Source of the DNA: Mobula hypostoma
Lineage: Eukaryota
NCBI RefSeq assembly: GCF_963921235.1
Contig: NC_086097.1
Coordinates: forward strand, 153,390,001 to 153,454,000
Reading direction: 5' to 3'
DNA: 64,000 bases
Position numbers and translations under genes: made by a program
The notes under the pieces: generated by a model
What the model was told of the DNA's origin: nothing
The model's database searches: none
What the model saw: only the letters and a program-made list of their open reading frames with translations
Shown: in pieces, positions 1 to 64,000 of the stretch
Layout of the letters: each line of letters opens with the position of its first letter
Position numbering within the stretch: the stretch's first letter is position 1

Positions 1-38
1 GTACATAGTGGAATGGGAGTCATAATGATATGTCACCT

Positions 39-2011
39 TAGAAAAATAGAAACATAGAAAATAGGTGTAGGAGTAGGCCATTCGGCCCTTCGAGCCTGCA
101 CTGCCATTCAGTATGATCATGGCTGATCATCCAACTCAGAACCCTGTACCAGCCTTCCCCCCATAACCCCGATCCCTTTAGCCACAAGGGCCATATCTAA
201 CTCCCTCTTAAATATAGCCAATGAACTGGCCTCAACTGTTTTCCGTGGCAGAGAATTCCACAGATTCCCCACTCTCTGTGTGAAGAAGTTTTTCCTAATC
301 TCGGTCCTAAAAGGCTTCCCCCTTATCCTCAAACTTATCCTTGTTCTGGACTTCCCCAACATCGGGAACAATCTTCCTGCATCTAGTCTGTCGAATCCCT
401 TTAGCATTTTACATGTTTCAATAAGATCCCCCCTCAATCTTCTAAATTCCAACGAGTATAAGCCTAGTCGATCCAGTCGTTCATCATATGAAAATCCTGC
501 CATCCCAGGAATCAATCTGGTGAACCTTCTTTATACTCCCTCTATGGCAAGGATGTCTTTCCTCAGATTAGGGGACGAAAACTGCACACAATACTCCAGG
601 TGTGGTCTCACCAAGGCCTTGTACAACTGCAGTAGTACCTCCCTGCTCCTGTACTCGAATCCTCTTGCTATGAATGCCAGCATACCATTCGCCTTTTTCA
701 CTGCCTGCTGTACCTGCATGCCCACTTTCAATGACTGGTGTATAATGACACCCAGGTCTCGTTGCACCTCCCCTTTTCCTAATCGGCCACCATTCAGATA
801 ATAATCTGTTTTCCTGTTTTTGAACCAAAGTGGATACCCTCACATTTATCCACATTAAATTGCATCTGCCATGAATTTGCCATTCATCTAACCTATCCAA
901 GTCATCCTGCATCTTCTTAGCATCCTCCTCACAGCTAACACTGCCGCCCAGCTTCGTGTCATCCGCAAACTTGGAGATGCTGCATTTAATTCCCTCATCC
1001 AAGTCATTAATATATATTGTAAACAACTGGAGTCCCAGCACTGAGCCTTGCGGTACCCCACTAGTCACTGCCTGCCATTCTGAAAAGGTCCCGTTTATTC
1101 CCACTCTTTGCTTCCTGTCTGCCAACCAATTCTCTATCCACATCAATACCTTACCCCCAATACCGTGTGCTTTAAGTTTGCACACTAATCTCCTGTGTGG
1201 GACCTTGTCAAAAGCCTTTTGAAAATCCAAATATACCACATCCACTGGTTCTCCCCTATCCACTCTACTAGTTAAATCCTCAAAAAATTCTATGAGATTC
1301 GTCAGACATGATTTTCCTTCACAAATACATGCTGACTTTGTCTGATGATTTCACCGCTTTCCAAATGTGCTGTTATCACATCTTTGATAACTGACTCTAG
1401 CATTTTCCCCACCACCAATGTCACGCTAACCGGTCTATAATTCCCCGGTTTCTCTTTCCCTCCTTTTTTAAAAAGCGAGGTTACATTAGCCACCCTCCAA
1501 TCCTCAGGAACTAGTCCAGAATCTAAAGAGTTCTGAAAAATTATCACTAATGCATCCACTATTTCTTGGGCTACTTCCTTAAGCACTCTGGGATGCAGAC
1601 CATCTGGCCCTGGGGATTTATCTGCCTTTAATCCCTTCAATTTACCTGACACCACTTCCCTACTAACATGTATTTCCCTCAGTTCCTCCATCTCACTGGA
1701 CCCTCTGTCCCCTACTATTTCCGAAAGATTATTTATGCCCTCCTTAGTGAAGACAGAACCAAAGTAGTTATTCAATTGGTCTGCCATGTCCTTGCTCCCC
1801 ATAATCAATTCACCTGTTTCTGTCTGTAGGGGACCTACATTTGTCTTAACCAATCTTTTTCTTTTCTCATACCTATAAAAGCTTTTACAGTCAGTTTTTA
1901 TGTTCCCTGCCAGTTTTCTCTCATAGTCTTTTTTTCCCCTTCCTAATTAAAGCCTTTGTCCTCCTCTGCTGAATTTCTCCCAGTCCTCAGGTGAGCCACT
2001 TTTTCTGGCTA
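39..2011 (-). mobile_element. CR1-clade LINE, young, 5'-truncated (RT and C-terminus of ORF2, frameshifted)
   Basis: ORFs 1302-1853, 568-1263, 531-767 and 117-515 give [43 protein letters not shown] and RPHLEYC. (TTCTATGT)-type 3' tail lies at ~39-62. Near-identical to 49668-52624. Confidence 0.95.
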
Positions 2012-2264
2012 CATTCTCCCAATACTCCTCAACATTTCCTAAACACATATTTTTCCCTCAATCACAGCCCAATAAATTACAGGGTGTCCAGAACTTCAGA
2101 ATCAGAATCAGGTTTATTATCACCAGCATGCGACATGAAATTTGTTAACTTAGCAGCAGCAGTTCAATGCAATACATAACCTAGCAGAAAGAAAAAAATA
2201 AATAAAATAAAAAAATAAACAAATAAATCAATTACATATATTGAATAGATTTTTAAAAATGTAT

Positions 2265-3762
2265 ATAACATGTTAAAACTCTTTAGATGGTGTGCATATG
2301 ATACCGAATTCCTTCCCAACAGAGGAGATAAAAGATTTGAGCTATGGATAAAGAAAGGTCTTACAACCTACCTCTTATTTATAGATAAAAGAGTATTACA
2401 AAGTTTCCAAATCCTGCAGGACAAACATGGCCTAGAACATAATGACTTTTTTAGGTACCTTCAAGTACGACACTATGTTAACCAGAGTTGTAGATATACA
2501 GACCTATCAACAGTAGAATTAGAATTTTTCAAGATTCTGAATTCGGCTTGCAGTTCAATACCTAGTAAATCAGTTTCTCGGGTATATAATGCACTCTCCC
2601 ATGCTAAAAATGTAAATACACTGTATATTAAAGAGAAGTGGGAGAAAGAAGCGGGGTTGGTACTTTCAGAGGAGGCTTGGGGGAAAATCTGCAGCTTTCA
2701 ATGGTCCTCGACTAATTCTTTGACTTGGAGAGAACATTGTTGGAAAATCATTATAAGATACTTCAAGACCCCATATCAGGAAAAATATAAAGATACAAAC
2801 GTGACGTGTTGGAGAAGGTGCGGCTCCAAGGAGGCAAATCATTTTCATATTTTCTGGGATTAAGTCTATATTGGGAAGGTATTCATAGAACATTAGTTAA
2901 GGTACTTAGGTCCCAGATACCTCTGAACTTTGAGATGCTCTATTTGGGGCATGTATTGTTTCTTGAACAGAAGGAAGATATAAAGTTGCTGCAGGCCCTC
3001 TTAGCGGCAAGTAAGAAATCAATCACTAGAAAGTGGCTAAATCCAATATCACCTACATTAGAAGATTGGCACAAAATTATCTTGGAAATATTTAAAATGG
3101 AAATGTTGACTTACTCCCTGAGAATTCAAAAAGAAAAAATTTATCAAATCTGGAATAAATGGATTGAATATATAACCCCAATGCGAGCAGACTTTAGATG
3201 ACTCTCCTAATGATTTATACTGCTCTTCTCATCAACACAGTAATATTGCTAACGTAAGCACCCTTAGTCTAAATGTCTTCTTTTTTTGTTTTCTTTTGGA
3301 AAATAGAGAATTAACACAAGTAAAGGGCAAGATTTGGGAAAGGGATAAAAAATGAAAAAATTAATAAATAAGTACATAGGGATTGGATAATTATGTCTGA
3401 GGGCAGGAGCAAGCATGAATAGGGTATAATTAGGGTATAAACACCTACAATGGTTGTTACATAGGCTTATATACAACATTTTGGACCAGTGGAAATGGTC
3501 CAGAAGAGTTATATGGAAACTATTATTACCATTTTTCTTAACAACTAATACCATTACTTAGCCTAATAGATTAGAATTACCACAGTACATAATTATCTAT
3601 TTAAGTGTCTAATGTCCTTTTATATCATCTCAATGTGTACTTAAGAATGTATAAATAATTATAGTTTTATACATATAAAAAAATGGAAAAGGTTATATGT
3701 GTGAAAAAAGTACATGATATTTGTGAATTCCTTACCCAAATAAAAATAAAATTTAAAAAAAA
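2265..3762 (+). mobile_element. L1 LINE, 5'-truncated copy of the family at 23711-29540
   Basis: ORF2 C-terminus nearly identical to 28040-28986, including the CWRRC…HIFW knuckle. Same 3' UTR, AATAAA and A-tail at 3738-3762. Confidence 0.95.
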
Positions 3763-5848
3763 ACAGAAATAATGCATATTAAAATAGGTGAGGTAGTCTC
3801 CAAAGATTCAAAGTTCATTTTGGAAAATCAGATGGCAGACAAGAAGAAGCTGTTCCTGAATCACTGAGTGTGTGCCTTTAGGCTTCAGTATCTCCTACTT
3901 GATGGTAACAGTGAGAAAGGACATGCCTTGGGTGCTGGAGGTCCTTAATAATGGACGCTGCCTTTCTGAGACACCATTGCCTGAAGATGTCCTGGGTACT
4001 TTGTAGCTAGTACTCAAGATGGAGCCAACTAGATTCACAACCCTCTGCAGCTTCTTTCAGTCCTGTGTAGTAGCCCCTCCATACCAGACAGTGATATAGC
4101 CTTTCAGAATCCTCTCCATGGTACAACTTTAGAAGTTTTTGGGTGTATTTGTTGACATACCAAATCTCTTTGAAATCCTAATAAAGTATAGCTGCTGTTT
4201 TGCCTTCTTTATAACTACGTTGACATGATGGGACTTGGTTAGATCCTCAGAGATCTTGACACCCAGGAATTTGAAACTGCTCACTCTCTCCACTTCTGAT
4301 CCCTCTATGAGGATTGGTATGTACTCCTTGTGTTACCCTTCCTGAAGTCCACAATCAGCTCTTTCGTCTTCCTGATGTTGAGTGCCAGGTTGTTGCTGTG
4401 GCACCACTCCACTAGTTGGCATACCTCACTCCTGTACGCCCTCTCGTCACCACCTGAGATTCTACCAACAATGGTTGTATTGTCAGCAAATTTATAGATG
4501 GTATTTGAGCTATGCCCAGTCACACAGTCATGTGTATATAGAGAGTAGAGCAGTGGGCTAAGCACACACCCCTGAGGTGCACCAGTGTTGATTGTCAGCA
4601 AGGAGGATATGTTATCACCAATCCACACAGACTGTGGTCTTCCAGTTAGGAAGTCGAGGTGCAGCAGGGATCTTCACAGCTGTAGTTGTGTTCTCTCTTT
4701 CAAAGCGGGGATAGAAGGCTTTGAGTTCATCTGATAGAGAAGCATCGCTGCCATTCATGCTATTGGGTTTCGTTTTGTAGGAAGTAATGTCTTGCAAACC
4801 CTGCCAGAGTTGTCGTGCATCCAATGTTGCCTCCAACCTTGTTTGAAATTGTCTCTTCATACTTGATATAGCCCTCTGCATATCATATGTGGTTTTCTGG
4901 TACAGGCCTGGGTTGCCAGACTTGAATGCCTCAGATCTAGCCTTCAGCAGATGTTGTACCTCCTGGTTCATCCACGGCTTTTGGTTTGCCAATGTGCAGT
5001 AAGACTTTGTAGGCGCACACTCATCCACACAACTTTTAATGAAGTCTGTAACGACTGCAGCATACTCATTCAGATTCAAAGATGAATCCCTGAATACAGT
5101 CCAGTCCATCGATTCAAAGCAGTCCTATAGGCGCTCCTGTGCTTCCCTTGTCCATACCTTCTTCGTCCTCACTACTAGTGCTGCAGTCTTCAGTTTCTGC
5201 CTATACTAAGGGAGCAGATGTACAGCCAGGTGATCAGACTACCCGAAGTGGGAGTGTGGAAAAGCACAGTAAGCATTCTTGGTAGTAGTGTAACAATGGT
5301 CCACTGTGCTGTTTCCTCTAGTATTGCAAGTGATCTATTGATGGTAGTTACTTAGTAATTTTTTTCAGACTGGCCTTGTGAAAAATTCCCAAAACGATGG
5401 TGAAGGCGTTAGGGCGCTGTTTTGTGTATGTTGATCCCATTGCTCAGATCATCTAAAGCCTATCTGACATTGGCCTGAGGTGGAATGTAAACTGCTACCA
5501 AAATGACCCAAGAGAACTCCCGTGGTAGGTAAAAAGGAAGGCATGTTACTACTAGATATTCCAGGTCTTGTGAGCAGAATTGGGACAGCACTGATAATAT
5601 TTTTGCACCAAGAAGAGTTGATCATGAGGCATACTCCTCCACCTCTGCTTTTGAGAGACTCTATAGATCTATCCTGATGGTGTGTAGTAAACCTGTCAAT
5701 CTGAATCGCTGCATCCAGTACAGAGGGGGTTAACCAGGATTCCGTGAAACAAAGGACCCACGTGGTCCTAATGTCCCTCTGATTCAGCACCGTAGCTCTG
5801 AGATCATCGATTTTATTCACCAGAAACTGCACATTAGCCAGCAAGATA

Positions 5849-7470
5849 CAGGTTTCCCCCGCCATCCGAAGGTAGAGCGTTCGTAAGCCGAAATGTGTAA
5901 AGAAGCGATTACCATTTATTTATATGGGAAAATTTTGTGAGTGTTCGCGGACCCAAAAATAACCTACCAAATCATGCCAAATAACACATAAAACCTAAAA
6001 TAACAGTAACATATAGTAAAAGCAGGAATGATATGATAAATACACAACCTATATAAAGTAGAAATACTTCTCTACAACGATTGCCTGCACAGATCTCGGT
6101 AGCGAAAATCTCACGCAAGCGCTCTCGGCAGAAAATCTCATGCAAGCGCTGTTGGCATAAATGCGCTCTCCAGTAACCTTTAAACTATGAAGCTGCCAAA
6201 TCTACCAAATAACACGTAAAAATACACAGCCTATATAAAGTAGAAATAATGTATGTACAGTGTAGTATCATTTACGGGAATTGGGAAGACATCAAGCACA
6301 CAGATGATGGTGTGTTAGACTGAGTCGTCGCAGGTTGGAGTAGTGCAGTGGACCCCACCCTCCAGGCCGCCGACTGATACATTGCCGCGAAGCGCTTAGG
6401 GGTAGCCAGGAGGCACACAACACATCTTTAAGAAAAAAGCTGAAATAAACATGCTAATTAATTAGGTGCTGCCCAGCACGTAAATATCGGCGCAGATCAG
6501 AGGCGATTTCCGATTGCGTCGTCTCTGATCTGGACCGACAATTATGTGTGGGGCGGCACCTAATTAATTAGCATGTTTATTTCCGCTTTTTTCTTAAAGA
6601 TGTGCTGTGTGCCTCCCAGCTATTGCTGCATTCTCCGTGAATCGGTACAGTATCTGTCCGGGGCCCAGGGGTTGGGGTGGTGGGACACGGGGGTATCATC
6701 TCATCATTGATCAGGGCAGGCAGCTCATCTTCTCCTATGACTGCCTGCCTCGATGTCGAAGGTTGAGGTTCATCGTCTGCTGTGGCTGATGTGGAAGGCT
6801 TGCTTGACTGCTTAGCCTCGCGCATTTTTCTATCATACAGTTCTTTGTAAGGACTCAAAACATACTGAAAATATTCCCTAAACCTATGTACCCTTTCAAA
6901 ATTAAAGTCGTACTTTATCATTGCAGCGAAAATCTCACACAGTTGCCTCATGTTCAGTTCCTGGACGACTTCACTTTCGCTACTGCATTCGGTTTCGATT
7001 GTTATCCTTTCGTCTTCCAATTGCATCAGCTCTTCATCTATCAGTTCTTGGTCATGGGATTCCAAAACCTCTTCAACATCATCTTCGTCAGCTTCCACAA
7101 GCCAAACTCACTTTGTCCTTGCTTCGTTCACCACGATCGAAACGCTTAATTATGTCTAGTTTTACACTAAGTGTAACACCCTTACGAGCTCTTTCAGGCT
7201 TTTCCGACACCTTAGAGCTCAGCTTGCTAACGGCTGCTCAATGCAACGTGTTTAAGCAGTGCTGGCGAGAGTCCGGGGGAGAGCGGCTGCTCGGGGTGCG
7301 CACTGCCTTTTATCGCGCACTGGTTTTTTCGCGCGCTGATTTTTTATCACGCGCTGCCTTTTTTCGTAACAGTGAAAACACCTTCTGAAAGCGAAAACAG
7401 GGTACTAATGTCGGTCTTTCGTAATAGTGAGGTTTCGTAAAGCGAACGTTGGAAAAGCGGGGGACACCTG
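5849..7470 (-). mobile_element. Tigger/pogo-type DNA transposon, internally deleted non-autonomous copy
   Basis: TIRs CAGGTTTCCCCCGC (5849) and GCGGGGGACACCTG (ends 7470); TA duplications at 5847-5848 and 7471-7472. Minus strand encodes an N-terminal HTH-psq-like segment (RKGVTLSVKLDIIKRFDRGE, ~7125-7185) and an acidic Tigger C-terminus (EDDVEEVLESHDQEL…). No DDE domain is visible. Confidence 0.88.
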
Positions 7471-7932
7471 TAGTCGGTATAGGGAGTTTAAACCCTGTTT
7501 CCTTAAGCGCACTTGTAACCCTGATCTACACCCGCGCTTCTCCAAGGTGTCCTCCATGGGCACTTCCAACCACAATCGGTGTTGTTTCCGTCATTTGTTC
7601 TGGACAAATCAGGTGTCTTTCCAGTAACCTGGAAAAAAGCATTTACTGGTTACTGACTGATAAGCATCCATGTAAGATATTGGATTTAGTCCCTCTATCC
7701 TGATCCACCTTGGAATAAATTTGAAATGAAGATTTCACTGCTTACTGGTTCCCTGGCAGAAGTATTTTCTGATCTCTAGTGAGGAACCCCATTGATATTA
7801 ACTTGCTGGAACCAACTCTGATGTTTATTAAAGAAGTGTGAAGACTATGCACATTTTCAAATTCTTGGACTTCTTTGTGGTATTGTTGTTTACTGAAAAG
7901 CTTAACGTCCTATAATGTTCTGTTAATCTTAA

Positions 7933-9225
7933 TTTTTTATTTAGAGATACAGCACAGTAACTGGCCCTTCAAGCCCAAAGAGCCCACGCCACCTAATTAC
8001 GCCCATGTGGACAATCAACCTACCAACCCGTATGTCTTTAAAATATGGGAGGAACCATAGTCATAGTCATAGTCATACTTAATTGATCCCGGGGGAAATT
8101 GTTTTTTGTTACAGTTGCACCATAAATAATAAATAGTAATAGAACCATAAATAGTTAAATAGTAGTATGTAAATTATGCCAGTAAATTATGAAATAAGTC
8201 CAGGATCAGCCTATTGGCTCAGGGTGTCTGACCCTCCAAGGGAGGAGTTGTAAAGTTTGATGGCCACAGGCAGAAATGACTTCATATGATGCTCTGTGTT
8301 GCATCTCGGTGGAATGAGTCTCTGGCTGAATGTACTCCTGTGCCCAACCAGTACATTATGTAGTGGATGGGAGACATTGTCCAAGATGGCATGCAATTTA
8401 GACAGAATCCTCTTTTCAGACACCACCGTCAGAGAGTCCAGTTCCATCCCCACAACATCACTGGCCTTACGAATGAGTTTGTTGATTCTGTTGGTGTCTG
8501 CTACCCTCAGCCTGCTGGCCCAGCACACAACAGCAAACATGATTGCGCTGGCCACCACAGACTCGTAGAACATCCTCAGCATCGTCCGGCAGATGTTAAA
8601 GGACCTCAGTCTCCTCTGGAAATAGAGACGGCTCTGACCCTTCTTGTAGGTAGCCTCAGTGTTCTTTGACCAGTCCAGTTTATTGTCAATTCGTATCCCC
8701 AGGTATTTGTAATCCTCCAGCAAGTCCACACTGACCCCGTGGATGGAAACGGGGGTCACCGGTATCTTAGCTCTCCTCAGGTCTACCACCAGCTCCTTAG
8801 TCTTTTTCACATTAAGCTGCAGATAATTCTGCTCACACCATGTGACAAAGTTTCCTACCGTAGCCCTGTACTCAGCCTCATCTCCCTTGCTGATGCATCC
8901 AACTATGGCAGAGTCATCAGAAAACTTCTGAAGAAGGCAAGGCTCTGTGCAGTAGTTGAAGTCCGAGGTGTAAATGGTGAAGAGAAAGGGAGACAAGACA
9001 GTCCCCTGTGGAGCCCCAGTGCTGCTGATCACTCTGTCGGACACGTACTGTGATCTGCCAGTCAGGTAATCAGGAATCCATGACACCAGGAAAGCATCCA
9101 CCTGCATCGCTGTCAGCTTCTCCCCCAGCAGAGCAGGGTGGATGGTGTTGAATGCACTGGAGAAGTCAAAAAACATGACCCTCACTGCTATAAACTGTTA
9201 TGCTAACTACTATTCTACTGTACCC
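7933..9225 (-). mobile_element. tRNA-derived SINE remnant split by a Rex1 insertion
   Basis: The 3' part (7933-8055) resembles the SINE tail at ~34935-35020 (…TATCTCTAAATAAA). A head-like remnant lies at ~9190-9225. Confidence 0.5.
8056..9185 (-). mobile_element. Rex1/Babar-like LINE, young, 5'-truncated; open RT/C-terminal frame 8211-9185
   Basis: 324-aa ORF with DFSSAFNTI, GAPQGTVLSPFLF, KFSDDS, YLGI..D.KL.W and SRLYFQRRL. (ACTATG)n tail at 8056-8078. Confidence 0.92.
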
Positions 9226-9434
9226 TGTTTATGAAATTCAAAAAATGTCTGTTGCTGCAAGAAATCTGAAATAAAATCATAAAATACTCGGAACACTCAT
9301 TATGTCATGCAGCACTTGCAGGTGATGTGGCCACCAATTTTAACTCTGCTTCCCATTCCCATTTTGACACATTAGTCCATGGTCTCCTCTACTGCCACAA
9401 TGAGGCCACTCTCAGGTTGGAAGAATAACACATT

Positions 9435-10390
9435 AGAACATAAATATACTCAGTAACTTGGCTTCCAAAGCCATCTGTGGCAATGAATTACACAGATTCA
9501 CCACATTCAGGCTGAAGAAATTCCTCTTAGATTAGATTAGATTATGAGGACATGCAGTCCTCTTTTATTGCCATTTAGTAATGCATCTTCATCTCTGTTC
9601 TAAAAGGACATACCTTTATTCTGAGGTTGTGCCTTCTGGTCCTAGACTCACCCACCACAGGAAACATCCTCCCCACATCTGCTCTATCTAGCTCATCCAA
9701 TAATCAATAAGATCCTCCTCATTCTTCTAAAGCAGTGAGTATAGGCCCAGAGCCATTAAATGCTCCTCATACAGTAACCCTGTCATTCCCAAAATCATAC
9801 TCATGAACTCTCTGTGGACCCTCTCCAATGTCTGCACATCTTTTCTTAGATAAGGGACCCAAAACTGTTCAAAATATTCCAAGTGCAATTTGCCTAATGC
9901 CTTATAAAGCTTCAGCACTACGCCCTTAGCCTTAACATTTAATTCTTCTACATGAGAATATGCATGAGAATATACTTCCCTACACAATACTTTATCTGCT
10001 ACTTCTTTGCCCATTCTCCCAATCTGTCTAGATCCGTCTGCAAACACCTTGTTCCCTCAACACTACCTGCCTCTCCATCAATCTTCATATGGTCTGCAAA
10101 CTTGGCCACAAAGCCATCAATTCCACATCCAAATCATTGAAAAGCTGCAGTCCCAATACTGACCCCTGCTGAGCACCACTAGTTACCAGCAGCACAAGAA
10201 AAGGCCTGCTTTATTCCCACTCTTTGCCTCCTGCCGGTCAGCCAAACTTCTGTCCATGTTAGTATATTTCCTGTAATGCCAAGGGCTCTTACCCTATTAG
10301 GCAGTCTCATGTGCAACAACTTTCAAAGCCTTCTGAAAATCCAAGTAAACAACATCCACTGATTCTCCTTTGTCTATCCTGCCTGTTATT
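9435..10390 (-). mobile_element. CR1 fragment, degenerate and internally deleted
   Basis: LYKALGKLHLEYFEQFWVPYLRKD remnant; homology to the other CR1 copies. Confidence 0.8.
9527..9586 (-). mobile_element. ~60-bp 3'-tail insertion of the non-autonomous element seen at 58261-58917
   Basis: Near-exact reverse complement of 58857-58916, including the (AATCT)n tail. Confidence 0.85.
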
Positions 10391-10748
10391 ATCCATATTC
10401 CGTCTGGGTAGCCTTCAACCTGACAGCATTAATTTCCCTAACTTCCTGTACTTTCTCATCCCTCCCCCTTCTGTCTTTTTTCCATTCATCATTCTGACTC
10501 CCTTTATTTCCTCCTTCCTGGGGTCCCTTCTTTCCCTTTCTCCCAAGGTGCGTTCTCCTCTGTTATTACCTTTCTTCTTTTTTAGTCCTTTGCCTCTTCC
10601 ACCTGTACATCCTAGCTTCTCACTTCAACATCCTCCCCCACCTACTCACCTTCGCCTTCATCTGCCACCTTCCACCAATCACCTGCCAGCTTTATCCTTG
10701 TCCTCCCATCTCTTATTCTGGCTTCTTCCCTCTTACTTTCCAGACCTG

Positions 10749-11150
10749 ATAGAACATAGAACATAGAATAGTACAGCACAGTACAGGCCCTTCGGCCCAC
10801 AATGTTGTGCCGACCCTCAAACCCTGCCTCCCATATAAGCCCCCACCTTAGATTCCTCCATATACCTGTCTAGTAGTCTCTTAAACTTCACTGGTGTATC
10901 TGCCTCCACCACTGACTCAGGCAGTGCATTCCACGCACCAACCACTCTCTGAGTAAAAAACCTTCCTCTAATATCCCCCTTGAACTTCCCACCTGTTACC
11001 TTAAAGCCATGTCCCCTTGTATTGAGCAGTGGTACCCTGGGGCAGAGGTGCTGGCTATCCACTCTATCTATTCCTCTTGTTATCTTGTACACCTCTATCA
11101 TGTCTCCTCTCATCCTCCTTCTCTCCAAAGAGTAAAGCCCTAGCTCCCTT
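10749..11150 (-). mobile_element. CR1 3' fragment, young
   Basis: ORF ERRRMRGDMIEVYKI…TRGH…FFTQRVVGAWNALP; (GTTCTAT)n tail. Confidence 0.9.
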
Positions 11151-12379
11151 ATGAAAGGTCCCTTCCCTGATGAAGAGTCTCAGCCTGAAATGTCGACTCT
11201 TTATTTCTTTCCACGGATGCTGCCTAACCTGCTGACTTCCTTCAGGATTTTGCGAGTCTTGACCTGAAATGACAACTGTTTCTTTTGCCACATATGCTAG
11301 CTGACCAGCTGAGTGCTTCCACTATTTTCTGATTTTACTATCTATGGTGTTTATGCCATAGGACTGATACAATAACATGGACTTTAAAATATAACACTGA
11401 AATGATCTAAGCTACTGTTAATATTCTGCACATGAGCACTCTCCCATCTAGACAGTGAGCTATCAGCATTGCATTTTATTTCTTTCTCTCTCGTATCAGC
11501 ACTCTGTAACATGTTTCTATAATTTTCAACTCTAATATTCCTTGCAAAATGTGTTCCACATTCTAAGCATTGCTAGCCAAAATGTTCTCTCCACTGGAAT
11601 TAATATTGTTTTAAAAACTCTAGTTTTGGACCCCATCTGCAAACCTTGCCCTCCAAATGACTGCTTTTCACTATGGCTATCCAATCAATACCTATCAATC
11701 CCATTTCCTATTTTTGTCTGAAGGTGAGACCCTTAGATATGCATAAAACTGTCCTGTCATTGATTTGCTAATTCACTGTCATTGATTTGGAACATAAGGT
11801 ATTTAGAAAGGACTCACCACATGCCCCGAGCTGTTCTACTAAATAGAACAACATGCTAGGACAGACGTCTGGCTCCTAAGGTAAATTCATTACTTAATAT
11901 TAAAAGTTTAGTACACAGAACACAATGACTATGGTGACCTCATTTAACATTTTATTAGGGATTTGAAGGAGTGGGCCTCAAGTTCTCAAACAAGAAAGTG
12001 AACTATAAGGATTCAGTCCATAATGATACTAAGAAATACGTGAATGTGCAAAATTGACAAGATATTAAAATCAAATTCCTAATGCCATGTGACATTCTCA
12101 GAAGTAATTTATTTGGATATTCGCTAATTTTTCAGGATACTGATCCCACTGTAATATCAGTACTTTCAGCAGAGAGGTCTGGAAAATTTTAACAAAAATA
12201 ATGTTGTGAGATACAATACTAGTATTTCATGACGTTTTTTGCATTGCATTTATTTGATAAAATGATACATAGCAGACAGAAATCGGAACGTTTCCACAAT
12301 TCATTGTTTTCTTAAATGACTCCAACAGATAAAATGTGTAATGGCAAGAAATCAGAAGCCAACAATGGTCTTGACAAGT

Positions 12380-13152
12380 TAGTGTGGTAAACAGGTTCCC
12401 ATTCCATTACAAACAACATGTGCCATTCACAAAGGTTCATTAGCAATGTCATAAAAGCACATCAGTGGCTCTGCCACGGAGAGAGTGAAGAGTACAAAGT
12501 TCCTTGATGTGTGTATAACAGACGATCTTACCTGAACCCACAACACCTCCGCAGCGTCTACACTTCCAGGGGAGATTGAGAAGTGCAAAGCTCCCCACCC
12601 CATTCGAACAGCTTTGCACGGGAGCCTTATCGAGCATGTTCTGTCTGGTTGCAATATCGTGTAGTACGGAAGCTGCAAGGTGTTGCGCTGCAAGACCCTA
12701 AAGAGGACAGTGAATACCACGGAGGATCATCAGTGTCTCCCTAACCCCTACTGCGACATTTGCTGGGAGCACTGCAGACGAAGCAAACAAAATATTGTTG
12801 AGGGTCCTTACCGCCCATCCCACAATCTCTGTGACCCGCTAACATCAGGAAGCAGGTGCAGAAGCATCAGGACTAGGATTGCCAGACTAGGTAATAGTTT
12901 CTTCCCTCAGGCTGTGAGACTAATGAATACCCTGCCACCTCCAAGATCTCGTCACTAGGACAGCAAGCTGTTTACTATATTGTTTACTGTTTACCTGTGC
13001 GGCACATTACTATGTAAATTTTGAATTATATTTTATTGACTTATTTATAGTATAATGTTTCGGTTTATGTTCTGTGTGATATGTGTTGTGTGGGTGCACT
13101 GTGGTCCAGAGGAACGTTGCTTCATTTAGTTGGATGCATGTAAAATCAGATG
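12380..13152 (+). mobile_element. Rex1/Babar-like 3' fragment
   Basis: …RSIRTRIARLGNSFFPQAVRLMN C-terminus; AATAAA followed by an (ACTTGA)n tail. Confidence 0.75.
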
Positions 13153-15265
13153 ACAATAAACTTGAACTTGAAAGATTCTTCGATGAAGATGTCACCACAG
13201 AGAGAAACAATATTCTTAGTCATTTAACACTTTAGAATCATTTGCTTTGCAACTACTCATGCAAGCAAATTGCAAAAATATGGTTTTTAATAAATTTGCA
13301 ATTCTCATTAGGGTGTTGCATATGCATTTTGCCATTGCTGATCAAGACAGCTGGCTTTCAGTGCAGTCGTCTAAAATATATGCAAAATAACAAATCACAC
13401 AGGGCTAGAGCAGAGCCTCAGCTCTCTTTGTTTTTAGCATAACTACATATTCATAAACAGCTCCAGATATTTCTAATTAATTTTGTATGGCATAAATAAT
13501 GCCTAATTGCAAGTCCTATTAAGTGGAAAAGTGACTGCCAGATAGCTTTGGATGAATTAAGAGTGAGAAGGGGCAAAATAAAATATAAAGATTATGACTC
13601 ACAATTAACCGAGTCCATTGATAGTGCATTAATTTCCCACACTATCTTTTAATTCAATCATTCTTTCAACATACAACCATGTTATTTGACAAAAAGTGCT
13701 GGAGATACTGTATTCAGCAGGTCAGGCAGCATTCTGTGGAGAGTGAAAGTGTGTTATCATTTCAAGTCAATGGCCCTTCATCAGAACTATGGTGTTGATG
13801 ACTGGCCTCATTGCCGGGTGAGTGATATTATGAGTGACTGCCACTGGTTAGAGCTGGCCTGTAGTACTCAAAGGGAAGTTGCTTTGTGATCCCGGCTACC
13901 CTTGAGTTGCCATGCAAATGAAGAAGGTACAAAGTACGAAGGAAATTCTGAATTCTTTGTTTAAGGGCAGCCAAGAAGAAAGCCAGTAGCAAAGTCATGA
14001 TAAACCAAAGATTTCATGTTCAGCCACTGAGCTTCATTCTTTCTGAATGTACAGGGAATTGAAGATTGTGCTTTTATATGTTTGTCTTTTTGTCCTTTCA
14101 TCACTCTCAACCACTCCGGTTTCTTTTCATTTCATATGATTTTCCCATGCAATATTTCACTTTCTATGCATGTTCATACATTGAATTGATTGTTCCAGTT
14201 AGTACATCATGGTTTGTCTCAATCAAGATTCTTTTGTCTGATTGATTGAAGAACCACTTCATTGATTTTGTAGCCCAAATACTCAGGTCACCTACAGAGT
14301 GCATTATACCGAAGATAATCTGTGAAAGCTGTGAGCTGCTATTCAAGAAACCACATTAGTTCTGTGGGCGCATGTAAGAGTAATGAATAGTGAGATCTAT
14401 TCATTTCTGGAGCTGCTTATAAAATGTAGCTGACAGTCTAACTTATGAGAGGCCTTTGTTGACTGCTAAACATAACTTTTATTGGGATATTTTCTGGCTC
14501 ATTTTGTGCCTTGGCTGAAGGAAGATTCTTGTTGCATCAGAAATCCTTTGTTCTTAGATTTTGTCAATTTTAATGCAGCTAGAACCTTGGCTGAAGAGAG
14601 AAACTTGGGTTGCTTAAAATATGTTTTTTTCCCTCAAAAATCCCTGAGAGAAATAAGTTGTTTTAAGTAAAGACCTTAAACCCACTGCCAGTAAAGTAAG
14701 CAATTAACTGCATGAACTTCCATTGCTCATAACTGACCACTCACATTTATTTACATTTATTGATGGATCTTGCAGGGCACTAAGTCATTAGGATAATGTG
14801 AAATGGTCAGGGTTTTGATATGGATGGCATCAATTAATTTCTGCCATCTGCCATCATGTTGTAAACAATGCATTTCTCTGTCACATGCTAAAAGGATTTC
14901 AAAAGTGCTAATGAAACGTTGTTTCCCTGATATTAAGATAAGGGTAAGTAAAGGAATTTAATTCTAATGATGTTCAGTGTGAAAATGGCTCCAAACATTG
15001 GTTAGACCATATTTGGAGTGCAGTTATTTGGGCCATCGTTCATTTGGGACAACTCTTAAAGAACAAAAATTAATTGAGAAAATAGCTGTGGTTCCCTTTG
15101 TTTAATTGGGACAGAAGACTGTTGCTGAACAGATTCAGTTAGCACCAGTCACGTATACTTGTGTAGATCTACAATATGCTTAGAAAGAACATTTTTTTAA
15201 TAGAAACATACATCAAAGTTGCTGGTGAACGCAGCAGGCCAAGCAGCATCTATAGGAAGAGGCGC

Positions 15266-15301
15266 AGTCGACGTTTCAGGCCGAGACCCTTCGTCAGGAC
15301 T
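15266..15301 (-). ncRNA. Minimal hammerhead ribozyme motif (PLE-associated)
   Basis: AGUC-CUGACGA-AGG(GUCUCGG)CCU-GAAA-C-GUC-GACU: intact core, stem I AGUC/GACU, stem II, and palindromic ACGU in place of helix III. Confidence 0.8.
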
Positions 15302-15595
15302 AACTGAAGGAAGAGTGAGTAAGGGATTTGAAAGCTGGAGGGGGAGGGGGAGATGCAAAATGATAGGAGAAGACAGGAGGGGTAGGGATAGAGCCGAGAG
15401 CTGGACAGGTGATAGGCAAAAGGGGATACGAGAGGATCATGGGACAGGAGGCCTAGGGAGAAAGACGGGGGGGGGGGTGACCCAGAGGATGGGCAGGAGG
15501 TATATTCAGAGGGACAGAGGGAGAAAAAGGAGAGTGAGAGAAAGAATGTGTGCATAAAAATGAGTAACAGCTGGGGTACGAGGGGGAGGTGGGGC

Positions 15596-17446
15596 CTAGC
15601 GGAAGTTAGAGAAGTCAATGTTCATGCCATCAGGTTGGAGGCTACCCAGACGGAATATAAGGTGTTGTTCCTCCAACCTGAGTGTGGCTTCATCTTTACA
15701 GTAGAGGAGGCCGTGGATAGACATGTCAGAATGGGAATGGGATGTGGAATTAAAATGTGTGGCCACTGGGAGATCCTGCTTTCTCTGGCGGACAGAGCGT
15801 AGATGTTCAGCAAAGCGGTCTCCCAGTCTGCGTCGGGTCTCACCAATATATAAAAGGCCACATCGGGAGCACCGGACGCAGTATATCACCCCAGTCGACT
15901 CACAGGTGAAGTGATGCCTCACCTGGAAGGACTGTTTGGGGCCCTGAATGGTGGTAAGGGAGGAAGTGTAAGGGCATGTGTAGCACTTGTTCCGCTTACA
16001 CGGATAAGTGCCAGGAGGGAGATCAGTGGGGAGGGATGGGGGGGACGAATGGACAAGGGAGTTGTGTAGGGAGCGATCCCTGCGGAATGCAGAGAGAGGG
16101 GGGGAGGGAAAGATGTGCTTAGTGGTGGGATCCCGTTGGAGGTGGCGGAAGTTACGGAGAATAATATGTTGGACCCGGAGGCTGGTGGGGTGGTAGGTGA
16201 GGACCAGGGGAACCCTATTCCTAGTGGGGTGGTGGGAGGATGGAGTGAGAGCAGATGTACGTGAAATGGAGGAGATGCGTTTAAGAGCAGAGTTGATAGT
16301 GGAGGAAGGGAAGCCCCTTTCTTTAAAAAATGAAGACATCTCCCTCGTCCTAGAATGAAAAGCCTCATCCTGAGAGCAGATGCGGCGGAGACGGAGGAAT
16401 TGCGAGAAGGGGATGGCGTTTTTGCAAGAGACAGGGTGAGAAGAGGAATAGTCCAGATAGCTGTGAGAGTCAGTAGGCTTATAGTAGATATCAGTGGATA
16501 AGCTGTCTCCAGAGACAGAGACAGAAAGATCTAGAAAGGGGAGGGAGGTGTCGGAAATAGACCAGGTAAACTTGAGGGCAGGCTGAAAGTTGGAGGCAAA
16601 GTTAATAAAGTCAACGAGTTCTGCATGCGTGCAGGAAGCAGCGCCAATGCAGTCGTCGATATAGCGAAGGAAAAGTGGGGGACAGATACCAGAATAGGCA
16701 CGGAACATAGATTGTTCCACAAACCCAACAAAAAGGCAGGCATAGCTAGGACCCATACGGGTGCCCATAGCTACACCTTTAGTTTGGAGGAAATGGGAGG
16801 AGCAAAAGGAGAAATTATTAAGAGTAAGGACTAATTCCGCTAGACGGAGCAGAGTGGTGGTAGAGGGGAACTGATTAGGTCTGGAATCCAAAAAGAAGCG
16901 TAGAGCTTTGAGACCTTCCTGATGGGGGATGGAAGTATATAAGGACTGGACATCCATGGTGAAAATAAAGCGGTGGGGGCCAGGGAACTTAAAATCATCG
17001 AAAAGTTTAAGAGCGTGAGAAGTGTCACGAACATAGGTCGGAAGGGATTGAACAAGGGGTGATAAAACAGTGTCGAGGTATGCAGAAACGAGTTCGGTGG
17101 GGCAGGAGCAAGCTGAGACAATAGGTCGGCCAGGACAGGCAGGTTTGTGGATCTTGGGTAGGAGGTAGAAACGGGAAGTGCGGGGTGTGGGAACTATAAG
17201 GTTGGTAGCAGTGGATGGGAGATCCCCTGAGCGGATAAAGTCGTTGATAGTGTGGGAGACAATGGCCTGGTGCTCCTTGGTGGGGTCACAATCGAGGGGT
17301 AAATAAGAGGAGGTATCCGCGAGTTGTCGCTGTGCCTCGGCAAGGTAGAGGTCAGTACGCCAGACTACAACAGCACCCCCTTTATCAGCGGGTTTAATAA
17401 TAAGGTTAGGATTAGTGCGGAGGGAGTGGAGAGCAGAGCGTTCCGA
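15596..17446 (-). CDS. PLE reverse transcriptase–GIY-YIG endonuclease, partial (616 sense codons, no start codon)
   Basis: Manual translation extends the 453-aa track ORF 163 codons upstream with no stop. Motifs: IKPADKGG, LPKIHK…GRPIVS, MDVQSLYTSIP, GVAMG, RYIDD, FLDL, VIYCVRCSRCGLLYIGET…RFAEH. Confidence 0.92.
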   Translation of the reverse strand, partial: SERSALHSLRTNPNLIIKPADKGGAVVVWRTDLYLAEAQRQLADTSSYLPLDCDPTKEHQAIVSHTINDFIRSGDLPSTATNLIVPTPRTSRFYLLPKIHKPACPGRPIVSACSCPTELVSAYLDTVLSPLVQSLPTYVRDTSHALKLFDDFKFPGPHRFIFTMDVQSLYTSIPHQEGLKALRFFLDSRPNQFPSTTTLLRLAELVLTLNNFSFCSSHFLQTKGVAMGTRMGPSYACLFVGFVEQSMFRAYSGICPPLFLRYIDDCIGAASCTHAELVDFINFASNFQPALKFTWSISDTSLPFLDLSVSVSGDSLSTDIYYKPTDSHSYLDYSSSHPVSCKNAIPFSQFLRLRRICSQDEAFHSRTREMSSFFKERGFPSSTINSALKRISSISRTSALTPSSHHPTRNRVPLVLTYHPTSLRVQHIILRNFRHLQRDPTTKHIFPSPPLSAFRRDRSLHNSLVHSSPPSLPTDLPPGTYPCKRNKCYTCPYTSSLTTIQGPKQSFQVRHHFTCESTGVIYCVRCSRCGLLYIGETRRRLGDRFAEHLRSVRQRKQDLPVATHFNSTSHSHSDMSIHGLLYCKDEATLRLEEQHLIFRLGSLQPDGMNIDFSNFR

Positions 17447-17457
17447 AGCATCAGTTA

Positions 17458-17912
17458 GACCATAGGACCATAAGATATAGGAGCAGAATTAGGCCATTTG
17501 GCCCAATGAGTCTACTTCACCATTTCATCATGGCTGATCCATTTTTCCTCTCAGCCCCAATCTCCTACCATTTCCCCGTATCCCTTCATGCCCTGACCAA
17601 TCAAGAATCTATCACCCTCTGCCTTAAATATACATGAAAAAATTGGCTCCATAGCTGTTTATGGCAATGAATTCCACAGATTCACCACTCTCTGGCTATA
17701 GAAATTCCTCCTCATCTCTGTGTAAAGAGGATGCCCCTCTATTTTGAGGCTGTGTCCTCTGGTCTTAGACACACCCACCACAGAGAGTGTCTACATCCAA
17801 TCTATCAATGCCTTTCAGGATTTTTAGAATTTCTAACTTCCAGGTGGTACAGGCTCAGAGCCATCAAATGCTCTTCATAAGACAAGCCATTTAATCCTGG
17901 AAACATTTTCAA
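17458..17912 (-). mobile_element. CR1 3' fragment
   Basis: CR1 tail (GACCATAG/AAG repeats, GGCCATTTGGCCC, CATGGCTGATC) and C-terminal coding remnant. Confidence 0.8.
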
Positions 17913-18479
17913 GAGCATTTTCATTGTGTGCATTTCTGTTCAAAAGGCAATGGTTTTTGTCACTGATAACTGGTGAGAAATAAGCAGTAAGACAATTCAA
18001 AACTGTTGTTTTTAAAATTCAGGCTTCGAGATGCCAGGAACAGCTATTAAAACATTACAGAGTGTAAGTTTTTAAATAGCGTCAGTTGTATGAACTTGTG
18101 TTATATTATCTATTTGGGCCAACAGACACCAATTCATAAAGCAGTAATTTTTGATAATTTTATGTTTTATTTTGACTTTATACAGGAAGGTAATGAGGGC
18201 CCATTATCTTCACTAGGTGTCTGTGTAATTTTATCTATGTAGAGTGGATCAAAATAACATGGCAGCATTGAATTCTTCCATTGATAACTATTAGGAACTA
18301 ATACACAATTTTATAATACTGCAGTTGTACTAGTAGTGTTCTAATTTGTTCTGTATTTCATTTCAATGTATAATTTGTTACTCAGTTAAATGGTAGTTTA
18401 ACTGAGTAACAAATTATGCATTTACTGTAAATGAAATGAAGAACAAATGCAGGAAGGTTCTGGTAGTAGTTGAAATAGT

Positions 18480-18940
18480 GCAGGAAATATTTACCAGGAT
18501 TCTATTGGGTATAGAGGACTGTAGTTATAAAGAGAGATTGAACAGAGTAGGTTTAGTCTTACTATAAGTACAAAGCTGAAAGATGACCTTACAGAAGTTT
18601 ATAAAATTATGGGAGTAATGGACAGGATAAATGGGCAAACCTTTTCCCAGAGCAGGGGTGCCTAGAAGTAGAAGGCATTGGTTTAAGGTGAGTGAGGAGA
18701 GATTTAAAGATCTAACTTAAGTTTTTCGCTAAGAGGTTGTTAGCAAGCTGCCAAAGAAGGTGATAGAGGAAGATACAATTGCAGTATTAAAAAGGGTTTG
18801 TACAGGTACTTGGAAAGGAAAGGTGTAGAGAAATAAGGGCCTAATACAGGCATATAAGATTACTGTAGATAGGTTTCATGCTTAGCACGGACTAAGTTGG
18901 CTGAAAGGGCCTGTTTCTGTGTTGTAAGAGCCTGTGACTG
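18480..18940 (+). mobile_element. Old CR1 3' fragment
   Basis: Decayed C-terminal motifs and a GGGCCTGTTTCTGTGTTGTA-type tail. Confidence 0.65.
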
Positions 18941-19472
18941 TGAATAACAAATGAAACAAATTTGGAAAAAGTAGGACTATTCTTCAGAAAAGATATGGGG
19001 ATAAACTAATGATCGTTTTGCAAAGTGATAAGAATCTATGTTAAAGGAAAGTCTTTCTTGAGTCAATATCCAGGTTTAAAATAGTTGTTAAAAGATCCAG
19101 AGAGGAAATGGCAATAATGCTTTCTATCAAAGAGCTGACAGGATCTGGAATGCTCCGGCCAAAGATGAAGGAATGTGAGTCCAGAGTTAATTTTAAAAGG
19201 AAGAAGTACACGATGATGATAATGGAAAGCTTACAGAGTGATCATGAAGAACGGTGGGTGCAGAAATAAGTACTTCAAAGACTCAGCATTGGCACAAAAA
19301 TTTGAATAGCCTCTCTCCATTACTATATTTCAACAATTAGTGAACTGTTGCTGTATTTGTGCATTATCAATTGACTGCTATTAACCTTGGATAGAAACCT
19401 GTGGGTTCTTGGATTGAGTATGTGGCATAATAAGTTACTGAAACTCCAAGAAAAAACTAAGATATTGGACAT

Positions 19473-19678
19473 ACGCTCAGTTGCCACTTTATTAGGTACA
19501 CCTGTACCCCCATCCTCATTAATGCAAGTTTCCAATCAGCTAATCATGTGGCAGAAATTCAATGCATGAAAGCACGCAGACATGGTCAAGGGGTTCATTT
19601 TAGTTCAAGCCAAACATCAGAATGGGGAAGAAATGTGATCTAAGTGACTTTGACTCTGGAGTGATTGTTGGTGCCTGC
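19473..19678 (+). mobile_element. Tc1/mariner left-end fragment
   Basis: Begins (TA)CGCTCAGTTGCCACTTTATTAGGTACAC, resembling fish Tc1 TIRs. Followed by an MGKKCDLSDFD.GVIVGA transposase start. Confidence 0.7.
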
Positions 19679-19679
19679 G

Positions 19680-19990
19680 GTGTACTCAATATTTCAGTAG
19701 TATTTCAGTGATATTGTATATACATTGTTTGATTAAGCATTCTTAGTTTACTTGTATAATTCACTGTGTGTTATATGTAAGAAGTACGTGAATGGCTTAC
19801 ACTATTATGCCACCACATCCTATGAGACTGGCTCACTAAAAAAAAAGGAAAAAAAGACAAGTATCCCAGTTCCTGTGTTTTTCTTTCAATTAGTTTCTGG
19901 GGGTACAAAATACAACAGTGGCAATGAGGAAGTTTTAAAGTGAACATGAGATGACAACCTACAACACAGCAGCTGTTTTTTTCTTCAGAA
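19680..19990 (+). mobile_element. Gypsy-type LTR followed by a PBS-like sequence and start of the internal region
   Basis: Similar to the LTR at 47940-48169. Ends …AACA at 19917, then TGGCAATGAGG, a decayed TGGCGACGAGG-type PBS. Confidence 0.65.
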
Positions 19991-20129
19991 CAGGAGAGAG
20001 ATGTATGGATTCTTTAAAAAAGCATAGCATGTATTATTTTCTTCAGAAGGGGAAAGAGAGATAGTTGAGTTATAAAACAGACAGAGGACAAACCCTGATT
20101 TCCTCGCTGGCAGACCCCACTAGTTCTGA

Positions 20130-21211
20130 TTGGCCAAAGCATCTCCTCCAGGTGCATCACAAGGCTGTGTTGTTAGCCCATTGCTCTACTGGCTCTATAC
20201 CAATGACTTGGAGGCTGAACACAGCACTAATGGCATACTCTGACATCACCACGGTCATTGGCTGAATCAAAAGTGGTGTTAAATCAGCATATAAGAGGGA
20301 AATTGACGATCTGGCTGAATGATGCCCCAACAAAAACTTCTCACTCAATGTCAACAAGACCAGGGAGTTGGTTATTGACTTCAGGAGGAGGAAACTGGAG
20401 CTCCATGAGCCTGTCCGCATCGGGGTTCAGAAATGGAGATGATCATCAACTTTAAACTCCTCAGTGTTATAACTTCAGAGGACCTGTTCGAGGTCCAGCA
20501 CGTAAATGCCAAGACAAAGAAAGCATAGCAATGTCTCAACTTCCTTAGAAGGCTGCAAAGATTTCACATGACTTCTAAAACTTTGACAAACTTCTGTAGA
20601 TGTGTGGTTGAGAGCAGATTGATTAACCAGTTACATTACTACTTAGTATGGAAACACCAATGCCTTTGAATGGACAATCCTACAAAAGTTATGGATACAG
20701 CCCAGTCCATCACAGGTAAAGCCCTCCACAGAATTGAGTACATCTACATGAAATGTTGTTGCAGGAAAGCAGCATCCATCATCAGGGACCCCCACCATCC
20801 AGGACATGCTTTCTTCTCACTGCTGCCATCAGGAAAAACTTACAGGAGCCTCAGGACTCACACTACTAGGTTTAGGAACCATCAGGCTCTTGAAACAGAG
20901 GGGATAACTTCACTCAGCCCATCACTGAACTGTTCCCGCAACCTAGGCACTCACTTTAAATGACTCTTCATCTCATATTCTCAATATTTCTTGCTTACTT
21001 ATGTATTATTATTTTTAATTTTCTTTTTCTCTTTCTATTTGCACATTAAGTTTTCCTTTGTACATTGGTTGTTTGTCCGTCCTGCTGGATCTGATCTTTC
21101 ATTGATTCTATTGTGTTTCTTGGATATCCTGAGTATACCCACAAGATAATAAATCATATGGTGACATATTTATGTACTTTTTAATAAATTTACTTTGATC
21201 TTTAAACTTTG
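20130..21211 (+). mobile_element. Rex1/Babar-like 3' fragment, decayed
   Basis: RKAASIIRDPHHPGHAFFSLLPSG remnant; AATAAA followed by an (ACTTTG)-type tail. Confidence 0.8.
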
Positions 21212-21319
21212 AAAATATGGATGCTGAAAATTGAGGGAAAAAAGGATTATAAAGAAAATCTGTTTTTTGAGGGTATGATGTGTTGGCTTCAGATATGATA
21301 TGGCTTATTTGCCTTGAGA

Positions 21320-21690
21320 TTACAGATCATAAATTAAAATGCCATCATTGAGACTTGACTGCAAAACCTGGGCTCATATTGTCCTGCAGTACTGATGGGG
21401 TGAGACAGTGGAAAATATGCTGCTTTTTAGTTGAGAATTAAACCAAGATATGAAATGTTCTGTTAAGTAAGCAGAAAAGATACTGTGCACTGCTTTGAAG
21501 AAAAGCAAAGGAATTAAACTTGAGCATATTATTCACTTATTCAACATCGGTAGAGTTGTTTATTTAATCATTGTTCTATTACTGTTTAGGGAGAGCATGG
21601 GGTGCACAGATTGTCTCCTACCTCACTCTGGTAATTATAACTCGAAAGTACTTCACAATTTGATTAGAAATTATTATAATGTACATGACT
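21320..21690 (+). mobile_element. Ancient Deu-domain SINE (AmnSINE/SacSINE-like)
   Basis: TGCAGTACTGA…TGAGAATTAAACC…AAAAGAT…GCACTGCTTTGAAGAA…AAGTACTTCA follows the Deu-domain consensus as I recall it. Confidence 0.55.
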
Positions 21691-23850
21691 CACTTTTCTT
21701 TAAAGACCACTGTACTGAGCCAAGTAAGGCTAGCTGAAACATCATATTTTCACAAAAGAAGTGAAAATCCAGAGGGATTGCATTCCCCCAGTTTTCAGTC
21801 ATATACTTATGAAGTTATGAGTTAAAATTGGATTTTACATGAGAATGTTCCTCACGTTGCAAGTGGTACTTTGATTTAATAAGAATATGTTTTATAACAA
21901 GAAATGATAGATGCAAGTCAAAAACCTCTTGATCAGTTATGAACTCTCAAGGCGAAAGTATGAATAGGAAGCTATCTCTGAATGAATTAGGAGCAGGAAA
22001 TTCAAAAGGGTGTCTCACATCTGAGCTATTCAGCCCTCTTTGCGAGGAGCACCTCAACGTGGAGCACAAATAAAATACAACAAGTCACTCAAAGAACTCT
22101 TTAGCAAATGAAATCATCTTATGGACAGAAGTAGATTTATATCAAAAATATTGATTGAAGACAAAATTGAGCTGATGATATGTATATGCTAATTATACAA
22201 GGATATAATTATACAATACAATGGAATCTGCATAGATCAGGCTTTAAATTGATCCTACATGTTGAAAGGTGCCATGGCCAAAGTCCAAGACATTCATTTT
22301 GCTCACAGAAGCCATTTTGTGGAAAAAAGCCCGCAGGCTCAGCTATAAATCTTGCTGTTCTAGTTAATGAGCTTTTGGGCATTGTGATCTCCATTTTTTA
22401 GTCACGAGTAATTGCTGACATTTTCAGGTAGAGATATACATTTTATGTAATCAATACTGTGAGATTTGGTGAACATATTTCTGTGATTAAGTGAATTAAG
22501 GAGTCAGTTTTGGAATTAATAATGAATTGAAGAGAAAAATCTCATTATGAGGGATAATGTGGCATATTTTCAAAAAGGTATGTTAATTTATACGTGGTTA
22601 AATGTCAGTTCCAACAAAACTAAATGGAAAACAAATATAATGCTGAGAGCTTGTCAATCTGTTTATATAATGATTTTGTCTCACTTTCATATGAAGTGTG
22701 AAATTTGTAGAGTGATTTTTTTTATTAACTGAGAAGGCCAAAACATAAATAGAAAATTTCTAATTTACTTAAGGGACAGTGAGTGGTACAAAATCTTGAT
22801 TTGTCAAGAAAAATATGCTTTTTATTCTCAACAGGGCAGGCAGAATTTGTTGAAAGAGTAAAAGAGTTACCACTTCAGGTCAATAATCCTTCAGCAGAGC
22901 TGGAAATGTGAGAAATCGAGTGCATTTTAAATGGCAGGGAGAGGGAGGGATGCAGAAAAGGAAGGAAATGGCCATGATAGATAAGAGGTCAAAATTGTCC
23001 AGATGTCACAATGGTTTTCAAATCCATCTAATCAGGTGAAATCAATTCTGTTTAACCATAGCTGGAAGACAGTAAATAGAGAAGATAAATGTGACTAGTT
23101 AGGGAGAGACACAAAAAAAATCACAGCAATTATTTGTAGGATTCCATAGCTGTTGGAAATCAGAAGAAAGAAAACATTAGTTCAGTTGTGTGATAATGGT
23201 ACAAGCCTTATGTTGTGATGGATATTCATTTTCCAGGGCAAAAGAGGCTTATAGCTAAACTCAGCTTTCCAGCACAGCTGCATAATCTTTTAATACATAT
23301 TCTCCACTCAGCTTTTTTGTCCCAAGTTCTTAATGTAAGTTGCAAGTAGCAATCAGTTTGAAGTTGAAGGCACAGTTTTTCAAAGTAAAGTAACCAGGAG
23401 ACTTTTCTCAATTTGCCAAACACCAGACAACAAGGTTACAACACTTAGCACATCAAACACGGTTACAAGCTGGGATGCTTGTGTACTCAGGGGCTCACCC
23501 CTCACAGCATTAATTGTTGATGTATGGGACCTCTGTTTCCAGAAGCTTTTAAGACCATCTGTATTAGTTACTTTGTCCCAGCAAAGGTATCTGCAAAACA
23601 TCATAAGCAGACGATACCTTCGGAGAGAAAATAGCATAGATATCATCATAGCTTGGGGATTAAGGGCAACAACAAAGGAAACAGCAGAACGATGAGATTA
23701 CAGGAAAAACTAAACAGAGGACTTCCGGGTCATCAAGGGAATGGCGGCGTAAGGAAAAGGTCTCTCGACAAAAAAGAAGGTAAACTGCCCCAAAATCGAA
23801 TTTAGACAAATACTTAATATTGCATAACTATATTAATAAAAGGGGCAAGG

Positions 23851-24837
23851 ATGATGTCTAAGAACAAGAATAAAAAGTCCGCTCTGAAGGCTGATAAACA
23901 TAAAGAGATACAGCAAGGCGAAGGGCCTAGCTCTCCCACGGCAAGCCAGGACGGAGATAATGAGGGGGAATCGGTGACTTTGTCTTTGATTCTCGGAGAG
24001 ATTCGCGAGTTCCGACAAGATAACAGCAAACAGCTGGAAGATATTAAAGGAGAAATAGTAAAAACTAACTCGCGGATAGATGAAGCCGAAGCGAGGATTG
24101 TTGGAATTGAAGAGAAGCTACAAAATGCAGAGGAGGTGATAGCAGAAATGCTGAAGCTACAAGACCAACTCCAGTGGAAACTAATAGATCAAGAAGGTCG
24201 CTCGAGAAGGGAAAATGTGAGGATCTACGGAGTTCCCGAAGGAACCGAAGGTAAACCCAGATTGATGATTCCCTTCGTGGAGAAGCTGCTTAGAGAGAAC
24301 CTTGATATACCAGCCGCAAAAGACCTACAGGTAGAAAGGGCTCACCGTGCGTTGGCACCACAGCCTCCGGCAGGCACCCAGCCCAGATCGATTCTGATCA
24401 GATTTCTCAGTTACAGAACGAAGGAAGAGGTGCTTAAATGAGCATGGCAAAAGAAAGGTTTCATGTGGAACAACTGTAAAATCAGTTTAGACGACGACTA
24501 CGCACCAGGGATTCTTGCCAGACGGAAGGAATATACAGAAAAACGGACAGTCCTGAAGGAAAACAACATCAGATTCCAGGCCCTGTATCCAGCTCGGCTG
24601 AGAGTCTTTTACGACGAAGGGACAAAAACTTACGCTACGGTGGAGGAGGCAACGTCGGACCTGGCGGACCGGGGACTACCTATTAAAGTTATCACCCAAC
24701 CGGAGTCGCTACTGGAGAGGATTCGGCAGAAGTCGTGGCAGTTAGTGGGGCGAGGACGCTCCACTCGAACCAGAGTGTCAAACTACAAGGAAAAGCTGCA
24801 AATATTCAGACGCGAATGTACAGAGAATACAGATTAA
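23851..24837 (+). pseudogene. L1 ORF1p (coiled coil, RRM, CTD) with one in-frame stop
   Basis: EGRSRRENVRIYGVPEG, VERAHR and LYPARLRV motifs. ORFs 23851-24441 and 24463-24837 share a frame, with TGA at 24439-24441. Confidence 0.93.
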
Positions 24838-25199
24838 TTAAGAGAAATGACTGAAAAGAGTAAATCGGACTTAAAAGTAAAATGAAAACTGGTAACTGAA
24901 AATAATCTAGGCGGAATAACTTGAATGATAGCAATATGGTCGAGACATAAATAGGAGAAAATTCTCTATGATTATTCAAACTGCTGAGGGCCCTCTAACA
25001 CAGGGTGAAGATAGAGGTTATCCCTCTGAACTGAGGCGGGTCGGTGCTCAGGCCTCACTGTGGGAAGTCGGGGAAAATTTTCAAATGTTATACGTTCAGA
25101 AATGTCTAGGGTGTGGTTATATGTCTTGGTTTACTGTTGAGAAGGGATTGCTTACTGTTTGGTTAGAAAAGGAGAGTGCTTTTTCTCTACTAGATAAAA

Positions 25200-28100
25200 A
25201 TGCAAACTGAATTGGTAAAAATAATTTCCTATAATGTTAATGGGGTTTTGAATCCAATTAAAAGAAATAAGATTATGTCTAAATTGAAAAAAGAGAGGGC
25301 ACAAATAGCTTTCCTCCAGGAAACACATATGAGCCAATCTGAACATGGAAAATTAAAAAGAATGGGCTTTAAGCATGTATTTTATTCATCATATAAATTG
25401 AGTCACAAAAGAGGGGTAGCTACTTTAATATCAAGTACTCTTAATTATGAACATATTTCAGAGACTAGAGACAAAGAAGGACGGTTTGTAAAAATCACAG
25501 GAAGAATAGAAGGTACAGAAATAACATTGCTGAATGTTTATGCTCCTCCAGGTAGTGAATGGTCATTTTATAGACACATTTTTGACCTAATGGTCAGTTC
25601 TCGAGGGGTAGTAATTTGTGGAGGGGATTTTAATATTAGATTAAATCCTATATTAGATTCTTCAAGAATAGTTACTCAGAATAAACCTCTGACTCAGAAA
25701 GTGAATTCATTGATGGAGGAGTTGGGAATTATAGATGTCTGGAGGGAATTACACCCTACTAGTAAAGATTATACATATTACTCTTTCCCTCATTCAGCCT
25801 ATTCAAGGATAGACTATTTCTTTATCTTTAATACAGATAGACTCAGGATAAAAAACTGTAATATTGCAACAATTGATCTGTCGGATCATAGCCCAGTCTC
25901 TATGTCTCTAATCCTGGAAAGGAAAATGGGGAAAACACTATGGAGGCTAAACTCACATATACTTAATAACCCAAAAGTAATGCAGAGATTAAGGGGAGAA
26001 ATCAAAGAATATCTAGACCTTAATGACACGGGAGAAACATCACCAGTGATTTTATGGGATACATTGAAAGCTGTACTGAGAGGGAAAATTATTTCCATTA
26101 CTACTCACATGAAAAAAATCAATGCACAAAAATTAGCAGACCTTCAAGGAAAATTAAAACAACTTCAAGTTGGGGATAGCAACAAAAGTAATTCAAATCG
26201 AAAACAGGAAATTAGGAAATTGCAAAGTGAAATTGATGATATTTATACGTTGGAAACTCAAAGAAATTTTCTTTACCTGAGACAAAAGAATTATGAAGTA
26301 GGAGGTAAATCAGCTAGATTATTAGCATATAAATTACGAAAACAACAAGCAGACAATACAATTCATAAAATAAAGAATCCAAAGACAAAGCTTGTGGAGA
26401 GTACAATAGGGAAAATTCAAGAGAGTTTTGAAACGTATTATCGAGAGCTGTACTCCCAACCCCGGGCCCCCAATGAGCCCTATATAGACAGTGTATTGAA
26501 TTTTTTAGATCTACCTAAACTTACAGATTTACAAAATGAAAGTTTATTAGAACCAGTAACTGTCAAAGAACTGAACGTGGCCATCTCTAGGTTAAAGGCT
26601 GGAAAGTCCCCGGGTTCTGATGGGTTTACCTCAGAGTGGTACAAGTCCCTGAAGACACAGTTAGCCCCATTACTACTTGACACCTTTAATTGGATCTTGC
26701 AGAGAGGAGAAACTCCACCTTCCTGGAGAGAAGCGATTATTTCAGTTATTCCTAAAGAGGGTAAAGATAAACTAGAATGTGGCAATTATCGGCCAATTAG
26801 TGTTCTTAATTTAGAGTACAAACTATTTACATCTATATTAACGCGCAGATTGGAAAAGCTTTTACCTGGCCTAATCCATTTAGACCAGACTGGATTTATT
26901 CAACAAAGACAAACACAGGACAACATAAGGAGAACTCTGCACATATTAGAACAGGTTAATAAGAACGAGACAGAGACAATGGTAGTAGGATTGGACGCTG
27001 AGAAAGATTTTGATTCGGTTAGTTGGGCATTCCTATACAGAGTGTTAGGAAGATTCGGCTTTCAAGAAAGGTTTATTAAAGTAATTCAGACTCTGTATGA
27101 CAGCCCAACAGCCCGAATTAAGATAAATGGGGACCTCTCTGACTCCTTCATTTTAGAGAGAGGCACTAGACAGGGATGCCCAATTTCTCCTCTCCTTTTT
27201 GCGCTATATATTGGACCACTTGCCCAACTAATAAGACAGAGCGAAATCGTAAAAGGTATCAAGGTGGCAGGGATTGAACAGAAAGTGGCGTTATTCGCAG
27301 ATGATGTTTTGGTCTATCTGAGTGAACCAGAAAAATCATTTATAGGATTGTTTACTTGTTGGATGACTTTGGGAAAATATCAGGTTATAAAATAAATGTA
27401 AAGAAAATGCAGGTTATGTCCCTAAATTATACACCATCCAAAAAATTGCAGGATACATACGATCTTAAGTGGGAAGCTAAATCATTAAAATATTTAGGAA
27501 TAACCCCGCCGAAGGATCTTTCAACACTGTCACAGGTAAATTATGGGCCATTAATCTCAGAGATAAAAGCAGATATGCATAGATGGAATCTTATCCCCTT
27601 TTTAAGTTTAAATTCAATGATAAATACTATAAAAATGAATATTCTTCCTCGGTTATTATATCTTTTCCATACTTTACCAGTGGAGGTGGATGATAATCAA
27701 TTCAGGGAATGGGACAAATGGATTTCCCGCTTCATTTGGCAAGGAAGGAAACCTAGAATTCGATATAACACCTTACAGTTAGGGAAGGAAAGAGGAGGTA
27801 TGGTTCTTCCTTGCCTGAGAAATTATTTTTATGCCTCACAGATAACCCCTCTGTTATATTGGTGTAATAGGGAATATAAGGCTAGATGGAAGGAAATAGA
27901 ATTTGGATTAGTTGACAGTTTTCCTCTTCAGGCCTCAATAGCTGACAAAGGATTGATGGGCCAGTTGGAAAAATTTAATAATGCTTGGATAAATCTTACA
28001 TTAAAAGTATGGCAGAAGGTGGTTAATTCATGTGGAATTAATAACATGCTAAAACTCTTTAGATGGTGTGCATATGATACCGAATTCCTTCCCAACAGAG

Positions 28101-28986
28101 GAGATAAAAGATTTGAGCTATGGATAAAGAAAGGTCTTACAACCTACCTCTCATTTATAGATAAAAGAGTATTACAAAGTTTCCAAATCCTGCAGGACAA
28201 ACATGGCCTAGAACATAATGACTTTTTTAGGTACCTTCAAATACGAAACTATGTTAACCAGAGTTGTAGATATACAGACCTATCAACAGTAGAATTAGAA
28301 TTTTTCAAGATTCTGAATTCGGCTTGCAGTTCAATACCTAGTAAATCAGTTTCTCGCCTATATAATGCACTCTCCCTTGCTAAAAATGTAAATACACTGT
28401 ATATTAAAGAGAAGTGGGAGAAAGAAGCGGGGTTGGTACTTTCAGAGGAGGCTTGGGGGAAAATCTGCAGCTTTCAATGGTCCTCGACTAATTCTTTGAC
28501 TTGGAGAGAACATTGTTGGAAAAACATTATAAGATACTTCAAGACCCCATATCAGGAAAAATATAAAGATACAAATGTGATGTGTTGGAGAAGGTGCGGC
28601 TCCAAGGAGGCAAATCATTTTCATATTTTCTGGGGTTGCCCTAAATTAAGTCTATTTTGGGAAGGTATTCATAGAACATTAGTTAAGGTACTTAGGTCCC
28701 AGATACCTCTGAACTTTGAGACGCTCTATTTGTGGCATGTATTGTTCCTTGAACAGAAGGAAGATATAAAGTTGCTGCAGGCCCTCTTAGCGGCAAGTAA
28801 GAAATCAATCACTAGAAAATGGCTAAATCCAATACCACCTACATTAAAGATTGGTACGAAATTATCTTGGAAATATTTAAAATGGAAAAGTTGACCTACT
28901 CCCTGAGAACTCAAAAAGAAACATTTTATCAAATCTGGAATAAATGGATTGAATATATAACCCCAATGCGAGCAGACTTTAGATGA
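25200..28986 (+). pseudogene. L1 ORF2p (APE, RT, CCHC knuckle) with two single-base frameshifts
   Basis: SYNVNG, LQETH, GGDFN, SRIDY, SDH, KSPGSDG, GTRQGCPISP, FADD, CWRRC…HIFWGC. Frameshifts at ~27355 and ~28846. Confidence 0.95.
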
Positions 28987-30000
28987 CTCTCCTAATGATT
29001 TATATTGCTCTTCTCATCAACACAGTAATATTGCTAACGTAAGCACCCCTAGTCTAAATGTTTGTTGTTTTTTTTTGGAAAACAGAGAATTAACACAAGT
29101 AAAGGGAAAGATTTGGGAAAGGGATAAAAAAAATGAAAAAATTAAGTAAATAAGTACATAGGGATTGGATAATTATGTCTGCGGGCAGGAACAAGCACGA
29201 ACAAATTGGGATATAAACACCTACAATGGTTGGTATATAGGCTTGTATGCAACCTTTTGGACCAGTGGAAATGGTCCAGAAGGGTTGTATGGAAACTATT
29301 ATTACCATTTTTCTTAACAACTAATTTCATTACTTAGCCTAATAGGTTAGATTTACCACAGTACATAATTATCTATTTAAATGTTTATTTTGCTTTTATA
29401 TCATCTCAATGTGTACTTAAGAATGTATAAATAATTGTAGTTTTATACATATAAAAAAATGGAAAAGGTTATATGTGTGAAAAAAGTACATGATAATTGT
29501 GAACTCCTTATCCAAATAAAAATAAAATTTAAAAAAAAAAGAGATTACAGGAAAAACAACTGGAATTAATCCTCAACCTTTGGTTTATGCGATGGACTAC
29601 TCATTCGTCTGCAACTTGTTGGCATATTCTTCTAGTTCATAAGAATTGTACCTGTCTTTGTAAATCCTTTGTAGTTTCTAAATCTTGTAACTCAGTGTAA
29701 AATGTGCATTAAGAATTATTTGTATGCAGTATATTTAAATGTGTATCATTAAATATAAAATAACTGTATTTGAACTACTTCATGAGCTGGAAGTATTTCC
29801 TCCTTGGTAGAGAGGAGGACCCATCACTCAAGCAGTGTGTATTGGCAGCTAAGCCTTACCACAGAGGATAGACAGGAAAGAAAGTTAGTCTTTGAGGAGA
29901 AGGTCAATACAATGTAACCACTCTATCTATATCGGATAGGGCTTAAATCCCTCTTTAGAATTTAGTGCTTTGCAGTCAGGGGACGCAATACCACACAACC

Positions 30001-30140
30001 CTTCCTGATGAAGGGTCTTAGCCCAAAACTTCGACTGTTTACTCTTTTCCATAGATACTGCCTGGCCTGCTGAGTTCCTCCAGCATTTTGTGTAGGTTGC
30101 TTGGATTTCTAGCATCTGCATATTTTCTCACGTTTGTGAC
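30001..30140 (+). mobile_element. Short PLE-derived element with mutated hammerhead
   Basis: CTGATGAAGGGTCTTAGCCCAAAACTTCGACTG…GCTGAGTTCCTCCAGCA…; homologous to 55579-55717. Confidence 0.8.
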
Positions 30141-30740
30141 CTTCACAACAGTGAATTCTCTTTTATTAGGATGAATCCCATTCAGTGCTGTTGAAATGTT
30201 GCATTTGATGTTGTCTATTTTGCTTGTTCCCATGTTCTCTGGTCTTGCTGTGTGCATTTTTTTCACTTCTTTTTTGGACTTCCCTAGGACTGTAAAATAT
30301 ATAGTGAGCTCGAATGGAGAAAGAAAAGTAGTGGAACTAATCTTGTCGAATGGAACAGGCAAGTGAGGGGAATCAAAAACTAGAGAATATGGATTATTTT
30401 AAGGTGGGTGGGGGACTGTTTCATTGGGAGGATAGTTGAAATCGAGAACGTATTGTCTAAGGGAATAACGGAAACAGGCTCTCCAAGAATATTTTTTTAA
30501 AAATCAGAGTGTTGAGAAATGGAATTGGTGAAGCTGGGTTCTAGATAGGCAGCAAGTATACTATGGACTGAAAGGCCTGTTTCCATGCTGTGTAACCACA
30601 TGACTTAGTAACTATTTGAATCTTTGACTCTACATGGACTCATCACATTAATATCTGCCCTATAAGAAATCTATTCAATGAGTCTGGTTGCCCCATTTTG
30701 TTTCTGTAGTGTAGTAGCTTCCTTTTCGTATAGACATATC

Positions 30741-30990
30741 AAAACACAAGAGATCGTAAATATTGGAATCTGGAACTAAAGGATACTGCTGAAGGAATTC
30801 AGCAGAAAATGCAGGATCAGTGGAGTCAAATGGACAGTTGATGTTTCTGGTCAAGAACCTTCATTTGGACTGAAAGATAGAGGGAATTTAGCCGATACAA
30901 CAAAATGGAGGAAAAGGCTGGCACAAGAGCTGGAAAATGAAAGGTGAAGAGTGGTGATAGGCAGTTGGAGGAAGGAAGAGTGAGTGGAAA
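30741..30990 (-). mobile_element. Decayed PLE 3' end with hammerhead remnant
   Basis: Minus strand reads AGTCCAAATGAAGGTTCTTGACCAGAAACATCAACTG, with a purine-rich + strand flank. Confidence 0.6.
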
Positions 30991-32302
30991 TAGCTTCCTT
31001 TGTGTACATACACTTCACTTCTGCAAGTTATGGTTGAGCATGCATTTGTAATCCACTCAGGAAATGCAATCCTGACTATAACAACTGATTAGCTTGTCCA
31101 TCAAGTTTTATTTTTCATGTTCGAATAAAACCATTATCAACCTCAGCCTTACCAAATGTATATAAATACCATCTCTGAACATTTTTTCCAATAATTTTTA
31201 CCACTGGTTTAAGATCCATTACCCTGGAATATTCCTGCTGGACATCTTAAATAAGAGTCTGCACTTCTTGAATAAAGGTAGCATATTTGCTACTGGCCAG
31301 GAGAGAAAAATATTTCCATCAGGGGCCAAGCACTTTCCTTGCCTCCCTAAAAAATGGGATATCACTAAATGAGCTTTGGGAGATATATCAACAGTTATAC
31401 TTGCTAATTCATCCAATACGCCGTCCTTTTTAATTTTAACATGCTTTAAAGTGTCACTGTGCCAATGAAATCTTATCAACTTTAAGATTTATAAACCTTC
31501 AATAATATTTGATTTCCTTGTGGGGCACTGGCGGTTTTAAGGAAACTAGGTTTTAGGACTCTGAAAGCTCTTGTTGGCTACAAAAAGACTGCTTTCTACA
31601 GGCGACAGAAGATTGAAAGCTCAGTTACACCTCTCTGGAAGAAGAACATTGTTACTTTTTCTCAATTTCATTAATTTCTTTACCAATTATGATCAGAGTT
31701 ATTGTTATTACTATTATATCTCTCAACTTTTCTACAACCTGTACTCCAGAAAGAGCCAGTTCAAATATCTTCACTGCCAGAAGTTTTGTATGTCCCTTGC
31801 CTTAGTTGTCTTGCAATCCTCTTGGAAATATGTTTGCGTCAATTCTATATCTATATTTTATATATGACATTTTTTCATTCATTTTTGGGCTGTTGACATC
31901 TCTGTCAAAATCAGCCTTTCTTGTCCATCACAAATAGCCTTGAGAAAATGACAGTGAACAATGATTAATGTATAGCTATGTATTCCCAAGTCAGGATGAT
32001 AAATAACTTGGAGCATGTTTTAGAGCTTGCTGTCTTTTACTGTAGGTAAGTAACTGCAATATGTATTTTTGGTAAAGCAATCTATGGAGGTGGAGAAAGA
32101 GAATACTTAGGTACCAATCATGTTGTCAGCTTTGCTTTGCTTTGTTTGCTGATATAAAAGACTGTTGCTGGAACTATACTCACCCAGGCAAATGAAAAAT
32201 TCCATCACACTTCTGACTTAAACAATGAATGAGTTTTGAGGACTCAGGAAAATATTCACTTGCTACAGGATACCTATCTTTGAAATGCAAAATGCTATTG
32301 GT

Positions 32303-35020
32303 GTGCCATGGTATCCTAGTGGTTAACATGATGCTATTACAGCTCAGGATGTTAGAGTTACAAGTTCAATTCTGGTTGTCTGTAGGAAGTTTGTACATGT
32401 TTGTTGTGAGCACAAATGTTTCCCCCCACAGTTCAATGATGTACCAGGCACTAGGCAAATTAGTCACTGTAAATTGTCTTGTCGTAGTGCACATAGTGCA
32501 CATAGTGGTTCTGTCTCAGTCCTGCTCACCTGACCTGGAACATCCAGCAGTCAAATATCATCCCTTTTATCTGCTAAATGAGTTTTCTGCTATCATTCTG
32601 GTAGCAGTGAACATTCCACCTCAGGCAGGCACTGGAGGAGCTGAGCATTATAATCAGCAGGCACGAAGCAACGCACACTGATGCCTTCCCCGTCATGGCG
32701 GGATTTCAACCAAGCCAGCGTCAAGAAGTCTCTAGACAATTACCTCCAACATATCACTTGTGGAATCAATATACATGATCACTGACATACCAATATTCAA
32801 GAACACCGTCCCACAACCACACTTTGGAAAGTTCAATCACCTGGCTGTACTTCTACTCCCAGCATCTGTACTGAAATCAAAGACTGCAGTACCAGCGGTG
32901 AGGACCAAGAATGTATGGTTCAGGGATGTGGAGGAGTGCTTACAGGACTGCTTTGAGTCAATGGACTGGTCAATATTCAAAGATTCAGTTTCAGATCTGA
33001 ATGAATATGCCACACTTGTCACTGACTTCATCAGGACCTGTGTGGATGAGTGTGTCCCTTTGAGAACATACTGGACATAGTCAAATCAAAAACCATGGAC
33101 GTACCAGGAGATTCATAGTCTGCTGAAGACTAGATCTGTGGCATTCAAGACCAGTGATCCAGAACTATACAAGAAGTGCAGGTATGACCTACAGAAGGCT
33201 ATTTAAAGAACAGAAAAAAATACAATTCCACTTGGACTTAGATGCAGAATCAGATGCATGTCAGCTCTGGCAGGGTTAACAGGCCATTACTTCCCACAAA
33301 GCAAAACCTAATATCATAAATGGCAGTGATGCTTCACGCCTAGATGCTTTCTATGCACACTTTGGAAGGAAGAATAGATCTGCACCTCTGCGAATTCCTG
33401 CAGCACCTGGTGAACCTGTGATTTCTGTCTTGGAAGCATCTCTCAAGAGGGTAAATAAACCCTTGCAAGACATCCGGCCCTGATGGTGAACCTGGTAAAG
33501 CTCTAAAAACCTGTACTGACCAACGGACAGGAACATTCAAGGACATCCTCAATCCCTCTGCTGCAGTCTGAGGTTACCACCTGCTTCATAAAAGGCAACA
33601 ATTACCAGTGCCCAAGGAAGAACAGGGTGAGCTGCCTGAATGACTTTCACGTAATAGCATACATATCTACAATGTGAAGTGCTTTTGGAAGTTGGTCATG
33701 CTCCAATCAATTCCTAGACCTGTTGCAATTTGCCTATTGCGAGAATAGGTCTTCAGCAGACGCAATCTCACTTGCTCTCCAGTCAGCCTTGGACTACCTG
33801 GATGATAGTAATACCTACTGTATGTCAGGCTGCTGTTTATTGATTACTACTCCACATTCAACACAATCATACCATCATTTTGAATCAATAAGCTCCAAAC
33901 TTTGGGTCTCTGTACCTTCAGCTGCAGTTGGATCCTTGACTCCCTCATAGATAGACTACAGTCTGTGCGGATCAGAAATAACATCTCCTCCTCACTGACA
34001 AGGAACACTGGAACACCTCAAGTATTCGTGCTTAGCCCACTGTTCTGCTCTCCCTCTCTGCATCCAGAACTGTGTGGCTTGGCACAGTTCAAATACCATG
34101 CATAATTTTGTTGACAACACAACTATTGTTGGCAGAATTTCCAATGGGGACAAGGAGGCGTACAGGAGTTAAATAGATCAGCTGGTTGAGATGTGTCACA
34201 ACAACAGCCTTGCACTCAATGTCATTCAGACCAAGGAATTGATTATGGACCATGAAGTGGAACTGAGGGAACACACACCAGTCCTCATCAAAGGATGAGC
34301 AGTTTCAAGTTCGTGGGTGTCAACATTCCTGAGGATCTACCCTGGGCCCAAAATATTGATGCAATTACGAAGAAGGCATGACAGCAGTTATATTTCATTA
34401 GGAATTTAAGAAGACTCGGTATGTCACTAAAGATTCCTACAAGTTTATACAAATGTACTGCAGAGAGCATTTAATGGTCACATCACCATCTGGTATGGAG
34501 GGATTACTGCATAGGTTTGGAAAAAGCAGTGGGAAGTTGTAAACTCTGCCAGCTTCTTCCTTGTCACTAGCCTCCCAGCATCGAGGACACCTTCAAATGG
34601 TGGCATCCACCATTAAGGACCCCCTATCACACAAGACATGCCCTCTTTTCATTGCTACCATAAAGGCGGAGGTACAGGGGTCTGAAGAGATGCACTCAAC
34701 ATTTCGGCAACAGCTTTTTCCTCTCCGCCACAAGATTTCTGAATGGACAATGAATCCATGAACACTATCTCACTATTTTTTTCTCTTATTTAATTTTATA
34801 TTCTTATATATATACTTCTTGTAATTTATGTATTTTTGATTATGTTTTGCAATATAATGCAGCTGAAAAACAGCAAATTTCATGACATATGCCAGTGATA
34901 TTAAACCTGATTGTAATTCTGAATCTGGTTCTGATTAGGCTAGGGTTGAAAAGGTGAGTTGCAAGGTTGCATGGCTCACTGAGCCAGAAGGAGCTGTTCC
35001 ACACTATCTCTAAATAAAAA
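32303..35020 (+). mobile_element. tRNA-derived SINE (head 32303-32480, tail ~34935-35020) split by a Rex1 element
   Basis: A-box-like TAGTGGTTAAC and B-box-like GTTCAATTC; tail ends TATCTCTAAATAAA. Confidence 0.55.
32490..34933 (+). mobile_element. Rex1/Babar-like LINE, long degenerate copy
   Basis: VNIPPQA, PHFGKFNH, QFAYC..RS.ADAISLAL and GTPQ remnants, colinear with the copy at 2097-7560. (ATTCTG)-like tail. Confidence 0.85.
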
Positions 35021-35529
35021 AATATATATAATAATGGTAGTAAAGGAAGTGTCATTAAATATCAAGACAGTTGGACTGTTAGTCTAACACAAGAATGGTA
35101 GACTGTTGCTGGAAAACAACATTGTCTAGCACAGATGAAGCGTGAGTTTTACTTATACTGAACAGTCCATTATTGAATGTTGACTAAACCTTAAGTTGGC
35201 AAGGACTGTTTGGTTTTCTGAGGAATTATGAATGCAATTCAACCGTGGGCTGTATTTAATATCTATTGGATATTGTACAATTAGAACCACCTACTGATCA
35301 ATTATCTTAAAATTCCTGATGTATGCACATTTACATGAAGATTTTAAAATGAAAATTCTACTTTTTGTCAATATATCATAACTTTTGGACGCTCACTACA
35401 TTGATATTAATAGTCAGTATGTGGGCGTCTTTCAGGCATGATGGCATCTACAAGTTTATCAATAACAAATTACAGTCAGGTGAATTTTGATCCAAACTAC
35501 TGTACGGCTATCTGATCAGCCCTTTAGAA

Positions 35530-35920
35530 GCAGTGATGGTATCATAAGGGTTAAGTCATAGAACTGGTTCCTGGGGGACTATGCTATCGTTCCAGACCGT
35601 TGAGTTTGAATCCTACCATGCCAGCTGGGGAACTTCAATTCTAGTCATTAAATAAGTCTGGAATAAAAAAAAGACTGTGTCAGTAATGGTGGCAATGAAT
35701 CGAGGGATTGTTGTAAAAACCCATCTGGTTCCTTAATGCCCTGCAAGAAACAATATCTTCTATCCTTATTTATTCTTGGCTGCATCAAATATAGAACAGT
35801 GATCCTTGGCTACCTTCTGAAATGCCCTTGCAAGCTGCTGAATTTAAAGGCAATTAGGGATGTTTAATAAATGGTAACATTACCAATGACATCTGCATCC
35901 CATGAATGAATAAAATTAAA
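35530..35920 (+). mobile_element. Old SINE with CR1/L2-type tail
   Basis: B-box-like GTTTGAATCC; ends GCAATTAGGGATG…CATCCCATGAATGAATAAAA. The same tail occurs on the minus strand at ~63755-63820 and ~31870. Confidence 0.6.
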
Positions 35921-37399
35921 CAAAATAATGATTTTGCACTGTATCTGCATTTCACCACATTTTCCAATAACTGCAAGGTTTCCCATGACTAACCTTGCTG
36001 TTCTTTCAGTGTCAATAAATCCCTTTGCTCTAAATCTGTCAGTTTAGAGATAACATGATCTCTGTTCCACAGCAGTACAGCAGTTGAATCAGTATATCTT
36101 AATCCCCTTTCTCTTCAATGTGGCAAAACTAATTTTGTTTTGTTCACTTCTTAAAAATAGAACAGTGGCACTGAAGTTCCCAGGTTCACAATTTTCGTCA
36201 TTGATTCCATCAGTATAAGCAGAATTAATTAAGGATCCCTCATTAACAGGGAAAATGTTGTAGGCTTTGCCTAGAAGACATTTATTGTATAAAACTGTTT
36301 CCTACTTCAAAGGGATAGTATTAACTAACCCTAGCACTGGAGAAGTTCCCAACCTCCCTGCTGGCCCCACCCTTACAACCCCTGAAGATGCGAATGATCT
36401 AATGCTTGAACACGCTCAAATTACTCAAAAGAATAATTATAGAATCTATTATTCTTCCAGTTCTTCAGCGTCCAGGATGATTTATCTAATTTTCTTGAAT
36501 TTTCCTTTCAAATGGTTAAGTCCAAGAAACCGGTGGTTGGAGAATTCCCACGTCATTTGTTGCAAAATAAAAGTGCTTCTGGAAACTCTATGTAGTTTGA
36601 TTCCTGCTTTTTCAACTCAAATAAAGGAGTGAGTTTACCAATAGATTGTCAAAGACACACTCCCCCATGAATTCCAAGCCTTCTTTTCTCAATAAATGAT
36701 GTAATAGTTGTCCCATTTCCCTGGACATTTCAATTTCAATTGATATTCTTGTTCTCACTGCCTCTACTGATCCCAGGTGACACTTCCACGTCTCCTTATC
36801 TGTAACCTCACTTTTCATTCTCGGCCTTCTTTCTTTGACGTTCTTAACTCTGTTAAGTCATTGAATACCACCGTCATGCCTGAATTTCTCTGTATAGAAA
36901 CCTTGAAAATGCAGCACATAAAGCGAGTTAGCTAAAAGAAGTTGCTATCCCCATTTCCAATTTTCCAGTGTTTTTTTTCCTGATGAAACATATTGATATT
37001 AATTCCTAATTCAAAATAGCCATTTAAAAATGGTCTATTGGACTTTCCCTGATTTTGAATACATCACTTCTCTTGTCTTATTCTTACCATGTCAGAATTC
37101 AGATCACTACATCATTCCACCAATCTATGACTTTCATTTTTAAAACGTTTGAAAGCTCTGTTAAGCTACCTTCCTCATTTTCAGTGAATCTCTTCACTGT
37201 GGATGGTTCTAATATGCAGCCTAACCTTTTACAAAGATTTTTCTATAAAATAGCATTTCTTAATTCAGTCATCTAAACAACAGGCTGTCTACAAATTCAT
37301 AATGTTGCTGAAGGCAAGTAAAATATGAGTCTGTTATAACTTATTCCACCATTTGGTTAACCAATTCTTTTCTTCACAGTATAAATTTAATATAGATTT

Positions 37400-37790
37400 C
37401 CCCTTTCAGTAAACAAATTTTCCCTCCCCCTCCCCTATTCTATTCTTTACCATGGCCTCTTATTTCTTATCTACCTATCACCTCCCTCCGCGTTTCCTTC
37501 TCCTTCCCCTTCTCCCGTAGTCTACTCTCCTCTCCTATTAGAATCCTTCCTATTCAGCCCTTTACCTTTCCTACCTACTTGGCTTCACCTATCACCTTCT
37601 GCTATCCTCCTTCTCCTCTCCCCACTTTTTCTGGCATTTTATCCCCTTCATTTCCAGCCCTGAAGACAGGTCTCGGCCCAAACCGCCAAATGTTTATTCA
37701 ATTCCACGGATGCTGCCTGACCTGCTGAGTTCCTCCAGCATTTTGTGTGCATTGCTTTGGATTTCCAGCCTCTGCAGAATTTCTCGTGTT
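37400..37790 (+). mobile_element. PLE 3' UTR fragment with degenerate hammerhead
   Basis: Pyrimidine-rich UTR, then CTGAAGACAGGTCTCGGCCCAAACC…GATGCTGCCTGACCTGCTGAG. Confidence 0.75.
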
Positions 37791-39956
37791 TATAATTTTA
37801 CACTTCCGCATTAGGTATAAAGCTGCTATTTCAGTTCAGCATACAGCAACTTTCCTAGTAAAACAACATGTAAGGATTATAGTGCAGTTCATATTTTGAA
37901 GTCACTGAGTAATGTCAAAGACATTGAGTATGTTTGTGACTGAGAGTCAATTCGCACATTCTGCTGCCAATGGAAATTTTGAATCAGGGCAAATTCAAGT
38001 GTGCTTGGAGCTGCCTTAATGTTCTGCTATATTTGGCAGTCGTCGAAGTGTAATCATTAATAAGACAGAATGCCACCCACAGCCAAATGTTAAATAAACA
38101 GAATGCGAGAAAATTGGCATTGTGCCTTTTCTCTTATCTCTGTCTGTGACAGGGCAGAAAGGGAGAGATTGGAACCACAGGTAGGTAGGCCAGTACATAG
38201 TGGACGCCAGTTTAAAGGAAAAGAAACAGAGAGGAGATGGAGAGAAAATGTTACAATTTCACAAACATGGTGATTGAAAGGTAGCAATATCAGCTGCATT
38301 TGTGGATTTCAAAAGGGAATTATATATACATTTGAGAATGTATTTGGGAGAAAACATTTGGGGAAAGAGCAAAGGAGGAGGAGCAGGAATTTTGTAGGTA
38401 TTTCAGTGAGCTGGTATTGGCAGAATGAGTCAAATGACCTGAACCTCAGCTATAAGTTGCTACTTCTACCTTATAATGTCAAAGATCAGTACTAAACATT
38501 GTGATATTTCTAATCTACTCTAAACCGAAAGATCAACCAACTTGCACTTTTGACTCTCCCCCTCACCTTTATATTATTTGTTCTTCACTTTGAATATACT
38601 CAATAGATAGCACCTGTCTACTCGCTCATCAGGCTTAAGGCTTTGATGAAGGATGACAGTTATGTGGACAGAATCTGAGGTTACTCTCTTTGCTACAGAG
38701 AGAGGTTTGTGAAGATATTTAATAGTGTTATTTGAAATCACGAATACCATGGACAGAAAAGGTTCAGGGAAACTATTCCCATCAGCGGAGGGAAAAGAGA
38801 TATTCGAGTTTAAAAATAGCACAGTGAAAGGTTCAAGTTTTAAAAAAGGACAGTAATTTTTTTTTTCTTTGGAAGAAGGAAAAAGTTGGTTGAGTTAAAA
38901 AAAAGACAAAAAAATGACTGAAAGTTCATGGGTTCATAAACAATGAATACCTGATGATAATAATTATAAGTATTATAAAAAGCAGAAATGGCTGCCTACA
39001 TCAGAAAGATGGAGTCATTTGATTGCACAACAGGTAACTGGCTGATCTATACTGAACAAATTGAGCAGTATTTTGAAGCAAATGAAATAGCCAATGAGAA
39101 AAAAGTGCCAGTTTGCTTAGAAGGTTGACTGTTCCAACCAAACCAGCTGAAATTAGCTTTACTGATATCGTGAAAGTAATGCAGGAACATATAGAACTGA
39201 AACCATTATAGAACCCTTTAGGAATCAAAAGGAAGGGGAGTCCATTTCAGTGTATGTGGCTGAACTGCAGAGATCGGCTGAGTAATGTCAGTTCAGTAAT
39301 AGGCTTAATGATCAGACCATAAGACCAGAACTAGATCATTCGGCCCATTAAGTCTACTTCAACACCTCATCATGGTTGATCTGTTTCCCTCTCAAACCCA
39401 TTCTTCTGTCTTCCTCCATAACTTTTTGGGTCCTGACTAATTAAGAACCTATCAAACTCCACCTTCAATATACCCAATGACATGGCCTCCATAGCAACCT
39501 TTGGCAATGACTGACATAGATTCACCACTTGATAGCTAAAGAATTTCCTCCTCATGTCCATTCTAAATGTAAGTCCCTCTATTTTGAGACTGTGTCCTCT
39601 GGTCCTACACTCCCCCACCAGAGCAGGCATCCGCTCCACATCCACTTTATTGAGGCCTTTCAGCATTTGATAGGTTTCACTGAGATCACCCTTTATTCTT
39701 CTAAATTCTAGTGAGTAAAGGCCCAGAGCCAGTAATTGCTCCTCATACCAAAAAACTTTCATCTCAAATCATTCTTATGAATTTCCTCTGAACTCTCTCC
39801 AATGTCATCACATCATATCTTGAATAAGAAGTCCAAAATTGCTCACATTAGTTCAAGTGCAGTCTCACCAGTGTGTTATAAAGACTCAACATTTCATTTC
39901 TACTTTTCTATTCCAGTCCTCTCGAAATGAATTCTAACTTTACATTTGCCTTCCAG

Positions 39957-40842
39957 TGTCACAGTCTGGTCCATCGATCCTTGTTCTGGGTTTTCATGTT
40001 TTCTCCCTTGTTCTGTTGAATGCCTCAATTGAGGCACCTAATTCTCATTTTGGGCTGGCTACATAAATAGCTCCTGGGTTCAGCTTCATTTGCTGGACTG
40101 TTCCCTTCTCTTCCCCTTCCGCCTGAAGCCTTGCCTGCAACCTCACCTGCATCCTCAGCTGTAACGCTGTCACATTCAACCACCGGAGCATGTCCGGGTC
40201 TTTGCTGTGTCAAGATAAGGATCAGTCTGTCATTGTTTGGAATTGTCTGTTTGTGTTCTCGCATTCGCTAGGTAGGTCCAGACGTTTGCCACTACCTTGA
40301 GTTGGGAAACGTCTCTATGAGTCCTTGTCTTTGTTGGATAGGACTGGCCGTTTGCCGCTACCTTGTGTTAGGAACCGTCTCTTTGTGTCCTCGCCTCCTC
40401 TGTATAGTTCAAGATGTTCTTCACTACCCTGAGTGGAGAACTGTCTCTTCATGTTCAGTGTACTGTGTATAGAAAGAGCCCTGGCCCTTGGTCCTTGGTC
40501 CACATCTTGTCCTAGCCTAGATCCATGATTCCAGTTCCGAGTCAAGACCCAGATTCCTAGTCCCAACCAAGACTCAGGTTCCAGGTCCTTGTCCAGGCTC
40601 TAGTTCCGGAGTTCTGTGTCCCTAGTCCAGACTCCGTGTTCCTAGTTCCTTGTCCGGGTTCCATGTTTCTTGTCCATGTCCTAGCCCAGGCCCTGCATCC
40701 TAGTCTCATCCAGGGCCTTTGTCAATGTCCATCGTCCTTTCTTCCCCACTTCCCTTGCTTTCTTGTCACACTGAGTCCTGTTCCTAGTACTTCAGTGTCT
40801 GTGTCTTACATTTGGGTCCTCCACCAACGCCCCCTTATGACA
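39957..40842 (+). mobile_element. Solo LTR (TGTCA…TGACA family), copy 1
   Basis: TGTCA…TGACA termini; homologous to 52644-53696 and 59928-61073; interrupts a CR1. Confidence 0.8.
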
Positions 40843-42035
40843 TCCTCACCACTAACTCAACTTGCCAGTTAACCTTTAGGGAATCCTGCAGGAGTGCTCC
40901 CAAAACCCTTTGCACATCAGATTTTTGAATTTTCTCCCTGTCTAGAAAATAGACTATACTTTTATTCCTTCTACCAAAGTGTTTGATTATACATTTCCAT
41001 CAAGACATTCCATTTGCTACATCGATGCCAAATTTTCTTATCTGTCCAAGTCTTTCTGCAGCCTTCTTGCTTCCTCAACACTACCCGCCCCTCAATCTAT
41101 CTTTGTATCCTCTGCAAAAATGGTCACAAAGCCATAAATTCTGTCATTGACATACTATGTAAAAAGATTTAGTCCCAACACAGACCCCAGTGGAACATCA
41201 CTAGTCACTGGCAGCCAATCAGAAAAGGTTCCCTTTATTCCCACTCCTTGCCTCCTGCCAATCAGCCAATGCTCTAAACATACAAGTATCTTTTCTGTAA
41301 TACCATGGGGTCTTATCTTATTAAGTAACCTCATTAACGGCATCTTGTAAAAGATCTTCTGAATATCTATGTATAGAACATCTACTAATTTTCCTTTGTC
41401 TATCCTACTTGTTATTTCCTCAAAGAATTCCAGAAAATTTATCAGGCAAGCTATTTCCTTAAGGAAATCATTCTGACTTTGATGTATTTTATCATGTGCC
41501 TCCACATACGCCAAAATCTCATCCTTAAGAATTGACGCCAACATCTTCCCAACTACTGAGATCAGACTAACTGCCCTATAATTTCCTTTCTTCTTCCTTC
41601 TCCCTCCTTGAAGAGTGGAGAGATATTTTTAATTTTCCAGTCTTCCAGAACCATGCCAGAGTCTAGTGATTCTTGAAAGATCATTACTAATACCTCTACA
41701 ATCTCTTCAGCTACTTCAATCACTTTCAGAACACTGGATTGTAGTCAATCCAGTCCAGTGACTTATCTACATTCAGACCTTTCAGTTTCTCAAGCAGCTT
41801 CTCTCTAGCAAGAGCACTTGCATTCAAATCTGCTTCCTGATATTCTCAAACCTCTGGCATATGTCACAGTGAAGACTGATGCAAAATACTTAATCAGTTC
41901 ATCCAGCATTTCCTTGGCCCCATTAGTACGTCTCCACCATCATTTTCCAGCAATCCAATATCTACTGTCACGTCTCTTACTCTTCATATAGATCTTGGCA
42001 TCCTCTTTGATATTGTTGGCTAGCTTACCTTCATG

Positions 42036-42200
42036 TTTCCTCATCTTTTTTTTCTCTAGTCCTGATGAATGGTCTCGACCTGAAACGTCATCTGTGCTCT
42101 TTTCCATAGATGCTGCCTGGACTGCTGAGTTCCTCCAGCATTTTGTGTGTGTTGCTTGGATTTCCAGCATCTGCAGATATTCTCTTGTTTGTGATTGGAT
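42036..42200 (+). mobile_element. Short PLE-derived element with hammerhead core
   Basis: AGTC-CTGATGA-ATGGTCTCGACCT-GAAAC-GTC at 42058-42089; the stem I 3' arm is mutated. Confidence 0.8.
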
Positions 42201-42569
42201 TACTTTTATATTTTATCTTTTCGCCCCTTATGGCTTTTTTAAAGTTACCTTTTGATGTTGTTTTATAAGCTTACCAATCTTCAAACTTCCCACTCATTTT
42301 TGCTCTATTATATGCCTTCTCTTTTGCTTTTATATTGGCTTTGACATCCCTTGTCAGCCACAGTTGCCTCATCCTCCCTTTAAAATTCTTTTTCATCTTT
42401 GGGATATATCTATCCAAATACCTTCCAAATTTAGCCAGAAACATCATACAGTCATCCCTGCTAGGCCAGATTCACTCTCATGCCTCTTTAATTCCCTTTA
42501 TTACACTGAAATACTGATACATCTGACTTTATCTTCTCCCTCTCAACTGCAGGGTGAATTCCATTATAC

Positions 42570-43416
42570 TCTAACTGAGTGGAGCTGAGTTAAGATGGTA
42601 ACAAGTGGCTGCCTCTTTGAGCTCATCTGCAGAAATAACTTAAATTCCTCTTTAACGTCTTTTCTTTTGTCTTTTCAGGGTGGTTGGGGTTCTACTGGTG
42701 TCATGACCTGTAAGTGGCACTCAAACTGCAGTTTTTCTTTTACAGCAGATGAATTCCCTTTCCTGGAAGTCACTGGCTGGCCATTTTTCAACATTCTCCA
42801 GGTGCTGCTTGGAAGACAATGCTTCCGGGGTGCGGCCCTGTGGACGACTGATTCCAGGCCGGTGTTGATGACTGAGACGTTGCGGGAGATGAAACATTCT
42901 GATTTTGCTGTGGCAGATTTATGGACAGAGGTCTCTGTAGTCCAGCGGCTGCTCTCTCTCTCTCTTGATAGTGGGAGAGTTTGTTGCTGATTCTCGAGTC
43001 AGAGAATCTCGGAGCAAGTAGCAAGGCAGCAGACTGTAATATCGTAACAGCAACTGTAATACTTCTCTTTCACTGTGAAAATTGGTGATCTCTCTCTACC
43101 TCATGTTAGTGAATGAAAGAGAGCCTGTGGCATGTTGAACTGTTGGGTAAACAATGGTTTTGTTGACTGCAGATTCGTGTGCTTTGCTATTGCTTGGTGG
43201 GGGGTGAGTGCTAATGCGTTTTGCTGAAATGGGCAGGGGGAGGGGAGGTTGTTTCATTGATGCTTTGCTGCTGATTGCACAGGGGAGGGGGAGGAGGAAC
43301 TTTGGGGTTCTAACGTTTTTCTATTGTTCATTCTTCTGGTTTCCATTGGATGTCTGAAAAGTCAAGTACTTCAAGTTGTGTATTGTTAACGTACTCCGAT
43401 AAAAAAAGAACCATTC
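42570..43416 (+). mobile_element. Non-autonomous non-coding retroelement (AAGATGG head, Rex1-like tail), old
   Basis: Interrupts a CR1; its 3' half is similar to 44140-44572. Confidence 0.6.
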
Positions 43417-43460
43417 GATCACTTACTCCTAAGTGTTCCGTTATCTTAAGCTCCCCATAG

Positions 43461-43515
43461 ACATAGTCATAGTCATAGTCATACTTTATTGATCCCGGGG
43501 GAAATTGGTTTTCAT
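43461..43515 (-). mobile_element. ~55-bp Rex1 tail insertion (family of 8056-9185)
   Basis: CATAGTCATAGTCATAGTCATACTTTATTGATCCCGGGGGAAATT, nearly identical to 8056-8100. Confidence 0.85.
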
Positions 43516-43694
43516 TTCCAACTAATCATATCTGTCCCTAATCATATCTGTTTCATTACACAACACCCAATTCAGAATAGCTGATCCCCTAATGAGCTCA
43601 ATCACAAGCTGCTCTAAAAAGCCATCTTGTAGGCAGCCTAGAAATTGTCTCCCTTGGGATCTGGCACCAAACAGATTTTCCCAATCTACCTGCA

Positions 43695-44572
43695 GAGATA
43701 AAGATGTTGCCAGAGGTCAACTTCTCCCAGCTCATCAGTGAAACAGTTAAGTTCTTCCTCTGTTAATGTCTCTATTTTCCTTTTCAAGGTGGCTGGGATC
43801 CTGTTGGAGTCTGTGATCTATAGAAGCACTCAGACTGCAGTTTTGCATGGCAGCATGTTCCCATTCTTGGAGCTTGCCCAACAGCCGCATTTTCAATACC
43901 GCTAGGTGTGGCCTCAAGTCGAGCACCTTCGGGATGTGGCCTTGCATGGCCCTGTGGACACAAATTCTTGCTGGTGTTGCAAACTGTATTGTCAAGGGGA
44001 CCCAAAACATTAGGACAGTGATAGTGGCTGTCGGAGGCCTCTGCACTCAGGAAATCACGCTCTCTCTCTTTCCTGATGGTAAGTGAGAGTTTGCTGCCAG
44101 TTATTGAGTCAGGGAATTCAAACTAAAAAGTGATGCTGCAGCATGTGACTGTAATATCGAAACAGTGACTGTTCGTCTCCCCTCTCATGGTGGAAGGAGT
44201 GATATCTGTCTCTCCCTTGTTAGTGAGACAGAGAGAAAGGTAGAAGGATGTCGAATTGTAGGAATGAACAGTTAGTTTCTGATGTACTGTAAACAATGGA
44301 ACCATGGTCTGTTTCTGGGGGCTTTGCTGTTGTTTGCATGGTGGGTGGTGGGAGGCTCTGATGCTTTCTGCTAGATTAAGTGGGGGGAGAGTTGATGCTA
44401 ATTGCTGCTACCTGTGCATGGGAGGGGTTCTTATGTATTTTTATGTCAATCATTCTTTGGGGGGTTTTATTCTGTTTCAAGGATATCTGCAGAGAGCAAG
44501 AATTTCAGGCTGTATATTGTATACATTCTCTGATAATGAACATAGAACCATTGAATCATTGAACCATTGAAA
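43695..44572 (+). mobile_element. Non-autonomous non-coding retroelement (AAGATG head, (TTGAACCA)n tail)
   Basis: The host CR1 rejoins across it (TCTACCTGCA|TTGAAATCCCCCATGAC); tandem-repeat tail. Confidence 0.65.
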
Positions 44573-47552
44573 TTGAAATCCCCCATGACTTGCGTAACAT
44601 TGCCCTTTTGACGTGCCTTTTCTATCTCCAATTGTAATTTCTAGCCCAAATCCTGGCTGCTGTTTGAAAGCCTGCATATAACTCCCATCCGGGTCTTTTT
44701 AACCTTTGCAGCTTCTGAAGTCCACCCACAATGATTCTACATCTTCTGATCCTATGTCACTACTTTCTAAGGATTTGATTTCATTTTTTACCAACAGAGT
44801 CACACCACTCTGCTGCTTACCTGCATATCCTTTCAATACAATGTGTAGCTTTGGATGTTAAGCTCCCAACTATGAGCTTCTTTCCAATACAACTCAGTGG
44901 TGCCAACAACATCGTACCTGCCAATTTCTAATTGCGCTACAAGATCATTTACTACGTGCATTCAAATATAGCACCTTAACCCCCATATCTATCAGCTTTT
45001 CGAATTTGCACCATTTTATACTACAACTCATTCCACTGACTGAAATTTTGCCTTATCATTTGCCTTTCTGACAGACTCTCTAAACACTGCCTCTGCTTGT
45101 AATCCAACAGCCCTCTCACTCTAGTTCTCATCCTCCTGCCAAATTAGTTTAAAACCTCTCCAACAACACTAGCAAACCTGCCCACTAGGATATTGGTCCT
45201 ACTCAGTTTCAGGTGTAGCCCTGCCCTTTAGTATAGGTCATACCTTCCCCAGAAGAGATCCCAGTGATCCATAAATCTGAAACCCTGCCCTCTGCACTAG
45301 TTCCTCAGCCACAGAAATCAGAGATTGTTACCCTGGAGATCCTGCTTTTCAGCTTTCTATCTAGCTGTCTAACTTCTGTCTTTAGGACTTCTTCTATTTT
45401 CCTTGCTTTGTCATTGCTACCAATACCAAGATGTTTGGCTGCCCACCCTTCCCCTTTAGAATGTGGTGGACCTGATCTAAGGCATCCCTAACCATGGAAC
45501 CTGGTGTCTCTATTGTGTCCACAAAATCTAGTGTCTACTCCTCTAACTATGGAATCCCCTGTCACTACTGTGGCCTTCTTCTTTCTCCCTCCCTTCAGAG
45601 CCACAGTGCCAGACTCAGTGCCAGAGACCGGGAAGCTACAGCTCTCCCCAGTAGGGTATACTTAGAATTGAAGAGAATGGCCATGGGGTACTCTGCTTAC
45701 TGAGAGATCAGTTAGTTTGGGCAATCTTACCAGAAAGCATTCAAAAACGGTGCCTAACTGAAGCACAACTCACATTTAAAACAGCAGTTGAAATCATTGT
45801 ATCAATGGAAACACCATACAGAAATGTAATTGATTTGCTGTCAGGAATGAGAGCAAACTTGAACAAAATTGCAATCTCTAAACGTAAACCTGCCTGGATG
45901 AACAACTTGTGTTCCTGTTGTGGCAGGGTCTCACATACACTGGACCATGGTTTAAAGGCAAAACTTGCAGAAAACACAATAAAGTTGGACACACACAATG
46001 ATTACATTGGTCAAACAAAAATAATTGGACTGCACAGCGAAGAGAAAAAGATAAATGTCAAGCTGCAGTTTCTAAAAGAGCACTAATCTACATGTTGTTA
46101 ATGAAAAATTTGACAATGATGAGAGTGACACAGGACTGAGTATCCTTGACATTTACAATGTGAAACTAACAATAGGCAAGCAATATGGCTTATACCAGAA
46201 GAAAATGGCAAATTAATTAAAATGGAATTGAACATTGGCTTGGCTGTTTCAGTCATTCCACAAAATGAGTTGAGCAGCATTTCCAAGATACTAAACTGAA
46301 GCCTGCAGATATCCAACTAAGAACTTATACCAGAGAAAAGATCATTCCTGTGGGTATGACATTAGTAACAATGAAATTCAACAACCAGCAAGCCACAATG
46401 GGCTTGTGTTTGGTAAATACAGGAGTGCCAGCACTGTGGCTCCGTGATTGACTGAGCAAGCTACAACTTGAGATTCATCCACCATTTGCATGCCACATCC
46501 CTTGCAGTAGAGTCAACTAAAAGCAAATTAAGAATGTTACTGGATGATGCCACAATAGTGTTCAAGGATGGCATTGGAAAATACAACATATCAAGGTTTT
46601 CATAGTGTTATATGAAAATGCCATACCTATGATTTACAAAGGTTGTCCAGTTCCTTATACCATCCATGCAAAAGTAGCCAGTGAGCTAGATTGCATGGAG
46701 GCTGAAGGAATTCCTTCCAAGGTTCAGTGAAGCCCATGGACAATGCCAATGGTCCCAATAGCCAAGAAGGATGGGTCTGTCAGGGTATGTGGTGATTTTA
46801 AGGTCACCATCAACCTAGTACTGAAAGTAGTTCACTACCCTCTGTCCTAGGTAGAGGATATCTTTGCAAACCTTTCTGGAGTGAAACACTGCAGCAAAGT
46901 GGACTTAGCTGATGCCTACCTACAGATGGAGATGGTAGAGGAGTCCAAATTGTTTCTCACCATAAACACTCATAAATGTCTTTATCGCTATAATGGGATT
47001 ATTTCTAGAGTAGCACTACACTCTTGCAAAAAGCTATAGATTAGGACCTTCAAGACTGCCCAGGCTCTTAGTGTTACTTAGATGACATCATTTTACCAGT
47101 AGAAATGACAAAGAATATCTCAAAGAGGTTAGAAGATTATGTGCTCAGAACACAACACAACAAGTGTGAATTTTTCAAACCAAGCATCACTTATTGTAGT
47201 CACATCACTGATGCACAGAATTTACACAAGTGTGCTGAGAGAATTCAAGCGGTAATGGATGTCCCAATGCCAAATGTCATATCACAGTTGTGGTTCATTT
47301 TAGGATTTGTTAATTTATGTAGGGATTGAGATTTGTACATCCAAGCTGAGAGTTAAAGTTTTGGAGCAGCTACGTATTGATCATCGAGACATGATCAAAA
47401 TGAAAGTGTTGGTTCAAAGCTTTGTCTGGTGACTTGGAATTGAGCAGCGTGCTATGCACTGTTTGGGATGCTATCACATCCAGAAGAAAGATATTCAGAG
47501 CTGTCAGAGCCACTTCCTACAGTCCCAGAGTCAACTCCTAAAACTGCTATGG

Positions 47553-47773
47553 AAGACCATATATAACCATATAACAATTACAGCACGGAAACAGGCAATC
47601 TCTGCCTTTCTAGTCCGTGCTGAACTCTTACTCTCACCTAATCCCACTGACCTGCACTCAGCCCATAACCCTCCATTCCTTTCCTGTCCATATAGCTGTC
47701 CAGTTTAGCTTTAAACAACAACATCGAACCTGCCTCAACCACTTCTGCTGGAAGCTCGTTCCACACAGCACAA
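47553..47773 (-). mobile_element. CR1 3' fragment inside the Gypsy
   Basis: VWNELPAEVVEAG remnant; ACCATATA-type tail. Confidence 0.8.
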
Positions 47774-49667
47774 GACGTCCCAGAATCTGAGATTGTTTTA
47801 CTGCCACACATCTCACCTGCCAAGCAGAGTGTCCTCCCTGGTCAGGAAAGATGTTATCCCACAAGAGAGCAATATGTTACATATTTCAGTTAAGATGCAT
47901 TCAATGTTGAGTTGGAGTTCATAGCTATACAGAAAAGACTGTTGTGTATTCAATGTTTGAGTGATAATGTAAATATATTGTTTGATTAAATTCTTTGTTG
48001 TTTACATAATTTATTACAGATTGTATGTAAAATACATGAATGGCATACGTCATTACACCACCACAACTTTAGTGCATGCCTCACTTACAGTAAAAACAAA
48101 GTAGACCCACATCTTCCAGTTCCAGTGGGGTTTTTTTTGAATACTTTTTTGGAGTTACAAATTATAACAGCTCCCACCTTACTTTGATAAGAAATAGTCA
48201 ATTCATGCACACCACTTTTCAGGATGTATATTGTCTACATTTCTCTGACATTACATCTACTTATTGAAACCTATTGAAACCACTAACATTAGCAACACAC
48301 ACAAAATATTTGAGGAACTCAGCAAGCCAGGCAGCATGTATGGAAAACATTAGCAAACTAGTCTGATATTCTGTTCTGAAGACCTCCAACTTGAATGCAC
48401 CCAGGATGTAATCAGCCTTTTCAAGATCAAAATAGATAAAAAGTGAAGTCAAAATTCAACAGATTCCAGGAAACCCAAGCTCTTTTGTTTTCTGTCCAAA
48501 CTTCAGCTCCCTGATCGGTTTCAATACACTCCAGTATATATGCAGATCAAAGATTCCAATAACTTGGGAGTTCTTGTGTCGGATTCTCTAAAGGTTAACT
48601 TGCAAGTTTGGTGGTAAGGAAGGCAAATGCAATGTTAGCATTCATTTCAACAGGACTAGAAGATTTATTTATTTATTTCTTTAGAACACTTGGTTTTAAA
48701 CAATAAGATTTCACCTTATTCTTCATTAGCCAGGATATAGGCTCTTCATTAGCCAGGGGATCAAAGGGTATGGGGTGAAAGCAGGGGAGTGGGGATGACT
48801 GGAAGAATTGGATCAGCCCATGATTGAATGGCGACCACAACATGATTGAATGATTCTTCTGCTCCTATATCTTATCGTCTAATATATCTTTTCTAACAAG
48901 GTCTGTATTTTTGCTTAAAACAGTGTTGCTTTCAAATTTTACTTTAAAAAATTCTGGTTGGCGGTCAGTGACTAGTGGTGTTCCACAGGGGTCTATATTG
49001 GAACAGCTTCTGTTCAGATTATATGTCAGTTATTTGGATGAAGGAACTGATGATTTTGTGGCCAAGTTTGCAAATGATATGAAGATAGGTGGAGAGGCAG
49101 GTAGTATTGCGGAAGCAAGGAGTTTGCCGAAGGAATTAGACGGATTGAAATAATGGTCCAAGAAGTGACAGGTGGAATATAATAAGAAATTGTATGGTTA
49201 TGCACTTTGGCAGAAGGAATAAAGGCATAGATTATTTTCTAAATAGGGAGAAAATTCAAAAATCTGAGGTGCAAAGGGACTTAGGAGTTCTCGTGTAGGA
49301 TTCTCTAAAAGTTAACTTGCAGGATTGGTGGTAAGGAAGGCAAATGTAATGTTAGCATTCAATCCAAGAGGACTAGAATATTTATTTATTGTTTAGAACA
49401 CTTGGTTTTGAACAAGAGCAAATATGTGATGTTGAGGCTTTACAAGGCATTAGCTAAACCACATTTGGAGTAGTGTGAGCAATTTTGCGCTCCTTATCTA
49501 AGAAAAGATGTGCCAACATCAGAGAGACTCCAGAGGAGTTTTACAAGAATCATTGTAGGAATGAAAGGGTTAGTGTATGAGGTGCTGTTAATGGCTCTGG
49601 ACCTGTATTCCCTGGAGTTTAAAAGAATAAGGTGAGATCTTATTGAAACCTATTGAATATTGAAAGG

Positions 49668-52624
49668 GCCACTTTTCCACATAATTGTATAAGGGCTAAG
49701 AGAGTTGTAAAAGTGCACCTGAAGGCTTTGTGTGTCAATGCAAGGAGCATTCGTAACAAAGTGGATGAATTAAAAGTGCAGATTGTTATTAATGAATATG
49801 ATATAGTCGGGATCACAGAGACATGGCTCCAGGGTGACCAAGGATGGGAGCTCAACATTCAGGGATATTCAATATTCAGGAGGCATAGACCTGAAAGAAA
49901 AGGAGGTGGGGTGGTGTTGCTGGTTAGAGAGGAGATTAACGCAATAGAAAGGAAGAACATAAGCCGGGAGGATGTGGAATCAATATGGGTAGAGCTGCAT
50001 AACACTAAGGGGCAGAAAACGCTGGTGGGAGTTGTGTACAGGCCACCTAACAGTAGTAGTGAAGTTGGGGATGGTATTAAACAGGAAATTAGAAATGTGT
50101 GCAATAAAGGAACAGCAGTTATAATGGGTGACTTCAATCTACATGTAGACTGGGTGAACCAAATTGGTAAGGGTGCTGGGGAGGAGGATTTCTTGGAATG
50201 TATGCGGGATGGTATTTTGAACCAACATGTCGAGGAACCAACTAGAGAGCAGGCTATTCTAGGCTGGGTATTGAGCAATGAGGAAGGGTTAATTAGCGAT
50301 CTTGTCGTGAGAGGCCCCTTGGGTAAGAGTGACCATAATATGGTGGAATTCTTCATTAATATGGAGAGTGACATAGTTAATTCAGAAAGAAAGGTTCTGA
50401 ACTTAAAGAAGGGTAACTTTGAAGGTATGAGACGTGAATTAGCTAAGATAGACTGGCAAATGACACTTAAAGGGTTGACGGTGGATATGCAATGGCAAGC
50501 ATTTAAAGATCACATGGATGAACTACAACAATTGTTCATCCCAGTTTGGCAAAAGAATAAATCAAGGAAGGTAGTGCACCCGTGGCTGACAAGGGAAATT
50601 AGGGATAGTATCAATTCCAGAGAAGAAGCATACAAATTAGCCAGAAAAAGTGGCTCACTTGAGGACTGGGAGAAATTCAGAGTTCAGCAGGGGAGGACAA
50701 AGGGCTTAATTAGGAAGGGGAAAAAAGATTATGAGAGAAAACTGGCAGGGAACATAAAAACTGACTGTAAAAGCTTTTACAGATATGTGAAAAGAAAAAG
50801 ATTGGTTAAGACAAATGTAGTCCCCTACAGACAGAAACAGGTGAATTGATTATGGGGAGCAAGGACATGGCAGACCAACTGAATAATTACTTTGGTTCTG
50901 TCTTCACTAAGGAGGACATAAATAATCTTCCGGAAATAGTAGGGGACAGAGGGTCCAGTGAGATGGAGGAACTGAGGGAAATACATGTTAGTAGGGAAGT
51001 GGTGTTAGGTAAATTGAAGGGATTAAAGGCAGATAAATCCCCAGGGCCAGATGGTCTGCATCCCAGAGTACTTAAGGAAGTAGCCCAAGAAATAGTGGAT
51101 GCATTAGTGATAATTTTTCAAAACTCTTGAGATTCTGGACTAGTTCCTGAGGATTGGAGGGTGGCTAATGTAACCCCGCTTTTTAAAAAAGGAGGGAGAG
51201 AGAAACCGGGGAATTATAGACCGGTTAGCCTAACATCGGTGGTGGGGAAACTGCTAGAGTCAGTTATCAAAGATGTGATAACAGCACATTTGGAAAGCGG
51301 TGAAATCATTGGGCAAAGTCAGAATGGATTTGTGAAAGGAAAATCATGTCTGACGAATCTCATAGAATTTTTTGAGGATGTAACTAGTAGAGTAGATAGG
51401 GGAGAACCAGTGGATGTGGTATATTTGGATTTTCAAAAGGCTTTTGACAAGGTCCCACACAGGAGATTAGTGTGCAAACTTAAAGCACACAGTATTGGGG
51501 GTAAGGTATTGATGTGGATAGAGAATTGGTTGGCAGACAGGAAGCAAAGAGTGGGAATAAACGGGACCTTTTCAGAATGGCAGGCAGTGACTAGTGGGGT
51601 ACCGCAAGGCTCAGTGCTGGGACCCCAGTTGTTTACAATATATATTAATGACTTGGATGAGGGAATTAAATACAGCATCTCCAAGTTTGCGGATGACACG
51701 AAGCTGGGCGGCAGTGTTAGCTGTGAGGAGGATGCTAAGAGGATGCAGGGTGACTTGGATAAGTTAGGTGAGTGGGCAAATTCATGGCAGATGCAATTTA
51801 ATGTGGATAAATGTGAAGTTATCCACTTTGGTGGCAAAAATAGGAAAACAGATTATTATCTGAATGGTGGCCGATTAGGAAAAGGGGAGGTGCAATGAGA
51901 CCTGGGTGTCATTATACACCAGTCATTGAAAGTGGGCATGCAGGTACAGCAGGCGGTGAAAAAGGCGAATGGTATGCTGGCATTTATAGCAAGAGGATTC
52001 CAGTACAGGAGCAGGGAGGTACTACTGCAGTTGTACAAGGCCTTGGTGAGACCACACCAGGAGTATTGTGTGCAGTTTTGGTCCCCTAATCTGAGGAAAG
52101 ACATCCTTGCCATAGAGGGAGTACAAAGAAGGTTCACCAGATTGATTCCTGGGATGGCAGGACTTTCATATGATGAAAGACTGGATGAACTAGGCTTATA
52201 CTCGTTGGAATTTAGAAGATTGAGGAGGGATCTGATTGAAACGTATAAAATCCTAAAGGAATTGGACAGGCTCGATGCAGGAAGATTGTTCCCGATGTTG
52301 GGGAAGTCCAGAACGAGGGGTCACAGTTTGAGGATAAAGGGGAAGCCTTTTAGGACCGAGATTAGGAAAAACTTCTTCACACAGAGAGTGGTGAATCTGT
52401 GGAATTCTCTGCCACAGGAAAGAGTTGAGGCCAGTTCATTGGCTATATTTAAGAGGGAGTTTGATATGGCCCTTGTGGCTAAAGGGATCGGGGGTATGGA
52501 GGGAAGGCTGGTACAGGGTTCTGAGTTGGATGATCAGCCATGATCATACTGAATGGCGGTGCAGGCTCGAAGGGTCGATTGGCCTACTCCTGCACCTATT
52601 TTCTATGTTTCTATGTTTCTATGT
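49668..52624 (+). mobile_element. Young CR1 with essentially complete ORF2 (APE + RT) and three lesions
   Basis: NARSI, ITETW, GDFN, SDH, KSPGPDG, DFQKAFD, FADD. Frameshift at ~50820; stops at 51128-51130 and 51896-51898. (TTCTATGT)3 tail. Confidence 0.96.
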
Positions 52625-52950
52625 CAAGATAAACTGGATGTGGTGTCATAGTCCGGTCCGAAATCCATATTCCAGTTCACGGTCGGGTCCACGGACTCCG
52701 GACTCCGGGTCTTCCGGCTGTCCCTGGTTTCGGTTGGACTTAACCATAAGCACCTGATGCTCATCTTAGGGCTGGGAATATAAGTGGCCCGAGGATCAAG
52801 TATTGGTACAGGGTTGTCTTGTCAGTCTCCCCTTGGAGCAACCCATTGGTGGTAGGCTAGTGCAGTCATCGAGATATGAATTTGGCTGTTCTGTAGCCTG
52901 CTGAGATTACTGGCTGCCTCGAGTCTTGGAGCCACCCTGGACCTAGCTCC

Positions 52951-53210
52951 CTTCCTGTCCCTTGTCTCTGTCAGGTAAGCCAGCCTGTTTGCTGTTACCT
53001 TGTGGTTGGCTGTGTCCCTTTCTGTCTCTTGCCTCTGTTGGGTAAGCCAGGTTGTTTGCTGTTACCCTGTGGTTGGTTCTGTGTCTTCCTGTCCCTTGCC
53101 TCTGTTGGGTAAGCCAGGCTTTTTGCCATTACCCTGTGGTTGTGTCTGGCCCTTCCTGTCCCTTGCCACTGTCGGGTAAGCGAGGCTGTTTGCTGTGACC
53201 CTGCGGTTGG
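52951..53210 (+). repeat. 67-bp tandem repeat, four diverged copies, inside the LTR
   Basis: GGTAAG recurs at 52974, 53041, 53108 and 53175. Confidence 0.85.
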
Positions 53211-53303
53211 GTTTATTTCTCCCTGTCCTGCCCAGGAGTCCTGCATCCTGGGCAGGAATTGCCTCAAAGTACCCTTGACCTGTCATGTCCTCGTCTAGCC
53301 TCC

Positions 53304-53447
53304 AAGAACCCAAGCCTCATCACGTCTTCGCCTGGTCTCCAGGAACCCAAGCCTCATCACGTCTTCGCCTGGTCTCCAGGAACCCAAGCCTCATCACGTC
53401 TTCGCCTGGTCTCCAGGAACCCAAGCCTCATCACGTCTTCGCCTGGT
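53304..53447 (+). repeat. 37-bp near-perfect tandem repeat, ~3.9 copies, inside the LTR
   Basis: AGGAACCCAAGCCTCATCACGTCTTCGCCTGGTCTCC at 53304, 53341, 53378 and 53415. Confidence 0.95.
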
Positions 53448-54984
53448 TTTGGGATCCAAGCCTGAGTCAAGACCCAAGTTCTGGGTCCTTGTCGAGTCTC
53501 TGGCCCGGAGTTCACGCCCAGGCTCCTTGTTCCCACTCCCTTGTCCTGGTCCTGCTCCCCTAGCCTAGTCTGTGTTCCTGTCCCCACTCCTCATCTGCGT
53601 CCTGTCCCATCATTTAGTTTCGTCCGTTCCGGTTCCTAGTACTTCAGTGTCTGTGTCTTGCATTTGGGTCCATTCCCAACATCCTCCACTGTGACATGTG
53701 GAGAGGATGTTTCCTAATGTGGTGACTCTATTCCCAGAGAGTATAGCCTTGGAATAGAGGTATGTCCATTAAGAACAGATATGAGGGCAGTGAATCTGTG
53801 AATTCTTTGCCACTGATGGCTATGGAGGCCAAGTCATTGAGTATATTTGAGGCTGAGGTTGATTAGTTTTTGGTAAGTCAGAGCATCAATGGTTATGGAG
53901 AGAAGGCAGGAGAATGGGGTTGAGAGAGTTAGTAATTCATCTATGATGGAATGCGAAGGCAGTCTCGATGGCCTGAGTGACCTAATTCTGCTCCTATAGC
54001 TTTTGACAAGGGTTGACACATGTGAAATTATTGATTATAACTGAATAGAAACACCTTAGTTAGAATGAACAGTTAGTTTCTTCTTTGTCAAGCAGGCAAG
54101 GAAAGTTGATTAGAAAGGAAAAATTGGGATGGTGAATGGACTGGATGCCAACCTGTATAATGAATCCACAGATTCTGTGTTACATTTCTTCTCAAAAAAA
54201 ATAACAATTTTTTTATTATACTCTCAGTGGCCTCCTTTAATTTCTGCTTCAGTCCTCTTTGCAGATACACCAGATGTCCAAAACTCCTAAGTGAATAATA
54301 TGCACAGTAAGTCACTGTACTTCCTTCACTGCACATGTAAAGGCGTTTGTTCTGCCTATTTTACCCTCAGACATAGCACAGCCAGTGACACTGTTTGATT
54401 TTTGGGAATGTGATGAAGAAAATCACATTCACACAGCACCATAGCTAACTAATGTATTATAAGCATTAAGGTTGATGCTCTTTTTATTCCTTGCTACCAG
54501 GTGTAAGGAAGGAATTTTAATAGCCATTGAAGAAATCGTGGGTTTGGCTTGCCTATTTGCTTTATACATCATGCAATTCAACTTCCTAACTCAGACATTA
54601 TGGGTACTTTGAGATGATACTTTGAATCTCTGACCAAATCATTCCAATAAGTAGCAGAAACAACAATATTTCTTGCTCCTGATACAAAAGTAAGTTAAAA
54701 TAGCCCATCTGTGATATACAGAGAATTTACCCAACTTTGTTCTCTCTGTTGAGAAAAAAGAGTGTTTAAATGCATTATTATTTCTGAAACTGCTTGAACT
54801 AAACCATCAAACGTCATCCCACATATGAAGAGATGAATATACCAAAGTCAAGAATGGCCACCATAAAACCCTATGCTCCATTCGTAATGTAGTAAATATC
54901 ATGACCTTACTTTTGTGTAAATAATAAAATATATTTTACATTTTGTAACTAGGTAATCTTTCAAAATAGTTATCTTTTCTTTTT

Positions 54985-55563
54985 AGAGTATAGTCACAGA
55001 GCACTACAGCAGAGAAACAGGAACTTTGGTCCATCTAATCCACGCTGAATTGTTACTGTGTCAAGTCAAATTGACCCACACCTGGAACTTAGCCCTCCCA
55101 TCCACATACTAATAAACATTTCTCTTAAATGTTGAAATCAAACCCGTATCCACCGCTTCCACTGGCAGCTTGTTCCACACCTGGTCCACTCTCTGAGTGA
55201 AGAAGTTCCCCTTAAATATTTCATCTATCACTCTTAAACCATGACCCCTAGTTTTAATCTCACCTAACCTGAGTGGGATAAAGCTACTTGTATTTACCCT
55301 TTCTATAGCCATCATAATTTTATATACAGTACATCTAACTAATTTTCCTTCATTCTCCTAGGCTCCTGGGCATGAAGTACTAACCTATTCAATCTTTCCC
55401 TATAATTGAAATCCCCAAATCCCAGCAATGCCCTTGTAAGTCTTTTTTGTACTGTTTCAATCTTACTCCTATCTTTCCTGTAGCTAGATGACCAGAAAAG
55501 CAAATAATACAGTACTCCAAATTAGGCCTCACCAATATCTGATACTGTACAACTTCAACATAA
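54985..55563 (-). mobile_element. Old CR1 3' fragment
   Basis: LVRPNLEYC and TRGHGL…FFTQRV..VWNKLP remnants. Confidence 0.8.
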
Positions 55564-55578
55564 CTACAGATAAGTTGT

Positions 55579-55717
55579 GTTGAGGTCCTGATGAAGGGTC
55601 TCAGCCTGAAACGTCGACTGTACCTCTTCCTAGAGATGCTGCCTGGCCTGCTGCGTTCACCAGCAACTTTGATGTGTGTTGCTTGAATTTCCAGCAGCTG
55701 CAGAATTCCTGTTTGCG
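55579..55717 (+). mobile_element. 139-bp PLE-derived mini-element with 10-bp TSD
   Basis: GATAAGTTGT at 55569-55578 and 55718-55727; near-identical to the 3' terminus of the PLE at 15203-15300. Confidence 0.88.
55584..55619 (+). ncRNA. Minimal hammerhead ribozyme motif
   Basis: GGUC-CUGAUGA-AGG(GUCUCAG)CCU-GAAA-C-GUC-GACU. Confidence 0.78.
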
Positions 55718-56476
55718 GATAAGTTGTTCTTTTCTTCAAAAATCTTTGAAACAGATCCATTCAGCCCTATTTTATTTATCCCTTCCAGCAAGAATAAAGG
55801 TTCTCTCAAGCCTTTTGATAATTGTTGAATAATTCCTGTTATATTTCCAAATGAACCCCAGATTCTCCATCCTGACCAGTCTAACCTACCTGGAAATTGA
55901 AATCTTTTGAGGAAGTTGCAGGCATCGACTCTGCCATTACACTCAGCAATACCACTACAATCTCACTAACAGAGAAAGAGAAAAAAATATTGGCTTGCAA
56001 CAATACACACTTAATCAATAAGAGGCCATGTCCTGTCATGTTTGAGCTAACACTTGCAGCATTTCCCACTGACTAACAAAAAGCAGCAAGATAAAGCAAT
56101 AACGTTTGAACAGAATTCTCAATCTGACAAATGCAGGGCCACTTCTTAACTGTACTCTTATGACACTTGTTTTCCTGGAAAGGTCTATTGACCACAAAAG
56201 GCAAGGGCTCCCACTGTAATCAGGAATCACTTGTTTCAACAGCAGCACTACAACTTGCAGTTCTCTTTCCTGACAATATGTTTGATAGCAAATGTGCCTA
56301 AGAAGAATATGGTATCCTGTCTCAATGACTATTGTCCAGTTGCATTAACTGTACATCCATGGTGATGAAGTATGTTGAGAGATTGGTGATGAAACATATC
56401 AACCCTTGCCTGACAACAGACTTGCATCTGCTCCAATTTGCCTACCAGAGCAAAAGGTCCGCAATTGATGCCATCT

Positions 56477-56672
56477 CAATAGACAATAGGTGCAGGAGTA
56501 GGCCATTCGGCCCTTCAAGCCAGCACCGCCATTCACTGTGATCATGGCTGATCATCCACAATCAGTACCCCGTTCCTGCCTTCTCCCCATATCCCTTGAC
56601 TCCGTAATCTTTAAGAGCTCTATCTAACTCTTTCCTGAAAGCATCAAGAGAATTGGCCTCCACTGCCTTCTA
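56477..56672 (-). mobile_element. CR1 3' tail fragment inserted in Rex1
   Basis: GGAGTAGGCCATTCGGCCCTTC…CATGGCTGATCATCC, as at 70-130; TCTCA is duplicated at the flanks. Confidence 0.85.
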
Positions 56673-58260
56673 AGGGTTCTCATTGGCTCTTCACTCAACC
56701 CTGGAACATCTGGAGAGCAAAGATGCAAGCATGTGGATGCTTTTTATCAACTACAGCTCAGCACTCAATACTATAATCTCCTCAAATCTATTCAATGAGC
56801 TTAAAGACCTTGGCCTCTATACCTCCTTGTACAATTGGATCCTCGATTTCCTCACTTGTAGACCCTAGTCAGTTTAGATAGGCAACAACACCTATTTCCA
56901 CAATCTCCATCAGCACAGGTACACCACAGGCCTGTGTCCTTAGACCCCTGCTCTACTTGCTTTATACTCATGACTGTGGTTAAGCACAGTTCCAAAGCCA
57001 TTTTCAAGTTTTCTGATGACACTGCCATCATAGGCCGAGTCAAAGGTGGTGACAAATCAGCATATAGAAGGGAGATTGAAAATCTGGCTGAGTGGTACCA
57101 CAGCAACAAACCAAGGACTGGTGATTGACTTTAGGAGGAGGAAACTAGAGGTTCATAAGCCAGCATTCATTGAAGGATCAGAGGTGGAGAGGGTCAGGAA
57201 CTTTAAATTCCTTGAGGTTATAATTTCTGAGGAACTGTTGTGGGCCCAGCATATATGTGCAATTATGAGGAAAGAAATGCAGCACCTCTACTTTCTTGGG
57301 AGTTTTTGAAGATTTGGAATGACATCTAAAACCTTGACAAACTTCTAGGTCTACAGTGGATGCAGTCTCACTGGCTCTCCACTAGGCCTTGCACCACCAG
57401 GACAGTAGCAATACCCTTGTCAGGCTTCTGTTTATTGATTACAGTTCTGTATTCAACACAACTATGCCCTCAGTTCTTATCAACAGGCTCCAAAACGTGG
57501 GCCTCTGCAGCCGGATCCTTGACTTCCTCATCAGGAGAGCGCAGTTAGTGTGGATTGGAAATAACATCTCCTCTTCATTGACAATCAACAACGGCACACC
57601 TGAAGGATGCATGCTTAGTCTGCTGCTCTACTCTGTCTACACCTATGACCATGTGGCTGGGTACTGCTCAAACATCATTCATAATTTTGCTGACAACACA
57701 ATTATTGTTGGCTGAATTTCAGATGGTGACAAGGAGACGTACAGGAGCGAGATAGAGCAGCTAGTCGAGTGGTGTCACAACATCAACCTTGCACTTAACT
57801 TCAGTAAGACCAAGGACTTGATTGTGGACTTCAGGAAGGGGAATATAAGGAAACACACCAGTCCTTCTTGAGGAATTAGCGGTGGATACTGTGAGCAGTT
57901 TCACACTATTGAAGACCAAAGGCATTTGCTGTTGATTTTTATCTCAGGTTGGTTGAAATATTAAAGTGAAGAAGCGATGCTTCAGATTTTCCTAGTCTTA
58001 GTCATTCACCACCTGAACTACTGCAACTAGCTTCATGCAATACTTTAACAGAATAATCAATATATGGGCCCAACATATTGATGCAATACAAAGAAGACAT
58101 GAAGGCAACTCATTAGGAGCTTCAGGAGATCTGGTATGTCACCAAAGACACTGTAAAATTTGCACAGATGCACCATGGACAGCATTCTAACTGATTGGTA
58201 TGGAGGGCCTCTGCATGGGATCAGAAAAAGCTGCAGAGAGTTGCAAACTCAGCCATCAGT

Positions 58261-58917
58261 GAGGGGGAGGAGAAGATGGCGGCACGACGCAGTGCGCGCG
58301 GCCGCTCCGAAATGAAATCGTATGTGTTAACTAGGGGCCATGCGCAATCCTGATTTGATGGATACGGATGTGAGAAGCACAGAGGAACACCTGAAGAAAC
58401 TTCTGGAATGCCTGCTTCACTGCCGCTGCTACTGCGCGATCGAGAATCTCCTGAGGGGAAGGCCCTGAATCCTCGGCTTTGCCTATTGCCTTTTGCCGGG
58501 GCTGGGGTTGAAGCGCTCGGCAGAGATGGTGCTCAAAGTTTTCGGACGGACTCAAGAGTCGGCTGTGGTCGGGTGCTTCCAGGATGCTGCATCGGCAAGT
58601 TTGCGGCGCTGGAAGCTCATGGCAGGGAGAGTTTTTTTTTCTTCCTTCTACCATCTGCGTGAGATGATAGGACTTTTGAGAGACTTTGAGACGTTTTTTT
58701 ACCATGCCCATGGTCTGTTCTTCATGAAATTACGGTATTGCTTTGCACTGTTGTAACTATATGTTATAATTCTGTGGTTTTTGTCAGTTTTTCAGTCGGT
58801 TTGTCTTGTGTTTCTGTGATATCATTCTGGAGGAACATTGTAACATTTCTTAATGCATGCATCACTAAATGACAATAAAAGAGGACTGCATGTCCTCATA
58901 ATCTAATCTAATCTAAT
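58261..58917 (+). mobile_element. Young CpG-rich non-autonomous retroelement (AAGATGGCGGC head, Rex1-like tail, (AATCT)n end)
   Basis: Interrupts a Rex1 fragment; no credible ORF; tail similar to 13105-13140; second truncated copy at 9527-9586. Confidence 0.8.
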
Positions 58918-59927
58918 GTAATCTCCATGATCAATGACATTTTCAAAAGGCATTGCCTCAGAAAGGTGGTATCCATCAATAAGGACCACTATCACCCAGA
59001 CCGTGCACCACTTATTTAATTTAAATAGCAGAGGGAAATTCATGTGTTTTTTATTATGTATTGCAAGTACTGCTGCTGCAAGACAACAAACTTTTACCTC
59101 ATATGCCAATAATATTAAACCTGATTCTCATCCCCTATACAAATGCAGTTCATTTAAAATATGCCTGAGATTATTCCAATTTATGCTCCATCCCATTGAG
59201 GGGTCACATTTTGGGGACTATTGTGTCTTCTTTCCCTCTGCTATTCATGATTTCAAGCCAAGCCAATTCTTCATTACTATCCACAGCCTATATGTCATGA
59301 TTAGATATCTTCCTTGACTGACAATATTGCCTCCCTTCTCTTTTGGCCAGTTGTTTTGTAATATTGTCTAACCTGGACTAATGAACAAATTCTTGTTTCA
59401 GTGTGTTTTCTTTCAGCTTAATCTTAAACCCCTGCACAGTTCTGAGGAATCTGGTTTTGTGCAGATAGGAATAAAGGACAGCATGGTTGAGATGGACCAA
59501 AAGAGTCTGTTTCTCTGATTCTATTCTGTCTTTATCATTCTGTTAAAACATTGCACAAAGCTAAATGCAGTAGTTCAGATGCTGTTTGACTAAGGCTAGG
59601 TAAAGTTGGAACACCATTTCTTCACTTTAATATTTCAACCAACTTGAGCTGAAAGCCAACAACAAACACCTTTGGTCTTCAATTAGTGTTGGTGCCTGTG
59701 GAATGGGATGGTTTGCTTGTCCCATGCATAAAAGGTGAGAGCAGATTAATTAATTTAAAATGTTTTGAGATGAGTGAAGCAGCTTAGCATATTTTATTTG
59801 ATGACAGAAAGAGTAATGAATGCAGTCAAGGGGTAACAATATTGTGAAAACAATTGTAGTTTTTGAGGATGAGCTTGTAAGTACAAAAGAGATACAGAAA
59901 AGCTTTCATTGCTGGCTTTGGGACACC

Positions 59928-61073
59928 TGTCATGGTCCGGTCCATGAAGTCCACATTCCAGTTCATGGTCCGGTCCATCAATCCCTATTCCAGGTTTTCC
60001 GGTTTTCCCTGGTTCCACTGAGGCACCTGATTCTCATTTCGGGGTGGCACATAAATACCTCTGCAAACCAAGGATTGGTTGCTGGACTGTCTTCTCTCTC
60101 TCCCTTCCCCTCCCCATCTCAATCCCCAGCCCCAGCGGAAACCCCATCATTCCTCGTCTCAGTCCCTGTCAGAACCCACACCTAGAAGATCGGCATCTGT
60201 AACCTTTGCCTGCAACCTCATCAGTATCCCTGTCAAGTTCAACTGCCGGAGTGAGACTGGAGCCTTGACACGCCAAGATAAGGAACTATCTATCGCTGAG
60301 TTTGGAACTGTTTCTTTGTGTCCCCATGTTTAGCGTCCGTGTCAAAAAAAGTCCCAGTCCTAGGTCCTGTTCCCAAGGAGGGGTTCTGACTCTGTGTAAG
60401 GCTCCAGCCCTGAGTTGTGTTCCCAATGAGAGGTCCTGGTTCTGTGTCCCATGTACGAGTCCCGGCCCTACGTCCTGTTCTCAAGGAGAAGTCCTGGCTC
60501 TGTGCTCTGTGTTCTGGTGCTCAGGCCCAAGGCTCTGTGTTCTGGTGCTCCAAGTCCAAGTCCAGGCACCATGTTCCAGCCCTGTCCAAGTCTGAGCTTC
60601 GTGTCCTCATTCAGTTCTGGTACCTCTTCCAGTCCATGTTCCTCTCTCAGCCCAGGGGTTCCTCACCCAGCCCGGTGCTGGAGATTCCTCATCCTGTGCT
60701 GGAGTATTTCGTCCTGTCCTATAGCCATGTTCTGTCCTTGCCAAGATCCTAGATCCTAGTCCCTAGTCCTAGCCTAGATCCGGGTTCCAGTTCCAAGTCC
60801 CAACCAAGACCCAGGTTCCTTGTCCAGGCTCTGGTTCCGGAGTTCTGTGTTCCTAGTCCAGGCTCCTCATTCCTAGTTCCACGTCCGGGTCCTGTGTTTC
60901 TAGTCCAAGTCCTTGCCCAGGCCCTGAATCCTAGTTTCGTCCAGGGTCTGTGTCCCTGTCCAGCGTCGTTTCTTCCTGACTCACCTTGCTATCTCAATAA
61001 CCCTAGTCCTGTTCCTATTCTTCCGTGTTTGTGTCTTGCATTTTGGTCCGCCATCAACGCCCACCTTGCAACA
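59928..61073 (+). mobile_element. Solo LTR, copy 3
   Basis: TGTCATGGTCCGGTCC…GTCTTGCATTTTGGTCC…CAACA; homologous to copies 1 and 2. Confidence 0.82.
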
Positions 61074-63754
61074 GTGCCAGAAATTAGACAGAAAAAGAAT
61101 TGATCGTTCTCGACCAAAGTATGGTTCTGCAGGATTCTACGGATGTTATAACTCATGGAAAAGTGAGTCTTACATGAATATTCCTGGTCAGATCACTTTT
61201 CTGCACTTCAGTAGGTCCCTGGAGTAACAAGGGTCAAGACTGATACTTTCTGATAGTCTTTTCTATTGTTGCTGACTTGGCATTCATTGACCATCTGTAC
61301 TGGAGGGACAATGAAGGAGGATGGGCCTGGGTATATGTAAGAACTTTTGTTATATATTTTGCAAAATAATCATAAAACGCTCTGATAACTTTTGGTTTCA
61401 AGCTCAGTATTCTGTTGGAATATTAGCATCTCACAGTAATTTGATTAAAATATGATATACTTCTTTCCCTTGGATTTCTTGGTAGATTTTAGGAATCATG
61501 CAGGGTGTTAAAAGAAAAATCTTCTATTTAGTATGTCTTCTTGTACTGAAGCCAACTCAGTCTTTCACCATCTGCTCCTTCTTGTGAGAAGTGATTTGGC
61601 TTCATATTGCCAACATGATTCTGCTGCAAAGGCAGATGAGGTTAGTAGTTCTTCAGCTCTCCAATACAGTGATAGCTTCCTTGCTGTGTATCTAAAAACT
61701 TGGCCAAACCTTAGGCACATTACCTTTGTTCCACGTCTATTTGCAGATGGTATTCATGCTCTCAACTGGCATACTTCCCTTGTGTTTTCATATGGAATTT
61801 GGATTTCCATCTGCAGTTGTACTTGCCTGCGGAAGTGAAAAGAATGGGGAGATCCTTCCTGTTTTCCTTCACCAGAAGTGCTTAAATATTCATTATGTTT
61901 CATAATCTCTATATGCACTTCTGAAAATTTTTGAAATAACTGAGAGAACTCCTTTACAAATGACCATGGATGCCCTTTTACACCATTTCGCACAAAAAAG
62001 GAGATGCTTCAGAAATGGAGCTGCTAAAATCAGGCACTCTTTGTTGACCTGCATTCTCCACATCAGCACATAGTTTTCGTTATATTATTCAATTATCAAG
62101 CCCATGCCCTCTATTCATAACATGTATCTTCAAGATTCTGTTTGCTCAGAAGTCCTTTATCTATTGATTTGCATTGGCCTCTTATGTGACAAATGATACC
62201 ATGTTGACCTTTCAATCTTAATGTTTAATTACCAGCATAGTCTTGCCCCTGTTCATTCCTGTCTAATTATCAAGCACTACAATCCCCAAGAAACACTATG
62301 CTCCTCCAGTTTTATGATTTTGTACATCTCTTACCTTAATTGCTCCACCATTGCTGTCTGAGTTTTGGCATGCCTTTGTCATGTCACTTTGCTTCTTTAC
62401 CTCTCTTCTTATGGGATACCTCCTGCAATTTATCTCTCAACTCCCCTTTCATCTTGTATATTTGGTGTTGAATTTTGTTTACTAACAGTCCTGTCAAATG
62501 CCTGGTGTGTGCTGCTGCTTTCAGTGTGTTACACAAATGCAGGCTGTCATTACTATTGAACTAGTACCGAAAGAATGGAGGAAATGGGTGTGTTGGGAGT
62601 ACAGAGTTATATTTATAGTTCTATTTATGTCTAGCTTCCAAATCCTTTCAGTAAATGACCATTTTGCTATACCTTCCCAAGTTTCAATTAATATCTAGGA
62701 AGTCCACTCTTTGACCTTTTCCCTTCATTTTTACTCAATGAACCTGATTGGCCCCTACAGATGCAATATCACAGTATTTCATGGTGCCATATGAATGTTT
62801 TAGTTTATCCTGAATTGAGCCTCACACCATGACTACAATTCAAACCCTTCCATTCTGTAATGCAGGGCCCTTTATCAATATTGTATTAAAAAGATATAAA
62901 ATACTTCCCACCATTGTGCAGAGATGCAATTGAAAAAAAAAGTTAAATAAAAGTAACGTGGTTTCAGTATATTTTTCATTTTCTGGTAATATTACCTGAC
63001 TGCAGGGAGCAATGTTATTAGTAAACATTTATGAGGAGTATTATGGACATTGTACTGTGGGACTTCACACAATGAAAGAGGCAATACTTCACTATGTAAA
63101 ATAAATTAGGGACTGAAAATGATCACATGCTACTGTAGGAAGGCAAGAAAACTGCAAATAAGACAAGAAGTTGCAGTTAATTTAGCGTTCATCTTTTCAA
63201 TAATTAAAATATATTTTCCAAGTTCTGAAAAATTCTGAGAAAATGTTTAGCTACTGGCTGTATTTTTCCTCTTTATTGAAATGCTGCACAGTTCAATTGA
63301 AGCAGCATTAAAACGTGTTACATAAAATCTCCCTGAAATATAATCCTTTCTTTTTTATTATTCAAGTGATTTTGTTGACATTTTAATATCTGAACATTCA
63401 TTATTGAAATATCCCTGAGGGCTTAATGGGACAGAGTGCAAACCTTGACCGTTATCAAATTCTGCTAGCATTAGCAACACTAATATCTGAAAGCTTTTAA
63501 ATGCCTGATACATAAAGGATGGAACCCAGGCTAGGATGTGCTACAGATCAGATAACAAATAATGTATTTCTACATTAATACCATTTAAATTACAGGATGT
63601 TTCTGATAATAATTTGAGATTAATCCTTTGAAAGTCTATTCACTTACATTCTGGATGGGTATCAGAATGCGAGAAGACTGAGGGACAATTGGCGCCAACA
63701 TAAGTTACGATGTGACTTTATGTTCTTGCAGTGGATTACTCCGACTCTTTTAAT

Positions 63755-64000
63755 ACATTAATGGGATATGGGCATTGCTGCTAAAGTCACCATTTAGTGC
63801 CCATTCTTAATCGTCCATCAGCAGGTGGGTTGTGCATTTTTGTTTTTGAACACTCGCAATTGCTATTTTGAAGGTACATCTAAGGTACAGTATGGCAGAA
63901 AACTTTGACAGGGAATAGCATAGGATTAACAGCTTATTTCATGTGAGAACATCGAATTTCTTGGTTCCAGCCAATGCCTCTGTTGCCCAGGTTTTTCCAG
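63755..64000 (-). mobile_element. Old CR1/L2-type 3' end
   Basis: Reverse complement of the tail type seen at 35845-35915. Confidence 0.5.

Follow-up and report, generated by a model that had tools for sequence, protein, structure and literature searches.

The 139-bp sequence that carries a hammerhead core at one locus of Mobula hypostoma raises the question of whether it belongs to a mobile family of its own or is a fragment of a Penelope-like element (PLE). The original prediction was that of a ribozyme-defined, SINE-like unit mobilised in trans by a PLE protein. We analysed the locus within a stretch of 64,000 nucleotides (64 kb; the window, hereafter, is the whole of this stretch), and the following features were distinguished.

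55569-55578, + strand: left copy of the target-site duplication (TSD), 10 bp, from the exact repeat and a chance test
55579-55584, + strand: 5' junction filler, 6 bp, with no homology upstream of the nine other copies
55585-55619, + strand: minimal type I hammerhead motif, read from the sequence and by constrained folding; activity predicted only
55620-55683, + strand: PLE pseudo-LTR sequence to the inner 3' end, part of a 99-bp match of 91.9% identity
55684-55717, + strand: optional PLE "tail", 34 bp, ending at the outer 3' end of the family and common to the copies at 42059, 30003, 37657 and 30870
55718-55727, + strand: right copy of the TSD, from the exact repeat; contigs of the public runs X1 and X5 run from the flank into the unit
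55118-55565, - strand: old CR1-like LINE fragment, adjoining the left TSD copy, outside the unit; probable template of the filler

The insertion and its parts

The repeat GATAAGTTGT was found at 55569-55578 and 55718-55727, with no third site in the window when both strands were searched, and its two exact copies enclose 139 bp. Around a core of 133 nt with 0-10 nt of slack, such a repeat occurred at only 1 of 63,770 window positions, and the probability calculated from base composition with 11 offsets was about 1.9e-5. The TSD is therefore not a product of chance, and the predicted insertion of 139 bp with a 10-bp TSD is real. In addition, contigs continue from the right flank into the first 34 nt (X1) or 30 nt (X5) of the unit that they reach, so the insertion is common to a relative in which the flank is about 2% different. 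In X9, in which the flank is about 7% different, a minus-strand contig of 699 letters aligns to 55714-56354 and leaves 49 letters unaligned on the unit side. These letters are a hint, and only that, of a possible empty site in a more distant relative; an empty-site joint for this contig was not among the best 15 of 224 joints.

On the left side, the CR1-like fragment was identified by tblastn with the window ORF at 51899-52540, which matches 55544-55118 (E 3e-22), and its edge at 55545-55565 was set by eye. Since the left TSD copy lies outside the fragment, CR1 provides no independent test of the insertion. The target site is AT-rich, and would have been nicked with a stagger of 10 nt. Other repeats are present in the window. 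Two CR1-like RT copies (39-2011 and 50638-52621) lie in opposite orientation and are 95.3% identical over about 2 kb, and a region on the + strand (23818-28894) has ORFs of 207, 131, 733 and 522 aa that resemble, by eye, an L1-type ORF1 and an endonuclease-RT ORF2. The segments 28041-29539 and 2265-3763 are 94.6% identical, and tandem repeats were found at 52948-53212 (67 bp x 4, 83%) and 53300-53447 (37 bp x 4, 99%).

The unit consists of 133 bp of a PLE 3' end and, at its 5' side, 6 bp of filler-like sequence. Positions 55585-55683 match 15300-15202 (minus strand) of a PLE in the same window over 99 bp with 91.9% identity, the hammerhead included, and the predicted derivation from a PLE was thus confirmed. 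Its finer description as a hammerhead plus about 100 nt of PLE sequence stood with respect to the PLE match, but not to a separate hammerhead, which the 99-bp match already contains. Nor is the unit made only of a hammerhead and of sequence found in the PLE at 15203: that copy stops before the last 34 bp (55684-55717), which are matched by other window copies, and the first 6 bp do not belong to the family. A CTGATGA is indeed present at 55588, 9 nt from the start of the unit, but the element proper begins only 2-3 nt before it, as 55579-55584 is non-family sequence. The last 34 bp fit the known optional PLE tail of 30-40 bp, between two internal RT start sites. The unit is non-coding; when its translations were compared with 120 homologous proteins, no match rose above chance level (best E 0.019). 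An ORF start at the ATG of CUGAUGA was considered and rejected, this triplet being ACG in the PLE at 15300. It is most likely that the unit was inserted by the PLE RT/GIY-YIG protein.

The 6-bp filler is part of a 12/14 inverted match between 55573-55586 and 55552-55565, with a 7-nt loop; inverted matches this good were found at 50 of 63,920 window positions, many of them in simple repeats. The filler was probably templated from the flank, by what would have been a fold-back. Such filler commonly accompanies end-joining where the 5' side of a retrotransposon meets its target. Less convincingly, the six bases could derive from the tail end, damaged by one gap and one mismatch, as would be expected from a circular template. 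cDNA fold-back or twin priming onto 55602-55607 was ranked lower, because the primer end is mismatched and one of the letters on which the match depends is unique to the unit. The 5' junction also bears on the reading of the unit as the remnant of a longer PLE insertion, the body of which was lost by pseudo-LTR (pLTR) recombination or by deletion. TSD-less solo pLTRs of A. vaga have been ascribed to such events (PMC3846280). At this locus, however, perfect TSD copies border the unit directly on either side, the filler is tied to the flank, as expected at an insertion, and recombination would need an upstream pLTR itself starting at helix I of the hammerhead. We consider such an origin extremely unlikely.

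The PLE family and the ends of its copies

The PLE to which the unit is most similar has the following position.

15203-17446, - strand: 5'-truncated, tail-less, putatively Neptune-type PLE of the same subfamily, with RT, CX4CX2C linker and GIY-YIG

This copy has 616 stop-free codons, then a pyrimidine-rich 3' UTR of about 300 bp, with the hammerhead at 15300-15266. RT motifs were recognised in the 616-codon frame, together with CKRNKCYTC at residue 483 and YIG at residue 533, and comparison with Pfam gave RVT_1 (E 2e-5) and GIY-YIG (E 5e-4), both below the curated cut-offs. The CX4CX2C linker is a mark of Neptune that is common to Nematis (PMC8557442), and the element may be termed Neptune-type by this motif, with the same ambiguity. 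Among named proteins, those of Mobula hypostoma are the closest, with 93-94% identity over 60% of the query, followed by those of Hypanus and Chiloscyllium; 2,295 homologues had E<=1e-50 among the 8,000 candidates scored. A fragment of a GIY-YIG C-terminus was also found at 9327-9434 (+), with 72% amino-acid identity to the ORF at 15599-17446 and no hammerhead downstream.

A profile built from eight window copies gave 12 matches, which were reduced to 10 loci in the 64-kb window by dropping 9314-9249 (nhmmer, E 0.43) and merging 11254-11331 with 11166. The 5' ends of these loci, mostly read by eye, lie relative to 55585 at about +45, 0, about -3, -3, -10, -70 to -87, -125, -240, beyond -365 and about -2150; homology upstream was clearly above shuffles for 37657 and 10385-10748, and only marginally so for 30870 and 22900. 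There are two 3' ends, 34 bp apart and equivalent to 55683 and 55717, and the copies at 15203 and 48291 stop at the inner one, 34 bp early. TSD-like repeats are not limited to short copies (30742-30995, 22 nt, diverged), and the automatic TSD search gave nothing convincing at 15203, 13787, 37657, 22900 and 30003. Three of the loci have particular structures. The copy at 48291-48345 (minus), which has the +45 end, is about 55 bp long, with the inner 3' end, no hammerhead, and an 11-nt direct repeat overlapping its end. That at 42050-42193 is short and belongs to a different subfamily; its start lies about 10 nt upstream of helix I, and it keeps its tail and has a diverged direct repeat of about 25 nt. 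At 10385-11331, a PLE 3' end is split within the hammerhead core (after 10748) by a CR1-like insertion starting with (ATAGAAC)n; it resumes near 11164, and a second partial copy follows at 11254-11331.

Where the sequences overlap, identity of the unit to the ORF-bearing PLE is 92%, versus 57-79% to seven other copies, and these two sequences were grouped with a support of 0.999 in a tree of nine window copies, from which the 55-bp copy was left out. The short copies did not form a clade among the nine aligned sequences, and no column (0) united three short copies against two UTR-attached ones. Pol III A boxes (at <=2 mismatches) and B boxes (at <=1), sought with consensus sequences, were absent from the unit, and a tRNA search of the unit found none. 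The SINE-like character of the original prediction is not supported by these relationships, nor by the Pol III box search.

Ten copies with two 3' ends and with starts scattered from +45 to -2150 are best explained by 5' truncation. We therefore regard as probable that the unit is an extremely 5'-truncated insertion of a Neptune-type PLE, flanked by a TSD and retaining the minimal hammerhead. The original prediction held that randomly distributed 5' ends would speak against an independent unit, and the window copies are divided in this respect: the overall spread is of that kind, whereas four of the ten start within about 10 nt of helix I. Of the six ends within a span of 180 nt, four share a single bin of 15 nt (p about 0.008, post hoc, with a 12-bin correction), although copies with a hammerhead are more readily detected, and 13787, which is among these four, is old and has no clear TSD. 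This clustering counts against simple truncation, and a fixed RNA end, or an RT pause, may exist there.

The public contigs over 54900-56400 bear on both ends. Four runs gave 83,552 contig records (X1), followed by 56,060, 22,787 and 5,206 (X18), figures that count records and are not a copy number. The depth is concentrated on the unit, and the copy number of the family is very high. For X18, the records are contigs of which the RNA origin is only guessed, and they are uninformative on small RNAs. Loose ends behind 55710/55713 were present in 251 and 193 contigs of X1, 252 of X5 and 16 of X18; their next 7-10 letters are alike and then scatter, which identifies 55717 as a family-wide 3' end. 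Eight X18 contigs have loose ends behind 55683, the inner 3' end. At the other side, 804 and 237 X1 contigs have loose ends before 55585-55586, with a low agreement (0.36-0.37), which fits many 5' ends at this position; several UTR subfamilies, together with the filler of the unit, would look alike.

In each of the five copies with a UTR, a pyrimidine-rich tract (68-84% in 25 nt) and a YAG end exactly at the G equivalent to 55585. The tract or the YAG ends at this helix-I opening G at 15301, 37656, 30871, 22901 and 10742, and also at 42058 and 13788, and this 3'-splice-site-like sequence is common to subfamilies that are only 57-79% alike. In each of the four runs, the loose ends before 55585 have a consensus that terminates in CA. 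The unit could thus be a programmed product: having initiated on a PLE transcript, at the tail site of its 5' pseudo-LTR, the RT would run off a fixed RNA 5' end, either the start site or an end linked to a 3' splice site at helix I, leaving a regular "strong-stop"-like by-product of about 133-145 nt. The pile-up of 5' ends near helix I and the pyrimidine tract with its YAG agree with this mechanism, as do the intron of Drosophila virilis Penelope, whose end coincides with the 5' border of helix I (PMC4209133), and the 46-nt exon that precedes its 75-nt intron, most transcripts being spliced (PMC2377424). By inference from PMC11167929, such products would also be expected from internal initiation. 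However, the starts of the short copies differ by about 10 nt, and the lack of a common 5' leader among them speaks against their being plain copies of a single spliced mRNA; one short copy (42050-42059) keeps the AG and the tract. Moreover, the splice signal is putative, as the AG also belongs to helix I and pyrimidines are abundant along the whole UTR, and n is 4, including the old copy. For the unit itself this origin appears unlikely, and we propose only tentatively that the solo copies of about 135 nt are run-off cDNAs ending at a fixed RNA end at helix I. If this were true, the end of the PLE transcript in vivo could be mapped from the 5' ends of solo copies, of which there are many thousands, and these would provide a genomic read-out of pseudo-LTR formation and of the role of the hammerhead or intron.

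The hammerhead motif and the mechanism of insertion

All the letters of the hammerhead core are present in the unit (CUGANGA, GAAA and UH), with an extra A after A9. Helix I is formed by 55584-87/55616-19, CUGAUGA by 55588-94 and helix II by 55596-99/55604-07; the extra A is at 55595, and GAAAC-GUC (55608-15) includes helix III, a loopless ACGU palindrome. The original description of an intact minimal hammerhead is accurate for the core letters but less so for the rest of the motif: helix I has three Watson-Crick pairs and one G-U, helix III is loopless, pair 10.1-11.1 is G-U in the unit and in the PLE at 15300 (G-C in the copies at 30003 and 37657), and the hammerhead fold is predicted to lie 8.1 kcal/mol above the minimum (7.8 in the partner PLE copy). 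In a modelled dimer, the hammerhead fold had -10.9 versus -21.0, and overall folding was weak (z -1.62). No match was obtained with Rfam at gathering thresholds in the whole window; five sub-threshold matches around the unit (E 1.6-9.9), none of them a hammerhead, were taken as chance. No second hammerhead was found in cis at the unit. The extra base after A9 and the loopless palindromic helix III are described for the minimal hammerheads (min-HHRs) of animal PLEs, a description that the unit fits; most of these are single and "probably related to truncated PLEs", and a single minimal motif did not cleave, while dimers cleaved poorly (PMC4209133). In the PLE of another study, hammerhead cleavage needed protein and was dispensable for insertion (PMC11167929).

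The predicted cut (55615/55616) lies 31 nt from the 5' end of the element and 102 nt from its 3' end. It is internal, so neither element end is a cleavage end, and the unit is not ribozyme-defined. This counts against an independent SINE-like or retrozyme-like family, in which the hammerhead would process small RNAs, linear or circular, for mobilisation in trans, although several observations agree with such a family. The unit is solitary, with a TSD and a hammerhead core, and there is a loose resemblance between its filler and the tail end. PLE pseudo-LTRs have given rise to non-LTR retrozymes, which leave monomers as solo copies, one chondrichthyan being included (10.64898/2026.07.22.740005), and pLTR sequence alone can be mobilised in trans (PMC3846280). 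Short tandem hammerhead duplications with a 36-50-nt period occur in X5 and X9, with joints from 55620 back to 55585; as read from these sequences, they could provide two minimal hammerheads in cis, making dimer cleavage possible. On the other hand, known retrozymes mostly have canonical type I hammerheads in tandem repeats of 150-450 bp (PMC7229834), and no tandem array of hammerhead-bearing units was found at the locus or in the 64-kb window. A tail-to-helix-I joint was absent from the best 15 of 224 joints and from 12 of 69 insert rows, and the loose-end consensus after the tail does not lead into the start of the unit. Together with the absence of a clade of short copies among those aligned from the window, of Pol III boxes and of a tRNA, these results make an independent family very unlikely.

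The 5'-truncated insertion can be envisaged as follows. The PLE protein would bind an uncleaved PLE transcript, which would account for the hammerhead motif being whole in the DNA, and its GIY-YIG domain would nick an AT-rich site with a 10-nt stagger. The RT would start inside the RNA at the outer tail site (55717), copy 133 nt through the hammerhead and stop at helix I, perhaps helped by a local hairpin. The 3' end of the top strand would then fold back on the flank, gain six templated bases and join the cDNA over a 2-nt match. In the element studied by Frangieh (2024), the RT starts internally at two sites bounding a tail of 30-40 bp, unprocessed RNA is the main template, and the RNA must reach +172 although the RT starts at +111-118, in the one PLE tested in vitro (PMC11167929). 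That element is a lizard member of the Poseidon clade, of a different family from that of the unit. An optional PLE tail has also been described (PMC8557442), and PLEs with solo pLTRs, a tail of 31 bp and TSDs 8-10 bp long are on record (PMC3846280). The unit is probably a dead end, since it has one minimal hammerhead without a cis partner, no promoter that we could see, and no sequence downstream of the RT start, a sequence required by the PLE tested in vitro.

Significance and comparison with known systems

Several elements of this picture are already in print: single min-HHRs that come from truncated PLEs and are dispersed (PMC4209133), pseudo-LTRs that stand alone and have TSDs of 8-10 bp (PMC3846280), and retrozymes that originate from PLEs and occur also as solo monomers, one chondrichthyan included (10.64898/2026.07.22.740005). 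No shark or ray description of the PLE family of the unit was found in the literature searched, which was mostly outside subscription journals; it may be listed in the supplements to the retrozyme preprint and to PMC4209133. Pattern scans for the unit gave 0 loci in viral contigs, metagenome contigs and prokaryote genomes, and a sigma-70 and terminator scan was set aside as irrelevant to a vertebrate. On this reading, ordinary end fragments of PLEs number many thousands in the ray genome, and the unit is one of them, itself mostly ordinary. It is of use in repeat annotation, and its presence or absence might serve as a marker in related rays. It also extends to a Neptune-type family the two-site tail signature, for which the in vitro tests to date were on the lizard Poseidon element. 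A pile-up at helix I, if confirmed across the genome, would offer a sequence-only test of the unsolved later steps of PLE transposition and of the role of the minimal hammerhead.

SINEs are short, high-copy elements with a TSD and with a 3' end common to an autonomous partner, features in which the unit is alike; it differs from them in lacking a tRNA-, 5S- or 7SL-like head and Pol III boxes, and in showing no lineage of its own among the nine aligned window copies. With the metazoan PLE min-HHRs (PMC4209133), it shares the type I topology, the short helix I and a mostly single and dispersed occurrence. In contrast, its helix II has 4 bp rather than the 7-8 of Schistosoma, pair 10.1-11.1 is G-U in its subfamily, and its helix I is weakened by the filler. 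Like the non-LTR retrozymes (PMC7229834; 10.64898/2026.07.22.740005), the unit is small and non-coding, with a type I hammerhead, kinship to PLE pseudo-LTRs and a TSD of more than 4 bp; however, those are tandem hammerhead-bearing units with self-cleaved monomer or circular RNA, whereas no array of the unit was found in the window. For the EN+ PLEs, we found no description of 5' ends clustering at helix I in the available text of PMC8557442, PMC11167929 and PMC3846280. The likeness to EN+ Neptune elements, as described in the same sources, includes subfamily sequence with RT, CX4CX2C and GIY-YIG, a hammerhead near the 3' end, an optional tail, here of 34 bp, a TSD of about 10 bp and heavy 5' truncation. 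The unit departs from these elements in keeping only the last 133 bp, and in the 5' ends, which may cluster at helix I.
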